DNA of 64,000 bases from an uncultured Thermoleophilia bacterium (GTDB taxonomy: Bacteria > Actinomycetota > Thermoleophilia > UBA2241), in assembly GCA_963735345.1 (NCBI GenBank), contig CAVTKL010000009.1, positions 6,916 to 70,915 on the forward strand, written 5' to 3'. The notes beneath the pieces are model-generated. The model worked only from the letters and a program-made list of their open reading frames with translations. It did not search any database and was not told where the DNA came from. This document shows positions 1-64,000 of this stretch, piece by piece; the first letter of the stretch is position 1, and every line of letters starts with the position of its first letter. The position numbers and the translations under genes were made by a program.

Positions 1-234
1 TTCCAGTGGGTCAAGGGAGCCGACAGACGGCCAACGCTCGCGAAAGGAGCCCTCGTCGGCGAGCTGGCGGATGCGCTCCCGGGCGCCGACACGAAGATGA
101 TGACCACAGAACGGACACACCATGTGGGTGGCGCGCAGGTGGGCAAGGCTCGTGTCTCGCCGACAGGAGGGACACTCCCACTCCGGCTTGGCCGGCTCGC
201 TGGCGCGACGCTCGATCTCGACGATGACATTCAT
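1..234 (-). CDS. accD: acetyl-CoA carboxylase carboxyltransferase beta subunit, N-terminal 78 aa (gene continues beyond window start)
   Basis: Reverse-complement translation from ATG at 234-232 reads MNVIVEIERRASEPAKPEWECPSCRRDTSLAHLRATHMVCPFCGHHLRVGARERIRQLADEGSFRE, the AccD Cys4 zinc-ribbon N-terminus. No stop before position 1, so it is absent from the ORF track. It lies 22 nt downstream of the fabF stop. Confidence 0.7.
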   Translation of the reverse strand, partial: MNVIVEIERRASEPAKPEWECPSCRRDTSLAHLRATHMVCPFCGHHLRVGARERIRQLADEGSFRERWPSVGSLDPLE

Positions 235-256
235 TGAGGGTCCGGTCGGTCCGTGA

Positions 257-1501
257 TCACCCGTCGTAGCGACGGAACACGAGCGTCACGTTGTGGCCAC
301 CGAAGCCGAAGCTGTTGCTGAGAGCGACGTCGACCTGCCGGGCGCGAGCGCGCAGCGGCACGTAATCGAGATCGCATAGCGGGTCCTGATGTGTCAGGTT
401 GATGGTCGGCGGCACCACGTTGTTGACGATCGTCAGGACGGTGGCCACGGCCTCGATGGCGCCGGAGGCGCCCAGGCAGTGGCCGATCATCGACTTGTTG
501 GATGAGATCGCGACGCTCCGGGCGCTATCGCCGAGAGCCACCTTGAGGGCCTTGGTCTCGGCGAGGTCGCCCGCCTCGGTGGCCGTGCCGTGCGCATTGA
601 CGTAGTCCACATCCGCAGGACACAGGCCGGCCTCGTCCAGCGCCATGGTCACGGCCTGCGCCTGCGACTCGCCGGTCTCGTCCGGGAGCGTCATGTGGAA
701 GGCATCCGAACTCATACCGGCGCCGGCCAGCTCGGCGTAGATCCGGGCGCCGCGCGCAAGCGCGTGGTCGAGGCTCTCCAGCACAAGGCAACCAGCGCCC
801 TCGCCCATGACGAAGCCGTCGCGCCCCGCATCGAAAGGCCGAGACGCCTCGACGGGATCGCCGCTGTTGGTCGAGAGCGCGCGTGCCGCGGCGAAGCCTG
901 CCACGGCGATCGGGCAGATGGGTGCTTCGCTGCCCCCGGCGAACATCACGTCGGCGTCGCCGCTGCGGATGATGCGCGCCGCGTAGCCGATGGCATCGGA
1001 ACCGGCCGCGCAGGCGGTCGCGGTGGCGCTCAAGGGACCCTTGGTCCCCAGCGCAAGCGAAACATGCGCCGCGCCCATGTTGGGGATCATCATGGGCACC
1101 AGCAGCGGGTTGACGCGCTCGGGGCCCTTCTCGAGAAGCTTGAGCGTCTCGGCGTGGAGGGTCTGCAGGCCGCCGACCCCGCTGCCGATGACCGCCCCCA
1201 CGCGCGTCGCCTCGGGTCGCGGATCGAAGTCGGCGTCCGCGGAGGCGCCTCTGCCGGCGGCGACCGCGAACTGGCTGAACAAGTCGAGACGGCGCGCCTG
1301 GCGCTTCTCGACGTGGTCCTCAGCGTTGAAGTCCTGGACCTCGGCGGCGATGTGCACTCGATACTCCGAGTGGTCGAAGCGGGTGATCTCGCCGACCCCG
1401 GACTCGCCCGCGACAAGCCGTCGCCAGAACGTCGCGAGGTCGTTGCCGAGCGGCGAGATGACGCCCAATCCGGTGACGACGACTCTGGTGGATGCTGCCA
1501 T
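257..1501 (-). CDS. fabF: 3-oxoacyl-ACP synthase II
   Basis: 414 aa. N-terminus VVVTGLGVISPLGN and a C-terminal HGTAT...GH KAS fold. Operon context with fabG/fabD/fabH. Confidence 0.9.
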   Translation of the reverse strand: MAASTRVVVTGLGVISPLGNDLATFWRRLVAGESGVGEITRFDHSEYRVHIAAEVQDFNAEDHVEKRQARRLDLFSQFAVAAGRGASADADFDPRPEATRVGAVIGSGVGGLQTLHAETLKLLEKGPERVNPLLVPMMIPNMGAAHVSLALGTKGPLSATATACAAGSDAIGYAARIIRSGDADVMFAGGSEAPICPIAVAGFAAARALSTNSGDPVEASRPFDAGRDGFVMGEGAGCLVLESLDHALARGARIYAELAGAGMSSDAFHMTLPDETGESQAQAVTMALDEAGLCPADVDYVNAHGTATEAGDLAETKALKVALGDSARSVAISSNKSMIGHCLGASGAIEAVATVLTIVNNVVPPTINLTHQDPLCDLDYVPLRARARQVDVALSNSFGFGGHNVTLVFRRYDG

Positions 1502-1523
1502 GCGCGAATCCGCCCTTTCCGAC

Positions 1524-2279
1524 CTAGATACCCAAGCCGCCGTCGACGGGAAGGACGACGCCGGTGATGAATCGGGCCTGCGACGACGCCAAGAAGACGA
1601 CCGCAGCCGCCACGTCGTCGGGCGTCCCGATGCGCCTCAGCGGCGTCGCCGTCACGATCGTGCTCCTCGTCTCCTCGGGCAGCGCTTGCGTCATGGGTGT
1701 GTCGATGTAGCCGGGGGCGATGGCGTTGACCCTGACTCCTCGCGAACCCAGCTCCTTGGCCAAGGACTTGGTCAGCCCGATGATGCCGGCTTTGGCGGCG
1801 GCGTAGTTGGCTTGACCGGCGTTCCCGCGGCGACCGACCACACTTGACAGATTGATGATACAGCCCGACCGGCGACGGAACATCCTGCGCGCCGCCGCCT
1901 TGCTGACTAGGAACGTGCCACGCAAGTGCGTGGCGATCACCGCGTCGAAGTCGCCGGCGTCCATCATCATGACGACGTTGTCTCGCGTGATGCCGGCGTT
2001 GTTGACGACCACGCCGAGCGGGCCCAGTTCTTCCTCGGCGCGCGCGATCATCGCGTTGACCTGCTCCTCGTTGGAGACGTCGCCCATCACGCAGACCGCC
2101 CTGCGACCCAGACGCTCGACCTCGCCGACGACAAGCGAGCAGGCCGCCTCGTCGGAGAAGTCGTTGATGGCGATATCGGCGCCGGCCGCGGCCAGTTCGA
2201 GTGCGATGGCGCGCCCGATGCCACGCCCTGCACCCGTGACCAGGGCGACAGTCCCGCTGAGATCCAGATCCATGCTCAC
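1524..2279 (-). CDS. fabG: 3-oxoacyl-ACP reductase (SDR)
   Basis: 251 aa. TGAGRGIGRAIA Rossmann motif and NAG...Y..AK SDR catalytic motifs. Overlaps the fabD stop by 4 nt. Confidence 0.9.
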   Translation of the reverse strand: MSMDLDLSGTVALVTGAGRGIGRAIALELAAAGADIAINDFSDEAACSLVVGEVERLGRRAVCVMGDVSNEEQVNAMIARAEEELGPLGVVVNNAGITRDNVVMMMDAGDFDAVIATHLRGTFLVSKAAARRMFRRRSGCIINLSSVVGRRGNAGQANYAAAKAGIIGLTKSLAKELGSRGVRVNAIAPGYIDTPMTQALPEETRSTIVTATPLRRIGTPDDVAAAVVFLASSQARFITGVVLPVDGGLGI

Positions 2280-3208
2280 AGAGCCTCCAGGTAGCGTCCG
2301 TCGTTTCGCAACGCCGCGAGGGTCTCCGCGTCGGAGACACGGGCGACGCTTGCCTCCGGCACGATGCGCCGCACGAGGCCGCCGAGCACGCCGCCCGGCC
2401 CGACCTCAAGAAAGGCATCATACCCTGCCGCGTGCAAAGCCTTCACGGCTTGGGTGAAACGCACCGGCGCGACGAGCTGCCGCTGCAGCAGTTCCGGGAA
2501 CGCCTCCATCTCGAACTGCAGACTGCTTACCGAGTAGAACCGCGGCTCAGGAAGGCGCCAATCGGAGCACTCCAGTTGGCGCCGCAGAGGCTCCAGCGCA
2601 GGCTCCATGAGCGGCGAATGAAAGGCCCCGCTCACGGCGAGCGGGATGACCCGGCGAGCGCCGGCGGCCTTGGCCTTGGCGCCCAGCTCGCTCAAGGCTG
2701 CCTGCGTGCCGCTCACGACGATCTGACCGGGGCTGTTGAAGTTGGCGGGCCAGACGCCCTCCGTCTCGGCACAGAGCCTCTCTGCCGTGGCATCGTCCAG
2801 CCCAATGAGCGCCATCATGCCGCCGGCGCTGGCTGCGGCGGCGGCTTGCATGGCCTCACCCCGCCGGCGCACGAGGCGAACGGCGTCGGCGAACGGCACG
2901 GCCGTCGTTGCCACCAGAGCCGAGTACTCGCCGAGACTGTGGCCGAAGGCCACCGTGAAGCGCAGGCCCTCGGCCCGCAGGATCCGGAAGATGCCCACCG
3001 ACGCAGCAAGCAACGCCGGCTGCGTGACATCGGTGCGCGCCAGGAGGTCCGAGGGACCGGCTGCGCAGAGTCGCTCGAGGTCGTAGCCGAGCACCGCCGA
3101 GGCTTCCTCGTATGTAGCGCGCATGACGGGCTCGTCCGCGCAGAGATCGCAGCCCATGCCCACCACCTGTGATCCCTGACCGGGAAACATCAGCGCGAGG
3201 TCCTTCAT
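2276..3208 (-). CDS. fabD: malonyl-CoA:ACP transacylase
   Basis: 310 aa. FPGQGSQ and GHSLGE active-site motifs. Confidence 0.9.
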   Translation of the reverse strand: MKDLALMFPGQGSQVVGMGCDLCADEPVMRATYEEASAVLGYDLERLCAAGPSDLLARTDVTQPALLAASVGIFRILRAEGLRFTVAFGHSLGEYSALVATTAVPFADAVRLVRRRGEAMQAAAAASAGGMMALIGLDDATAERLCAETEGVWPANFNSPGQIVVSGTQAALSELGAKAKAAGARRVIPLAVSGAFHSPLMEPALEPLRRQLECSDWRLPEPRFYSVSSLQFEMEAFPELLQRQLVAPVRFTQAVKALHAAGYDAFLEVGPGGVLGGLVRRIVPEASVARVSDAETLAALRNDGRYLEAL

Positions 3209-3217
3209 GAAGACGAC

Positions 3218-4219
3218 CTAGAGCTCCCACTCAGTGAGGCACGTGCCCCAGGTGAGACCGGCGCCGAAGCCCGCCATGAGAAGCCGGTCGCCCTTCTTGA
3301 GCCGACCGCAGGCACTGGCCTCACTGAGACAGATGGGGATCGACGCGCATGAGGTGTTGCCGTAGCGATCGAGATTGGCGAAGACCTGATCCTCCCTGAA
3401 CCCCAGACGACGCACCGCCGAGTCGATGATGCGGATGTTGGCCTGGTGGGGGACGAAGAGATCCACATCAGCCACGCCAAGCTCCGCGTCGCCGAGCACC
3501 CGTTCGCAGGACTCCGCCACGGCACGGGTCGCGAAGCGGAACACTTCGCTGCCGGTCATCTGCATGGTATGCGCGTGCTGTCGCACGGTCTCGTGGCTGG
3601 CCGGCATACGGGAGCCGCCGGCCGGGATACTGAGGAACGCGGCGCCACTGCCGTCGTTGCCGAGGTCGAAGTGGAACATACGGCCTTCGTCGGCGGCCTC
3701 GACCAGCACGGCCCCGGCGCCGTCGCCGAAGAGCACGCTGGTACTACGGTCCTCCCAATCCACCATCCGGCTGAGGACCTCGGCGCCGATCACGAGCACC
3801 CGCTCGTAGATGTTCGCGGAGACGAACGCCGCGGCGCTGGCGAGGCCGTACACGAACCCGGTGCATCCCGCCTGGACGTCGAACGCCCCGGCGCGCAGCG
3901 CGCCGATCTTGTCGGCCACGATCGACGCCGTGGCGGGCATGATGTGATCGGGCGATATCGTCGTCACGATCACTAGGTCCAGCGCCTGAGGATCCATGCC
4001 AACCGATTCGAGGCAGCGGCGAGCGGCGATCACGCCCAGATCGCTCGCCGCTTGATCGGGGCTCGCGATCCTGCGCTCGCGGATGCCCGTCCGCGACATG
4101 ATCCACTCGTCCGACGTCTCGAGGAACCCCGAGATCTCGTCGTTGGTGAGGATCTTCTCGGGGACGTACACGCCCAGCGCCGAGATCCTGGCGCCGCGGG
4201 CAAGACCGCGACGCCTCAC
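3218..4219 (-). CDS. fabH: 3-oxoacyl-ACP synthase III
   Basis: 333 aa. ISALGVYVPE start; Cys-His-Asn KAS III architecture (ACTGF, HQAN, GAGL motifs). Confidence 0.9.
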   Translation of the reverse strand: MRRRGLARGARISALGVYVPEKILTNDEISGFLETSDEWIMSRTGIRERRIASPDQAASDLGVIAARRCLESVGMDPQALDLVIVTTISPDHIMPATASIVADKIGALRAGAFDVQAGCTGFVYGLASAAAFVSANIYERVLVIGAEVLSRMVDWEDRSTSVLFGDGAGAVLVEAADEGRMFHFDLGNDGSGAAFLSIPAGGSRMPASHETVRQHAHTMQMTGSEVFRFATRAVAESCERVLGDAELGVADVDLFVPHQANIRIIDSAVRRLGFREDQVFANLDRYGNTSCASIPICLSEASACGRLKKGDRLLMAGFGAGLTWGTCLTEWEL

Positions 4220-4680
4220 AGCTTGGCCTCACCGGCAGCGATGGAATCGGCATCCACGATGGCGGACATCAGCTCACCGCGACAGACCAGCTGACCCTCG
4301 ACCTTGGCCACGACCCTGGCGCGACCGACCGGCCCGCGCGCGGCGATGATCTCCGCTTCGAGGTGCAGCGTGTCGCCTGGCTTCACGACACGCTTGAAGC
4401 GCACCTTGTCGATCCCGGCGAAGAGCCCGATCTTGCCCTCCGTCGATCCTGCGCTCGCCGCGGCCAAGGTGGCGGTCTGGGCGAGCGCCTCGACGATGAG
4501 CACGCCTGGCATCACGGGATTGCCGGGGAAGTGCCCGGCGAACCAGAAGTCGTCGTCGCGGAGCAGACGCGTGGCCACGCAGCGCGCCCCCGGCTCGAGC
4601 TCTATGACCTGGTCGACGAGCAGGAAGGGTGGGCGATGCGGGAGCAGCGCCATGATCTGATCGCGGTCGAGCTTCACCAA
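4216..4680 (-). CDS. fabZ: 3-hydroxyacyl-ACP dehydratase
   Basis: 154 aa. LPHRPPFLLVD and HFPGNPVMPGVLIVEALAQ hot-dog motifs. Confidence 0.9.
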   Translation of the reverse strand: MVKLDRDQIMALLPHRPPFLLVDQVIELEPGARCVATRLLRDDDFWFAGHFPGNPVMPGVLIVEALAQTATLAAASAGSTEGKIGLFAGIDKVRFKRVVKPGDTLHLEAEIIAARGPVGRARVVAKVEGQLVCRGELMSAIVDADSIAAGEAKL

Positions 4681-4694
4681 TGGGTCTCCCTCGC

Positions 4695-5123
4695 TCAGGA
4701 TGGTCTCAGCTCACGGGAGTGCCGCACGTGCCGGCGCTCGATCCCGATGAGCACGGCTGCGGCCGCGAGGCCCCAGCCGATCAGGTTTCTGACGAGCATC
4801 GAACGGCCGCCCGGCAAGGCCACGCGGCCCAGGAGGCCGTCGATCTCCCGGAGTCGCCCGTCGACTGCCCTCAGAATGGGCCGCGCAGCAGCATCCGGCT
4901 CACGCTCGACCGCCGCGATGACGCGCTGTGCGAACCCAGGCGGAGGGGCGAGCTCAATGCTACCCCATGCGGCGAGGGCGATGCGCATCGCGCTCGTCTC
5001 GGCCAACTCCGCGGCGCAGTCCTCGCAGGAACCGAGGTGACGCTCGAGCTCCGCACTTTCGAGATAGCCCAGCTCACCGTCCAGGTAACGGTCGGTGAGC
5101 GCCTGGACATAGCTGCATTCCAT
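4695..5123 (-). CDS. membrane-anchored zinc-binding anti-sigma factor (ZAS-like)
   Basis: 142 aa. N-terminal C..(25)..HxxxCxxC (HLGSCEDC) zinc motif and a C-terminal TM helix LIGWGLAAAAVLIGI. Its ATG overlaps the sigma stop (ATGA). Confidence 0.65.
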   Translation of the reverse strand: MECSYVQALTDRYLDGELGYLESAELERHLGSCEDCAAELAETSAMRIALAAWGSIELAPPPGFAQRVIAAVEREPDAAARPILRAVDGRLREIDGLLGRVALPGGRSMLVRNLIGWGLAAAAVLIGIERRHVRHSRELRPS

Positions 5124-5719
5124 CAGCCTCCGTCCGTCTGGTCGTCCGACTGCGGCCCCAGGCCACGGGCGCGCAACCGCAGGCGCAGACAGGCGCGCCC
5201 CCGATGCACCATCACCTTGACGGTGCCCAGCGGTCGTCCGGTGAAGGCGGCGATCTCCTGGTACGGCAGGCCGTAGACATCGCGCAGGACGGTGGGCGCC
5301 CGGTAGTCGTCCGGCAGCTCACCCAGCGCGCCGACCAGGACGGCGGCGCCCAGCCCCTCGGGGGACTCAGCCCCGATCTCGTCGACGAGCTCGTGCAGGG
5401 GGGCCGCCTCGGGGCGGCGCCGCTCGCGGCGCCGCAGATCGAGGGCGGAAGAGACCGCCACCCGGAAGAACCAGGTGGTGAACGAAGCGTCGCCGCGATA
5501 CTGACCCAGCTTGCGGTAGCACCTCAGCAGCGCCTCTTGCGCCGCGTCTTCCGCGTCCAGGCGATCGCCCAGGATGTTGTACGCGATCGAATACGCCATG
5601 CCTTGATACCGCTCCACTATCCGCGTGAACGCCGCCACGTCGCCGCTCGCAGCGCGCGCGAGCTCCTCAGGCGATGGGTCGGGCTGCGAGCCCCACTTGT
5701 CAAAGTTAGACGCAATCAA
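5123..5719 (-). CDS. ECF (group IV) sigma-70 factor
   Basis: Region 2/4 homology (AFTRIVERYQGMAYSIAYNILGDRLDAEDAAQEALLRCYRKL ... PYQEIAAFTGRPLGTVKVMVHRGRACLR). The track ORF extends to 5863 but overlaps the divergent ABC gene start. A TTG at 5719 is the preferred start, but the start is uncertain. Confidence 0.75.
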   Translation of the reverse strand: MIASNFDKWGSQPDPSPEELARAASGDVAAFTRIVERYQGMAYSIAYNILGDRLDAEDAAQEALLRCYRKLGQYRGDASFTTWFFRVAVSSALDLRRRERRRPEAAPLHELVDEIGAESPEGLGAAVLVGALGELPDDYRAPTVLRDVYGLPYQEIAAFTGRPLGTVKVMVHRGRACLRLRLRARGLGPQSDDQTDGG

Positions 5720-5824
5720 TGCAGAGGAAGTTACAGGGAGCGAGGAGACTCTCGGACCAGCAGGCTGGGCCACGGCCAGTCTACACTGCTCGCGCCCACC
5801 GGAGAGAGGGTAAGCTCTGACCGG

Positions 5825-7591
5825 ATGAAGACCGTCTGGCGTATCCTGGGTCTCCTGCGTCACTACAAGTTGCTCACCTTCGTGGGCTTCGCGCTGGCCT
5901 TCGCCCAGATGGGGCTCGGGCTCCTCGTCCCCAGGATCATCCAGCTGACCATCGACGACGCCCTGATCGGTGGCCAGTCAAGCCTCCTCGTGACCTACGG
6001 TCTGGCGCTGCTCGCTATCGCCGGCGTGCGCCTCATCGTCGCCATCGGCCGCCGACTCGCCAGCGGCAAGGTCAGCCTCGACATCGAGTACGACCTGCGC
6101 AATCGGCTGTGGTCGCACCTGCTGCGTCAGTCGTTCGGGTACTTCGACCGCTGGCCGACAGGCCAGCTCATGAGCCGCGCCATGAGCGACGTGCAGAACG
6201 TGCGCATGTTCCTGGGCTACGGCCTTGTCTTCTTCGCGACCAACCTGGTGATGATGTTCGCAGTCGCGGTGATCCTGTTCGCGCTCGACTGGCAGCTTGC
6301 GCTGCTCTCGTACGCTTTCATCCCGTTCCTCCTGCTCGCTACCGTGCGTTTCAGCCGGCGCCTGCAGCCCATCCTCAAGGATGTGCAGCAGCGGATCGCC
6401 GATGTGACGGCGGCGGCCGAGGAGAACGTGGTCGGCTCACGTATCGTGCGCATCTTCGCGCGCGAGGAGGACGAGCTGGAGAAGTTCAGCGACCGCAGCT
6501 ACAAGGTGTTCCAGGCCAGCGTCGCCGCGGCGCATACGCGGGCCATCTACATCCCGCTCATCGCCTTCATCCCCAACCTGGCGGTGGCCGTCCTCCTGTA
6601 CTTCGGCGGACGCCAGGTGATCGCCGGCGATCTGAGCCTGGGTTCGCTGGTCGCCTTCTACAGCTACCTGATGATGCTCGTCTACCCCGCCCAGGTGATC
6701 GGCTGGCTGACGAGCCTTGCGCAGCGCGCCATCGCCAGCGGCGAGCGGGTGTATGAACTGCTTGACGCGCCGCTGGAGCGCGTCGAGAAGGCCGACGCCC
6801 GGCCGCTGCGCCTGGCGCGACCGGCCGGCTCCGTCACCCTCGAAGACGTGTCCTTCAGTTTCGCCGACCGGCCTGTGCTCCAGGCGACAAGCCTGGCGGT
6901 CCCGGCTGGCCGGACCATCGCCCTGGTCGGCCACACGGGCTCCGGCAAGTCCACCCTGACGAACCTGATCCCGCGCTTCTACGATCCCGATGCCGGCCGC
7001 GTCCTCATCGACGGACAAGACGTGCGCGATGTCCCGCTCGCCGATCTGCGCAGCCACATCGGCGTGGTCACGCAGGATCCCTTCCTGTTCAGCATCTCGA
7101 TCGCGGAGAACATCCGCTTCGGACGCCCTGAAGCCAGCGACACGGAGGTGCGAGCGGCCGCTTCCCTGGCGCAGGCGGATGACTTCATCGCCGCGCTCCC
7201 CGAAGGCTACGCGACCGTCGTCGGCGAACGCGGCTTCACGCTCAGCGGTGGCCAGCGACAGCGTGTCGCGATTGCGCGCGCGCTCATCATGGACCCCTGC
7301 ATCCTCATCCTCGACGATGCGACCTCGAGCGTGGATGTCGAGACTGAGGCAAGGATACGCGCCGCGCTGAGAGAGATCACGCGCGGCCGCACGACGTTCA
7401 TCATCGCTCATCGCCCATCGACCATCTCTCTCGCCGATGAGATCGTCGTGCTCGACGACGGACGCATCGTGGAGCGCGGCACGCACGCCGAGCTGATGGC
7501 CGGCCAGAAGCAGTACGCCCGCATGTTCGGCCAAGCCGAGCGCGAAGGTCGCGATCTCGACGAGATCGACGTCCACGTCGGGGACGAGTGA
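5825..7591 (+). CDS. ABC exporter, fused permease/ATPase, subunit 1 of a heterodimer
   Basis: Start ATG 5825 (MKTVWRILGLL) preceded by GGAGAGAGGG. 6-TM domain plus Walker A GHTGSGKST, signature LSGGQRQR and Walker B ILILDDATS. The upstream 208 codons of the track ORF overlap the sigma gene and are rejected. Confidence 0.9.
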   Translation: MKTVWRILGLLRHYKLLTFVGFALAFAQMGLGLLVPRIIQLTIDDALIGGQSSLLVTYGLALLAIAGVRLIVAIGRRLASGKVSLDIEYDLRNRLWSHLLRQSFGYFDRWPTGQLMSRAMSDVQNVRMFLGYGLVFFATNLVMMFAVAVILFALDWQLALLSYAFIPFLLLATVRFSRRLQPILKDVQQRIADVTAAAEENVVGSRIVRIFAREEDELEKFSDRSYKVFQASVAAAHTRAIYIPLIAFIPNLAVAVLLYFGGRQVIAGDLSLGSLVAFYSYLMMLVYPAQVIGWLTSLAQRAIASGERVYELLDAPLERVEKADARPLRLARPAGSVTLEDVSFSFADRPVLQATSLAVPAGRTIALVGHTGSGKSTLTNLIPRFYDPDAGRVLIDGQDVRDVPLADLRSHIGVVTQDPFLFSISIAENIRFGRPEASDTEVRAAASLAQADDFIAALPEGYATVVGERGFTLSGGQRQRVAIARALIMDPCILILDDATSSVDVETEARIRAALREITRGRTTFIIAHRPSTISLADEIVVLDDGRIVERGTHAELMAGQKQYARMFGQAEREGRDLDEIDVHVGDE

Positions 7592-9420
7592 TGGCCACCT
7601 CCTCCCGTCATGCCCAAGGACCGCACGGCACAGGCGCCTCCCTGGAGGAACTGCGGGGATGGCGCGCCTTCGTGCATCTGGCGCGCGAGCTCAAGCTCGC
7701 CCGGCTCGCGCGCTATGCCCGCCCGTACCGGCGGCGCGCCATCCTCAGCCTGCTCGCCATGGTCGCGGTCACGCTCAGCGGGCTCGCCGTCCCGTACCTC
7801 CTCAAGGTCGCCATCGACGCCGGGATCGGCGCCGGCAGCATCACGGTGCTCACCTGGGTGATCGTGGCCTTCATCGGAGTGAGCCTCGTCAATCTCGGCG
7901 CCAGCTACCTTCAGACATACTTGACGAGTTGGGTTGGCTCACACGTCATCGATGATCTCCGCCGCGAGCTCTTCGCCCACCTGCAGAAGCTCTCGCTCGA
8001 CTTCTTCAGCCGCCAGCGGACCGGCTGGATCGTGAGCCGCCTCACCAACGACATCGACGCCCTCGACCAGCTCGTCACCGAGGGCGTCACAACGCTGGTC
8101 ACGAATTCCCTGACCTTTGTCGGGGCCATCGTCTTCCTCTTCATCCTCGATTGGCGCCTTGCCCTCGCCACTCTGACCATCATGCCGCCGCTCCTGGCCG
8201 CGACCCTCATCTTCCGCTCCCGCTCGGCGCGGACGTACGCGCAGGTGCGCAATCGGATCGGCGACGTCAGTGCGCACCTTCAGGAGTCCATCTCGGGCAT
8301 CCGCGTGCTCCAGGCCTTCCGCCGGGAGGAGAGCGACTACGCGCGCCTCGACGCCGCCGACGCCGCCTACCGCACGGCCAACATGCGCACCGTCGTCCAG
8401 AGCGGCGTGTACTTCCCGTTCGTCGAGTTCCTGTCGGCCGTGGCCGTCGTCATCGTCCTCTGGTACGGCGGCTCACTCATCAGTGGCGACGCCCTCGAGA
8501 TCGGCGTGCTGGTGGCGTTCATCGGGTACCTGAACAGCTTCTTCGACCCCCTGCAGCAGCTCAGCCAGCTCTACAACACCTTCCAGGCGTCGATGGCCGC
8601 GGTCCAGAAGATCTACGCCGTGCTCGACACGGAGCCGGACATGACCGACGCCCCAGACGCCGTCGCTCTGCCCGACGTCCGCGGCGATGTGGAGCTCCGC
8701 GGCGTGACCTTCGGCTACCACGCCGATCAGCCTGTGCTGCACGCCCTCGACATCGCCATCGCCGCGGGGAAGACGGTGGCCCTGGTCGGGGCGACGGGCG
8801 CGGGCAAGTCAACGGTGATCAAGCTGCTGGCGCGCTTCTACGACCCCGACCAAGGGACCGTTCTCATCGACGGTCACGATCTGCGCAAGGTCACGATGCG
8901 CTCGCTGCGCGAGCAGCTCGCCGTCGTCCCCCAGGAGGCCTTCCTGTTCAGCGGGTCGATCCTCGACAACATCCGCTTCAGCCGGCCGTCCGCCGACCCC
9001 GCCGAGGTCAAACGCATCGCTCGCATCGTCGGCGTCCATGAATTCGTCGAGGCCCTGCCACAGGGGTACGACACCGAGGTGCATGAAGGCGGCGCCGGGC
9101 TGAGCACCGGGCAGCGGCAGCTCATCAGCTTCGCCCGAGCCCTGCTCGCCGACCCCCGCGTCCTCATCCTCGATGAGGCGACGTCCAGCGTCGACGCCGA
9201 GAGCGAGCGCCGTATCGAGCGCGCCATGGAGGTGCTCTTCAGCGGGCGTACCTCGGTGATCGTCGCGCACCGCCTGAGCACGGTGCGCTACGCGGATGAG
9301 ATCCTCGTCATCGACGGGGGGCGCGTCATCGAGCGCGGCGCCCACGACCAGCTCGTCGCCCTCGGCGGCTCCTACGCTCGCTACTATGCCGAGTGGGAGG
9401 CCACGGGCGAGGCTCTCTAG
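7588..9420 (+). CDS. ABC exporter, fused permease/ATPase, subunit 2 of a heterodimer
   Basis: 610 aa. Walker A GATGAGKST, signature LSTGQRQL, Walker B LILDEATS. 4-nt overlap with the preceding gene. Confidence 0.9.
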   Translation: MMATSSRHAQGPHGTGASLEELRGWRAFVHLARELKLARLARYARPYRRRAILSLLAMVAVTLSGLAVPYLLKVAIDAGIGAGSITVLTWVIVAFIGVSLVNLGASYLQTYLTSWVGSHVIDDLRRELFAHLQKLSLDFFSRQRTGWIVSRLTNDIDALDQLVTEGVTTLVTNSLTFVGAIVFLFILDWRLALATLTIMPPLLAATLIFRSRSARTYAQVRNRIGDVSAHLQESISGIRVLQAFRREESDYARLDAADAAYRTANMRTVVQSGVYFPFVEFLSAVAVVIVLWYGGSLISGDALEIGVLVAFIGYLNSFFDPLQQLSQLYNTFQASMAAVQKIYAVLDTEPDMTDAPDAVALPDVRGDVELRGVTFGYHADQPVLHALDIAIAAGKTVALVGATGAGKSTVIKLLARFYDPDQGTVLIDGHDLRKVTMRSLREQLAVVPQEAFLFSGSILDNIRFSRPSADPAEVKRIARIVGVHEFVEALPQGYDTEVHEGGAGLSTGQRQLISFARALLADPRVLILDEATSSVDAESERRIERAMEVLFSGRTSVIVAHRLSTVRYADEILVIDGGRVIERGAHDQLVALGGSYARYYAEWEATGEAL

Positions 9421-9425
9421 CCGCG

Positions 9426-11711
9426 CTACTCGATGCGTGGCAGGCGCCGGTCGAGCCACTCGGGCAACCACCAGTTCCAGCGCCCGATCAGGCGCATCGC
9501 GGCGGGCACCATCAGGATGCGGATCACGGTCGCGTCGAGCAGGACGGCCACGGCCAGACCCACGCCGATGGCCTTGGTGATGAGGATCGAAGTGAAGGCG
9601 AACGAACTCGCGACCACGACCACGATGAGTGCCGCACTCGTGATGATCCGGCCGGTCTTGGCGAGACCACGACGCACGGCCTCGCGGTTGTCGCCTGTCT
9701 CATCCCAGGACTCTCGCATGCGGGTCAGCAGGAACACCTCGTAGTCCATGGATACGCCGAACACCGTACAGAAGAGCAGGATGGGCAGTTCGGCATCGAT
9801 CGCACCCGTGCTCGAGAAGCCGAACAGCCACTCCAGGTGCCCTTCCTGGAAGACCCATACCATGGCGCCGTAGCCCGCGAGAAGCGAGAGCATGTTCATG
9901 GTGACGGCCTTGATCGGCAGCACGACGCTGCGCAGGAGGACGAGGAGGACGAGCGCCGTCACGCAGACGACGAACAGGATGATCCACGGGAAGCGGTCGG
10001 CGAGCACGCTCAGGAAGTCGTGCACGGCCATGGAGACGCCCGCGACCCGGAGTTCGGCGCCCGGCGGTCCGCCCGCCTCGAGGATCCGCGTCGCCAGGAT
10101 CTGAGACTCTCGCGCCGTCGGCGGAGTCGCCGACACCACACGGAAGAGCGTCGCGCCGGGCGCGGTCGTGACCTCGCGAAGCCGGACCGCCCGCTTGCGC
10201 GCCTCTGCCTCCATCAACCCCTGGATGATGCTCGGCAGGCCCGCTGAAGGGCTCTCGGCGCCGATCTGAGGGCCGCGATCGACCGCCTTCCAGAAGGCCG
10301 CGACGTCCGCCGCGGATTCCATCCCGGAGACATTGACGACGCTGACCACGCGATCCACTCCTGGCAGCGCCTCGAGCCTCTGCCCGTAGGCGAAGAGGCG
10401 CTCGAGATTCTCGGGGTCGAGTGGATCGGACCCGCCCTTCCACGTCACCAGCGTCTCGATGGGCGAGAGCGCCGAGGCGTCGAAGCGGCTCTGGAGGATC
10501 TCGTAGCCCTGCCGGGCCTCCGAGTCCCGTGGAAGGGAGGTGGCGCTCGGGACCTCGGTCGTCAGGCGCGTCGCCGGCCACGCGACCAGCACCATGAGCG
10601 CCACCGTCAGGAGGAGGACGGGAACGGGCCGGCGCATGACCCAGTCTGACCAGCGCCGCCAGAACATGCCTTCTCTGCCCGATCGGCCGACGATCCGCAG
10701 CGCATCGACACGAGGACCGAGCATCCCAAGAAGAGCGGGCAGAAGCGTCAGCGCGGCAAGCACCGAGATGAGCACGACGAGCCCTCCGCCTATTCCCATG
10801 GAACGCATCGACATGAAGGGGATGCTGATGAGCCCCAGCAGCCCGATGACCACGGTGAGCCCCGAGAAGAAGATGGACCTGCCGGCGAACTGGACCGTCC
10901 GTGCAACCGCGTCGTCGACGGGGCGGCCCGCCGCCAATTCCTCTCGAAACCTGCCGACCATGAACAACGCGTAGTCGATCCCGATGGCGAGACCAAGCAA
11001 CGTGGCGACGTTCATGGCGAACACAGAAAGGTCCATGGCCTGGGCCAGCAGCCAGAAGATGCCCAGGGTGACGCTGACCGCCATTGCACCGCAGACCACC
11101 GGGAGGGCGGCGGCAACCAGCGTCCCGAAAATGAGGAGCAGGACGAAGACGGCCACCGGCAGCGTGTAGCCCTCCGCGGTCCGCAGGTCATCCGCCGACT
11201 TCTCCTCCAGTTCCGCGTAGACTGCCGAATCGCCGGTGAGGTATGTCGTGAGGTCGGTGGGCCGCAGGGCCCGGCGGACGCCCTCCACCTGGCCCTGCAC
11301 CTGCTCCGTGCTCGCGTTGAACTCGAGCACGGCGAACGTCGACCGGCCGTCTCGCGAGATGAAGTCCGGATCGCCGGTCGAGGCCGCCGTCTGCACGGCG
11401 ATGAGCCCCGGGAAGCGCTGCGCGTCGATGTTGGCGAGGGCTTCGTCGATCTGAGCGCGAAAACCCGGGGAGCGGGCATCGAGGTGATCGCTGGCGAAGA
11501 CCACCGTCAGGCGGGCCGGACCGAAGCCAAGACGCTTCTGCATCTCTCGCTGACCTTCTTGCGACGGCGAGTCCGGCCGCGTGAAGCCGCCACCCTTCAG
11601 CTGCGAGGGCAGACTGAGCGTGCCCAATAGACCCGCGAGGAACGCCAAGCTCCAGAGGATCACCACCAGGTGGCGCCGGCGATATGAGAACCGCCCCAGG
11701 GCCGCGAACAT
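9426..11711 (-). CDS. MMPL/RND-superfamily membrane transporter
   Basis: Start at the internal Met (MFAALGRFSYRRRHLVV), which avoids overlap with the NUDIX gene. Two 6-TM bundles with large periplasmic loops, typical of the MMPL family. Confidence 0.85.
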   Translation of the reverse strand: MFAALGRFSYRRRHLVVILWSLAFLAGLLGTLSLPSQLKGGGFTRPDSPSQEGQREMQKRLGFGPARLTVVFASDHLDARSPGFRAQIDEALANIDAQRFPGLIAVQTAASTGDPDFISRDGRSTFAVLEFNASTEQVQGQVEGVRRALRPTDLTTYLTGDSAVYAELEEKSADDLRTAEGYTLPVAVFVLLLIFGTLVAAALPVVCGAMAVSVTLGIFWLLAQAMDLSVFAMNVATLLGLAIGIDYALFMVGRFREELAAGRPVDDAVARTVQFAGRSIFFSGLTVVIGLLGLISIPFMSMRSMGIGGGLVVLISVLAALTLLPALLGMLGPRVDALRIVGRSGREGMFWRRWSDWVMRRPVPVLLLTVALMVLVAWPATRLTTEVPSATSLPRDSEARQGYEILQSRFDASALSPIETLVTWKGGSDPLDPENLERLFAYGQRLEALPGVDRVVSVVNVSGMESAADVAAFWKAVDRGPQIGAESPSAGLPSIIQGLMEAEARKRAVRLREVTTAPGATLFRVVSATPPTARESQILATRILEAGGPPGAELRVAGVSMAVHDFLSVLADRFPWIILFVVCVTALVLLVLLRSVVLPIKAVTMNMLSLLAGYGAMVWVFQEGHLEWLFGFSSTGAIDAELPILLFCTVFGVSMDYEVFLLTRMRESWDETGDNREAVRRGLAKTGRIITSAALIVVVVASSFAFTSILITKAIGVGLAVAVLLDATVIRILMVPAAMRLIGRWNWWLPEWLDRRLPRIE

Positions 11712-11839
11712 CTGGGGGCACCTCCTGTGCCGAGGCGGGTCGGGAGCGCCGCGGCAGATCTCCCCACGAAGACGACGGCGCTGTTGGGAACGATATACTA
11801 AGCGGCAGAAAGGGGGGCCTTCGCAGCGGCCCCTATGCC

Positions 11840-12283
11840 GTGACGCATCCAGAGAGAAGGACATCCGCAGGCGGCGTCGTCGTGCGCACAGACGGCGCTC
11901 TGGAGGTCTGCCTTATCAGGCCCAGCGGTCGCGGTCGCAGAGTGTGGGGCCTGCCCAAGGGGGGCATCGAGGAGGGCGAGACCCCAGCGCAAGCCGCCGT
12001 CCGTGAAGTCGCGGAAGAGACGGGCATCACCGCCACCGTCGGCCGGGAGCTGGGTTCCATAGACTACGCCTTCTACTCCCGGGAGAGCGGCGGCCGCATC
12101 CACAAGACGGTGCACTACTTCCTGATGCAGGCCGTCGGCGGCGACACGTCCCGACACGACGACGAGGTCAGAGAAGCCCGCTGGGTGCGCCTGCACGACG
12201 CCCTTCAGATGATGACGTATCCGAACGAGCGGGAGATGGTGCGCCGGGCCGCGGCAGCGGTAGACGATGTCGAAGACGGCTGA
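11840..12283 (+). CDS. NUDIX hydrolase
   Basis: Nudix box GLPKGGIEEGETPAQAAVREVAEETGI. GTG start at 11840 chosen to clear the divergent MMPL start; the start is uncertain. Confidence 0.7.
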   Translation: MTHPERRTSAGGVVVRTDGALEVCLIRPSGRGRRVWGLPKGGIEEGETPAQAAVREVAEETGITATVGRELGSIDYAFYSRESGGRIHKTVHYFLMQAVGGDTSRHDDEVREARWVRLHDALQMMTYPNEREMVRRAAAAVDDVEDG

Positions 12284-12304
12284 CACGCTGAGGTCGAGGC
12301 CAGC

Positions 12305-13141
12305 ATGCGCGTGACGCTTCTGGGCACGGCGGGGTGGATGCCGAGCCGGCACCGCGAGACCACGTGCTTCGCTTCTCGCGCCGACGACGTCCTGTTCATC
12401 TTCGATGCGGGCACGGGCTTGCGCCGTCTCGGCGACGTTGAGCACGCGCACCTTCTCGAAGGCGTCTGTGACATCCACCTCTTCCTGACGCACTATCACC
12501 TCGACCACGTCTGTGGACTCGCCTATCTCCCTGCAGTCCTGCCCGGCCGCCAAGTAACGATCCACGCGCCGACGGCGAGCCTCTCGGGGATCGACCCCGA
12601 GGCGGCCCTGTCCGGCCTGCTCAGACGGCCCTACAACCCACACGACTGGGCCGAGCTCACGCACCTGCGGGTCGAGCCGATCGGACCACAGTCCATCATT
12701 GCCGGCCGGACGGTGAGCGTGCGTCCGCAGAAGCACTCCGACGTGAGCGTCGCCTATCGCGTCGACGACGCCTTGGTCGTCGCCACCGACACGGTGGCCG
12801 ACCCCGGCACAGCAAAATTCGCTGCCGGGGTCGGCCTGCTCCTCCACGAAGCCTGGTACTGCACCGCCGACGTGGCCGACGTCGTCGCCGGCCCGCCTCC
12901 CGGGTACGCAGCGCACAGCGAGGCCGCGGAGGTCGGTCGTCTCGCGAGTGATGCCGGCGTTGGTCGGCTGGTGCTCATCCACCTTGACCCGCGGCGCAGC
13001 GAGAGCGCGAACGCTGTGCTGGCAGCTGCTGCCAGAAGCGCGTTCGGCGCGACGGAGCTCCTTGCCGACGGCGCTGTCGTCGACACCGAGGAACAAGACG
13101 TGCTTGCCGGCGGCTTGGGCACCACGTCAGGCGAGACATGA
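12305..13141 (+). CDS. MBL-fold metallo-hydrolase
   Basis: 278 aa. THYHLDH metal-binding motif with downstream His/Asp ligands. Confidence 0.8.
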   Translation: MRVTLLGTAGWMPSRHRETTCFASRADDVLFIFDAGTGLRRLGDVEHAHLLEGVCDIHLFLTHYHLDHVCGLAYLPAVLPGRQVTIHAPTASLSGIDPEAALSGLLRRPYNPHDWAELTHLRVEPIGPQSIIAGRTVSVRPQKHSDVSVAYRVDDALVVATDTVADPGTAKFAAGVGLLLHEAWYCTADVADVVAGPPPGYAAHSEAAEVGRLASDAGVGRLVLIHLDPRRSESANAVLAAAARSAFGATELLADGAVVDTEEQDVLAGGLGTTSGET

Positions 13142-13674
13142 GCCTGTTCCGCAACAAGCGCTTCCTCGTGGTGTTCGTCGTCATCGTCGCCTTCGCCACC
13201 ATAGTCCTGCCCGCGCTCGTCGCCTACCGGTACACCGCACAGGAACAGCGCGGCGAGTTCGTCCGGCGGCCCTGGCGCGGCTGGGCCTTCACGTATGCCG
13301 CGCTCGCCGTACCCGCAGACTCCCGCCTCAAGACGTCCGGCATGGCATTGCGCAAGGCCGACTGGCTCTTCAAGGGCACCGCGGTAGACCCCCGGGAGGT
13401 CCAACTCCTGTTCGGGCCCCAGGACGTTCCGTTCACCCTCAGCCACGACATCGGAGCCCGCTCGGTCACCTCGACCGTCACCCCGAGCTACCGGTTCATC
13501 TGGCTCGTGCGTGGGTCCATCGCGACGATCCCCGACTCTTCAAGGACCATCGTCGCGCTGCTCGACTACCAGACAGGCCGCGTGCTCTACGACGTTCGCG
13601 ACGACCTCTTGCCGCCGGAGCTGACGCCCTCGCCATCGGCCGCGCCGACGCCAGACCCGACCGCTGTCCCTTGA
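13138..13674 (+). CDS. hypothetical signal-anchored extracytoplasmic protein
   Basis: 178 aa. N-terminal TM (FLVVFVVIVAFATIVLPALVAY) and a Pro/Ser-rich C-terminus. ATGA overlap with the MBL gene. No recognisable family. Confidence 0.5.
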   Translation: MSLFRNKRFLVVFVVIVAFATIVLPALVAYRYTAQEQRGEFVRRPWRGWAFTYAALAVPADSRLKTSGMALRKADWLFKGTAVDPREVQLLFGPQDVPFTLSHDIGARSVTSTVTPSYRFIWLVRGSIATIPDSSRTIVALLDYQTGRVLYDVRDDLLPPELTPSPSAAPTPDPTAVP

Positions 13675-13687
13675 GACAGGCCAGGCC

Positions 13688-14527
13688 ATGAAGACCGTCG
13701 CCGTCGCCTTCTACCAGACTCCCTGGTTCCAGGCGATCCTGATCGTACTGATCGCCATCATCGCGGCGCGCATCGTCGACGCGCTCCTGGCACGACGCGA
13801 CGGCGCCATGACGAGGCTGCTCGGCAAGGAGCCGGACAGCGCCGGGCGGACCCGCTTCGTCATGGTCCGCCGTCTGGCGCAGGCGTCGATCCTCTTCGTC
13901 GGCGTCGCCTTCGCCCTCAGCAAGTTCCCCGTGGTGGCCAACTTGGCTCAGGCCATGCTGGCCTCCGTGGCGATCTTCGCCGCCGTCATCGGCATCGCCG
14001 CCCGCGCCCCCCTGGCGAATCTGGTGAGCGGCGTCATGATCGCCTTCTCGCAACCGGTCCGTCTGGGCGACTACATCAGCGTCGACGACGTCTACGGGAC
14101 CGTCGAGGAGATCGGCCTCACCTACACCTTCATCCGCACACACGACAGCCGCCGCGTCGTCATCCCCAATGAGGTCTTCGCCAGCAGGGCGGTCAGCAAC
14201 TACTCGATGGGGTCGCCGGGGAGCATGGTGGAGGTGAGCTTCGCGGTGCCCCCGACGGTCGACCTCGAGAAGGTGCGCGCCGCGGCGCTCGAAGTCGCGG
14301 ATCGTCTCGCCCCCGCTCCCGAAGGCGCCGGCAACAGCGTCCACGTCCGGGGCCTCGGCGCCAGCGACGTGACTCTTGCGGTCCACGCCTGGGCGGCCGA
14401 ACCGCTGGGGCGGCGCCTGCTCGCCAGCGACCTGCGCGCCGCGATCCTGACGCGGATCGTCCGCGACGACCTCCTCGGCCAGGCATCCGGCAAGGAGGAG
14501 CGGGCGGTGGAGGATCACCCTGGCTGA
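13688..14527 (+). CDS. small-conductance mechanosensitive channel (MscS family)
   Basis: 279 aa. 3 TM helices followed by the MscS beta domain (GDYISVDDVYGTVEEIGLTYTFIRTHDSRRVVIPNE). Confidence 0.85.
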   Translation: MKTVAVAFYQTPWFQAILIVLIAIIAARIVDALLARRDGAMTRLLGKEPDSAGRTRFVMVRRLAQASILFVGVAFALSKFPVVANLAQAMLASVAIFAAVIGIAARAPLANLVSGVMIAFSQPVRLGDYISVDDVYGTVEEIGLTYTFIRTHDSRRVVIPNEVFASRAVSNYSMGSPGSMVEVSFAVPPTVDLEKVRAAALEVADRLAPAPEGAGNSVHVRGLGASDVTLAVHAWAAEPLGRRLLASDLRAAILTRIVRDDLLGQASGKEERAVEDHPG

Positions 14528-14570
14528 GGCCTCCCAGGTCGCCTCCGACGCGGCGTCGAGGCGCCTGCGG

Positions 14571-15764
14571 GTGCAGGCGATCGTCGCGGCCGTAGGCAGC
14601 CGCATCCTCATCTTCGCCGTGGCCTTCGCCGCCGCGACCCTCATCGGCGTCAAGGATCTGCCGATCAACTGGCGCTTCCCGTCCGGAGCAGAGGTCTTCA
14701 CTGGAGCGCTGGGGCACCTCCTCAATCCGTGGGCCCACTGGGACGGCGTCTGGCTCATCAAGATCGCCATCAGCGGCTACGCGGACGAGGGTGGCAGCAC
14801 CGCCTTCTTCCCTCTCCTGCCCTCGCTGCTGCGCTACGTCGGTATCCTCTTCGGCGGCAACCTGGTGATCACCGGCATCGTCATCTCCCTGGTCTGCTTC
14901 GGCGGAAGCGCGTGGCTCCTCCATCGACTCGTGCGCACCGACTTCGACGAGGTCATCGCTTCGCGCACTGTCGTCTACCTCGCCATCGGCCCACTCTCGT
15001 TCTTCTTCCAGGCGGTGTACACGGAGTCGCTCTTCCTCCTGCTCTCGCTGGCCTGCTTCGTGTTCGCCCGCGAGGGTCGCCTGCGACTCGCGGGCGTCAT
15101 GGGCCTCCTCGCCGTCCTCACGCGCAGCACAGGCGTCCTTCTGCTCATCCCCATGACCTACTACTACTATCAGCGGCGCGACTGGAAGCTACGCCGCACC
15201 GATTCTCACGTCGCCAATCTCCTCATGATCCCCGAGGGGCTCCTGGTGTGGATGACCTACCTCAGTCTGGCCTTCGGCAACCCGTTCTCATTCGCGGGAG
15301 CTCAGACGCAGTGGGCACGCATGCTGGCGGCGCCCAACTACACCGTCGGACGCGCCGTCGCCGCTGCCTACGAGGGAGTCAAACAGATCGTCGCGACAGA
15401 ATACGGCGCCCTCTCGTTGAACATGCCCAACCGCTGGGGCGCCGTGGACCTCGCGGCCACGAACATCATCGCCCTCGGCGCGCTAGTCATTGCGGCGCTG
15501 CTCCTGTGGTATGGCGCCCGTCGTCTGCCACCGGCGTACTCGCTGTTCGCTCTGGCTTCCCTGGTGTTCCCGCTGTTCTTCCCGGCGCACTCCGTGCCGC
15601 TCATGTCCTTCCCGCGGTTCGCGCTCACCGTGTTTCCGCTCTACATCTCGCTGGCGCTGTTCACGCGCGATCGGCGGTGGGCTCACGTCACGGTCGTGGC
15701 CGCGGGACTGCTGCTCCTCGTGCTGCTCACCGCGAAGTTCGCACTCTTCAGCTGGGTGGCGTAG
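14571..15764 (+). CDS. GT-C fold integral-membrane glycosyltransferase, PIG-V/Mannosyl_trans2-like
   Basis: 397 aa polytopic membrane protein. Motif NPWAHWDGVWLIKIAISGY...AFFPLLP resembles the WDxxWY..IA..GY / AFFPLYP signature of GPI-mannosyltransferase-2-like bacterial enzymes. Confidence 0.55.
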   Translation: MQAIVAAVGSRILIFAVAFAAATLIGVKDLPINWRFPSGAEVFTGALGHLLNPWAHWDGVWLIKIAISGYADEGGSTAFFPLLPSLLRYVGILFGGNLVITGIVISLVCFGGSAWLLHRLVRTDFDEVIASRTVVYLAIGPLSFFFQAVYTESLFLLLSLACFVFAREGRLRLAGVMGLLAVLTRSTGVLLLIPMTYYYYQRRDWKLRRTDSHVANLLMIPEGLLVWMTYLSLAFGNPFSFAGAQTQWARMLAAPNYTVGRAVAAAYEGVKQIVATEYGALSLNMPNRWGAVDLAATNIIALGALVIAALLLWYGARRLPPAYSLFALASLVFPLFFPAHSVPLMSFPRFALTVFPLYISLALFTRDRRWAHVTVVAAGLLLLVLLTAKFALFSWVA

Positions 15765-15769
15765 AGGGA

Positions 15770-17299
15770 TCAGTCCCCGAGCGGCGCCGTTCGCCTGAAG
15801 ACGTGCACACCGTCCATCGAGAAGACGCTGTGGAAGCGGTCGTCCGCCATCAGGTCACGGAGGGCCTGCGCGTGGACGGCCGCATCCTCCCTGTCGTACA
15901 CGAACGGATGACGCTCGTCGACCAGTATCCACTCCGCGGCGTCGTAGTACGGGAAGACATAGGCGACCCTTCTCGCCGCCAGTTGCGCCCCGGCGTTGTT
16001 GTTCGCGGAGACCCTGGCATCGTCCGGGATGAGACGGACCGCCTCATCGAGCGCCGCACTGTGGGCGTTCCGCGCGTAGTACCCGCCGTAGGTGGAGCTC
16101 GGGAACGGGAGCGGGCCAAGCAGGTAGTTGCCGGCGAGCGCGCACAGGACGACCAGCGCCGCGATCGTCGTGCGCCGCACGCGCTCACTGGCCATTGCCT
16201 GCTCGGCGCGCCGGAAGCCGCCGCCGAGCCAGCGCCATAGGCGCATGAGGCCGAAGACAGTCGCGACGGTGAGGAACGGAATGGTGAGCGCGGAGTAGTG
16301 GAACTCGATGCGACGCTGGTATGGCGTCGCTGAAAGCGCATTCAACATGAGCTCCGGCGCCGCGATGAGCGTGGTGATGGGACTCAGCAAGGAGAGAAAC
16401 CCGAAGGGCCACAGCAACCGTAGCCAGTAGGTCAGATTCGCCGTCGCCAAGACGTCGCCGATCGTCTGGACCGGGTCGGAGAGCATCGTCGTGATCACCT
16501 GACCCGCGCCTTCCCCGTACTCGCCGTACCTCGCGATGAAGGCGCTCTGACTCAGATTGAAACGCGGGATGACGACCCAGACCGCGCCGGCGAAGTACGC
16601 GCCGGCGAGCGCCGTCACGATCAAGGGCCGCCAGGAACGCTTGCGCAAGGCGAAGTACGCGCCCATCACGCCGATGACCAGCGGCACCGTCTCCTTGCAG
16701 AGCGCCGCCAGCACAAGGAAGACGCCGGCACGCAGCCAGCGGTCCTCCTCCATGTACAGGAACGCCCAGATCAGCAGCGGCGTCGCGAGAGCCACGGGGT
16801 GGAACTCGTTGAGCACCAGAAAGCCGGTGGCGGGGTAGAGCAGGTAGGCGCCCGCCAGAAGAGCGCCGACGCGTGGGTCACGCGTGACGCGGGCGCCCAG
16901 ACGAAACACCGGCCAGGCGCCCGTGGCGACGATCGCGGACTGCAGGACGAGGAGCATCACGGGGCTGGGCCAGACCAGCCACGGCAGCGCGAACAGCGCG
17001 AGGATCGGGTCGACATGGGAGCCCAGCCGCGACATCTGGCGCGGCTGGGCCTCTCCCGTGGTGATCTCCAAGAAACGCCCGTGCGCCGTGTTGTACACGG
17101 CTTGTGTCATGTTGCCGAGATCGAAGCGGGCGTCCATGTAGGCGCGGTACTTGAGCCACGAGAGTACGCCGTACAGCCCCGCAAAGAGCAGCGCGCCGAC
17201 AATGACGTACACGGCGCTGCGCCGGAACAGCCGCGTGCGGTCCTCAGGCGCAAGCTCACCGACCGGCGAGAGCGCGAACAGCCTCACCTGGCTCTCCAT
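15770..17299 (-). CDS. DUF2079-family polytopic membrane protein (GT-C-like)
   Basis: Start at the internal Met (MESQVRLF). N-terminal ARFDLGNMTQAVYNTAHG motif and 10 or more TM helices. Confidence 0.6.
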   Translation of the reverse strand: MESQVRLFALSPVGELAPEDRTRLFRRSAVYVIVGALLFAGLYGVLSWLKYRAYMDARFDLGNMTQAVYNTAHGRFLEITTGEAQPRQMSRLGSHVDPILALFALPWLVWPSPVMLLVLQSAIVATGAWPVFRLGARVTRDPRVGALLAGAYLLYPATGFLVLNEFHPVALATPLLIWAFLYMEEDRWLRAGVFLVLAALCKETVPLVIGVMGAYFALRKRSWRPLIVTALAGAYFAGAVWVVIPRFNLSQSAFIARYGEYGEGAGQVITTMLSDPVQTIGDVLATANLTYWLRLLWPFGFLSLLSPITTLIAAPELMLNALSATPYQRRIEFHYSALTIPFLTVATVFGLMRLWRWLGGGFRRAEQAMASERVRRTTIAALVVLCALAGNYLLGPLPFPSSTYGGYYARNAHSAALDEAVRLIPDDARVSANNNAGAQLAARRVAYVFPYYDAAEWILVDERHPFVYDREDAAVHAQALRDLMADDRFHSVFSMDGVHVFRRTAPLGD

Positions 17300-18183
17300 C
17301 GCCGTATGAGAACGTCGGCGCCCACCGTCAGGCCGACGAACCCCAACTCGACCACCGTCACCCAGAGGCGCAGGAAGAGCGCCCAAGCGAGCGCCACGCC
17401 ACCAGGAAGCCAGCGCGCCAGCGACGCCGTCAGCACGGCCTCACGGACCCCGATCCCCGAGGGGAAGATGAACGCCGCCATGCCCGCGACGTACGCGAGC
17501 GCATAGGCGGCGATGACCAGGGGCAGCGCTTCCACCGGGAGATCGACAAGCCCCCGTCCGAGGAGCCAGGCGCCGGCGCCGGCCAAGAGCCAGGTGGCGG
17601 TGTAGTAGACCAGCAGCGCCACGACCCGGCCAAACGGCAGGACGACGCCCAAGGGAGGTCGCCGCAGCAGGCGAAGCAGGCGTGCGGCCAGCGGGCCGAA
17701 CACGCGCGGATGCAGCAGGCCGACGAGGATGGGGAGAGCGATCAGGCCGAGCGCCGTCAAGCCAGGACGGTACTCCCAGAAGGGAAAGAGGACGGCCAGC
17801 ATCACCAGCGCCGAACACACACCCAGGGCCTGCTCGTACACCATCGCGGCGCTGACGCGCTCCACCGACAAGCCCTGGGCGTGACACATCCAGGCGCGAC
17901 CGACGAACATGAAGACGTTGCCCGGCAGATAGCGGGCGAGGATCGACTTGGCCCACGTCGCGGTAGCGACAGAGAGCGGGCTGTCCAGCTGGAAGCCCCT
18001 CAGGAGGAGCCACCAGGCAAAGGCCTGCGCAAAGTAGAACGCGAGGAAGGCCAGAGCCGACAGAAAGAGCCAGCCGGGACGCATCGTCCAGTCGTAGCCC
18101 TCGATACTCGTCCACGAGCGCCGCAGATAGGCGACCAGGAAGTAGAGGATCGCCGCGAGCAGAAGGATCTGGGCGACGCGCAT
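17284..18183 (-). CDS. flippase-like membrane protein (UPF0104 / LPG-synthase TM-region family)
   Basis: Start at the internal Met (MRVAQILLLAAILYF). 8 TM helices; this family is often paired with GT2 genes. 16-nt overlap with the upstream DUF2079 gene. Confidence 0.6.
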   Translation of the reverse strand: MRVAQILLLAAILYFLVAYLRRSWTSIEGYDWTMRPGWLFLSALAFLAFYFAQAFAWWLLLRGFQLDSPLSVATATWAKSILARYLPGNVFMFVGRAWMCHAQGLSVERVSAAMVYEQALGVCSALVMLAVLFPFWEYRPGLTALGLIALPILVGLLHPRVFGPLAARLLRLLRRPPLGVVLPFGRVVALLVYYTATWLLAGAGAWLLGRGLVDLPVEALPLVIAAYALAYVAGMAAFIFPSGIGVREAVLTASLARWLPGGVALAWALFLRLWVTVVELGFVGLTVGADVLIRRWRAR

Positions 18184-18263
18184 GGCGGGACGGACCCAAG
18201 GCCGCGTGGGGCGCGGCGGGAGGGCATCCGGTGGCACGCCGCTCGGCTCACCGGGCGCGAAGT

Positions 18264-19382
18264 TCACAGATCGTCCAGAGCCGCGAGGAGCGTGCCGGCC
18301 ACAACGCTCGGGGTGAGCGAACGACGATAGAGCGCCAAGGCGCCGGCGCCCAGACGCGCGCGCTCGCCGCCGTCGAGCATATCCCTGAGCGCCTCCGCCA
18401 AGGACTCGGCGTCGGCGGTCGGCACAAGGACGGCGTTCACGCCATCCCTCAGGACTTCGCGAGCGCCCAGGGTGTCGGCAGTGATGAGCGGCCTGCCGCA
18501 GCTCAGCGCGTCGTACACCTTGTTGGGCACCACGCGCGCCGCTTTCTCCGAGCCCCCGAAGACCCCGAGACAAACGTCTGCGGCCAGTGTCTGGGCGCGC
18601 AACGACGCAGGGTGAAGAGCGCCCAGCCACTCAACATTGGCGAGCCGCCGCGAGGCGATCAGTCCCCTGAGCGACGCCGAGAGCTGGCCCTCTCCTGCCA
18701 GGACAAAACGGAACGGCTCGTGGCGCAGCAGACCAGCTGCCTCCACGACTGTCTCGGCGCCGTGCAGAGGGCTCCACTTGCCATACTGGAACACCCTGAG
18801 GGGCTCGCCGGCCTGCAGGCGACGGGCGCTGCCATCGGCGCCAAGCGCCGGGAGCGCCCCGACCGGGACCACGGCAAGGCGCCGATCGGGCATGCGGAAG
18901 GCCGACCGGTAGTACGCCGCGTGAGCTCGAGTGTCGGCGAGCACGAGGTCCGGCAGCGCGAAGGCAGCTCGGTCGACGGCGCGCACGGCGCGCGCCTTCC
19001 ACCCCCCCTCGGCGACCAGACCGCGGTCCCCCGCGAAAGTGTCCGTCAGCGAGACCAAGGGATCGAACACGAGCCGCGTGCGCAGGAGCGTCGCGACCGC
19101 GCGCCCGAGCGGGACCACGAAGTGCCCAGGATAGCCGACGATCAGCGCCTCCACCGGGACGCGACCGCGGAGCTGAGCAAGCAACGCCACATGGGCCGCG
19201 GCAAGCGCCGCAGCCAGCCGGGCGACCCCTCGCGGCGTCGTCATCTCGACGGCCGTCAGCGACGGAAGAGGCGCCCTGACCTCATGGACCGTGACCCCTA
19301 GCTCACGCAGCCCGGCGATGACGACGGCGCTGCGCGGATAGTCAGGGTCGTACGTCCCGAAGTAGGCGACTGCGCGGGTCAC
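18264..19382 (-). CDS. glycosyltransferase family 4 (GT-B)
   Basis: C-terminal GT4 motif (VVPNKVYDALSCGRPLITADT...E). GTG start at 19382 forms a GTGA overlap with the upstream GT2 stop. Confidence 0.8.
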   Translation of the reverse strand: MTRAVAYFGTYDPDYPRSAVVIAGLRELGVTVHEVRAPLPSLTAVEMTTPRGVARLAAALAAAHVALLAQLRGRVPVEALIVGYPGHFVVPLGRAVATLLRTRLVFDPLVSLTDTFAGDRGLVAEGGWKARAVRAVDRAAFALPDLVLADTRAHAAYYRSAFRMPDRRLAVVPVGALPALGADGSARRLQAGEPLRVFQYGKWSPLHGAETVVEAAGLLRHEPFRFVLAGEGQLSASLRGLIASRRLANVEWLGALHPASLRAQTLAADVCLGVFGGSEKAARVVPNKVYDALSCGRPLITADTLGAREVLRDGVNAVLVPTADAESLAEALRDMLDGGERARLGAGALALYRRSLTPSVVAGTLLAALDDL

Positions 19383-20464
19383 GACCTGTCGATGGCGCCC
19401 AACGCGGCCGGTGGCATCCGGCCCGGCGCCTCCCCGGACTCGGCGGCCGCGTCGGCGACCAGTGGCGCACACGCCTGAGGCCCGGGTCCATCGCCACCGG
19501 CCTCAAGCCATCCGGCCCCGATGACGGCTGCGATCTGCGCAGCATCGGGGCCCCCGCGGGCGCGAGAGCTGGCGATCAGCTCGCCGATGAGCCCCAGAGA
19601 AAGGAGCTGCACGCCGACGATGATGAGCAGCACCCCGAAGAGGAGCAGTGGGCGCTGCCCGATGGGCTGGCCGAACAGCAGCTTGTCGATCGTGAGATAG
19701 AGCTCGACCAGCACGCCCACGAAGACCAGCAGCGTGCCGATCCCGCCGAACAAGTGCTGCGGCCGATGCTGATACCGCCCCAGAAACAGCACGGTCAGGA
19801 GATCGAGATAGCCCCGCAGATAGCGCTGCCAGCCGTACTTGGAGCGACCCGCGACCCGGCGGCGATGACTCACCCTCTCCTCGGTGACGCGGAAGCCGGC
19901 CTGCGCTGCGACGACAGGGATGTAGCGGTGTTGCTCGCCATACACGCTGATCGTCTCGATGACTTCACGGCGATACGCCTTGAGGCCGCAGTTGAAGTCG
20001 TGCAGCGGAATACCCGTCGTGCGCCGCACGGTCCAGTTGAAGAACCGCGACGGCAGCGTCTTGCTCAACGGGTCCTGGCGACTCTGCTTCCAGCCGGACA
20101 CGAGATCGAAGTCCGCGTCCAGCGGCGCGATGAGCCGCGGAATCTCCCGAGGATCGTCCTGGCGATCGCCGTCCAAGGTGACGATGTAGTCGCCGCGGCA
20201 GACGGCGAACCCATGAGCCAGAGCCGCGGCCTTCCCGAAGTTGCGCCTGAGCCGCACGACGCACACCTCAGGCCGCGCCTCGGCAAGCCCCTTCATCACG
20301 CGAAAGGAGCCGTCCGTCGATCCGTCGTCCACGAAGACGATCTCGTAGGGGCGACCGAGTTGCGCAAGCGCCTCGTCGATCTCGTCGACGAGCAGCTCGA
20401 GGCTGTCGGCCTCGTTGAACACGGGAATCACAAGTGAGAGTGTCGGTTCCATCTCGCCCGTCAA
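19379..20464 (-). CDS. GT2 polyprenol-phosphate sugar synthase (Dpm1/GtrB/Ppm1-like) with C-terminal TM helices
   Basis: SLVIPVFNE, DDGSTDGS and the DGD motif of GT2 (VTLDGDRQDDP), plus two C-terminal TM helices as in GtrB. Confidence 0.8.
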   Translation of the reverse strand: MTGEMEPTLSLVIPVFNEADSLELLVDEIDEALAQLGRPYEIVFVDDGSTDGSFRVMKGLAEARPEVCVVRLRRNFGKAAALAHGFAVCRGDYIVTLDGDRQDDPREIPRLIAPLDADFDLVSGWKQSRQDPLSKTLPSRFFNWTVRRTTGIPLHDFNCGLKAYRREVIETISVYGEQHRYIPVVAAQAGFRVTEERVSHRRRVAGRSKYGWQRYLRGYLDLLTVLFLGRYQHRPQHLFGGIGTLLVFVGVLVELYLTIDKLLFGQPIGQRPLLLFGVLLIIVGVQLLSLGLIGELIASSRARGGPDAAQIAAVIGAGWLEAGGDGPGPQACAPLVADAAAESGEAPGRMPPAALGAIDRS

Positions 20465-20539
20465 GAATACATGCTTCCCGGGACGCCCGCCCTCAAGCGC
20501 CGCGGCGTCTCACGACGGCGCCGGACTGAGCGACCGCCC

Positions 20540-21487
20540 TCAGGATCGGATCGAACGGAGCAGCTCGATCAGCCGCCCCATCTCCGACTTGTCCTTGAAC
20601 ACGATCTGGATGGTGCCGCCACGGCGCCCCGCGCGGATGCGCACCGGCGCATCGAAGACGCCGTAGAGCTCGTCGATGAGAACGCCCAGGTCGGGATTCG
20701 GGTCAGGCCGGGCCGCGGTCTTGGCCGACGGCTCCACCTCGTCCATTCCTCTGACCAGTTCCTCGGTCTGGCGTACGCTGAGCCCCTGCGCCACGACCAG
20801 ACGCGCCGCCTTGCGCCGCCGCCCGTGGTCGGACAGCGCAAGAAGAGCGCGGCCATGGCCCTCGCTCAGCTCCCCGGACTCGAGCATGCCCTGTACGTCG
20901 TCGGGGAGATCGAGCAGGCGCAGGATGTTGCTGACCGCCGCGCGACTGCGGCCGACCAGCTCGGCGACTCTCTCGTGCGTAAGACCAAACTCGTCGACGA
21001 GGGCAGCGTAGGCGTGCGCCTCCTCGATACTGTTGAGGTCCTCACGAGCGACGTTCTCGGCGACGGCGATCTCGAGCGATGCGGCCTCGTCGGCCGGTCG
21101 CACGAGGGCCGGGATGCGCTCCAGACCGGCGAGCCTGGCGGCGCGCAGTCGCCGTTCCCCTGCGATCAGCTCGTAGCGAGGGCCGGGCGGCGACGGACTG
21201 GCGACGGACTCGGCTGGACCGGTCGCTGCCTCGGGGGTCTCCGGCGGCGACGCCGTCAGCGGCCTCACGACCACCGGCTGAACGACGCCCAAGGCTTTGA
21301 TGGACGCGGCGAGCTCGGCGAGGTCTTCGTCCGCGAACGTGCGCCGCGGCTGACGCCGATTCACCGCGATCTCCGCGAGCGCGAGCTCGCGCAAGCGACC
21401 TTCGACTGCGCCGCTGCGACCCAGGGAGGCCCTGCCGTCGCCGATCAGAGCGCCCAGACCCTTGCCCAAAGCTTTCCTGCTAGACAC
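20540..21487 (-). CDS. parB: chromosome partitioning protein ParB
   Basis: GTG start after AAGGAGG (VSSRKALGKGLGALI). ParB box LAEIAVNRRQPRR and an HTH domain. Confidence 0.9.
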   Translation of the reverse strand: MSSRKALGKGLGALIGDGRASLGRSGAVEGRLRELALAEIAVNRRQPRRTFADEDLAELAASIKALGVVQPVVVRPLTASPPETPEAATGPAESVASPSPPGPRYELIAGERRLRAARLAGLERIPALVRPADEAASLEIAVAENVAREDLNSIEEAHAYAALVDEFGLTHERVAELVGRSRAAVSNILRLLDLPDDVQGMLESGELSEGHGRALLALSDHGRRRKAARLVVAQGLSVRQTEELVRGMDEVEPSAKTAARPDPNPDLGVLIDELYGVFDAPVRIRAGRRGGTIQIVFKDKSEMGRLIELLRSIRS

Positions 21488-22241
21488 GGGAGACGACCTC
21501 CTTGGCGAGATCGAAGTAGGCGTCGCTGCCGGCACACGTCGCATCATAACGCGAGATGGGCAGCCCGTGACTCGGCGCCTCGCTGAGCCGCACGTTGCGA
21601 GGGACCACTGTGCTGAAGACGTGCTCCCCGAGGTGCTCGCGCACTTCTCGTGCCACTTCGCGGCCCAGACGAGTGCGACCATCGTACATGGTCACCAGGA
21701 CGCCCAGGATCACCAGCTCCGGATTGAGATGCTCCTGGACGAGGGCCACGGTGTCGAGCAGCTGCGCCAGGCCCTCAAGGGCGTAATACTCCGACTGCAC
21801 CGGGATGAGGACCTCTCCGGCGGCGACCAGCGCGTTGATCGTGAGCACGCCGAGTGACGGCGGGCAATCCACAAAGACGAAATCGTACTGAGACACCTGG
21901 CCGGTGAGCGCGTTATCGAGCACGTATTCGTTGCCCTCGGCGTTGGCGAGCTCCACGACGGACCCCGCGAGATCGGGACAGGACGGAACCAGCCAGAGGT
22001 GCGCGACCGGCGTCGAGACCGTCGCCTCAGCGACGCCGACGGCCCCTCCCAGGACCCCATACGTGCTCAGGCGCGCGTCGCGGGCACGCGCCATGAGGCC
22101 GGCAGAGGCATTCGCCTGGGGATCAAGGTCGATGAGGAGTACGTCGAAGTCGGCCTCCGCCAAGCAGGCCGCGAGGTTGACGGCCGTCGTGGTCTTACCG
22201 ACGCCACCCTTCTGATTGGTCACGGCGATGACGCGAGTCAC
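21480..22241 (-). CDS. parA: chromosome partitioning ATPase ParA/Soj
   Basis: Deviant Walker A VTNQKGGVGKTTTAVNLAA. Confidence 0.9.
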   Translation of the reverse strand: MTRVIAVTNQKGGVGKTTTAVNLAACLAEADFDVLLIDLDPQANASAGLMARARDARLSTYGVLGGAVGVAEATVSTPVAHLWLVPSCPDLAGSVVELANAEGNEYVLDNALTGQVSQYDFVFVDCPPSLGVLTINALVAAGEVLIPVQSEYYALEGLAQLLDTVALVQEHLNPELVILGVLVTMYDGRTRLGREVAREVREHLGEHVFSTVVPRNVRLSEAPSHGLPISRYDATCAGSDAYFDLAKEVVSRV

Positions 22242-23029
22242 CGATCTCCTTTCACAGGGTCGCCGATACTCACAGACGGCGACCTTGGCGCGGCCCTCAT
22301 CACGTTCCCGCTGAGAGGCCGCTTCGCGGCGAGCCCTTCGCGGCGCGGCAGACGCTGCGGAGTGGGACCGATCTTCTCATACACGACGCCCACAGCGTCG
22401 TCGAGAGGGGAGCGAGGTAACGCGACGACCGCGCCGAACGCAAGGCCGCAGTGAGCTGCGGCAACGGCCCCGTCGCCGCCCTCCTCGGCCACGGCACGGC
22501 GCGTCTTGCTGGCCACCAGTACGCCACCCATGCTCAGCAGCGGCGCGGCCAGCTCGACAAGGACGGGCAAGGGCGCCACGGCTCGCGCCAGCACCACGGC
22601 GAACGCCTCGCGCCCGGGCTGCCCTTGGGCCGCGTACGTCTCGCTGCGCGCACACTCGACGTGGGTGCGCGCGGCGACGCCGGTCGCGAGCGCCGCCGCC
22701 TCCAGGAAGAGGCACTTCTTGGCGGCGGATTCGAGCAGTGTCAACTCGATCGAAGGCAGGGCGACACACAGGGGGACGCCGGGCAGACCCGCGCCGGCTC
22801 CGAGGTCGACCCAGGCGGCCCCGGCCCGCATCTGCAGTCCCGGCACATCGAGGAGGGCCAGAGAGTCGCCGATGAGCACACGAAGGATATCGTCCCGGGT
22901 GCGGAGAGCGGTGATGTTGGACGCGCGCCAGTGGAGCACCAGATCGACGTACCGCGCCAGCGCCCCGGCTTGATCCGTATCGAGGCCAAAGACGGCGGCC
23001 ACCTGTTCCGCGCTGCTCCATGGCTCCAT
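22238..23029 (-). CDS. rsmG: 16S rRNA (guanine527-N7)-methyltransferase
   Basis: Start at the internal Met (MEPWSS). SAM-binding motif VDLGAGAGLPGVPLCVALP. Confidence 0.85.
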   Translation of the reverse strand: MEPWSSAEQVAAVFGLDTDQAGALARYVDLVLHWRASNITALRTRDDILRVLIGDSLALLDVPGLQMRAGAAWVDLGAGAGLPGVPLCVALPSIELTLLESAAKKCLFLEAAALATGVAARTHVECARSETYAAQGQPGREAFAVVLARAVAPLPVLVELAAPLLSMGGVLVASKTRRAVAEEGGDGAVAAAHCGLAFGAVVALPRSPLDDAVGVVYEKIGPTPQRLPRREGLAAKRPLSGNVMRAAPRSPSVSIGDPVKGDR

Positions 23030-23101
23030 GCGGTGAGGGTACCACGGGCGCGAGAGGCGGTCGCGACAGATCTCACCCGCCACGCGGCGGCGACAGGCGG
23101 G

Positions 23102-23572
23102 TCAGTCGTCCTGCAGCTTCGTGAAGACCAGCGAGGTGCCCCCGTCACGCTGCTTGCGCACGTCCAAATCGTCGACGACGGCGCGAATGATCGAGATGCC
23201 CATCCCGCCTTCGCCTTTGGGCAGTCCGGGGATGGTCGCGCACTCGGGGCAGTCCACTTCGTCCACGTCGAACCCGGCGCCGTCGTCGCAGATCTCGATG
23301 ACGACGCGGTCGTCGTGCATCGTGAACACCATGTGTACCTGGCCGTCGCCATCGTCGTACGCATGGCGGACCGAGTTGGAACACGCCTCCGTGAGGGCGA
23401 GCTTGAGATCGGCCACAGCGTCTTCGGAGTAGCCCCTCGAACGCAGCAGACCGACGAGCGCGAGACGACCAAGCACGACATACTCGGGCCTCGCCGGGAT
23501 ATCAAGCTTCACGTAATCGCTCACGGGCAGCAATGCTACTGGTTCGCCGACTCGCACACCAACTCCGGTCAT
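23102..23572 (-). CDS. RsbW/SpoIIAB-like GHKL serine kinase (anti-sigma regulatory factor)
   Basis: HATPase_c N-box (EACSNSVRHAY) and G-boxes (DDGAGFD ... GGMGISII). Its ATG at 23572 overlaps the radical SAM gene stop (ATGA). Confidence 0.75.
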   Translation of the reverse strand: MTGVGVRVGEPVALLPVSDYVKLDIPARPEYVVLGRLALVGLLRSRGYSEDAVADLKLALTEACSNSVRHAYDDGDGQVHMVFTMHDDRVVIEICDDGAGFDVDEVDCPECATIPGLPKGEGGMGISIIRAVVDDLDVRKQRDGGTSLVFTKLQDD

Positions 23573-24633
23573 TTGATCGTCACGCGCACGTTGACGTTTG
23601 TTCCGCACATGGAGCATAGGCTTCCCCGCAGGGCGACATCTTCAACCGCCGCACCGGTGCGACGCACCAGGAGCCGCTTGCAGTTGGGGCAGATGGTGTT
23701 CTGGCCCTCGTGCCCCGGCACGTTGCCCAGATACACGAAACGCAGCCCCGCGTCTTCGCCGATCCTGAGCGCTCGCTGCAGTGTGGGGATGGGCGTCGCC
23801 GGAAGGTGCGCGTACTCGAGATAGGGCGTGAAGCGCGTCACATGCCACGGGGTCTCGGCCCCAAGTTCCGCGACGATCCACCGGGCAATACCGCGCAACG
23901 TATCGTCATCGTCGTTGAAGGTCGGGATCACGTTCGTCACGATCTCGACGTGGCACCCGTGCTCGCGCTTCGCGCGCACGGCGGCGCGGAGGACAGGTTC
24001 CACGTGTCGGACCCGGCACAGCTCCTGATACTGATCGTCGGTCAGCCCCTTGACGTCGACACGATAGGCGTCGATGTGGGGCGCCAGGACATCGAGCGCC
24101 TCTTCGGTGATGTACCCGTTGGTGACCATCACCGTGTAGAGGCCGTGCTCGTGGGCGAGTTGCGCACCGTCGAGGATGTACTCCAGCCAGATGGTCGGCT
24201 CGTTGTAGGTCCAGGCCACGCCCTGACAGCCATTGTGATCAGCGAGGACGGGCAGGTTGCGCACGGGGAGTTCCCGCAGGTCGCGGGTCGCCTCTGAAGG
24301 ATCGGCATGGGCGATCTGCCAGTTCTGGCAGTGACGGCACGCGAAGTTGCAGCCGAGGCTCCCGAGCGAGAGCACCGTGGAGCCGGGGAAGAAGTGATAG
24401 AGAGGCTTCTTCTCGATGGGATCGGCCGCCACGCTGCAGACGCGCCCGTAGGTGATCGCGTAGAGCGTCCCGTCACGGTTGACACGAGCTCTGCACGAGC
24501 CGCTCTTGCCCGGCAGGATATGGCAGAGACGAGGACAGACGCGGCAGTCCACGGACCCGTCGTCACGACGCTCGTACAGCATCGCCTCGTGCCAGAGGGA
24601 CTCATCCATCACACCCGCGGTCTTCTCGCTCAC
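23569..24633 (-). CDS. AmmeMemoRadiSam-system-type radical SAM enzyme (PFL-activase-like)
   Basis: 354 aa. N-terminal Cys cluster (CRVCPRLC...SC) plus a radical SAM CNFACRHCQNW site and the family-typical GVAWTYNEPT and VTNGY motifs. Confidence 0.8.
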   Translation of the reverse strand: MSEKTAGVMDESLWHEAMLYERRDDGSVDCRVCPRLCHILPGKSGSCRARVNRDGTLYAITYGRVCSVAADPIEKKPLYHFFPGSTVLSLGSLGCNFACRHCQNWQIAHADPSEATRDLRELPVRNLPVLADHNGCQGVAWTYNEPTIWLEYILDGAQLAHEHGLYTVMVTNGYITEEALDVLAPHIDAYRVDVKGLTDDQYQELCRVRHVEPVLRAAVRAKREHGCHVEIVTNVIPTFNDDDDTLRGIARWIVAELGAETPWHVTRFTPYLEYAHLPATPIPTLQRALRIGEDAGLRFVYLGNVPGHEGQNTICPNCKRLLVRRTGAAVEDVALRGSLCSMCGTNVNVRVTIK

Positions 24634-24788
24634 GCGACGCTCCCCTCCAGGCCACCCGAAGGGCGACCATTCCAGACCTCCGATTGTACCCTGCTATACT
24701 CGGCTCTGTCGTACGGAGCCATGCACCTGAACGCTCGAGCGCCTGCCGTCTGCACCATGCCCGTTCCCACACTACAGCCCCGATCATC

Positions 24789-25445
24789 ATGAGCAGGCCT
24801 GTCACGCGCAGCGCCGGGCAGGTGGCCTATCGCGGGCCAAGCGGGGCGATCTACCTCAACCTCACCAATCGCTGCTCCGCTTCCTGTGCGTTCTGCCTGC
24901 GCGAATGGTCCGACAGCGTGTACGGCGCACACCTGTTCCTGGACGGCGAACCTGAAGCCGAGGAGGTCGTCGTCGCGATCGAGATGGAGTACCTGGACGG
25001 ACCCGCCCCAGAGGTCGTCTTCTGCGGGTTCGGCGAGCCAACCATGCGTCTTGACGTCGTGCTCGCGGTCACCGAATGGCTGCGTCTGCGGCGCATCCGC
25101 GTACGCCTCGACACCAACGGTCACGCCGGCCTCCTCAACCCCGGCGTGGACGTGCCGGCGGCGCTGGCGGCGACCGGCCTGAGCGCCGTGACCGTGAGCC
25201 TGAACGCCGCCGACTCGCTCACCTACGATCGCATCTGCAAGCCTGTCTTCGCCAAGACGCACAGGGCAGTGATCAGCTTTGCCGAACAGTGTCTCCAGCA
25301 CGGTATCGAGACGACGCTGAGCACCGTCGACTACCCCGGCGGCGACGTGTCTGGCTGCGCGGCCATCGCGGAGAGGATCGGAGCAGGGTTCCGCGTGCGC
25401 ACCTTGGTGACACCACGAGGCCGGAGCGAGGGGGACACGACATGA
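24789..25445 (+). CDS. small radical SAM protein (TatD-associated-type)
   Basis: Start at the internal Met (MSRPV). CxxxCxxC site NLTNRCSASCAFC and FCGFGEPTMR. About 218 aa. Confidence 0.65.
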   Translation: MSRPVTRSAGQVAYRGPSGAIYLNLTNRCSASCAFCLREWSDSVYGAHLFLDGEPEAEEVVVAIEMEYLDGPAPEVVFCGFGEPTMRLDVVLAVTEWLRLRRIRVRLDTNGHAGLLNPGVDVPAALAATGLSAVTVSLNAADSLTYDRICKPVFAKTHRAVISFAEQCLQHGIETTLSTVDYPGGDVSGCAAIAERIGAGFRVRTLVTPRGRSEGDTT

Positions 25446-26149
25446 CAGACAGCGGAGCCCGCATCCTTCTGGTCGATGACGAGGAGGCCATTCTGAAGCT
25501 CCTGCGTTTCCCGCTGGAGAAGGAAGGCTACCAGGTCGTGACAGCCAAGGACGGGGCTGAGGCACTCCAGATCTTCGCGCGCGAGAGCTTCGATCTCGTG
25601 ATCCTCGACCTGATGATGCCGCAGGTGGACGGCATGGAGGTCTGTCGGCGGATCCGCGCCAACAGCATCGTGCCCATCGTCATGCTGACGGCCAAGTCCG
25701 ATGAGTTCGACAAAGTGCTTGGCCTCGAGATCGGCGCCGACGACTACATCACCAAGGACAAGTTCAGTCTGCGTGAGTTCCGCAGCCGTGTTCGCGCCCA
25801 GCTGCGCCGCGCCCAGATGAGTCGCAGTTCGGAGGCGGCCAAACAGGACGTCATCAAGGTCGACAGCCTCGAGGTCGACCTGCCGAAGCGCAACGTCACC
25901 GTGCGCGACAGCAGAGTCGACCTGACGTACATCGAGTTCGAGATCCTCAAGACGCTCATCGCCCACCCGGGCCGCGTGTACAGTCGCCAACTCCTGCTCC
26001 AGCTGGTCTGGGGCGACTCGGACTACCGCGATGCTCGTACTGTCGACGTGCACATCCGGCACCTGCGCGAGAAACTCGAGATCGAACCCAAAGACCCGGA
26101 GTTCATCTTCACAGTGCGCAACATCGGGTATAAGTTCCGCGAGTTCTGA
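25442..26149 (+). CDS. OmpR-family response regulator
   Basis: 235 aa. Receiver domain (ILLVDDEE...D...K) plus a winged-helix output domain (RNIGYKF). ATGA overlap with the previous gene. Confidence 0.9.
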   Translation: MTDSGARILLVDDEEAILKLLRFPLEKEGYQVVTAKDGAEALQIFARESFDLVILDLMMPQVDGMEVCRRIRANSIVPIVMLTAKSDEFDKVLGLEIGADDYITKDKFSLREFRSRVRAQLRRAQMSRSSEAAKQDVIKVDSLEVDLPKRNVTVRDSRVDLTYIEFEILKTLIAHPGRVYSRQLLLQLVWGDSDYRDARTVDVHIRHLREKLEIEPKDPEFIFTVRNIGYKFREF

Positions 26150-26191
26150 CATGACGTTCGTCTAGGCGCCGGGCGAGGTCACGCCTATCCC

Positions 26192-27982
26192 ATGCTGTTC
26201 CGCTCCGTCAAGAATTGGCTCACCCTGCTCATCCTGGCTCTGGTCGCGCTGGCCATGGCGGTCGCTTGGGTCTACGTCGTGCCGCCCCTGCTCGACCGGC
26301 TCGACCAGCAGAAGCTCATGGACCAGCGTGGCAACGCCAAGCTCGTCAGCGACACCGTGAACCAGTGGGTCAACTACGACGAGGGAACCGACCAGACCGT
26401 CATCACCGACCCCGCTTTCCTGGAGACCCTCGTGGGACGCCTTGGCCTGCGCTTGAGCGCTCGCGTCGTGGTCCTGACACGGGAGCTGGAATCGAGCTAC
26501 GACACCGGCGGCTTCGACGAGTTGCGCGTGCGGGACTTCCCCATCGCGGAGCGCGCCCTGCAGTCCGGAGAGGTCGTGCAGAGCGTCACCACGTTTCCCT
26601 CGGGCCGCTACGCGGCCACGGCACTGCCCCTGTTCGCCGACGGCAGCCCCGACACCGTTGCCGCCGTCGTACTGACCATCGCTTCGCTCAGCGACGTGGA
26701 CAAGGCCGTGGCCGCCGTGCAGCGGCAGCTCTTCCTTGCTCTGATGCTGGCGCTGGGCCTCAGTCTCGTCCTCGGGTATATGGTCTCGTTCTTCATCGCC
26801 CGGCGGCTCAAGCGCATCGAGCGCAGCGCCGAGGCCATCGCCACGGGCGACCTGACGGCCAAGGTGCCGGACGCGCACGATGACGAGATCGGTCAGCTGG
26901 CGTCGGCCTTCAACATCATGGCCGAGCGGCTGAGAAACGCCTTCGCCCAAGTGGAGAATGAGCGTGACCGCGTGGAGGTTCTGCTCAACGACCTCAGCGA
27001 AGGCGTCATCGGCCTCTCGGCGGAAGGGACGATCATGATCGCCAACCCGGCAGCCGGAGAGCTGCTCGGCGAGCGCGGGCTTCTCGGCCGTGACCTCGAC
27101 GAGGCCTTCCCCGCCGACGTCGGCGAAGCCTGGAGAGAATCGCGCAAGCACGGCACCGTGGAGGCCGCCGTCTTCGTCCACGGCGAGCAGACGCTGGAGG
27201 CGACGACATACCCGGTCGGCAGCGGCGCCGACTTCACGTCGATCGTGGTGCTGCGCGACGTCACCGCCCGGGCGCGCCTTGAGCGCGCCCGGCGCGATCT
27301 GATCGCCAACGCCTCGCACGAGTTCAAGACGCCGCTCTTCTCGCTTGCAGGCTCGCTTGAGCTCATCGACGAAGGCGACTTGAGCCCCGACGAGCAGCGT
27401 GACTTCCTGCAGATCATGCGGCAGCAGATCGATCGCTTGAGCAATCTGGCAGTCAGCATGCTCGACCTCTCACGGGTCGAGGCGGGATCCTTCGAGCTGC
27501 ACCCCGAGCACGTCGACCTGGCGACAGTCACCAACTCCGTGCTCGACGAGTTCCAGGCGCAGGCGCAGGCCAAAGGCTTGTCGCTGATCCTTGAAGGCGG
27601 CCACGGAGAAACCGCCTGGTGCGACGAGCAGCGATTGGCCCAGGTGCTGCGCGCGCTGATCGACAACGCCATCAAGTTCTCGCCGCCGGGGAGCACGGTG
27701 CGCGTCACAGCCGCGGCCGACGCAACGACCGCGACGCTCATCGTCAGCGACAACGGCCCCGGCATCCCGGAGGAGGAGCTGCCGCACATCTTCGAGAGGT
27801 TCCACCGCGGCAGGCAGGAGAGAGCGACCACGTCCGGCGCGGGACTGGGGCTGTCCATCGCGCGCGAACTCACCGAGTTGCTGGGAGGGCATATCTCTGC
27901 GGCCTCGCGGAACGGCGAGGGGGCGGCCTTCACCGTGCTCTTGCCGCGCGTAGCCCCCCGCCGCGCCGCAGATCGATCGTGA
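26192..27982 (+). CDS. sensor histidine kinase (TM-HAMP-PAS-HisKA-HATPase)
   Basis: H-box ANASHEFKTPL; N, G1 and G2 boxes (DNAIKF, DNGPGI, GAGLGLSI). Confidence 0.9.
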   Translation: MLFRSVKNWLTLLILALVALAMAVAWVYVVPPLLDRLDQQKLMDQRGNAKLVSDTVNQWVNYDEGTDQTVITDPAFLETLVGRLGLRLSARVVVLTRELESSYDTGGFDELRVRDFPIAERALQSGEVVQSVTTFPSGRYAATALPLFADGSPDTVAAVVLTIASLSDVDKAVAAVQRQLFLALMLALGLSLVLGYMVSFFIARRLKRIERSAEAIATGDLTAKVPDAHDDEIGQLASAFNIMAERLRNAFAQVENERDRVEVLLNDLSEGVIGLSAEGTIMIANPAAGELLGERGLLGRDLDEAFPADVGEAWRESRKHGTVEAAVFVHGEQTLEATTYPVGSGADFTSIVVLRDVTARARLERARRDLIANASHEFKTPLFSLAGSLELIDEGDLSPDEQRDFLQIMRQQIDRLSNLAVSMLDLSRVEAGSFELHPEHVDLATVTNSVLDEFQAQAQAKGLSLILEGGHGETAWCDEQRLAQVLRALIDNAIKFSPPGSTVRVTAAADATTATLIVSDNGPGIPEEELPHIFERFHRGRQERATTSGAGLGLSIARELTELLGGHISAASRNGEGAAFTVLLPRVAPRRAADRS

Positions 27983-28037
27983 CCGTCCTCGGCGGCGTCC
28001 CGGCCGCAGGCGCCGAGAGTCGAATGGAAGGGATGGA

Positions 28038-29204
28038 ATGCCGACGCTGAGAGGATTCGCCGTGGGCGCTGTAGGCGGGGTATTGGGCGCAGCCTTCGTC
28101 CTGACCGTCCTGGTTCTGGTCTTCGACCTCGGTCAGAACACGAAGACCGTCGTGACCATCGCGCCATCCCCAGTGGCATACGCCTCCGGCGCCCAGGGCC
28201 TGTCGCCCGACCAGATCTACAAGAGCTTGTCGGGCGGCGTCGTCATGGTCCTTTCGAGCTTCGGCGATGAGGGAGTCGGCCCCTTCGGCGATGCACAGAC
28301 CGGACAAGCTCTGGGCACGGGGTTCGTGGTCGACGAGGACGGCTACATCCTCACGAACGCCCACGTCGTCAACGATCAGGGCCAGTCGGCGAGCTCGGTC
28401 ACGGTCGTGTTCCGCGAGAACGACGCCGAGACCACACGCGTCAAGGGAGAGCTCGTGGGTGTCGACGTGAGCAGTGACGTGGCCGTCATCAAGGTCGACC
28501 CAAAGGGCCTCGCCCTACGACCGCTGCCCCTGGGCGACTCCGGCAAGGTGATCGTCGGGGAGCCTGTCGTCGCCATCGGCAACCCCCTCGGGTACGACTT
28601 CTCGATCACCTCCGGGATCGTCTCGGCCACGGGCCGTAGCCTGCACGCCCCGAACGGCATGACGATCGCCAACGGGATCCAGACCGACGCGGCGATCAAC
28701 CTGGGCAACTCGGGGGGTCCGCTCATCGATGGCCGAGGGCGGGTGATCGGCATCAATGAACAGATCGCGTCGCAGTCAGGCGGAAGTCAGGGTCTCGGCT
28801 TCGCCGTCCCCATCAACACCGCCGTGCGCTCTCTGAACCAGCTCCGCGAGAACGGCAAGGTCGAGTACGCGTGGCTCGGCGTCACGGGGCAGACGCTGTC
28901 GAGCGACGTCGCCGCCATGTTCGGGATCGACACTTCAGGAGGCGTCCTTGTCGAGGAGGTTTCGCCGGGGAGTCCGGCGGCGGCGGCGGGCATCAGGGGC
29001 GGCGGCCACATCGTCTCGATCCAGGACCAGACCTTCACGCTCGGCGGCGACATCATCGTCAAGATCGATGCGACCCCGATCGCGAGCTTCGACGACCTCG
29101 TCGCCTACCTCTCCGGCAAACGGCCAGGCGACGAGGTCACGTTGATCCTCGATCGCGACGGCGAGCATCTCGAACTCACGGCCACACTCGCCGAGCGCCC
29201 GTGA
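28038..29204 (+). CDS. htrA: HtrA/DegP-family trypsin-like serine protease with PDZ domain
   Basis: Catalytic triad motifs TNAHVV ... D ... GNSGGPL, and a C-terminal PDZ domain. Confidence 0.9.
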   Translation: MPTLRGFAVGAVGGVLGAAFVLTVLVLVFDLGQNTKTVVTIAPSPVAYASGAQGLSPDQIYKSLSGGVVMVLSSFGDEGVGPFGDAQTGQALGTGFVVDEDGYILTNAHVVNDQGQSASSVTVVFRENDAETTRVKGELVGVDVSSDVAVIKVDPKGLALRPLPLGDSGKVIVGEPVVAIGNPLGYDFSITSGIVSATGRSLHAPNGMTIANGIQTDAAINLGNSGGPLIDGRGRVIGINEQIASQSGGSQGLGFAVPINTAVRSLNQLRENGKVEYAWLGVTGQTLSSDVAAMFGIDTSGGVLVEEVSPGSPAAAAGIRGGGHIVSIQDQTFTLGGDIIVKIDATPIASFDDLVAYLSGKRPGDEVTLILDRDGEHLELTATLAERP

Positions 29205-29248
29205 AGACGACTGGCCTCGCCGCCTGCGACGCCCTCTCCAGACTCGTC

Positions 29249-30322
29249 ATGGATGCGCCGGTACGTGCCTTGGCGGTCATCGGTCTCGTCAAGAACGCCG
29301 GCAAGACGACAGTGGTCAACGCACTCTTGGAGACCTGCGCCTGCGGGTTCGGCCTCACCTCTCTCGGCCTCGACGGTGAGCCTGTCGACCACGTCACGGG
29401 ACTCGCGAAGCCGCGCATTGCTCCACCGAGCGGGACGCTGGTGGCGACGACGCGCGGCTCCCTCGAGCGCTCCGGCTACACGATGGACATCGTGGAGGAG
29501 TTGCCCTTCCGCACCCCCCTTGGCCCCGTGGTCATAGGCAGGGCACATGGCCAAGGGCGGGTCGAGGTCAGCGGGCCGACCACGCTTGCCGAGGTGCGCG
29601 CCACCGTCGACCGATTGCACGCGCATGGCGCCGAGCGTGTCCTCGTGGACGGCGCCATCAATCGGCTCGGCAGCGCATCCCCCAGAGTCAGCGACGGGCT
29701 TCTCCTGGCCACCGGTGGCATGGTGGGCGATACGCTCGAGGACGTCGTCGAGAACACCGTCGCAGCACTCGATCATCTGTCGCTGCCGGAGGTATCGCCA
29801 CAGACGCGGGGAATGCTGGCTCCCTGCCTGGAAGATGACGCCCGCCTGGTGTCGTTCGACGCACAGGGACGGGCGACGCCCTTGACGCCTGCCACCGCCG
29901 TGGGTACCGGCGCGGCGGTCGCACGCGAGGCCGTGAGGCTCGCCGCGGTGACGCTCTTCGTGGGAGGCGCACTGACCGAGGGATTCCTCGAAGAGCTCCT
30001 CCGCGTGTCGCCCCCTCAGTCGCGCCTGCGGATCGTGGTGCGAGACGCCACGGTCCTCGTGGCCCCCGCGCGCAGCGTGCAGCGCTGTCAGCGCGGCGGT
30101 CTCCGCCTCGAGGTCCTCACACCACTGCGCCTGCTGGCTGTGACGACCAACCCGTTCCGCTCGCCCCATTCATATCCCAGTACGACCTTCTTCAAGGCGA
30201 TCGTCGACGCGCTCGGCGATCGCGTTCCCGTCTTCGATGTTGTGAGCGACCTCTCCTCATTGCAGGGCGACCCACGCCCGTCCCAAGGCAGCGGCACTCA
30301 CGAAAAGGGGTTGATGCAGTGA
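29249..30322 (+). CDS. uncharacterised P-loop protein preceding kamDE (possible aminomutase accessory/reactivase; function unknown)
   Basis: ATG 29249 (MDAPVRALAVIGLVKNAGKTTVVNALL carries a Walker A-like GKT motif). An alternative GTG at 29201 would overlap the htrA stop. Its 3' end overlaps the kamD start. Confidence 0.5.
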   Translation: MDAPVRALAVIGLVKNAGKTTVVNALLETCACGFGLTSLGLDGEPVDHVTGLAKPRIAPPSGTLVATTRGSLERSGYTMDIVEELPFRTPLGPVVIGRAHGQGRVEVSGPTTLAEVRATVDRLHAHGAERVLVDGAINRLGSASPRVSDGLLLATGGMVGDTLEDVVENTVAALDHLSLPEVSPQTRGMLAPCLEDDARLVSFDAQGRATPLTPATAVGTGAAVAREAVRLAAVTLFVGGALTEGFLEELLRVSPPQSRLRIVVRDATVLVAPARSVQRCQRGGLRLEVLTPLRLLAVTTNPFRSPHSYPSTTFFKAIVDALGDRVPVFDVVSDLSSLQGDPRPSQGSGTHEKGLMQ

Positions 30323-31932
30323 ACGACGCACTCTGTTTGAACGCGAATCTGACGGTCCGCGCTCGCGCGGCCGCGAGCGCCATCGCCGACGACATCCAGC
30401 GGCACATCGCGAAGCACACCACCGACGCCACCGAGCGCGCCACCCTGCGACTTCTCGGTGTCGCGGGCGTGAACGCGGTCGATGTGCCTCTGGTCAATAT
30501 CGTCGTCGAGCACGCACGGGAGCTGCTGCCCGCCGGCATCGTGCGGCCCTTCGTCGACCTCATGAACCAGACCGGGAGAAGCGCCCAGTCGGTCGCGGAG
30601 GGCGTAGCCGCCGGCGAGATAGCCGTCGCCGAGCCGCCGGCCAGGCGCCGTGCGGCGGCCGAGACCCGTGGCGAGGAACTCGCCGCCGAGGGCGTGGCGC
30701 GTATCGATGCGGTGCGGCGCCGGCGCAACGAACTGGTGGCCGAGATCGGCGAGCCTCTGAAGCCATATGTCTACGTCATCGTCGCGACCGGCGACATCGT
30801 CGAGGACGCAGCCCAAGCCAAGGCGGCCGCCCGCGCCGGGGCGGATGTCATCGCCGTCATCCGCACCACGGCGCAGAGCCTGCTGGACTATGTGCCGTAC
30901 GGCGAGACTCGAGAGGGTTTCGGCGGCACCTACGCCACCCAGGAGAACTTCCGTCTCATGCGCACGGCTCTCGACGAGGTCGGCGAGGAGGTGGGGCGCT
31001 ACATCCGCCTGTGCAACTATGCGAGTGGCCTCTGCATGCCCGAGATCGCCGTCATGGGCGCCCTGGAGCGACTCGACATGATGCTGAACGACTCCATGTA
31101 CGGCATCATCTTCCGCAACATCAACATGCAGCGGACCTTTGTCGACCAGTACCTCAGCAGGCTGATCAACGCACGCGCCGGCATCGTCATCAACACCGGC
31201 GAGGACAACTATCTAACGACCGCGGACGCCTTCGAGAAGGGCCACACGGTCGTCAGTTCGGACTTCATCAACGAGGCCTTCGCGCTGCGCGCCAACCTGG
31301 AGCCCTGGCAGATCGGGCTCGGGCACGCCTTCGAGATCGATCCGTCCAGACCCGATCAGGTCGTGTATCAGATCGCCGACGCACAGCTCGTCCGGCAACT
31401 CTTTCCGGGCTACCCGCTCAAGTACATGCCGCCCACCAAGTACATGCCGGGCGACATCTTCCAGGGTCACGTCATCGACGCCATGTTCAACTTCACCGGC
31501 ATCTTCACCAGGCAGGAGATCATGCTCCTCGGCATGCCGACCGAGGCGTTGCACACGCCGTTGCTGCAGGATCGCTACCTCAGCATCAGGAACGCCAAGT
31601 ACGTCTTTGAGGCGTGCCGCAGCCTCGCCGGCGAGATCTCCTTCAAGCCTGGGGGGATCATCGAACAGCGCGCCAACGACCTGCTCCAGAAGGCCACGGA
31701 GCAACTCGAGCACGTCCGCGAGATCGGCCTGTTCCAGGCGCTTGAGAGCGGCGAGTTCGCCGACGTCAGACGCGAGCCTTGTGGCGGACGCGGCTTCGAC
31801 GGTGTCTTCACGGTGAGCGACGACTACTTCAATCCGTTCTTCTCCGCCTTGCGCGATGGCCGCATGAGCGGAGCGCCCGCCGCGCCGGAGCTCCAGGGCG
31901 GACTCCACGCCGAGGCGGGGGGTACAGCATGA
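30319..31932 (+). CDS. kamD: lysine 5,6-aminomutase alpha subunit (D-lysine / L-beta-lysine)
   Basis: 537 aa. Recalled as matching the PLP-binding TIM-barrel alpha subunit of KamD/OraE-family B12 aminomutases. Immediately followed by the B12-binding beta subunit. Confidence 0.8.
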   Translation: MNDALCLNANLTVRARAAASAIADDIQRHIAKHTTDATERATLRLLGVAGVNAVDVPLVNIVVEHARELLPAGIVRPFVDLMNQTGRSAQSVAEGVAAGEIAVAEPPARRRAAAETRGEELAAEGVARIDAVRRRRNELVAEIGEPLKPYVYVIVATGDIVEDAAQAKAAARAGADVIAVIRTTAQSLLDYVPYGETREGFGGTYATQENFRLMRTALDEVGEEVGRYIRLCNYASGLCMPEIAVMGALERLDMMLNDSMYGIIFRNINMQRTFVDQYLSRLINARAGIVINTGEDNYLTTADAFEKGHTVVSSDFINEAFALRANLEPWQIGLGHAFEIDPSRPDQVVYQIADAQLVRQLFPGYPLKYMPPTKYMPGDIFQGHVIDAMFNFTGIFTRQEIMLLGMPTEALHTPLLQDRYLSIRNAKYVFEACRSLAGEISFKPGGIIEQRANDLLQKATEQLEHVREIGLFQALESGEFADVRREPCGGRGFDGVFTVSDDYFNPFFSALRDGRMSGAPAAPELQGGLHAEAGGTA

Positions 31933-32681
31933 ACGTCCGGCCCTACGGCGATACCCGGGACGACGGCATGATGCAGTTCTCGTTCACGCTTCCTATCCCC
32001 TATTCCGTCAAGGCGCCCGACGTCGGCAAGCGCTTCCTCGAGGACATGGGCTTCCACACCGTCTCAGTGGCGGAGTGCACCTCGATCGACCCCAGGTACA
32101 CCTTCTACGTAGCGTACGGCCGTACGAACGCCACCATCGACCCCGATGAGGTGGAGGGCGACTACCTCGAGATGGAGGCGATGGACTACTACGCAGTCAA
32201 CCGCCTCATCGAGGAGAGACTCGGACGCAAGTTGGTGGTCGTGGGCGCGGCTATCGAGAGCGACGCCCATACCGTCGGCATCGACGCCATCATGAACATG
32301 AAGGGCTTCGCAGGGCACTACGGGCTCGAACGCTACCCGCAACTCGACGCCTCGAACCTTGGTTCGCAAGTGCCGAGCGAACAGCTTCTGAAGTACGCCC
32401 TGAGCGTAGGCGCGGACGCCATCCTCGTCTCGCAGATCGTCACGCAGAAGAGCATCCACGCGCAAAACTTGACGAAGCTGATCGAATTACTTGAAGCTGA
32501 GCGCGTACGCGAGCGCTTCGTACTGGTCGTCGGAGGGCCCCGTATCAGCAACGCCTTCGCCAAGGAGCTCGGGTACGACGCCGGATTCGGCCCCCGCACG
32601 ACCCCGCTGGAGGTGGCAGCGTTCCTTGCCCAGGAGGTCGTGAGGCGGCACGCAGCGACGGAGGGAGGCAAGCATGCCTGA
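31929..32681 (+). CDS. kamE: lysine 5,6-aminomutase beta subunit (B12-binding)
   Basis: Start at the internal Met (MNVRPYGD), forming an ATGA overlap with kamD. DxHxxG cobalamin motif (ESDAHTVGIDAI). Confidence 0.8.
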   Translation: MNVRPYGDTRDDGMMQFSFTLPIPYSVKAPDVGKRFLEDMGFHTVSVAECTSIDPRYTFYVAYGRTNATIDPDEVEGDYLEMEAMDYYAVNRLIEERLGRKLVVVGAAIESDAHTVGIDAIMNMKGFAGHYGLERYPQLDASNLGSQVPSEQLLKYALSVGADAILVSQIVTQKSIHAQNLTKLIELLEAERVRERFVLVVGGPRISNAFAKELGYDAGFGPRTTPLEVAAFLAQEVVRRHAATEGGKHA

Positions 32682-33870
32682 CACCGACATCGTGATCCTT
32701 GCGGCAGTGCGCACCGCACACGGCCGCTTCCAGGGCGGCTTCTCCGGCACATCAGCCGTGGATCTCGCGGCCGTCGTGATGAAGGAGGTGCTGCTCCGGG
32801 CAGGGGTGGACGGAGAGCAGCTTTCTGAGGTCGTCTTCGGAAACGTCATCCAGGCTGGCCAGGGCCAGAACCCGGCACGGCAAGCCGCGCTCAAGGCTGG
32901 CATCCCCGCGCAGATCCCGGCGATGACGGTCAATCGGGTCTGCGTGTCGAGCAGCTCCGCTTTGGCGATCGCCGCCAACGCGATCGCTGCCGGCGCGGGG
33001 GACTTGTTCCTCGTCGGGGGCACCGAGAACATGACGCGTGCTCCCTGGCTGATGCAGGACGGCCGCAGCGGGTACCGCATGGGACTGCCCACAGAGCCGA
33101 TCTACGATGCCATGGTGTGGGACGGACTCTGGTGTGCCGTGGGGGATTACCACATGGGCGTGACTGCGGAGAACCTGTGCTCGCAGTTCGACATCACGCG
33201 CGAAGAACAGGACGATGCCGCGTACGAGAGTCACGTCAGAGCCATCGCCGCCATCGACAGCGGCCGCTTCGCCGACGAGATCACCCCGGTCGTCGTCCCC
33301 CAGCGCAAGGGAGAGCCCCTTGTCTTGGCTACTGATGAGTGCCCGCGCCGCGATGCGAGTCTCGAGTCCTTGGCGAGACTCAAGCCCTTCTTCCTGGAAG
33401 GCGGCGTGGTGACGCCGGGCAACTCGTCGGCGATCGCCGACGGCGCGAGCGCCTTGGTCGTGGCCTCGCGCCGCAGAGCGGCGGAGCTCGGCCTCCGCCC
33501 CATCGCCGAGCTGCTGAGTCACACGACAGTCGCCGTCGCCCCCGAGATCATGGGAGTAGGTGCGGCGAGCGCGGCGCAGGGCGCCCTCGAGAAGGCCGGG
33601 CTGAGGCCCGGCGATGTGGATCTCGCCGAGTTCAACGAGGCCTTTGCTTGCGTCTCGCTCCTGGCCACGAGAGAGACCACGATCGACCCCGCCATCGTCA
33701 ACGTCAACGGCGGGGCGATCGCGCTCGGACATCCGCTGGGCAGTACCGGGACCCGGATGCTCGTCTCGCTCATCCATGAGCTGCGCCGCCGCGGCGGAGG
33801 GACAGGGCTCACCGGAGCGTGCGTGGGCGGCGGCCAGGGCGCCGGGTCAGTCATCAGAACGATCGACTAG
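32674..33870 (+). CDS. acetyl-CoA C-acetyltransferase (thiolase II)
   Basis: 398 aa. Thiolase signatures NRVCVSS ... NVNGGAIALGHPLGSTG ... GGGQG. Confidence 0.9.
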   Translation: MPDTDIVILAAVRTAHGRFQGGFSGTSAVDLAAVVMKEVLLRAGVDGEQLSEVVFGNVIQAGQGQNPARQAALKAGIPAQIPAMTVNRVCVSSSSALAIAANAIAAGAGDLFLVGGTENMTRAPWLMQDGRSGYRMGLPTEPIYDAMVWDGLWCAVGDYHMGVTAENLCSQFDITREEQDDAAYESHVRAIAAIDSGRFADEITPVVVPQRKGEPLVLATDECPRRDASLESLARLKPFFLEGGVVTPGNSSAIADGASALVVASRRRAAELGLRPIAELLSHTTVAVAPEIMGVGAASAAQGALEKAGLRPGDVDLAEFNEAFACVSLLATRETTIDPAIVNVNGGAIALGHPLGSTGTRMLVSLIHELRRRGGGTGLTGACVGGGQGAGSVIRTID

Positions 33871-33879
33871 GGAGGCACA

Positions 33880-34962
33880 ATGATGGAAGGCAACAAATTC
33901 GGGGCGCACAGGGTCCTTGAGCCAAAGGGCGTGCTGCCGCAGCCGGCGCTGCGCGTCGACAACACTATGGTCATCTACGACAACGAGATCCTCATCGACG
34001 TCGATACGCTCAACGTGGACGCGGCAAGCTTCACGCAGATCGAGGCGGCTGAAGGCGGCGACGTGCGCAAGATGGCACGCCGCAGCTTGGGCATCATCGC
34101 CGAGCGCGGCAAGCATCACAATCCGGACACGGGCTCGGGAGGCATGCTTCTCGGCACCGTGAGGGAGATCGGGCCAAGACTCAAGGACCGCGATCTGAAG
34201 ATCGGTGACCGCATCGCCACGCTCGTCTCGCTGTCGCTCACGCCCCTCAAGGTCGACGAGGTGCTCGCGATCAACAAGGACACCTGCCAGATCAAGGTCA
34301 AAGGGCAGGCGATCCTCTTCGAGAGCGGGATCTACGCGAAGATGCCCGACGATCTCGACGAGGCCCTGGCGCTCGCCATACTCGATGTCGCGGGAGCGCC
34401 CGCGCAGGCGGCTAAACTGTGCCGGCCTGGAGACACGGTCTTCATCATCGGGGCGGGCGGCAAGAGCGGCCTACTCTGCGCCTACGAGGCCCGCAATCGC
34501 GTAGGCGTCACCGGCAGGGTCATCGGCCTCGTCCACGGGGATGCAGGAAAGGCGCGCCTCGAGAGAACGGGATTCTGCGACGACATCATCCAGGGGAGCG
34601 CGACAGACCAGCTCTTCGTGTACGAGGCTGTCAGTGCCCTCACCGCGGGCGAGATGGCCGATCTGACGATCAACTGCGTCGACGTCCCCAATACTGAGAT
34701 GGCCTCCGTCCTGGCGACCAAGGACTCCGGCACGGTCTACTTCTTCAGCATGGCGACCAGCTTCACGGCGGCGGCGCTGGGCGCAGAGGGCATCGGCGCT
34801 GACACGACGATGCTCATCGGTAACGGCTACACGAAGCATCATGCCGAGATCTCTCTGGCCGACGTGCGACAGAGCCCCATCCTTATGGAGATCTTCCAGG
34901 AGACCTACGCGACTGGAGCCGGGCTTTCTGAACCGGTAGGCCTGAAGGCTGACGAGGTCTAG
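33880..34962 (+). CDS. kdd: L-erythro-3,5-diaminohexanoate dehydrogenase
   Basis: 360 aa. Rossmann motif IIGAGGKSG. Overall similarity to Kdd of the lysine fermentation pathway, and adjacency to kamDE. Confidence 0.75.
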   Translation: MMEGNKFGAHRVLEPKGVLPQPALRVDNTMVIYDNEILIDVDTLNVDAASFTQIEAAEGGDVRKMARRSLGIIAERGKHHNPDTGSGGMLLGTVREIGPRLKDRDLKIGDRIATLVSLSLTPLKVDEVLAINKDTCQIKVKGQAILFESGIYAKMPDDLDEALALAILDVAGAPAQAAKLCRPGDTVFIIGAGGKSGLLCAYEARNRVGVTGRVIGLVHGDAGKARLERTGFCDDIIQGSATDQLFVYEAVSALTAGEMADLTINCVDVPNTEMASVLATKDSGTVYFFSMATSFTAAALGAEGIGADTTMLIGNGYTKHHAEISLADVRQSPILMEIFQETYATGAGLSEPVGLKADEV

Positions 34963-34971
34963 CCACCGGCC

Positions 34972-34993
34972 CGGTGTTTCACGTGAAACACCG
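34972..34993. repeat. 22-bp perfect palindrome CGGTGTTTCACGTGAAACACCG (copy 1 of a duplicated motif)
   Basis: The sequence is identical to its own reverse complement. It shares a 20-mer TGTTTCACGTGAAACACCGC with the second copy at 35247-35266. Confidence 0.85.
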
Positions 34994-34994
34994 C

Positions 34995-35038
34995 CGACAG
35001 ACCGGGCGCGCAGAGGACTCTGCGCGCCCGGTCTGTCG
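34995..35038. terminator. GC-rich perfect hairpin (21-bp arms) just after the kdd stop; candidate intrinsic or bidirectional terminator
   Basis: CGACAGACCGGGCGCGCAGAG-GA-CTCTGCGCGCCCGGTCTGTCG. No U-tract follows, as is common in high-GC genomes. Confidence 0.55.
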
Positions 35039-35246
35039 AACCTGCGGCCCCCCCGACCACGCATCAGCGGGAGGCTCGGTGAGCCGCGAGCAGTTCCCGT
35101 ACCGACCATGCGGGGGATCGGCCGGTCGAACCCTCCTCGCGCGCAGCGCTGCTCAAGGGCAACGTATCGAGGGTGCCCGGAGCATCCCATTGCGCACGAC
35201 ACCAAGGGATGCGATTCGCGACACCTCCACATCTCGGGACACGCTC

Positions 35247-35266
35247 TGTTTCACGTGAAACACCGC
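35247..35266. repeat. second copy of the TGTTTCACGTGAAACACCGC motif (16-bp palindromic core)
   Basis: Exact 20-nt repeat of the motif at 34975-34994, about 270 bp away, in an ORF-free convergent intergenic region. Confidence 0.85.
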
Positions 35267-35442
35267 GACGCGACGGCAGTTCAGGTCCTGACTGGCGGCA
35301 TGAGCCCTGGGAGTGGCGCAAGCACGTGGCAGCATCCCTCGCACCGCTCTGCTAGTGCCATAGTAGACATCCGCGCATGCCGTGCGCCCTGCCAGGGACC
35401 ACGCTATCCCCAGGCGTCCCGGCACGCGCCCGGCGTTACCGC

Positions 35443-36606
35443 TCAGGTCCCTCTGGCTGGGCGCTGCAGAGCAAGGCCAGCCACGACCTCCACCGCTGCC
35501 CGCGCCGCGAGTTGGCTCAGGTGGCCCTGGAGGTCGTAGCGCGGCGCGAGACAGCAGATGTCAAACCCTGCGATCCGCCCGCGACTCAGGATGCGCAGCG
35601 CGCGCAGGAGCTCGCGCGCGCTCAGCCCGGCAGGATCGGGGTACTTCTGCCCCCCGTGGGCGGGATCGACAACGTCGATGTCCAACGACACGTAGATCGC
35701 CTCGGTGCCGGCGCCGGCTGCCTCCAGCGCCTCCTGAGCCACCGCGGCGATGCCGAGTTCGTCCACGTCGGCCATGGTGAAGTAGCGGATCCCGAGCTCG
35801 TCGGCGACGTGTTTGTCGCTGAGCGACTCCCGGCCTCCGCGAATGCCGATCTGCACGAAGTTGTCGGGCTCGACGACCCCCAACTCGAAGGCGCGCGCCC
35901 ATTGTGAGCCCGCCCAGTACTTCGGCTCCCGGCTCAGATCGAAGTGCGAGTCCAAGACGACGATGCCCAGCTTGCCGGTCAGCGTCCCCGCAAGCACCTG
36001 GAGGACGGGAATGGGCACGGAGTGGTCGCCGCCGAACACGATGGGGAGGGCACCTGCGGCGAGGATGTCGGCGACCTTCTCGTGAGCACGCAGGAAGGTC
36101 TCCTCCACGTCCCCCGGCACGACGGCGACGTCGCCGTAGTCCATCAAGTGGAGGTAGTCCAGGAGCACGAGATCGCGGCCGGCCTCGGGAAGCAGTCCGC
36201 GGCCGTGACGCAGTGAGTAGAAGACCGAGTGGCGACGGATGGCATCGGGCCCTTCGTCGGCGCCGGAGCGGTAGTAGATGCTGCCCTCCGGCGCCGGCGC
36301 GGCCAAGGGCGGCGCGTACGTGACCGGATCCAGCAGCTTGACGCCTTCGTAAGGAATACCCAGGAAGACAACGTCCGCGCCGCTCAGGTCTCCGGCGCGC
36401 GTCGCCAGTGGCGCCTCCATGAACGTGGGCACATCCCCACGCAAGATAGGGGCCATCGAGCGCTCGGGACGCCCGGCTGAGGCCCTTTCCTCGGCCCGGT
36501 TCCAGGCGGCCTTCACGTCCTTGGCGTCCATGCTTCCTCCTTGGAGGTCAGGCCAGTCTGACTTGCCCGACGCCTTCGAATGCCGTATAAGTATTGTCCC
36601 TCGCAA
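35443..36606 (-). CDS. ureohydrolase (agmatinase/arginase/guanidino-acid hydrolase family)
   Basis: Mn-binding motifs GGDHS, DSHFD and SLDIDVVDPA. TTG start. Confidence 0.85.
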   Translation of the reverse strand: MRGTILIRHSKASGKSDWPDLQGGSMDAKDVKAAWNRAEERASAGRPERSMAPILRGDVPTFMEAPLATRAGDLSGADVVFLGIPYEGVKLLDPVTYAPPLAAPAPEGSIYYRSGADEGPDAIRRHSVFYSLRHGRGLLPEAGRDLVLLDYLHLMDYGDVAVVPGDVEETFLRAHEKVADILAAGALPIVFGGDHSVPIPVLQVLAGTLTGKLGIVVLDSHFDLSREPKYWAGSQWARAFELGVVEPDNFVQIGIRGGRESLSDKHVADELGIRYFTMADVDELGIAAVAQEALEAAGAGTEAIYVSLDIDVVDPAHGGQKYPDPAGLSARELLRALRILSRGRIAGFDICCLAPRYDLQGHLSQLAARAAVEVVAGLALQRPARGT

Positions 36607-36619
36607 GGGACCCGTTCGT

Positions 36620-36695
36620 GGGGCATTAGCTCAGCTGGGAGAGCGCCTGGATCGCACCCAGGAGGTCAGCGGTTCGATTCCGCTATGCTCCACCA
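36620..36695 (+). tRNA. tRNA-Ala (anticodon CGC)
   Basis: GGGGCATTAGCTCAGCTGGGAGAGCGCCTGGATCGCACCCAGGAGGTCAGCGGTTCGATTCCGCTATGCTCCACCA. G3:U70 Ala identity pair, cloverleaf with anticodon loop AUCGCAC, and an encoded CCA end. Confidence 0.9.
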
Positions 36696-37063
36696 CTTCC
36701 CTCATTCTCGGTCCCATCGTCGATGGTGACGTCGGTGAGCTGTACCATGGGCGCATCTGGATCGAGGATCACCGTCACCGACGAGCAGTTCGGGCAGCGC
36801 TCATGTCGCGCGTGCACTGTGAACTCCTCGCTGCATTCCATGCACCGCGCCACGATCGGCCGGTGGTCGAAATGCAGTCTGGCCCCCGCGAAGAAGGCGT
36901 CATCACCGGTCAGCATCTCGAAGTACATCTCGATGGAGTCCTGGGAGAAGTCCGCGGCAGGCGTCATAGCGAGAAAGAGGTCGGTGACGCGCGCGGCCCC
37001 ACTAGCCAGCGCCGCTTCGCGGGCGTGGTCGATGATCCCCTGCGTGATGCCCAACTCGTGCAT
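36686..37063 (-). CDS. hypA: hydrogenase/urease nickel-insertion metallochaperone HypA
   Basis: Start MHELGITQGIIDH (the conserved MHE N-terminus). CxxC...CxxC zinc ribbon (CMEC ... CPNC). The C-terminal tail overlaps tRNA-Ala on the opposite strand. Confidence 0.75.
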
Positions 37064-37182
37064 GGCGAGCCTCCGTGAGAGCCCATTGTACTTCCGCATG
37101 GCCGAAGGCCGGCAGGACGTCGCGCCCCGAAGGCATGCGGCGGTCCGGCGATCGGCAGCGGCCGGCGCGGCCACGCCGCGCC

Positions 37183-37557
37183 CTACTGCCGGCGGGACCG
37201 GCTCATGTCGGCGTACTGATGGATCGGGGTGCCCTCCGGAAGACGAAGGACCAGCAGCCCCTCCGCGTCGAGCACCTTGACGTCGTCCGCAAGGAGCGAC
37301 GCGAAGAGGCTTACGATGCCGACCGCGTCAGATCCGCCGCCGAGCTCGTCGACGCCGAGCGTGTGGTTGGCGATGAGTCGCCGCAGGGTGGCGTCGAATC
37401 GCTCCCACGTATAGCGGACGCGAATGCCGCGGATGAGCAAGTCCAGGCCGACCTCGTCAGAGGCGGCGATGCGGCCCTGGCCGCGCCAGAGCACCAGCGG
37501 AAAACTGCCGCCCGCCGAGTTCGTCGCGCTGGTCCTGAGCGCCTCGATCGCGATCAT
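37183..37557 (-). CDS. hypothetical protein (124 aa)
   Basis: Intact ORF between CDF and hypA in the same orientation. No recognisable motifs. Confidence 0.4.
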   Translation of the reverse strand: MIAIEALRTSATNSAGGSFPLVLWRGQGRIAASDEVGLDLLIRGIRVRYTWERFDATLRRLIANHTLGVDELGGGSDAVGIVSLFASLLADDVKVLDAEGLLVLRLPEGTPIHQYADMSRSRRQ

Positions 37558-37615
37558 CCTGCCTCCCGAAGACGAGGGTCGCCTAGTCTACCGGCAGGGA
37601 GGGTGCCGCGGCCAG

Positions 37616-38488
37616 TCACTGTCGCGGTTCCACATGAACGACTACGTCGGCGATCTGCCGGTACTCGCGGCGCAACGTCGCCTCGACGTCGTGGGCGATC
37701 GCGTGACCTTCCTTCACCGTCGTCTCTGGGTCCACCAGCACATGGAGATCCACGTAGACATGGGCTTCCGGACCACGCGTGCGAACGGCGTGGCAATCGA
37801 TCACCCCCGGCACGTCGCGGACACGCCCCTCCACCTCGGCGGCCGGCAGCCTGGCGGCATCCCCCAGCGTCATCATCACGTCGCTGATGATCCCCCAGGC
37901 GGTGCGGAAGATGGCCACCGCCACGAGCAGCGCCACGATGCCGTCGGCCATCTCCCAACCTGCGCGCACAAGCACGAGACTGAGGATGACACCGCTGCTC
38001 ACAAGCACGTCGCTGAGCGTGTGATTCGCGTCGGCCAGAAGGACTTCGCTACGGAGATGACGGCCCGCCCGACGCTCCCACAGCGTGACGAGACTGTTCA
38101 CGCCAAGCGTCCCGAACATGACCACGAAGGAGATGGTCGTGACCTCAGTGGGCAAGCCCCTGCCGAGAAGGCTGTCGATCGCGCCACGGCCGACCGTGTA
38201 GCCCGCGAAGGCCAGCATGACGCCGATGAGGGCGGCCGCGAAGCTCTCGAACTTACCGTGGCCGTACGGGTGTTCGGCATCAGGGGGACGCGACGCGAAC
38301 CAGAGTCCCACGAGACCGACGACATTGGAAGCCCCGTCGAACAGCGAGTGGAACCCGTCCGCCTGCATCGCCGCGGAGTGGCTGGCATACCCGTAGGCGA
38401 GCTTGGCGACGGCGACCGCCAAGTTGAGAAACAGCACGACCCACAGGACCCTGCGGATGCGACGGTAGCGATCGCTCTCCCGCACCAC
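37616..38488 (-). CDS. cation diffusion facilitator (CDF) divalent metal efflux transporter
   Basis: 6 TM helices, HSLFDGASN and HPYGHGK motifs, C-terminal cytoplasmic domain. Confidence 0.85.
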   Translation of the reverse strand: MVRESDRYRRIRRVLWVVLFLNLAVAVAKLAYGYASHSAAMQADGFHSLFDGASNVVGLVGLWFASRPPDAEHPYGHGKFESFAAALIGVMLAFAGYTVGRGAIDSLLGRGLPTEVTTISFVVMFGTLGVNSLVTLWERRAGRHLRSEVLLADANHTLSDVLVSSGVILSLVLVRAGWEMADGIVALLVAVAIFRTAWGIISDVMMTLGDAARLPAAEVEGRVRDVPGVIDCHAVRTRGPEAHVYVDLHVLVDPETTVKEGHAIAHDVEATLRREYRQIADVVVHVEPRQ

Positions 38489-38542
38489 GCGCCTCCCCTC
38501 AAGCGAGCGAACGACCGCCGCTTCCCATGCCGCCTTTGGACG

Positions 38543-39592
38543 CTACGGCCGCGGCACGAGCCCCACGCGCTCGCGCACCTTGCTGAGCGTCCGGTTTGCG
38601 ATCGTCTCGGCCCGTTCGGCGCCGGCCTTCAGGACCTCGAGGGTATACGTCTTGTCCGCCTCAAGTTCCCTGATGCGCTGTTGGATGGGAGTAAGGGCAT
38701 CGACCACGACCTCGCCGAGATCGGCCTTGAAGTCCGCGTAGCCTCGGCCCTCGTAGCGCGCGACGATCTGCTCGACGGTCTCACCGCTCAAGATGCTGTA
38801 GATGCCGAGGAGATTGCTGAGCGCCGGCTTGTCCGGCCCGGGAACGACCTCGCTGCCCGAGTCGGTGACGGCGCGCCGGATCTTCCTGCGGATCACGTCC
38901 GGCGAGTCCGTGAGCGCGATGTAGCTGTTCACCGAACCGGCGCTCTTGCTCATCTTCTTGCGGGGCTCGTCGAGAGCCATGACGCGGGCCCCGACTTTGC
39001 GGATCACCGGCTGCGGCACAACGAAGGCTTTGCCGAAAGCGTTGTTGAAACGCTCGGCGACGTCGCGAGTGAGTTCGACGTGCTGCTTCTGATCCTCACC
39101 GACCGGCACCTCGTCGGCGCGATACAGAAGGATGTCAGCGGCCATCAGGACAGGATAATCGAACAAGCCGACGGGGATGCTCTCCCCCTCGCCGCCCTCG
39201 GTCTTGTCCTTGAACTGGGTCATGCGCCGCAGCTCGCCCATGTACGTGACCGTATTGAGGATCCAGGTCAGTTCGCTGTGCGCCGGTACGTGACTCTGCA
39301 CGAAGACGATGGAGCGCTCGGGATCGATGCCGGCCGCCAGGAAGAGGTTGGCAAGATCGATCGTGCTGCGCCGGAGGTCCGCCCGCTCCTGGTGGACGGT
39401 GATGGCGTGGAGATCGACCACGCAGTACACGCATTCGTGGGTGTCCTGCATCGTCACCCAGTTGCAGAGCGCGCCCAGATAGTTGCCGAGATGCAACGAG
39501 CCCGACGGCTGAATGCCGCTGAACACCCGCGGCTTGCGCACGGGCGCGGCCGGCACGTCGGAGGCGGAGGTGGTGTCGGATGCTTGGCTCAC
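38543..39592 (-). CDS. trpS: tryptophan--tRNA ligase
   Basis: HLGN (HIGH-class motif) and KMSKS present. GIQPSGSLHLGNYLGA. Confidence 0.9.
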   Translation of the reverse strand: MSQASDTTSASDVPAAPVRKPRVFSGIQPSGSLHLGNYLGALCNWVTMQDTHECVYCVVDLHAITVHQERADLRRSTIDLANLFLAAGIDPERSIVFVQSHVPAHSELTWILNTVTYMGELRRMTQFKDKTEGGEGESIPVGLFDYPVLMAADILLYRADEVPVGEDQKQHVELTRDVAERFNNAFGKAFVVPQPVIRKVGARVMALDEPRKKMSKSAGSVNSYIALTDSPDVIRRKIRRAVTDSGSEVVPGPDKPALSNLLGIYSILSGETVEQIVARYEGRGYADFKADLGEVVVDALTPIQQRIRELEADKTYTLEVLKAGAERAETIANRTLSKVRERVGLVPRP

Positions 39593-39737
39593 GGGCGTGG
39601 AGTCTATCCGAGCCGAGGCTGACGGGCCACCGTTGCCGCCCTTACCCCACGCTGTTACCCTCGCGCTGCCAGACGCCGCGCGACGCCCGACCGTGTCGCG
39701 CCGCGCGACGACTCATCGATCATACGAGGGGTGGAAC

Positions 39738-40925
39738 ATGAAACGCGCCGCATGGACCGTCCTCAACCCGGCGGGCAGCCGCAGGGTCATCGTCACGAAG
39801 ACGCTGCCGGGCTCCCGGTGGCAGCGTCTCCTGATCGCCGCGGACTGCCGTGTCGAGGTGGCGGAAGGAACGCGCACTCTGGGCGAGGAGGAGCTCATTG
39901 CGGGCATCGGCGATCGCTGCGACGCCGCGATCGGCCAGCTCACCGAGCCTTGGTCGGCGAGCGTGCTCCGGAACCTCGCCGCTGCCGGAGCCCTTGTCTA
40001 CAGCGCCTACGCCGTGGGCTACGACAACGTCGACGTGCCCGCTGCGACGCGTCTCGGCCTGCCCGTCGGCAACACGCCGGGAGTACTCACCGAGGCTACG
40101 GCCGAGATGGCGGTCGCCCTCACCTTCGCCGCGGCGCGGCGTGTGGCGGAGGGCGACCGGCACATGCGCGTCGGCGCGTTCTCGGGTTGGCTGCCGACGC
40201 TGCTGCTTGGCGAGCTCCTGTGGCGCAAGACGCTCGGCGTGGTGGGCACGGGGCGCATCGGCGCCGCCTACGCACGCATGATGCTTGAGGGCCACAAGAT
40301 GGACCTCGTGTACTACAGCCCGAACGCGAGCGGGGACCTCGAGCGGCATGCCGCCGAGTACGGGGCCTTTCTCTCGGCACGGGGCGAGGCACCGGTGTCT
40401 TGCCGACGCGCCACGACCCTCGTCGAGTTGCTGCGCGGAGCCGATGTGGTAAGCCTGCACCCTGCACTCAATGAGGCCACGCGCCATCTCATCGGACGTC
40501 CCGAGCTCGCCGCCATGAAGGAGACCGCGGTGCTCGTCAACACAAGCCGCGGTCCCGTCGTCGATGAGGCTGCGCTGATCGACCACTGCCGCACCCACCC
40601 GAGCTTCCGTGCCGGGCTGGACGTCTACGAGGACGAGCCTCTCATGAAGTCCGGGCTCGCCGAGCTCGACAACGTGGTGCTCACTCCCCATCTCGGCTCG
40701 GCCACAAGCTGGACACGCGAGGGCATGGCGACGCTCGCGGCCGCGAACGTCGCCGCGATTCTCAGGGGCTGGCCGGTCTGGCCGAGGGCGAAGACGCTCG
40801 CCGACATCCTGCCCTTTCTCGAAGACCCCGCGCCGCAGGCCGCGCCGAGCATCGTCAACGCGGACGCGTTGGGGCTGCGCAGGCTTCCGCCGACAGCCGC
40901 GGATGATCACGCGGAGGCGTCGTGA
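39738..40925 (+). CDS. D-isomer-specific 2-hydroxyacid dehydrogenase (glyoxylate/hydroxypyruvate reductase-like) with a C-terminal extension
   Basis: Start at the internal Met (MKRAAWTV). NAD-binding motif GVVGTGRIGAAYA and catalytic R/E/H residues. The extra 60 or so C-terminal residues are unexplained. Confidence 0.8.
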   Translation: MKRAAWTVLNPAGSRRVIVTKTLPGSRWQRLLIAADCRVEVAEGTRTLGEEELIAGIGDRCDAAIGQLTEPWSASVLRNLAAAGALVYSAYAVGYDNVDVPAATRLGLPVGNTPGVLTEATAEMAVALTFAAARRVAEGDRHMRVGAFSGWLPTLLLGELLWRKTLGVVGTGRIGAAYARMMLEGHKMDLVYYSPNASGDLERHAAEYGAFLSARGEAPVSCRRATTLVELLRGADVVSLHPALNEATRHLIGRPELAAMKETAVLVNTSRGPVVDEAALIDHCRTHPSFRAGLDVYEDEPLMKSGLAELDNVVLTPHLGSATSWTREGMATLAAANVAAILRGWPVWPRAKTLADILPFLEDPAPQAAPSIVNADALGLRRLPPTAADDHAEAS

Positions 40926-41050
40926 GCCCAGCCTGTGACTGGCTGCCACATGTGACTCCTGGAGCAAGACTCCCTCGATAGGGTCGTCGCTGTGCCTCAG
41001 GGGACGACGAGCAGGACGCCAAAGAGCGCTCTCTGACCATCCGCCTCGCG

Positions 41051-41093
41051 GAACAGGCGGGCGGGGTGGCGGCGCCACCCCGCCCGCCTGTTC
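41051..41093. terminator. perfect 43-nt palindrome (21-bp arms); bidirectional terminator candidate between convergent genes
   Basis: GAACAGGCGGGCGGGGTGGCG|GCGCCACCCCGCCCGCCTGTTC. Confidence 0.6.
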
Positions 41094-41126
41094 CTTCGCA
41101 AGGGCAGATCAGCGCCCCGCAGGCAC

Positions 41127-41732
41127 TCAGCCGCCGTAACGGACGAGCAACGCCTCGAAGGCGTTGAGATGGTTCTCAGAACCACGCAGCAGATTCGCAT
41201 AGACCCTGTCGAGATCGGCGTTCTTCGTCTCGGCCATACGGGCCTTCAGATCGGCGATATCCAGCTCCTCGATGGCGATGCCGACCTTGAGAGCGGCAAC
41301 GAGACTATCGTCGCCTTGGTCGAGGAGTCTGGCATACAGATCCTGAAGCTCGGCATTCTGGTAGACGTCCGGCACGTCGGGGTCGGCGGGGTCGGCCAAG
41401 CCGTAGCGATCCAGGAGTCGGTCTACCGCGGCCATGTGGCGGGCCTCGGATGCCGCGATCCTGGTGAAGGCGCGTACCGGATACTGCGCGCCGAGCTCCT
41501 GATAGACGTCGCGGGCGAGCCTCTCCTCTTCGCGCATTCACGCCAGCCCCGCGCTCTCGGCCTCTGTCAGCGTCGCCGTGGCCGGGGTGGCACATGCCGT
41601 ACAATCGGCGTTCCGCTGAGCGGCGCCGGCCGCCGCACTCACATCCGGTCCTGAAAGAGCACCGAACGCCACGACTGCGGCGACGGCAACCCCAGTGGCG
41701 CCGGCTAACGCAATCAACCTCTTCATCCTCAT
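41127..41732 (-). pseudogene. DUF2202 ferritin-like protein split by an in-frame TGA between the signal-peptide part and the DUF2202 domain (pseudogene, readthrough, or sequencing error)
   Basis: ORF 41538-41732 (MRMKRLIALAGATGVAVAAVVAFGALS... signal peptide ...TLTEAESAGLA) stops at TGA 41538-41540. It is immediately followed, in the same frame, by ATG 41537 starting MREEERLARDVYQEL, the canonical beginning of the DUF2202 domain. Confidence 0.5.
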
Positions 41733-42006
41733 CCTGTGTCTCCTTTCCGCTACGTCTTGTGCGTCGAGGATCACCCCGACCTCGCCACACAACCTTCGCG
41801 AGAAGTCTGTGCAAGGGCTGTGAGTTACCCCCTGGGGTACTGTGAGTGATCCGCGCGCGGCGTCTCTGAACAAGACTCCCGCTCTCAAGGCGGGGAGGCG
41901 AAGAGGCAGGCCTGATGCGGGGACGCCAACTGGTCAGACGATGCGGAGACCGTGTTCGTGGCACATGCCCCAGGGCGAACGAGGATCCCTCACGCGAGCC
42001 TTGGAC

Positions 42007-46912
<4,906 letters not shown>

Positions 46913-47042
46913 TCAGGAAACGGCCCGGGTGCTGCTGTGAGTATAGCAGATTCGGGGTTGGGGAGCGAGCCGCAGACACTCAAGAAACTCCTGCAAAGAG
47001 ACCACTTATTCGGCCCTTCGAAGAAGACCGTGGAGATAGGTG

Positions 47043-47531
47043 TCAGTGATCCCCTGAAGAGGCTCGCAAGGCCGCCTCGATGGCGGCGCGGAGGTGAGGA
47101 TCACGCACCTCCACGGCCATCGCTCTGGCGCCCTCAAGAGCTTCACCGGAGAGTCTCTCCGCGGGCTCCTTCGCAGGCTCCGCAGGGCGCTCCGAGTCAT
47201 CGGGGGGGCGCACAATGCGTTCGACCACGAAACGCAGCCGCTTCACGGGCTGCCCCGGCGCGACCTCGTCCATGTGGGCGAGTATCTCGCCGCTGAGATA
47301 GGTCAGCTCATTCGCCCAGATCGACGACGCGCACTCCACCGTGAGCACGCCGTTGAAGAAGCGGCTGGGGCGCGCGCAACTGGAGACGGGCGCGCCCGAG
47401 GCTCGTGTCCAGGCACTGAAGGCGCGCGCTTGATCGCTTCCGGCGAGGCGCTGCAGAGCGGGATCGAGGATCTCGCTGAGCGGTCTCGGCAGACTACTGC
47501 GCTGCCGCTCGGTGTCACCCTCACGACTCAC
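47043..47531 (-). CDS. dciA: DUF721/DciA-family protein (putative replicative-helicase loader)
   Basis: 162 aa. DUF721 hallmark WANEL within VLTVECASSIWANELTYL. Conserved recF-gyrB position (as Rv0004 / YaaB). Confidence 0.7.
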   Translation of the reverse strand: MSREGDTERQRSSLPRPLSEILDPALQRLAGSDQARAFSAWTRASGAPVSSCARPSRFFNGVLTVECASSIWANELTYLSGEILAHMDEVAPGQPVKRLRFVVERIVRPPDDSERPAEPAKEPAERLSGEALEGARAMAVEVRDPHLRAAIEAALRASSGDH

Positions 47532-48778
47532 AGCGCATCAATCGCCGGCGTCGAGGGTCCGGCCGCTTCCGCCGGCGCGTCCCGCGACGCCGGGTCCACG
47601 GATCCCTGCAGTGGCAGTTGGATCAGCGTCGCTTGAGCCAACTCCTCCTCTGTGAAGTACTGGCGATTGGTGGTCGTGATGATCGTTTGCCCTGCCACCG
47701 ACAGTTGGCGTATCAGCAGCCTCCGGCGCGCGTCGTCGAGTTCACTCATGACATCGTCGAGAAACAAGGTGCCGACCGCATTCGTCCTGGCGGCCGCGAC
47801 CTCCTGCTCCGCGAGGAGCAGGGCGAGGACGGCGAGACGCTGCTCGCCCTGAGACCCGAACAGCCGCAAGTCCCGCCCTCCCGGCGGCAGTTCGACCGGC
47901 CCGCAGACCGAGCCTGCAAGATCCGCGGTCTGAGCCGGCGGGCCGGAGCCGCCCGACGAAGGCGTGGCGGCTTCGAAGAACCGCAGATCATCGCGGTGCG
48001 GACCATACAGCGACAGACCCCGGCTGATCTCTCCAGGACGGCGACGCAGCAACTCGTCCCGGAGAGCGTCTTGCTCAAACCCGACGGCCTCGAGCTGCGT
48101 CACGAGTTGTAGCCGGTAGGTCTCATTCTGCGGAGTCAATGCGGCGGCGGCGGCCGTGTAGCGACCGCCGAGCTCCACGACCAGGTCGCGGCGGCGGCGG
48201 CCAAGCTCCGTGGCGGCGCGCGCGAACTGCGTGTCCCAAGGGTCCAGGCCGCGCGCTGAAGCACCGGCCTTCACCGACGCCAGTTGGGCGTTACGTTGCC
48301 GCAACGCTTCCTGCAGGTCACGAACAGCGGCCGCGTATTGTTTGTCAAGAGCGCCGGCGTAGGTGTCGAGATGAGCGCGACGCCGGGCCGGACTGCCTTT
48401 CACCAGCAGGAGACTCTCAGGCATGAAGAGTGAGATCTGGCTGCGACTGCGCAAGTCCTCCAGTGAGCTCACCTCGACGCCCGACCAGCGCACGCGCTTG
48501 CCCTCGCGCGGCGCGTAGCCGAACTCGACTTCTGTTGGCGCTCTGGAGCCGCCCTCGAGCGTCAACTCAATGCGGGAGAAGTGGGCTCCCCACAGTACGA
48601 GCTTCTCTTCGCGCCGGGTGCGCGGAGAGGCGCCACGCAGTGCGAACCAGGCGCCCTCCAGGAGATTCGTCTTGCCGGTGGCGTTCGCGCCCACCACGAC
48701 ATTGAGGCCGGGGCCGAAAGCGACAACGGCATCACAGTACGAACGGAAATTGATGAGCCTCAGTCTGGAGACGAACAC
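47528..48778 (-). CDS. recF: DNA replication and repair protein RecF
   Basis: GTG start. Walker A GANATGKTNLLEGA. Confidence 0.9.
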   Translation of the reverse strand: MFVSRLRLINFRSYCDAVVAFGPGLNVVVGANATGKTNLLEGAWFALRGASPRTRREEKLVLWGAHFSRIELTLEGGSRAPTEVEFGYAPREGKRVRWSGVEVSSLEDLRSRSQISLFMPESLLLVKGSPARRRAHLDTYAGALDKQYAAAVRDLQEALRQRNAQLASVKAGASARGLDPWDTQFARAATELGRRRRDLVVELGGRYTAAAAALTPQNETYRLQLVTQLEAVGFEQDALRDELLRRRPGEISRGLSLYGPHRDDLRFFEAATPSSGGSGPPAQTADLAGSVCGPVELPPGGRDLRLFGSQGEQRLAVLALLLAEQEVAAARTNAVGTLFLDDVMSELDDARRRLLIRQLSVAGQTIITTTNRQYFTEEELAQATLIQLPLQGSVDPASRDAPAEAAGPSTPAIDAL

Positions 48779-48975
48779 ACGCGATACTCCACTCCCTGCA
48801 CGGCGACCACGTCATCAAGCTGGAGAATCCGGCCGCGGCGCTGCTCAAGTTCACCGTTCACCGTGACCTCGCCACCTTGCACCAGGATCTTGGCGTGACC
48901 ACCCGTACCTGCAGCGCCGGCGAGTTTGAGAAAGGACCCCAGCGACAGCGGTCCGCTGACGAAGACGTCGTTCAG
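48760..48975 (-). CDS. yaaA: S4-like RNA-binding protein YaaA/RlbA homologue (small hidden gene, about 70 aa)
   Basis: Reverse-complement translation of the dnaN-recF gap: (L/M)NDVFVSGPLSLGSFLKLAGAAGTGGHAKILVQGGEVTVNGELEQRRGRILQLDDVVAVQGVEYRVCSSPD*. It aligns along its length with B. subtilis YaaA as recalled from memory (ITLGQFLKLA..GG.AK..L....V.VN.E.DNRRGRKL..GDVV...G). No in-frame ATG/GTG/TTG is available upstream; the best start is CTG at 48975-48973, adjacent to the dnaN stop. It overlaps the recF start by 19 nt. It is missing from the ORF track for this reason. Confidence 0.6.
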   Translation of the reverse strand: MNDVFVSGPLSLGSFLKLAGAAGTGGHAKILVQGGEVTVNGELEQRRGRILQLDDVVAVQGVEYRVCSSPD

Positions 48976-50084
48976 TTGCTCAACCGGATCGGCATGATGA
49001 GGTATGTGAAGTCTTCGCCGGCGCCACTGATGATGCCGGGGCGCAATGGGCTGGTGAAGCGCAGAATCACGGCGGCGTCATCAACGGCGTCGATACCCTC
49101 TATGAGGTACACGGGACTGAACCCGATCTCGAAGGGCTCGCCTGAGAAGTCCACCTCGAGCACCTCTTCAGCTTGACCGACATCCTGCGTCAGGGCCTTC
49201 ATCGTCAGTTTGTGGTCGGCGAACGATAGCCGCAGCGGCACGCTCTTCTGGGCAAGGAGGCTGACGCGCCTGGCCGCGGCCATGAGCTCGTCCCTTCCGA
49301 GGCGCACCTCGTGGTCGAACGCATCAGGAATGAGCTGCCGGTGGTTGGGGAATTGGCCGTCGATGAGGCGCGAGGCGACCCACACTGTGCCCGTGGGTCC
49401 GGCCAGCCGGAAAAGGGCCTGGTTCGCGGTGATGCTGATATCGATCTCGCCGGAGCCCATCGCGGACGCGAGCCGCGACACTTCGGCAAGCGCCTTCACA
49501 GGGACGATCGCCTGCACTTCCGTCGCCAAGGCGTGATCGAGCTTGGTCTCCTTGACCGCCAAACGGTAGCTGTCGGTGGCCACCATTCTGAGTGTATCTC
49601 CGAGAATCGTCATCAGGACGCCCGTGAGGATAGGCCGTGTCTCGTCGCGTGACGCCGCGCGGCCGACCTTGTTCAGCGTCTCGATGAACGGCTCTCGGCT
49701 GACGGAGAATCCGTCGCCGACCTCGAACGTCGACGTCTGCGGGAAGTCGCTCGCCGACCAGGCATTGAGGGAGAACTTCGCCTCTCCTGCGCGGACTTCG
49801 AGGGCCGTCTCGCCGGCTTCGATCATCACTCTGTCTGTGGGCAGGTTCCTCACGATATCGGAGAAGAGACGCGCCGGGATGACGAGTTCGCCGTCCCGCT
49901 CGACGTCAATCGCAAGGCTCGCCTTGATCGAGAGTTCCATGTCGGTGGCGAACATGTCGAGGCGTCCGTCGGCGGCCTGAAGAAGAATGCCGGAGAGCAC
50001 AGGCAGAGCACTGCGCGTAGACACGCCTCGGGCGAGGATCGTCAGTTTGTCGACGAGCTGTGAGCGATCACACGAGAACTTCAT
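48972..50084 (-). CDS. dnaN: DNA polymerase III beta sliding clamp
   Basis: 370 aa, three-domain clamp. MKFSCDRSQLVDKL N-terminus. Confidence 0.95.
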   Translation of the reverse strand: MKFSCDRSQLVDKLTILARGVSTRSALPVLSGILLQAADGRLDMFATDMELSIKASLAIDVERDGELVIPARLFSDIVRNLPTDRVMIEAGETALEVRAGEAKFSLNAWSASDFPQTSTFEVGDGFSVSREPFIETLNKVGRAASRDETRPILTGVLMTILGDTLRMVATDSYRLAVKETKLDHALATEVQAIVPVKALAEVSRLASAMGSGEIDISITANQALFRLAGPTGTVWVASRLIDGQFPNHRQLIPDAFDHEVRLGRDELMAAARRVSLLAQKSVPLRLSFADHKLTMKALTQDVGQAEEVLEVDFSGEPFEIGFSPVYLIEGIDAVDDAAVILRFTSPLRPGIISGAGEDFTYLIMPIRLSN

Positions 50085-50395
50085 CCCGACTCCTTATGAC
50101 AATCAAGAGAAGAGTTTCTCTTCATCATCGTCATAGCACCTGTTGACAATGCGGAGAGCGACGCTTCTTCCTGCACTGGGGCGTCATTGGCCTCTGCAGG
50201 GATCTGTGGACAAATACACGGGATCGGGCGCGTTCTCCGCAGCCCCCTGCGGTACAGGCGAAGCATAGCGGATTTTCATGTTGAGACGACGACAATATCC
50301 ACCGTCAACGCGAGGCTCTTCACACTTGCATGTGGAGAGGCGCCGGGGTCCTCTCGTGAGTCACTCGCGAGATCGTGCCCGGAAACGGAACCCCG
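50085..50395. promoter_or_regulatory. dnaA-dnaN intergenic region with DnaA boxes and the most AT-rich stretch of the window (oriC candidate / DUE)
   Basis: Perfect TTGTCCACA (rc at 50206-50214), TTGTCAACA (rc at 50141-50149) and weaker boxes near 50295 and 50331. AT-rich runs at 50091-50150 and 50250-50300. Confidence 0.6.
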
Positions 50396-51838
50396 TCAGC
50401 GGCTGGATCGTAGCCGTGTGCTGATAAGGTCGATCAAGTCTTGGAGTTGCGGATCGTGGCCGTCCTTGAGTTGGCGCTCCACCTTGTCGACCGCGTAGAT
50501 GACCGTCGTATGGTGGCGTCCCCCGAAGCGTGCGCCTATCTGCGGCAGCGAGGTCTCCGTGAGTCTGCGCGTCAGGTACATCGCGATCTGTCGGGCATAG
50601 GCGACTTCCTGAGTGCGACGGTTGCCGCGCAGGTCGTTGACGTGAAGCCCGAACTGCCTGGCCACCTCCGCCTGGATCATCTCGACGGTGATGGCGTGCT
50701 GGTAGGCCTGCGGGACGATGTCCTTGAGCGCTTCCTTGGTCACGTCGAGGGTCACCTCGACGCCGCGGAACGAGGCGAAACTGACCACACGGGTGAGCGC
50801 GCCATAGAGCTCGCGGATGTTGGTGGTGACACGGGAGGCGATCCACTCAAGGACTTCCGGCTCGCGGATCTGGAAGCCTTCCCACTTCACGTGCTTGCGG
50901 AGGATCGCGATGCGCGTCTCCAGGTCAGGCCGGCTGATGTCGACGACCACACCCTGGCCGAAGCGAGAGCGCAAACGCTCTTCGAGTTCCACCAACTCGC
51001 GTGGCGGCCGATCGGACGTGATCACGATCTGCTTGCCCGCCTCGTAGAGCGCGTTGAATGTGTGGAAGAACTCGACCTGCGTCTGCTGCTTCTCGACGAG
51101 AAACTGGACGTCGTCGATGAGCAGGACGTCGTTCTGGCGGTACGCCTGCTTGAAGCCGTCGATGCGGTTCTTGTCGGTGACGGCGTTGATGAAGTCGTCG
51201 GTGAAGCGCTCCACCGTCACGTACTTGACCTGCAGATCAGGGTGCTGCTGGTGTGTGGCGTGAGCGATGGCCTGGATGAGATGGGTCTTGCCGAGCCCGG
51301 TGTCGGCGTAGATGAACACCGGGTTGTACGCGGTCGCCGGCGACTCGGCGACGCTGCGCGCCACAGCCGCCGCGTACTGATTGTGCGGCCCCTCCACGAA
51401 GCGGTCGAAGAGGTAGCGCGGATTGAGGTCGCCAGAGGCTTGGGAATGGCGCGTCTCAGGAGCGACGCGAGAGGCCTTCGCCGTGGGTCCTCGCTTGTTC
51501 GGGGCAGGGTCCTCCCCCTCCGTTGACACGGGACCCAGGGACGGCAGCGCCGCCGCACGAGCGTCGACGACGACGCGCACGCTCACTGCGTCGCCAAGCA
51601 CTTCGCTGAGCGCCTCGGCCACCATCCCGGCGAGGCGCTTTTCGATCCAGTCCCGGGCGAAGTCGTTGGGCACGCCGATGACGAAGGCTCCATCATCGAG
51701 ACCGAGAGGCAGCGTGCGATCGAACCAGAAGCGGAAGGCGGATTCGTTGAGGCGTCCGCGAAGATGGGCCTTCGCGGTGTCCCAGATGAGTGTCAGTTGG
51801 TCGTCCGTGGCCGCCTCGTGGTGTGATTCCCCGAACAC
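50396..51838 (-). CDS. dnaA: chromosomal replication initiator protein DnaA
   Basis: 480 aa. AAA+ Walker A GDTGLGKTHL and a C-terminal DNA-binding domain (VAYARQIAMYLTRRLT). GTG start 29 nt after the upstream gene stop. Confidence 0.95.
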   Translation of the reverse strand: MFGESHHEAATDDQLTLIWDTAKAHLRGRLNESAFRFWFDRTLPLGLDDGAFVIGVPNDFARDWIEKRLAGMVAEALSEVLGDAVSVRVVVDARAAALPSLGPVSTEGEDPAPNKRGPTAKASRVAPETRHSQASGDLNPRYLFDRFVEGPHNQYAAAVARSVAESPATAYNPVFIYADTGLGKTHLIQAIAHATHQQHPDLQVKYVTVERFTDDFINAVTDKNRIDGFKQAYRQNDVLLIDDVQFLVEKQQTQVEFFHTFNALYEAGKQIVITSDRPPRELVELEERLRSRFGQGVVVDISRPDLETRIAILRKHVKWEGFQIREPEVLEWIASRVTTNIRELYGALTRVVSFASFRGVEVTLDVTKEALKDIVPQAYQHAITVEMIQAEVARQFGLHVNDLRGNRRTQEVAYARQIAMYLTRRLTETSLPQIGARFGGRHHTTVIYAVDKVERQLKDGHDPQLQDLIDLISTRLRSSR

Positions 51839-51867
51839 CCTGGCTATCCGCGGGGATCCCTCGTCAG

Positions 51868-52764
51868 TCAGAGGATGCTTTCCAGGAGATGAAGACCTTC
51901 CTCGGCCAAGGCGCGCTTGCCGTCGCCGACCGCGTGGATGAGGCCCATCTCCTGCAGTATAACGAGTTCTCGGAACGCGGTCGCCGGGGCGACGCCGAGT
52001 TCTTTGGCGACGGCGGTGGGGCCAGCGGCGCCCAACTCCATGAGCAGGACCAGGACCTTCGTCTGTCGGGTCGAGAGCTTCACCTTGGGAGGCGACACGA
52101 GCGGCGCCAACTCGGCGGCGTGGGCCGGCATCTTGATCGTGAACACCGCGCCCCCGCCCAGGTTGTCCTCGACGGTGAGCACGCCGCGCAGGAACTGGAG
52201 CGACTCGCGCGCCACCGGTAGTCCCGACCCTACTCCACGGATGAGGTCGCGCTGCATGGCGGTCGCCGTGGTGAAGCCCGGCAGGAAGGCGCGCTCCTTG
52301 TCGTCGACGCCGGGGCCGTGGTCGGAGATACGGATCGTCTGGCCGTTGTCGAGGATAGTGATCACCACATCCTTGAAGTAGGCATGGAGGAGGTTCTCGA
52401 TGAGTTCCTGGAGGACGGTGAAGGGGATCTGACCGCCCTGCTCACGGCATTGGCTGTACGTCTTCTCCGCTAGAGAGGCGATGAGCGCCGGCAGGTCCTT
52501 CTCCTCGACGATCACGACCCGCGGCGGCGACGTGAGGGCATCGTAGATCGCGATACGGGGGGCGCCGCCGCCGGAGGGGACATCGGGAAGTCCGCGAGGT
52601 GCGGGCGATGGGTCAGTTGGTGTGTCGACAACGGGGACCGCGGCGCCTGCAGCCGGCTTCTCAGGCTGGATCGCGGCCTCCCTGTCGGCGAGCAGCCTGT
52701 CGAGGAAGGACTCCATAGGGGGCACGAGTATAGCAGAGCCGTTTGCCCGCACCGGAACCGTCAT
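51868..52764 (-). CDS. GHKL (HATPase_c) ATPase domain fused to a C-terminal winged-helix HTH; unknown N-terminal domain; origin-proximal, co-directional with dnaA
   Basis: 298 aa. Bergerat-fold N-box (ELIENLLHAYF), G1 (DHGPGVDD) and G2 (GVGSGLPV) motifs. C-terminal HTH LSTRQTKVLVLLMELGAAGPTAVAKELGVAPATAFRELVILQEMGLI. No kinase H-box. The N-terminal 120 aa have no recognisable family. Confidence 0.6.
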   Translation of the reverse strand: MTVPVRANGSAILVPPMESFLDRLLADREAAIQPEKPAAGAAVPVVDTPTDPSPAPRGLPDVPSGGGAPRIAIYDALTSPPRVVIVEEKDLPALIASLAEKTYSQCREQGGQIPFTVLQELIENLLHAYFKDVVITILDNGQTIRISDHGPGVDDKERAFLPGFTTATAMQRDLIRGVGSGLPVARESLQFLRGVLTVEDNLGGGAVFTIKMPAHAAELAPLVSPPKVKLSTRQTKVLVLLMELGAAGPTAVAKELGVAPATAFRELVILQEMGLIHAVGDGKRALAEEGLHLLESIL

Positions 52765-52805
52765 CGGGGCTCAAGAAACGCGGTTTTGCAGCCCGAACGG
52801 CAGAG

Positions 52806-53129
52806 TTGTCCACAGGGTGTTCACGAAGTGTGGAGAGTGTTCCCGCCACATGACGCGCGCCCTCCCGACGGACGCCTGTTGTGGAGAAGACGGTTTCAGT
52901 CCACTCCTCGTGGTAGACCGCCGGCCGTCTCGGAGCGAATCGATGGCGCCCGCGCTCAAGACGCCGACCGGCTTCGACGATCGCCTTGAAAAGACCTGTA
53001 AATCGGCATGTTCGACGGCGACATTCCGGGTCTTCGCCTCGGCGAACCGACGTCCAGTCGTCAACCCCTTATCCACGGCGATTGTGAGCCTGATAGCACG
53101 GCAAAGCGGTCTTATCCACATTCTCCACA
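52806..53129. promoter_or_regulatory. cluster of at least 6 DnaA-box 9-mers (second oriC module / DnaA autoregulatory region)
   Basis: TTGTCCACA at 52806-52814; rc TGTGGAGAG at 52829; rc TGTGGAGAA at 52880; TTATCCACG at 53069; perfect TTATCCACA at 53112-53120 directly abutting TTCTCCACA at 53121-53129. Confidence 0.6.
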
Positions 53130-53194
53130 GGGGAGTGCGAACGCCGGCCGAGGGCTCTGAAAAGCAGTCTCAGGCGCCGCGCTCGTGCGCTATA

Positions 53195-53328
53195 CTGGCT
53201 CTGTCCTGCGGAGCTCCTGGATGAGGAGCTGAGAAGGCGCTTCCTAGCGCCGACGCGTCGTACCTGACCACCGTCGAGGTGGCGGCGCCCTCTGGCGCTG
53301 CTGGGTAATGCCAGCGAAGGGAGAGATC
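53195..53328 (+). promoter_or_regulatory. TPP (thiamine pyrophosphate) riboswitch
   Basis: Contains the conserved GCTGAGA (53228) and ACCTGACC elements and the 3' pyrophosphate-sensing helix CTGGGTAATGCCAGCGAAGGGA directly upstream of thiT. The ATG inside this helix (53308) is the false start used by the ORF track. Confidence 0.8.
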
Positions 53329-53331
53329 GTC

Positions 53332-53958
53332 ATGACCCCCACACCCATCCCCCGCCCGGGCTCTGCGTCAGGAGCAGGCACCGCGATCGACGCGCGGGTG
53401 CGACTGAATCTCAACCCTGCCTACTGGGGCGTGCAGACCATGGCGGAGATGGGCATCGCGATCGCTCTCGCGGCGGTGCTGGGCCAGTTGCGGCTGTTCG
53501 TGATGCCGCAGGGCGGATCTGTGAGCCTTGAGTTGCTGCCGATCATCTTCGTCGCGGTGCGCCGAGGGGTCGTGCCGGGGCTCACCGCCGGACTCCTCTA
53601 CGGCTTGGTGCAACTCCTGCTGCCCGGAGCCTTCGTCTACCACCCGGTCCAGGCGGCGCTCGACTACCCTCTCGCCTTCGCCGCCCTCGCTCTGGCTGGT
53701 CTCGTGGTGGTGCGCGGGTGGCGCGGCTTGATCCTCGCGGTCGCTTTGGCGGTCGCCGGCCGCCTCGTGTTCCACGCGCTGTCGGGTCTGATCTTCTTCG
53801 CCGAGTACGCGCCTTCATGGGAGAGTCCCTGGTTGTACGCGATCACGTACAACCTGCTGTACCTGGTGCCGGAGGGGGTGCTGACTGTCCTTCTCCTCTG
53901 GCCGCTGCTGAAGGCGTACGACGCGGCCTTCCCGGGGCGCCGGCGGGGGGCGAGGTGA
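53332..53958 (+). CDS. thiT: thiamine transporter ThiT (ECF-type S component, YuaJ family)
   Basis: Start at the second ATG (MTPTPIP). Signature GQLRLFVMPQGGSVSLELLPIIF and 6 TM helices. Confidence 0.8.
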   Translation: MTPTPIPRPGSASGAGTAIDARVRLNLNPAYWGVQTMAEMGIAIALAAVLGQLRLFVMPQGGSVSLELLPIIFVAVRRGVVPGLTAGLLYGLVQLLLPGAFVYHPVQAALDYPLAFAALALAGLVVVRGWRGLILAVALAVAGRLVFHALSGLIFFAEYAPSWESPWLYAITYNLLYLVPEGVLTVLLLWPLLKAYDAAFPGRRRGAR

Positions 53959-54671
53959 GACTCGAGCCGGCGGCGCCGCGGGCGCTCTGTGCGCCGGCGG
54001 CCGTCGTGTTCCTCGCCGGCGCCTATGAGGAGGCGGATTACTACGCTGCCTGGGCGGCAGACGCCGATCTGGTCGTCGCGGCGGACGGCGCGGCGGCCTT
54101 CCTCGTGGAGCAAGGCATCCGTCCAGATGTGGTGATCGGCGACCTGGACTCGCTGCCGGGGGTGACGTGCGCGAGGTTGGTGGGCGACGGCGTCGAGGTC
54201 GTGCGCCATCCGGTCCGCAAGAACGAGACCGACGGCGAGCTGGCCGTCGCCGAGGCGCTGCGCCGCGGCGCCGCCGAGGTGCTCCTGGCAGGCGCCCTCG
54301 GCGCCCTCGACCACACGCTGGGTCACCTCGCCATCCTTCGCAAGTTGGCGGCGGCCGGGGTCGCGGCGCGCCTGGTCTCGCCCCAGTTGACCGTCCGCGT
54401 GTTCGTGGCGCCCACGGAGAGCCGACTCGACGCGGCGCCCCCGACGAGGGTGTCCCTTGTGGCGCTTGGAGGTGACGCCCAGGTCACACTGGAGGGCTTC
54501 GACTACCCTCTCGTGAGGCAGACTCTGCCTTGGGACACATGTCTTGGCCTCGGTAACGCGGTTGCCCTGTCGCTGCCGAGCATCGTGGTGCATGAGGGGA
54601 CTGTCGCAGTCCTCGTGGCCTCCGGGGAGGAGGCCTTTGGCGCGAGGCCGACTGGTCTTGTCTCCGGGTGA
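53955..54671 (+). CDS. thiN: thiamine pyrophosphokinase
   Basis: GTG start forming a GTGA overlap with thiT. TPK motifs VVIGDLDSL and KNETDGELA. Confidence 0.75.
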   Translation: MRLEPAAPRALCAPAAVVFLAGAYEEADYYAAWAADADLVVAADGAAAFLVEQGIRPDVVIGDLDSLPGVTCARLVGDGVEVVRHPVRKNETDGELAVAEALRRGAAEVLLAGALGALDHTLGHLAILRKLAAAGVAARLVSPQLTVRVFVAPTESRLDAAPPTRVSLVALGGDAQVTLEGFDYPLVRQTLPWDTCLGLGNAVALSLPSIVVHEGTVAVLVASGEEAFGARPTGLVSG

Positions 54672-55066
54672 AGCGCGGCGCCCGGACATGGCGTGCCGCG
54701 GCCGCGGCTTGGGCGCTGCTGATCGTGGTGTTCGGCGTCATACCCACTCAGCAGATCGTGAGTGCAGCGGCTCCTGACCACGAGATCGCGTCGACGCTGG
54801 CGGGTCATTTCATGGAGTACTTCGTTCTCGCCGTCCTCATCTCGGCGGCGGGGACGGGTCGTTCTGGGCGGATGCCGGGTGCGGCCGTGACGTTGACACT
54901 CGCGGTGGGCCTGGGCGCGATGATCGAACTGGCGCAGGCGTTCCTGCCGTACCGGGACTGTCAGGCCATCGATGTGCTCGTCAACGCCGCCGGCGCAGCC
55001 TGCGGCGTCGCTGTGTTCAGCGCTGTATCGAAGGTACTGGGGCGTCGACGATCGCGGCGTTCATGA
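54668..55066 (+). CDS. VanZ-like family membrane protein
   Basis: 132 aa, 4 TM helices. C-terminal ELAQAFLPYRDCQAIDVLVNAAGAACG resembles the VanZ motif. GTGA overlap with thiN. Confidence 0.55.
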   Translation: MKRGARTWRAAAAAWALLIVVFGVIPTQQIVSAAAPDHEIASTLAGHFMEYFVLAVLISAAGTGRSGRMPGAAVTLTLAVGLGAMIELAQAFLPYRDCQAIDVLVNAAGAACGVAVFSAVSKVLGRRRSRRS

Positions 55067-55319
55067 TGCTGGCCGCGACATCCTCAGAAGGGACGTCGTA
55101 CACTGACTTCTCGACCAGGTCCTTGAGGGCTGAGACGCGACAGGCCCGCACCTTGACCACCGGCGCATCAAGCTGCGCCCGTACGCGCTGTCTCTGAGCG
55201 TTCATGTGTCGTCCCTCCTTTCGCGCCTTGCATCGTCTTCAGGCGAGGAATCGGCGGAAGAAGGGGCGAAGTTGACAAGGATGCGTAGGCAGAAGAGGCT
55301 CCACCAAAGGAGAAAGCCC

Positions 55320-56573
55320 GTGACTGACATCAACGAAGCCCTCGACTTTGTGCTCGACTCCATAAGGCCCCTCCCGGCGGAGGAGGTGCCGCTGCTCGAG
55401 GCGTTGGGGCGTGCCACGGCCAGCGCGATCGTCTCTACTGAGCCGGTCCCATCTTTCGACAACTCGGCGATGGACGGCTACGCGGTCCGCGGTGCGGAGC
55501 TCGAAGCCGGCCGCCGGGAGTTTCGCGTGGTCGTCGACATCCCAGCCGGCCGCTGGGTCGGCGAGGCCGTCGGCGAGGGCGCCGCGGCGAAGATCATGAC
55601 GGGCGCGCCTGTCCCTCCGGGCGTCGACACGGTCGTCCCGGTCGAGCTCACAGAGCAGACCGGCGACCGGCTGATCGTCCACAAGAGCGTGCCGGCGGGA
55701 GCAAACGTGCGCCGCGCCGCCGAGGACATCGCCCCCGGCGATGTCCTCCTTGAGCGCGGCGCACTTCTGGCTCCCGCCGACATCGGCCTCCTGGCGTCCG
55801 TGGGCCAGAGGTCTGTGCTGGTGACGCGCCGGCCGCGCGTTGCCATCTTGGCCACAGGGAGTGAACTGGTGCCTCTCGGCCAGCCTCTCGGCCCAGGCCA
55901 GATCCGCAACTCGAACTCGGCGACCGCCTATGGGCAGGTGCTCGCCGCCGCCGGCGATCCGCTCCTGCTGGGCATCGCCCCCGACGATCTCACCGCGACG
56001 AGACGACTCATCGGCGCGGCGCTCGACCAAGACGTCGTCATCACGTCTGGGGGCGTCTCGGTGGGTGAGTACGACTTCGTGAAGCAGGTCCAGGACGAGC
56101 TCGGCGTCGAACGCCGATTCTGGGGCGTGACGATGAAACCGGGCAAGCCGTTGACGTTCGGCACGCGCGGCGACACCTTGGTGTTCGGTGTGCCCGGCAA
56201 TCCCGTGGCGGCCATGGTGTGTTTTGAGCTCTACATTCGGCCGGCCCTGCTGGCCCTGCAAGGGCGGCAGGATCTCTACCGTCCGTACGTGTACGCCGCG
56301 GCAGAGGAACCCATGAAGGCGAGCCGGCGGCGCACCGAATTGCGCCGCTGCCGACTGGTGCACCGTCGGCGGGGCTGGGGCTGCACGACGACGGGGCCAC
56401 AGGGCTCGGGCATCCTGCGCTCCATGGCCCAGGCTGACGGCCTCGTCGTGGTGCCCCCCGAGCATGCGAAGGTCGCGCCGGGGGAGGAGTTCCTGGTGAT
56501 GCTGCTCGATGGGCGGGCTGTGGAGCGCCCGCCCTTCCCAGGGGGAGGCGCGCCGGCTTCATCGGGTGATTGA
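55320..56573 (+). CDS. moeA: molybdopterin molybdenumtransferase MoeA
   Basis: GTG start 8 nt after AAAGGAG. PSFDNSAMDGYAV motif and GGVSVG in the MoCF biosynthesis domain. Confidence 0.85.
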   Translation: MTDINEALDFVLDSIRPLPAEEVPLLEALGRATASAIVSTEPVPSFDNSAMDGYAVRGAELEAGRREFRVVVDIPAGRWVGEAVGEGAAAKIMTGAPVPPGVDTVVPVELTEQTGDRLIVHKSVPAGANVRRAAEDIAPGDVLLERGALLAPADIGLLASVGQRSVLVTRRPRVAILATGSELVPLGQPLGPGQIRNSNSATAYGQVLAAAGDPLLLGIAPDDLTATRRLIGAALDQDVVITSGGVSVGEYDFVKQVQDELGVERRFWGVTMKPGKPLTFGTRGDTLVFGVPGNPVAAMVCFELYIRPALLALQGRQDLYRPYVYAAAEEPMKASRRRTELRRCRLVHRRRGWGCTTTGPQGSGILRSMAQADGLVVVPPEHAKVAPGEEFLVMLLDGRAVERPPFPGGGAPASSGD

Positions 56574-57341
56574 GCTCGCCTTGACGCGAGGGGTCAAGGC
56601 TTCCAGAGAGCCCCAGACGACCAGCCTGTGGCTGGCGCTGTACGGCGGCGTGCAGGTGGTGAGCACCAGCGCGTAGCCGCGATCGAGGAGGACGCTGACG
56701 TCGGTCGGCCTCACCACGGTCTTCTTGACCACGGAGTAGCGGAACCGTGCGTAGGGCGTGTCGACCAGGATCTTGTCGCCGGGCTTGAGCTCATCGAGTT
56801 TGGCGAACGGCGCTCCGTAGGTGGTCCGATGGCCGGCGACGGCGAAGGGCTCCCCGGCCCCCGGCAAGGGCGTTACAGCGTAGTGCACGGGTCCGTTGCG
56901 CAGCAGGGCGCGATCGCCGTCGGGATCGATCGCCGTCGGACCGCTCACTCCCTGCTGGATCAGACGGTCGAGGGAGATGCGCGGGATCTTCAGGCGGCCG
57001 ATCGCGTCGCCTCTTTCGAGGCCATGGCCATAGGCCACCGCCAGGCGGCGCACGATCTCGCCTTCAGGGACCGTCCGGGTATCGCCCCCCCCGGCGTGCG
57101 CCGTGACACCCGCGAAGCGGCTGCTCGAGTCCTGATAGGCGGCATCAAGCCGACCCTGCTGAACCTGGGCGTAGCCGGCCGACCAGAACGGATATGCGAG
57201 GATGAGGCCGCCGGCGATGAGCAGGATGTCGCCGAGCCGACGCATCTGTCTGCCGGGCGACGCGCTGCGCGCCGGGTCTCCGGCGGGCGCTGATGGCGTC
57301 GCCTGTCCGCTCGTTGCCGACCGTCGCCGTCGAGGCATCAT
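56559..57341 (-). CDS. class E sortase (transpeptidase)
   Basis: N-terminal TM anchor. Catalytic TLxTC motif LVLTTCTP, plus His and Arg. Start uncertain: Met at 57341 or 57245. Confidence 0.7.
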   Translation of the reverse strand: MMPRRRRSATSGQATPSAPAGDPARSASPGRQMRRLGDILLIAGGLILAYPFWSAGYAQVQQGRLDAAYQDSSSRFAGVTAHAGGGDTRTVPEGEIVRRLAVAYGHGLERGDAIGRLKIPRISLDRLIQQGVSGPTAIDPDGDRALLRNGPVHYAVTPLPGAGEPFAVAGHRTTYGAPFAKLDELKPGDKILVDTPYARFRYSVVKKTVVRPTDVSVLLDRGYALVLTTCTPPYSASHRLVVWGSLEALTPRVKASSITR

Positions 57342-57430
57342 CCTGCCATGGTACTCAAGCCGGTCGACGACCGCCAACTTGCCGCGGCGCGAGGGTGTGC
57401 GCGCGGGCGGCGTGCTGTACTGTGGCGGCC

Positions 57431-58811
57431 ATGACGCTGACACGGACTCACGCCATGGGCACGGCTGCACGCCTGGCCGTGCTTGCTCCCGAGGAGATGC
57501 AACGGCTGGACGCCGCCGCCCTCGAGGTGCTGGAGGAGGTCGGCGTCGCCATTCCTTCGGAGCGCGCCCTCTCGGCCCTGGCCGGCGCCGGGGCGGACAT
57601 CGACGGCGACGCCGTCAGGTTCCCGCCCGAACTGGTCCGGCGGCTCGTGGCGCTGGCGCCCTCGCGACTCACGCTGGGGGCGAGAGCGGCCGCCCCCCTC
57701 GTGACCGGCGAGCGGGCGTTGGTGACCACGGACGGCTGCTGCGTCGAGATCTACGATCTGGAGAGCGGCGTGAAGCGGCGCACCGTCGCGCGCGATGTGG
57801 CGCAGATCGCCCACGTCGTCGACGGCATGCCGGAGATCGACTTCTGCTGGCCCTCGGTCAGCGCGCACGATCGACCTGTCGAGAGGCGCGGGCTTCATGA
57901 GCTGTATCTCGCTCTCGCGAACACGGGCAAACACGTGCAGACCGTCACCGTCGTCGAGCCGGGGCTCGCGGAGGTCGCTGTGCGCATGGCGCGAGTCGTG
58001 GCGGGAAGCGATGCTCGTCTACGTCACGGGTCTCCTGTCAGCGCTCTTCTCGGGACGGTGACGCCTCTGGGCAGCGACCCCGGGACCCTCGAGGCCGGCC
58101 TGGTCTTCGCCGGGGCTGGTGTCCCCGTCGGCTTCGTGACCATGCCGATGGGCGGGTCCACGACCCCCATCACCATGGCGGGCTCCCTGGTGGTCGGTAT
58201 CGCCGAGGCGCTCAGCAGTGTCTGCGTGATCCAGGCTGTCTTCCCCGGCGCGCCCGTCTTCATCTGTTTCATCCCCAGCCTCATGGACCTCAAGACCGGC
58301 GACTTCACCGGCGGCGCCCCTGAGGATACGATCATGGGCGCCGCCGTGGCGGACGTGGGCGTCTACTACGGACTGCCCACGCAGTGCGGCATCAACTCCT
58401 CGGGCGCCAAGCTGCCGGGCTGGCAGTCCGCTCTCGACGACGCAACGACGACCTTTCTGTCGGTGGCCTGCGGCGTCGACATGCTCGCCGGCGTCGGCAT
58501 GGTCTCGGGGGGTCGCATCTTCAGCTACGAGGAGATGGCCCTGGCCGTCGAGACTCTCACGCAGGCGCGCGCTGTCGCCGCGGGCATCGATCTCAGCGCT
58601 CTCGACGGACCGTCGGCTGTGGTGCATGAAGCGCCTGCGGATCTTCCGTCCCTCACGTCGGGGACAGTCCCCAGTTCTTTCGGTGGACCGCGCACGCGAG
58701 CGCGTACGGGCGATCCTCGCGGGGCATCGCCCGCCGGCCCTTGCGCCGTCCGTCGACACTGAGCTGCGCCGGCTCGTGGGCAGCGAGCGGGGCGCCTCCT
58801 TCGCGGACTAG
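57431..58811 (+). pseudogene. MttB-superfamily (trimethylamine-type / non-pyrrolysine quaternary-amine) corrinoid methyltransferase, disrupted by a +1 frameshift near 58620-58640
   Basis: N-terminus MTLTRTHAMGTAARLAVLAPEEMQRLDAAALEVLEEVGV fits the family. The body runs in frame 57431 up to about 58620. The family C-terminus (...DRARERVRAILAGHRPPALAPSVDTELRRLV) is encoded in the +1 frame (track ORF 58626-58811). The total span is not a multiple of 3. Confidence 0.55.
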
Positions 58812-59011
58812 CGCCGCCCAGCGACGGGACAACAGCCTGCGCGTCGGGGCATTTGTGCTTGTCTTTTGTGGCTCGTGCTGTATAAAAGGGCATCGGATCC
58901 CTCCGCGTGAGCGCCGTCGGGGCACTTGTTCGCTCACGCCGGGGCAGGCTCGGGCGCGTCTTGTCGCGCCTCTGGGGCATGCCGGTGCCAATCAGCCCGA
59001 AAGGATGGAGT

Positions 59012-59914
59012 ATGAGAAAGAGCAGGACCTATATCGTGGCGGCGGCACTCGTCGTCGCGATCCTGGCGGTCATGGCGATCGCCGTCGGCTGCGGGGGGAG
59101 CGACACCCCAGCGGCGGACGAGAGCAGCCCGGCTGCGGGCGGGCTGGATGGCAGCGCCGCCCAGCGTGCCGAGGAGATTCTCGGGCACGCGCCGACAGGC
59201 AAGGCCAAGGAGGTCATCGACAAGGGTACGATGACGGTCAACAACGACCCCAAGTATCCGCCGCAGAGTTCCATCGACGAGGCGACGGGTGACCTCGTGG
59301 GCTTCGACGTGGATGTTGCCAAGAAGGTCGGCGAGCTTCTCGGTCTCCAGGTCGAGTTCACTGACCATCCCTTCGATACGATCCTCACCGATGTCAACCA
59401 GGACCGCTACGACGTGTCGATCGGCTCCATGACGATCACCAAGGAGCGCCTGGCGAAGGTGGACATGACGGAACCGTATTACTTCACCCCAGCGGGTATC
59501 GTGGTGAAGGAAGGCGGGACGCAGATCACCGGCGTGGAGGATCTCGCCGGCAAGAAGGTCGGCGTCGGCGCCGGCACCACGTACCTCACGTGGTTGCAGG
59601 ACAACAGCGACGCGAAGGTCGTGATCTACGATACCGATGCGTCCATGTTCCCGGACTTGGCCAAGGGGAGCCGCATCGACTTCGGGTTCACCGCGGTCCC
59701 CACTTCGATCGAAGCGATCAGGCAGGGCCAGCCGTTCGAGCTCTCCGGAGATCCGCTTTACTACGAGGATCTGGCGTTCGCGAGCAAGAAGGGTGAGGCC
59801 GACTGGCTCGCTCTCCTCAACTACACCGTGAAGACCATGCACGACGACGGATCGCTCACCGACATGAGCGAGGTCTGGTATGCGGGCGTCGATCTCACGC
59901 GGAAGGCGCAGTAG
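59012..59914 (+). CDS. ABC transporter substrate-binding lipoprotein, polar amino-acid (family 3) type
   Basis: ATG 59012 after AAGGATGGAG. Lipobox AVGCGGS. PBPb fold motifs (DVSIGSMTITKERLAKVDMTEPYY). Confidence 0.85.
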   Translation: MRKSRTYIVAAALVVAILAVMAIAVGCGGSDTPAADESSPAAGGLDGSAAQRAEEILGHAPTGKAKEVIDKGTMTVNNDPKYPPQSSIDEATGDLVGFDVDVAKKVGELLGLQVEFTDHPFDTILTDVNQDRYDVSIGSMTITKERLAKVDMTEPYYFTPAGIVVKEGGTQITGVEDLAGKKVGVGAGTTYLTWLQDNSDAKVVIYDTDASMFPDLAKGSRIDFGFTAVPTSIEAIRQGQPFELSGDPLYYEDLAFASKKGEADWLALLNYTVKTMHDDGSLTDMSEVWYAGVDLTRKAQ

Positions 59915-60024
59915 AAGATCCGCAGCTGGTCCGTCCGCGTACTCCGCGGACCCGCATTCTGCTTGACCCCGGCGGGGGTCTGAGTATACTCAGGCCCCCG
60001 CCGTGTCACCTCGACGAGAGGTCA

Positions 60025-61263
60025 GTGCCCGTGCAGACGAGACGCTGGTGCACACGAGTCACCCTTCTTGCGGTCGCCGTCGCCCTTGTGGCGGTCCTCT
60101 TTGCGTCTTCTGCCGCCGCGGCCTCGCCGTCGCCGTCGCCGTCGCCTGCGCCGCAGGGCACGCCCGAGGTCACCGGCACCATCCCCAACCCGAAGGATCC
60201 CAAGGGCCAGAAGGGCTGGACAGGCCGGTCGGTCATCGTCAACTACAAGCCCAACGGGGCTGAGGTAGACGCCGCCAGCTGCAAGCTCTTCGTCGACGGC
60301 ACGGAGCAGGAACTCAGCCAGCCGCCCAGACAACTCCCCACCGGCTCGGCCGTGACGCAGTCGATCGAGTTTCGTTGGCTGGAGGCATATCCCGAGGGCG
60401 ACTACAAGTTCCGCGTGGTGCTCGTGACGACCGCCGGCGAGGAGGTCGAGTATACGTGGAACTTCGGCTCGACGGGCGAGGCGGGTTCCGGGGCGCTGAT
60501 CGACTTCAAGGTGATGCGCGACTGGTTCTGGTTCATCGCCCGAGGCGCGGTCGTCACGGTGGAGTTGACGATCATCTCGATCGTGTTGGCCTCCGTGTTC
60601 GCTCTTTTCGGGTCCCTGGGGAGACTCTCCAAGAAGATGAGCTTCAAGCAGGCGTGGGATCGTTACCAGAGCTGGGGCTACATGGCCCGGATGGTCATCG
60701 GCCGCATCCCGTACTGGGTGGCGACGTTCTACACCTCCCTCTTCCGCGGGACCCCGCTGCTCCTGCAGATCGTCGCCATCTACTCGGTCATCCCGGAGGT
60801 GATCGACAGGTTCGGACTGCCGCAGTCGTACGCTCCGTCGGCGTTCTGGTGCGGCGTCGCCGCCCTCTCGCTCAACTACGGCGCCTACCTCAGCGAGGTC
60901 TTCCGCGCCGGGATCCAGGCAGTGCCCAAGGGCCAGCACGAGGCCGCCTGGGCGATCGGCCTGAGCGGATGGCAGACGCAGCGGCGTGTCGTCCTGCCGC
61001 AGGCGTTCAAGATCGTGTTGCCGGCGGTCGGCAACGACTTCATCGCGCTCATCAAGGACACCTCGCTGGTGTCGGTCATCACCATCCAGGAACTGCTGCG
61101 CCGCTCGCAGCTTGCAGGGGCCGCCACCTTCAGTTTCTTCAGTACGCTGCTTGTGGCGGCCGCCTTCTACTGGGCCCTGACGATCTTCTTCAGTTTCTGG
61201 CAGGCCAAGCTCGAGACGCGCATGGCGCGCGACAAGGCGAGAGAGAAAGAAAAGGCGCGCTGA
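60025..61263 (+). CDS. amino-acid ABC transporter permease (HisM/GlnP type) carrying an unusual ~170-aa N-terminal secreted domain
   Basis: C-terminal 5-TM permease core with EAA-like loop ([21 protein letters not shown]). Preceded by a signal peptide, a PSPSPSPAP linker and a ~130-aa domain of unknown fold ([22 protein letters not shown]...[21 protein letters not shown]). Confidence 0.8.
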
Positions 61264-61264
61264 C

Positions 61265-62233
61265 ATGGCGACGAACGACGGGAGCAGTGTCTCGGTGACG
61301 GACGAGCGCGAGATCATCGTCGAGGTCAAGGACCTGCACAAGTACTTCGGCAGGAACGAAGTACTCAAAGGCATCGACCTTGTCGTCCGCAGGGGCGAGG
61401 TGGTCGTACTCATCGGCCCCTCGGGTTCGGGCAAGAGCACCTTCCTGCGCTGCCTGAACTTCCTCGAGGATCCGACGACGGGCGAGATCACGGTCGGCGG
61501 AGTGCATGTCGTCTGCGGCAGCCATGGGAGCACCTTCAAGAAGGCGGTGCACCAGATCCGCATGAAGTGCGGCATGGTGTTCCAGGAGTTCAATCTGTTT
61601 CCCCACAAGGACGCCACCGAGAACGTCATCGAGGGGCCTATCCTGGTGCGCGGAGAGAAGAAGGCCGACGCCATCGCCAAGGCGCACGATCTCCTGACGA
61701 AGGTCGGCCTTGCTGAGCGCATCGACTACTTCCCCAGCCAGCTCTCCGGCGGCCAGAAGCAGCGCGTCGCGATCGCCCGGGCCATGGCCATGGAGCCCGT
61801 CCTGATGCTCTTCGACGAGCCGACGAGCGCTCTCGACCCCGAGCTGATCGGTGAGGTCCTCAAGGTCATGAAGGACCTCGCCAAGCAGGGCATGACCATG
61901 ATCGTCGTCAGCCACGAGATGGGCTTCAGTCGCGATGTGGCCGACCGCGTCGTGTACATGGACGCCGGCGTCTTCATCGAGGAGGGGCCGCCCAACGAGG
62001 TGTTCTTCCACCCGCAGGACGAGCGCACGAAACGCTTTCTGCGGCACATCCTGCCCGAGCAGGAGCCCCAGCATGCGAAGGAGCTCGGTATCGTGGAGGT
62101 CGACCAGGAGCTGCCAGATCCCGGGGCAGTCGGGTCACAGGGGTCTGCGGCCGACGCGGCCATCCCGGAGATCCCAACCGGACAGGGCGCGGCAGGCGAG
62201 TTGCCTCTCCCGCCCGGCGACGAGATGCTCTAG
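61265..62233 (+). CDS. amino-acid ABC transporter ATP-binding protein with a C-terminal extension
   Basis: Walker [10 protein letters not shown], signature [14 protein letters not shown], Walker [13 protein letters not shown]. About 70 extra acidic/Pro-rich C-terminal residues. Confidence 0.9.
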
Positions 62234-62242
62234 GCGAGTCGA

Positions 62243-62707
62243 CTAGGAGCGCTTGTTCAGCGCGGCTTCGATCCGTGCGAGGCGCTCGTCGATCTGGCGC
62301 AATTGCTCCGCGGACGGAGCGTCGTCGTCGGGGGGCTGCTGATCTTGGCGCGTCCGGGTCACCAGCGAGCTGGTGATCGAGGCGGTGATCACCGTGATGA
62401 ACCCGATGCCGAGCAACATGACAAGCGCTGCCAGGATCTGGCCGGCGCCCGTCGTCGGGACGTGGTCGCCGTAGCCGACCGTGGTGACTGTCTGCACGCC
62501 CCACCAGAGCCCAGAGCCCAGCGAGGGGAAGTGCTCGCGGTCGATGACCGTCATGAGCAGGCCCGCGACGATCGTGATCGAGGTCGTGACGCTGGCGATG
62601 ACGATCGCCGCCCCTCGAGGCTTCGCGGCGCGGGCAATCCGCCGGTCGAGCCAGCGCTCGCTTCTGCTCTCCGGTTCCATGACCGTAGGGTTCGCGATGG
62701 CGGCCAC
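62243..62707 (-). CDS. small 2-TM potassium channel (Ion_trans_2 family)
   Basis: K+ selectivity filter TTVGYGD between two TM helices. GTG start. Confidence 0.8.
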   Translation of the reverse strand: MAAIANPTVMEPESRSERWLDRRIARAAKPRGAAIVIASVTTSITIVAGLLMTVIDREHFPSLGSGLWWGVQTVTTVGYGDHVPTTGAGQILAALVMLLGIGFITVITASITSSLVTRTRQDQQPPDDDAPSAEQLRQIDERLARIEAALNKRS

Positions 62708-62811
62708 CAGTCCTGCCGCGCACGGCAGGACTGGCTCGCGGCTGGTACGTAAGGGTAGTAGAGTCGGTGGCCGTGGTGCGGGGACCGCAGGAGAGCGAAG
62801 CAGAAGGTGGC

Positions 62812-64000
62812 ATGAACTCGGCCCGACTGACGATCTGGGACGACGCGGCTTGCAGGCGCGTGCACGAAGCGACGCTGGACGTGCTCGGCGACACAGGCAT
62901 CGAGGTGCGCTATGCGCCGGCGCTCACCGTCTTCGCGAAGGCCGGCGCAGAGGTCGAGGGCACACGCGTGCGCATCCCGGCCACGCTGATCAACCGCGCC
63001 ATCAAGAGCGCTCCGCGTGACTGGACGCTGAAGTCACGCGGCGGAGACACTGCGCCGCTTGTCCTCGACGCTCACCACAGCTACTGCGGTACGGGCAGCG
63101 ATGTGCTCTACGTCCGCGACCCCGACACGCGCGAGCGCCGTCGCGCGCGCAAAGCCGACATCGAGGGCATGGCCGCGCTCTGCGAGAAGCTCCCCCACAT
63201 CGATTTCGTGATGAGCATGGGTCTGCCTGAGGATGTGCCGCAGGCCATCGACGATCTCGCCCAAGTCGACGCCATGGTGCGCGGCACGCGCAAGCCGCTG
63301 CTTGTCGCGGCACGCGATGGCCACGTCCTCGTCAAGCTCAAGGAGATGGCGGCGCTGGCCGGCGAGGTCGACAGCTTCGGCATCTATGCGATGCCCGTGC
63401 CGCCTCTCATGATCGACGAGGATGGCGCGAGCAAGGTGATCGCCTGCGCCGAACTCGACATCCCGTTGATCTGGGCGCCGGCGCCGGCCGCGGGGACCAC
63501 GGCGCCGGCCAGCATCACCTCGGTGATCGTGGTCGCCAACGCCGAGGTGCTCGCCGGCCTCGTGCTGAGTCAGGCTGTCAAGCCGGGTGCTCCCTTCGTG
63601 TGGGGCGTCGGTGCGGGAGCCATGAACATGCGCACCATGAACGAGGTGTACTCTTCGGCTGGTCCCGTGCAGGGCTATCAGGCACAGACCGACTTGGCGC
63701 GTTGGTACGACCTGCCCAGCTTCAGCTATGCGGCACACTCCGACAGCAAGACCCTCGATGAGCAATGGGGAGTGGAGAGCGCCATCACGACCGTCACCGG
63801 CCTGCTCTCGCGCGCGACACTGTTGCACGACGTCGGGTACCTGGAGGCCGGCCTGCAGAGCAGCTACGAGTCGATCTTGCTCGGCAACGAGCTCGTCGGC
63901 TACACGAAGGCGTTCATGAGCGAACTCAGGGTGGACGACGAGGCGCTGGCGCTTGACGAGATCAAGGCCGTCGGGCCGGGCGGCAGTCATCTGGCCCGGC
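62812..64000 (+). CDS. second MttB-superfamily corrinoid methyltransferase (3'-truncated by the window end)
   Basis: ATG 62812 after GAAGGTGG. MNSARLTIWDDAACRRVHEATLDVLGDTGIEVRYAP parallels the N-terminus of the first copy. The frame stays open for 396 codons to the window edge, with no stop, so it is absent from the ORF track. Confidence 0.75.
   Translation, partial: MNSARLTIWDDAACRRVHEATLDVLGDTGIEVRYAPALTVFAKAGAEVEGTRVRIPATLINRAIKSAPRDWTLKSRGGDTAPLVLDAHHSYCGTGSDVLYVRDPDTRERRRARKADIEGMAALCEKLPHIDFVMSMGLPEDVPQAIDDLAQVDAMVRGTRKPLLVAARDGHVLVKLKEMAALAGEVDSFGIYAMPVPPLMIDEDGASKVIACAELDIPLIWAPAPAAGTTAPASITSVIVVANAEVLAGLVLSQAVKPGAPFVWGVGAGAMNMRTMNEVYSSAGPVQGYQAQTDLARWYDLPSFSYAAHSDSKTLDEQWGVESAITTVTGLLSRATLLHDVGYLEAGLQSSYESILLGNELVGYTKAFMSELRVDDEALALDEIKAVGPGGSHLAR

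Follow-up and report, generated by a model that had tools for sequence, protein, structure and literature searches.

Positions 57431-64000 of the window, the whole 64,000-nt stretch of DNA analysed, make up the upstream end of a ~15-kb, origin-proximal catabolic island conserved in uncultured soil members of Thermoleophilia (Actinomycetota). ORF and Pfam scans recovered, in place, every gene that an earlier sequence-only reading had assigned to this region: a methyltransferase gene of the MttB superfamily (MttB1), the substrate-binding protein (SBP), permease and ATPase of an ABC importer, a K+ channel gene embedded in the cluster on the opposite strand, and a second methyltransferase gene, MttB2 (Table 1). 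The importer does lie between two MttB paralogues, as had been described, but these are only two of four divergent MttBs in the island.

Table 1. Coordinates of the features in the window and the matches on which their assignment is based.
Feature	Position	Strand	Evidence or remark
kamD	30319-31932	+	NCBIfam Lys_5_6_mutase 774 bits (cutoff 600)
kamE	about 31779-32681	+	NCBIfam Lys_5_6_beta 341 (cutoff 280)
Thiolase gene	32674-33870	+	kamD-kamE-thiolase-kdd block
kdd	33880-34962	+	NCBIfam Lys_ferment_KDD 254.5 (cutoff 200)
MttB1	57455..58811; alternative start 57431	+	Pfam MTTB 2.3e-63, 214 bits
SBP_bac_3 lipoprotein	59012..59914	+	Pfam 1.9e-31, 109 bits
PAAT-type permease	60025..61263	+	BPD_transp_1, aa 218-401
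Ser-Pro repeat-length difference, permease linker	60124..60129	+	in-frame 6 bp, vs L001-L003
CopC-like / Ig-like beta-sandwich ectodomain	60160..60483 (permease aa 46-153)	+	extracytoplasmic, no histidine
ABC ATPase	61265..62233	+	ABC_tran 117 bits
K+ channel	62243..62707	-	Ion_trans_2 7e-13, 48.6 bits; TVGYGD filter
MttB2	62812..64000, runs past window end	+	MTTB 1.6e-62, 211.6 bits

Conservation of the island beyond the window

The conserved core of the island sits past position 64000, where lysine-fermentation genes are interspersed with it. Three same-species contigs continue there with MttB3 (486 aa), MttB4 (439 aa), KamA, RACo, EamA and a class-III HemL-like aminotransferase. The RACo/RamA-type corrinoid activase gene, 4.6 kb past the window end, encodes Fer2, RACo_linker, RACo_middle and RACo_C_ter domains. 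The core order MttBs-KamA-RACo-EamA(n)-aminotransferase is kept in about 20 Thermoleophilia loci found via RACo (60-85% identity), and the same synteny occurs in three loci found via MttB4 (50-52% identity), with three to five MttB paralogues in each island. A BKACE (Kce-like) gene comes next after the aminotransferase wherever a contig extends far enough; it was read only in a related species (L004), where it reaches 373.6 on the Kce model (cutoff 382), and kamA and the aminotransferase were read in L003, a contig of the window's own species. Gene identities, island structure and conservation are direct observations.

The K+ channel (two TM, 145-154 aa) occurs in this species only and has no tblastn match in L004-L064. 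In relatives, its slot is filled by a Pyl-type mttB gene with PYLIS_3 matches, and the islands of relatives also hold Pyl-type TMA and DMA methyltransferase genes.

The reading frame of MttB1

As read, the MttB1 ORF spans 57431/57455-58762, and the C-terminal part of the protein is encoded in a different frame, at 58626-58811. The frameshift claimed earlier is present in this sequence, but lies at 58657 and not at 58620-58640: the + strand reads CAC[G]TCGGGG in the window against CAC/CCC-TCGGGG in L001-L003. Removal of the inserted G gives a protein of 451 aa, complete with the conserved helix at its C-terminus, and the insertion is absent from all three of these contigs (98.3-98.8% identity), where MttB1 is an intact 451 aa. 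In an orthologue alignment, the frame downstream of 58657 is kept in five species, and dN/dS is 0.20-0.35 overall and 0.26-0.53 in the tail past the shift site; MttB1, including the frame after 58657, is under purifying selection across species. The extra G is private to this assembly. Given this selection and the absence of the insertion from three near-identical contigs, it is most likely an assembly error, or else a very recent lesion, and not a feature of the locus.

It is unlikely that MttB1 and the ABC module are instead decaying, with a genuine frameshift and MttB1 a pseudogene or non-catalytic relic in this strain. The inserted G lies outside any homopolymer run, and a canonical segment of ~26 aa (LALDxIKxVGPxGxFL..HTR..W.P...DR) is missing from all MttB1 orthologues, replaced by a variable Pro/Gly/Ala linker, both of which would suit decay, as would the broken up or absent SBP, permease and ATPase genes of L011, L020 and L023; moreover, the window's own gene products were not found in the protein collection, which leaves the allele without an independent copy. 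Against decay stand the intact frame in the near-identical contigs and dN/dS values below 1 even past the shift site. Furthermore, private 1-bp indels also interrupt clearly essential genes of the island in the long same-species contigs (MttB3 is split in L001 and RACo in L002), and fragmented tblastn matches are frequent in related long-read MAGs.

The MttB paralogues and their corrinoid partners

The Pfam MTTB match of MttB1 spans profile positions 27-417 of 500. MttB2 is 477 aa long, of which the first 396 lie inside the window, and is found at full length in L003 (11548-12981). It shares only 24-28% identity with the other paralogues, and mutual identity among MttB1-4 is 24-41%. The genes are not recent duplicates of a known betaine methyltransferase, an outcome that the sequence-only reading had allowed for. 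MttB4 is short by ~29 N-terminal residues, and catalysis could be altered in it or in MttB1, which lacks the conserved C-terminal segment. The earlier assignment to the non-pyrrolysine MttB superfamily extends to all four proteins: none has an in-frame UAG, and the pyrrolysine position is Ser, His, Ala and Ala in MttB1, 2, 3 and 4, respectively. All four fall under the 525-bit TIGR02369 equivalog cutoff (MttB1, 275.7; MttB2, 297; MttB3, 483.6). MttB3, just past the window end, is the closest relative here of the pyrrolysine-dependent trimethylamine methyltransferase MttB from Methanosarcina barkeri (PDB 7XCL; 1e-78).

The catalytic proteins of the Desulfitobacterium hafniense MtgB/MtgC/MtgA system, a glycine betaine:THF methyltransferase (PDB 2QNE/9YCE), and of the E. 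limosum MtpB/MtcB/MtyB/MthB systems with MtqC/MtqA belong to the same superfamily (PF06253) and are also pyrrolysine-free. These systems share with the island a nearby RamA/RACo-type activase and the expected chemistry, in which a quaternary amine methylates a Co(I) corrinoid. However, MttB1-4 are 25-31% identical to MtgB and lack all four of its glycine-betaine-binding residues (Y97, R312, H348 and F356), their island encodes PAAT ABC and EamA transporters in place of BCCT or OpuA ones, its genes are interleaved with kamA, kat and kce in a Thermoleophilia host, and a gene for a corrinoid protein or THF methyltransferase does not adjoin them.

Pfam scans of ORFs at 0-41 and 53-64 kb of the window found neither an MtxC-type corrinoid protein nor a pterin-binding methyltransferase II gene, and tblastn with a Thermoleophilia corrinoid protein likewise found no MtxC-type gene in the window, in agreement with the earlier observation that no such partner is visible; the sole B12-binding domain there is that of KamE, at about 31.8-32.7 kb. 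Of the partners that had been proposed for a search beyond 64000, only the activase gene lies there; neither the corrinoid protein nor methyltransferase II was found in the 8.2 kb past the window. With neither found in the 64 kb before the window end or the 8.2 kb after it, the methyl acceptor of the island is putative. In the relatives L012 and L067, a genuine MtxC-type corrinoid protein adjoins the Pyl-type mttB in the same island. Separation of MttB-family genes from their corrinoid- and pterin-binding partners is also seen in Ruegeria pomeroyi, where mtgB, mtgC and mtgD are unlinked, although the MtgBCDE system there serves an aerobic proteobacterium, has glycine betaine as its substrate and is linked to methionine synthesis (PMC12478193).

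The ABC importer and its permease ectodomain

Pfam and NCBIfam profile matches agree with the earlier view that this is a polar-amino-acid (PAAT) importer and not one of the OpuA type; its SBP, permease and ATPase score highest against cystine, LAO, His, Gln and Arg systems. The SBP is a family-3 lipoprotein (lipobox AVGC) closest to cationic or polar amino-acid binders; it scores under every equivalog cutoff (NCBIfam cystine 146 against 312, LAO 118 against 256), matches AncQR in the PDB at 1.6e-31, and its closest relatives of solved structure are Arg, Gln or Lys binders. A GTG start at 60025, with GAGAGG 3 nt upstream, opens the gene of the single PAAT-type permease, which presumably forms a homodimer and contains a TIGR01726 HEQRo domain (59 bits, cutoff 42.2), and the ATPase is TcyN/GlnQ-like (336/321 bits, under cutoffs) with an acidic C-terminal tail of ~60 aa that is also present in L012. 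The system probably imports a cationic, amino-acid-like compound.

As had been claimed, the permease has a secreted N-terminal domain; it has no match among named families. Ahead of the first permease core helix lie about 165 aa, made up of a signal or anchor helix, then a Ser-Pro linker, then an ectodomain whose fold is a His-free CopC-like beta-sandwich. Lactococcus lactis GlnPQ (PDB 6H30/4KPT) likewise has a signal peptide and an extracytoplasmic domain on the N-out terminus of a PAAT permease; however, GlnPQ-type permeases are fused to a substrate-binding domain of ~230 aa, whereas the beta-sandwich here is ~100 aa and the SBP is a lipoprotein with its own gene upstream. The ectodomain is not a fused SBP, the alternative raised earlier. 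The ectodomain has 11% identity to CopC proteins (PDB 6NFQ, 5ICU) and no match to Pfam CopC, and a Cu(II) site of the CopC kind cannot exist because the ectodomain has no histidine.

MttB1 and the SBP gene are adjacent in eight loci, the SBP always directly 3' of MttB1, and the SBP stays there even where permease and ATPase are lost; the latter two are absent or fragmentary in L011, L014, L020 and L023. The more distant relatives L065-L067 retain the MttB core with five to six EamA genes but no ABC system. The ABC system is therefore an accessory module travelling with MttB1, and its absence in distant relatives and breakage in the four loci indicate a loose link to the MttBs. In LAO-type binders, the Asp of the 'TD' motif contacts the alpha-ammonium group; an orthologue alignment shows Ala at this position in MttB-associated SBPs, whereas SBP homologues with no MttB genes nearby (L009 and L010) retain TD.

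Lysine-fermentation genes and the substrate of the island

Four genes at about 30.3-35.0 kb, namely kamD, kamE, a thiolase gene and kdd, encode the middle steps of lysine fermentation, and their partners kamA, kat-like and kce-like are located in the MttB island, 25 kb away. KamA scores 570.7 bits on TIGR03820 (cutoff 525.4), matches PDB 2A5H at 1.7e-157 and retains the lysine-binding Asp residues. The Kat-variant cluster of Candidatus Cloacamonas acidaminovorans shares kamA, kamD, kamE, kdd, kce and an adjoining HemL-like class-III aminotransferase (PMC3149608); here, the genes instead occupy two loci, with kamA, kat-like and kce-like interleaved with four MttB genes, RACo and EamA, and kal was not seen among them.

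A possible alternative, though the less probable one, is that the ABC system is a standard importer of basic or polar amino acids (e.g. lysine) serving this fermentation, that its position between MttBs reflects island mosaicism, and that MttB substrates enter via EamA transporters or by diffusion. The profile matches and Arg, Gln or Lys binders noted above fit such a role, as do the persistence of the MttB core without an ABC system in L065-L067 and a nearly complete pathway, with four genes in the window, kamA and the aminotransferase in L003, and the Kce-like BKACE in the related species L004. The constant position of the SBP behind MttB1, the Asp to Ala change and equivalog scores far under cutoff all speak against it.

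A further proposal, that the island catabolises N6-methylated lysine such as N6,N6,N6-trimethyllysine, appears improbable. The MttB paralogues might remove methyls to yield lysine for fermentation; alternatively, KamA, the HemL-like beta-transaminase and BKACE might process the methylated compound to acetoacetate and gamma-butyrobetainyl-CoA, bypassing the 5,6-aminomutase, which would be unable to use a quaternary N6, with the latter product then demethylated by MttBs. Consistent with this, only kamA, the aminotransferase and BKACE adjoin the MttBs, kamDE and kdd being 25 kb off; the order MttB4-kamA-RACo-EamA-aminotransferase (and BKACE where the contig reaches) is kept down to 50% MttB4 identity; each island has several MttB paralogues; and the importer is of a cationic-amino-acid type. 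N6-acetyl-beta-lysine transaminase (EC 2.6.1.65) provides a precedent for a blocked-N6 beta-lysine route. Only six MttB substrates are known so far, none of them lysine-derived (PMC12155760), and a literature search found no paper linking MttB to trimethyllysine. However, KamA is a textbook lysine 2,3-aminomutase with the Asp pair for the primary epsilon-ammonium, and Kat-variant fermentation already needs Kce and the HemL-like aminotransferase (PMC3149608), which suffices to explain both genes, since neither was seen a second time within 72 kb. The Pyl-type TMA and DMA methyltransferase genes of relatives also fit a general methylamine island.

Proposed function of the island

The favoured reading, with a probability of about 0.6, is a corrinoid demethylase island whose accessory importer module travels with MttB1 and whose frameshift is private to the assembly. 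By analogy with the family, each of MttB1-4 would demethylate an N-methylated ammonium substrate and load the methyl group onto a Co(I) corrinoid protein, which a methylcorrinoid:tetrahydrofolate methyltransferase would then unload, and the RACo/RamA-type activase would return oxidised corrinoid to Co(I) by ATP-dependent reduction. The corrinoid protein and second methyltransferase would be encoded elsewhere in the genome, as in R. pomeroyi (PMC12478193). The ABC importer would provide high-affinity uptake of a cationic amino-acid-like compound, either the MttB1 substrate or lysine itself; we infer both the chemical class of the substrate and that the importer feeds the MttBs.

Gene content and organisation of the island

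The locus is an undescribed, conserved genomic partnership of MttB-superfamily systems with lysine fermentation. ORF listing, translation and Pfam scans recovered every gene that an earlier sequence-only reading had listed between 57431 and 64000 (table), and the interpretation offered there was borne out in part. With a probability of roughly 0.6, the region is part of a corrinoid-dependent methylamine or methylammonium demethylation island with an accessory importer of the cationic-amino-acid type. The G+C content of the window DNA is 62-73%. No riboswitch reached the Rfam gathering threshold in the window, in L003 (a near-identical contig of the same species) or in the related Thermoleophilia loci L004 and L012, and a promoter and terminator scan of the island gave nothing above chance except a hairpin 3' of the solute-binding protein (SBP) gene.

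The island continues beyond the window. On L003, MttB2 (477 aa) is followed by MttB3 (486 aa), MttB4 (439 aa), whose start overlaps the MttB3 stop, a radical-SAM enzyme, an activase with Fer2 and RACo domains, an EamA gene and a class-III aminotransferase. The sequence-only reading had proposed to look past the window for a RamA-like activase, and the RamA/RACo-type gene lies 4.6 kb beyond the window end; its AcsV score of 353 bits is under the equivalog cutoff. A RACo scan of one genome per species placed the locus in uncultured Thermoleophilia, with the nearest species representatives 79-85% identical.

The order of a variable upstream part, MttB4, KamA, RACo, one to six EamA genes and the aminotransferase was found in about 20 loci, with BKACE next after the aminotransferase in at least 11 of them; this synteny was read from tblastn, and crude ORF clustering merged adjacent genes and took in antisense ORFs in the high-GC DNA. 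Three further loci (L065-L067), reached through MttB4 homologues of 50-52% identity, carry four tandem MttB genes, KamA, RACo, five or six EamA genes and the aminotransferase, and BKACE follows in the two whose contig extends past the aminotransferase. L009 and L010 hold only the backbone TPK-MoeA-sortase-SBP-RACo-GGDEF; between the sortase and the GGDEF protein, MttB, kam and ABC membrane genes are all absent. The K+ channel and the accompanying MttB2 arrangement are specific to the window species; in relatives the channel's slot is occupied by a minus-strand mttB gene. Some 5 kb separate the island from the genes of the replication origin.

Features of the window and of related loci (window coordinates unless a locus or residue range is named)
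Feature	Location	Strand	Evidence or remark
Type II fatty-acid synthesis cluster	0.3-4.7 kb		
parA, parB, gidB	20.5-23.1 kb		
AmmeMemoRadiSam radical-SAM gene	23572-24693		
ORF overlapping start of kamD cluster	28871-30322		no Pfam match
kamD	30319-31932		NCBIfam 773.8 (cutoff 600)
kamE	about 31779-32681		NCBIfam 340.8 (cutoff 280)
Thiolase (acetyl-CoA acetyltransferase)	32674-33870		below equivalog level
kdd	33880-34962		NCBIfam 254.5 (cutoff 200)
Replication-origin gene set	42010-52770		dnaA, dnaN, recF backed by family matches; gyrB, gyrA by ORF size and position only
MttB1	57431/57455-58762		MTTB 2.3e-63, profile positions 27-417 of 500
61-codon ORF, other frame than MttB1	58626-58811		carries C-terminal helix of MttB family
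Family-3 solute-binding lipoprotein	59012-59914		SBP_bac_3 109 bits
Permease	60025-61263		BPD_transp_1 begins only at residue 218
Permease signal or anchor helix	permease aa 6-30		
6-bp site in the permease Ser-Pro linker	60124-60129		in-frame 6-bp repeat-length difference from L001-L003
Permease 7-strand beta-sandwich, ~100 aa	permease aa 47-150		predicted, pLDDT 85-92
ABC ATPase	61265-62233		TcyN 336 bits, GlnQ 321 bits; C-terminal ~60 aa an acidic tail, motif AIPEIP...GE.PLP.GDE.L
ATPase in L012	L012 1899-2894		61% identical to window ATPase, acidic tail kept
Small K+ channel	62243-62707	minus	TVGYGD
MttB2	62812 to past window end		MTTB 1.6e-62
RACo activase, 595 aa	L003 17369-19156		Fer2, RACo_linker, RACo_middle, RACo_C_ter
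Tandem EamA (DMT) paralogues between RACo and aminotransferase	L003 19268-20212; equivalents in L004-L028, L065-L067		1-6 by species
Orphan family-3 SBP adjoining RACo activase	L009 6962-11785; L010 8741-11788		anaerobic-digester Thermoleophilia MAGs
Ornithine-racemase-like gene among MttB genes	L014 4224-5399; L016 5756-6889; L020 5753-7000; L022 5378-6880	minus	Orr model 327.5 bits (below cutoff of 480); Ala_racemase_N
HigB/HTH toxin-antitoxin pair among MttB genes	L020, L023		
PYLIS match sites in relatives	L007 2225-2324; L008 9-108; L011 4155-4254; L012 4079-4178; L016 2743-2842; L020 2047-2146; L022 1356-1455; L023 1967-2066		

Lysine-fermentation genes

The radical-SAM enzyme of the island is a lysine 2,3-aminomutase, KamA: it scores 570.7 bits on TIGR03820 (cutoff 525.4), its match to the enzyme of Clostridium subterminale is at 1.7e-157, and both Asp residues of the lysine pocket are retained. 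The kamD-kamE-thiolase-kdd cluster precedes the MttB island by 25 kb. At the orthologous locus L004, the Kce-like gene falls marginally below its cutoff (373.6 bits against 382), and the adjoining aminotransferase is HemL-like, its 272 bits on the GSA aminomutase model being under the cutoff. Perret et al. (PMC3149608) described a HemL-like gene adjacent to kce as Kat, which acts as 3-aminobutyryl-CoA aminotransferase in a variant of lysine fermentation; the Kat-likeness of the aminotransferase here consists of its HemL resemblance and its place beside kce, matched to Kat by that description. Compared with Kat-variant lysine fermentation, kamA, kamD, kamE and kdd are present at equivalog level and kce is marginal. 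Given the window cluster and the island genes together, the whole Kat-variant pathway thus appears to be present in the organism, divided between two loci, with the kamA, kat-like and kce-like genes sitting among the MttB genes. A B12-independent short-cut for beta-lysine, formed by the aminotransferase and BKACE, was considered and was displaced by the finding of kamD, kamE and kdd and by the Kat paper (PMC3149608); it persists only within the methyl-lysine reading that follows.

The recurring set of three to five MttB genes, KamA, RACo, a variable number of EamA genes, HemL-like aminotransferase and BKACE could also be an undescribed anaerobic pathway for N6-trimethyllysine or other N6-methylated lysines, which we consider quite improbable. 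In it, KamA would form the beta-isomer and the aminotransferase would act next, oxidising the beta-amino group; cleavage of the product by BKACE with acetyl-CoA would give acetoacetate and gamma-butyrobetainyl-CoA, and the MttB paralogues would then move the N-methyl groups singly to a corrinoid protein. The interleaved order of kamA, aminotransferase, BKACE and MttB genes is strictly conserved, and only these three of the lysine genes, not kamDE or kdd, adjoin the MttB genes. However, KamA carries the textbook lysine signature, and kamA, the aminotransferase and BKACE are already explained by ordinary Kat-variant fermentation, which is simpler because kamD, kamE and kdd are in the window and the Kat variant is described (PMC3149608). 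Searches of the literature, including the NetSyn BKACE preprint and keto-acid terms for beta-lysine, returned no relevant precedent, and no link of MttB to trimethyllysine, lysine fermentation or Thermoleophilia was found among the papers searched.

MttB paralogues and the frame change in MttB1

MttB1 and MttB2 score 214.4 and 211.6 bits on the Pfam MTTB family (PF06253; gathering cutoff 25). The four paralogues share 24-41% pairwise identity and are 25-32% identical to solved MtgB and pyrrolysine-type MttB, a pair that shares 30% identity. In contrast to pyrrolysine-dependent MttB, none of MttB1-4 contains an in-frame UAG, the pyrrolysine column being occupied by S, H, A and A, respectively, and all four fall below the TIGR02369 cutoff of 525 for the Pyl-dependent trimethylamine methyltransferase (276, 297, 483.6 and 218 bits), MttB3 coming nearest. 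A full-length MttB2 orthologue aligns to positions 3-469 of the 469 in this model. The glycine-betaine-binding residues of MtgB are Y97, R312, H348 and F356 (PMC13080624); the corresponding columns read G/Q/A/G in MttB1, S/F/H/G in MttB2, G/A/N/S in MttB3 and G/S/L/G in MttB4, in an alignment at 25-31% identity that leaves single columns somewhat uncertain. Unlike MtgB, therefore, no paralogue retains the full set.

In each of the five species that were compared, MttB1 is missing about 26 conserved residues, and in all its orthologues the segment LALDxIKxVGPxGxFL..HTR..W.P...DR is replaced by a variable Pro/Gly/Ala linker. The sequence-only reading had described this first copy as frameshifted. 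The extra base is present in the window, but it is private to this assembly: three public metagenome contigs, L001-L003 (87 kb, 1.06 Mb and 1.47 Mb), found through an identical ATPase sequence and 98.3-98.8% identical to the window across 12.7 kb, all encode an intact MttB1 of 451 aa. In the MttB1 frame the window departs from them by one inserted G at 58657 (CAC[G]TCGGGG against CAC/CCC-TCGGGG), which falls within the variable linker. A homopolymer error extending the G-run from GGG to GGGG was ruled out by direct inspection, as the extra G precedes TC and lies outside the run. Exact look-ups of the window MttB1 and SBP products gave no match, nor did a 29-base pattern across 58657, with or without the extra G, in JGI metagenome contigs.

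Private 1-bp indels occur in each of the four assemblies, two of them splitting genes (MttB3 in L001, the activase in L002), and tblastn matches are fragmented in many genes of related long-read MAGs. The C-terminal helix is in frame in the MttB1 orthologues of four further species, and dN/dS, 0.20-0.35 over the complete gene, is 0.26-0.53 in the stretch beyond the shift. Taken together, the intact copies, the private indels, the orthologue frame and the dN/dS values make it most likely that the insertion arose as an error of assembly or else as a lesion of very recent date, and the frameshift is probably not biological. It is correspondingly unlikely that MttB1 and its importer are in decay, although L011, L014, L020 and L023 retain MttB1 and the SBP but have only fragments of the permease and ATPase or lack them.

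The ABC importer and its permease domain

The importer had been assigned to the polar-amino-acid type with a family 3 SBP, and the SBP_bac_3 match, the HEQRo permease domain (TIGR01726, 59 bits; cutoff 42.2) and the GlnQ/HisP-type ATPase with its TcyN and GlnQ matches agree, giving a complete PAAT set. The three subunits match cystine, LAO, His, Gln, Arg and ectoine systems, all well under equivalog cutoffs, and among solved structures the SBP comes closest to ancestral Arg/Gln binders and to an amino-acid binding protein from Thermus. In LAO-type binders, the Asp of the TD motif and the Arg of GxxTxxxxR bind the alpha-ammonium and alpha-carboxylate groups. The Asp is replaced by Ala in the MttB-linked SBPs, with TD kept in L009 and L010, and the Arg is present in the window SBP and missing in L009, L010 and L014. 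These site residues vary among orthologues, so they are only a hint and do not fix the ligand.

Judged from gene content, the ABC system is an accessory module of the window's subclade, because it is absent from all three loci found via the 50-52% identical MttB4 homologues. Where it occurs, it is always preceded by MttB1. That the importer merely feeds lysine into the co-located fermentation pathway is a somewhat doubtful alternative to its serving the demethylation island: the kam genes lie nearby and Arg- and LAO-type systems are among its matches, and its constant neighbour is MttB1.

The sequence-only reading had noted a ~170-aa secreted N-terminal domain on the permease. Structure prediction gave a beta-sandwich outside every Pfam family, and no SBP Pfam match was found in permease residues 1-217, which rules out a fused substrate-binding domain and separates this protein from SBD-fused ABC permeases. 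The domain also differs from the copper-binding CopC domain in lacking the histidine ligands of the Cu(II) site (residues 46-153 contain no His); its invariant alignment columns are N, N, G, L, A and T. Homologues are few, with 16 among 5.8 billion proteins and 41 among 1.84 billion cluster representatives. Besides a handful of further PAAT permeases, they include a small protein made up of the domain by itself and very large proteins in which it is repeated. SBP docking and contact with the cell envelope are candidate roles.

Corrinoid partners and pyrrolysine-type genes

Neither an MtxC-type corrinoid protein (PF02607 and PF02310) nor a pterin-binding methylcorrinoid:THF methyltransferase (PF00809) was found in the 64-kb window or the next 8.2 kb. 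The sequence-only reading was thus correct that the window holds no corrinoid protein or MtqA-like gene; it had suggested that such a gene may lie beyond 64000, and the first 8.2 kb there have none. KamE has the sole B12-binding domain in the window. A tblastn probe with a fragment of the E. coli MetH B12 domain, combined with a DxHxxG regular expression, detected corrinoid proteins in L012 as well as in distant loci and missed KamE in the window, and was therefore taken as specific for MtxC/MetH-type domains. In L012 and L067, the island includes a corrinoid protein of the classical kind (208 aa), whose gene adjoins a Pyl-type mttB. When the L012 protein was used as a tblastn query, only the self-match was returned; a homologue search gave thousands of soil sequences 80-100% identical to it, with none from the three contigs of the window species (1.47 Mb, 1.06 Mb and 87 kb) among the best 120 matches. 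Ruegeria pomeroyi provides a precedent for unlinked partner genes (PMC12478193).

In relatives, a Dimeth_Pyl (mtbB) gene contains an in-frame TAG at the very position where a PYLIS_2 match (74.8 bits) starts. Seven mttB genes on the minus strand match PYLIS_3 (61-80 bits; gathering cutoff 38) and are divided at the amber codon. This Actinomycetota class thus carries pyrrolysine-type genes, both mttB and mtbB.

Implications for the MttB superfamily

The signal of most interest sat just past the window edge, and the frameshift flag was most likely noise. The MttB superfamily is very large, most of its members have no assigned function and only six substrates are known (PMC12155760). Here, three to five uncharacterised MttB proteins share an apparent transcription unit with KamA, Kat-like and Kce-like enzymes, a corrinoid activase and EamA arrays, in an island that is family-wide and tightly conserved in abundant, uncultured soil and digester Thermoleophilia, and to which an amino-acid-type ABC importer has been added in one subclade. 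If the methyl-lysine pathway were true, it would add a lysine-derived substrate class to the superfamily and a beta-lysine-type route that avoids the adenosylcobalamin-dependent 5,6-aminomutase. The island context narrows the candidate substrates to cationic, lysine-like methylammonium compounds.
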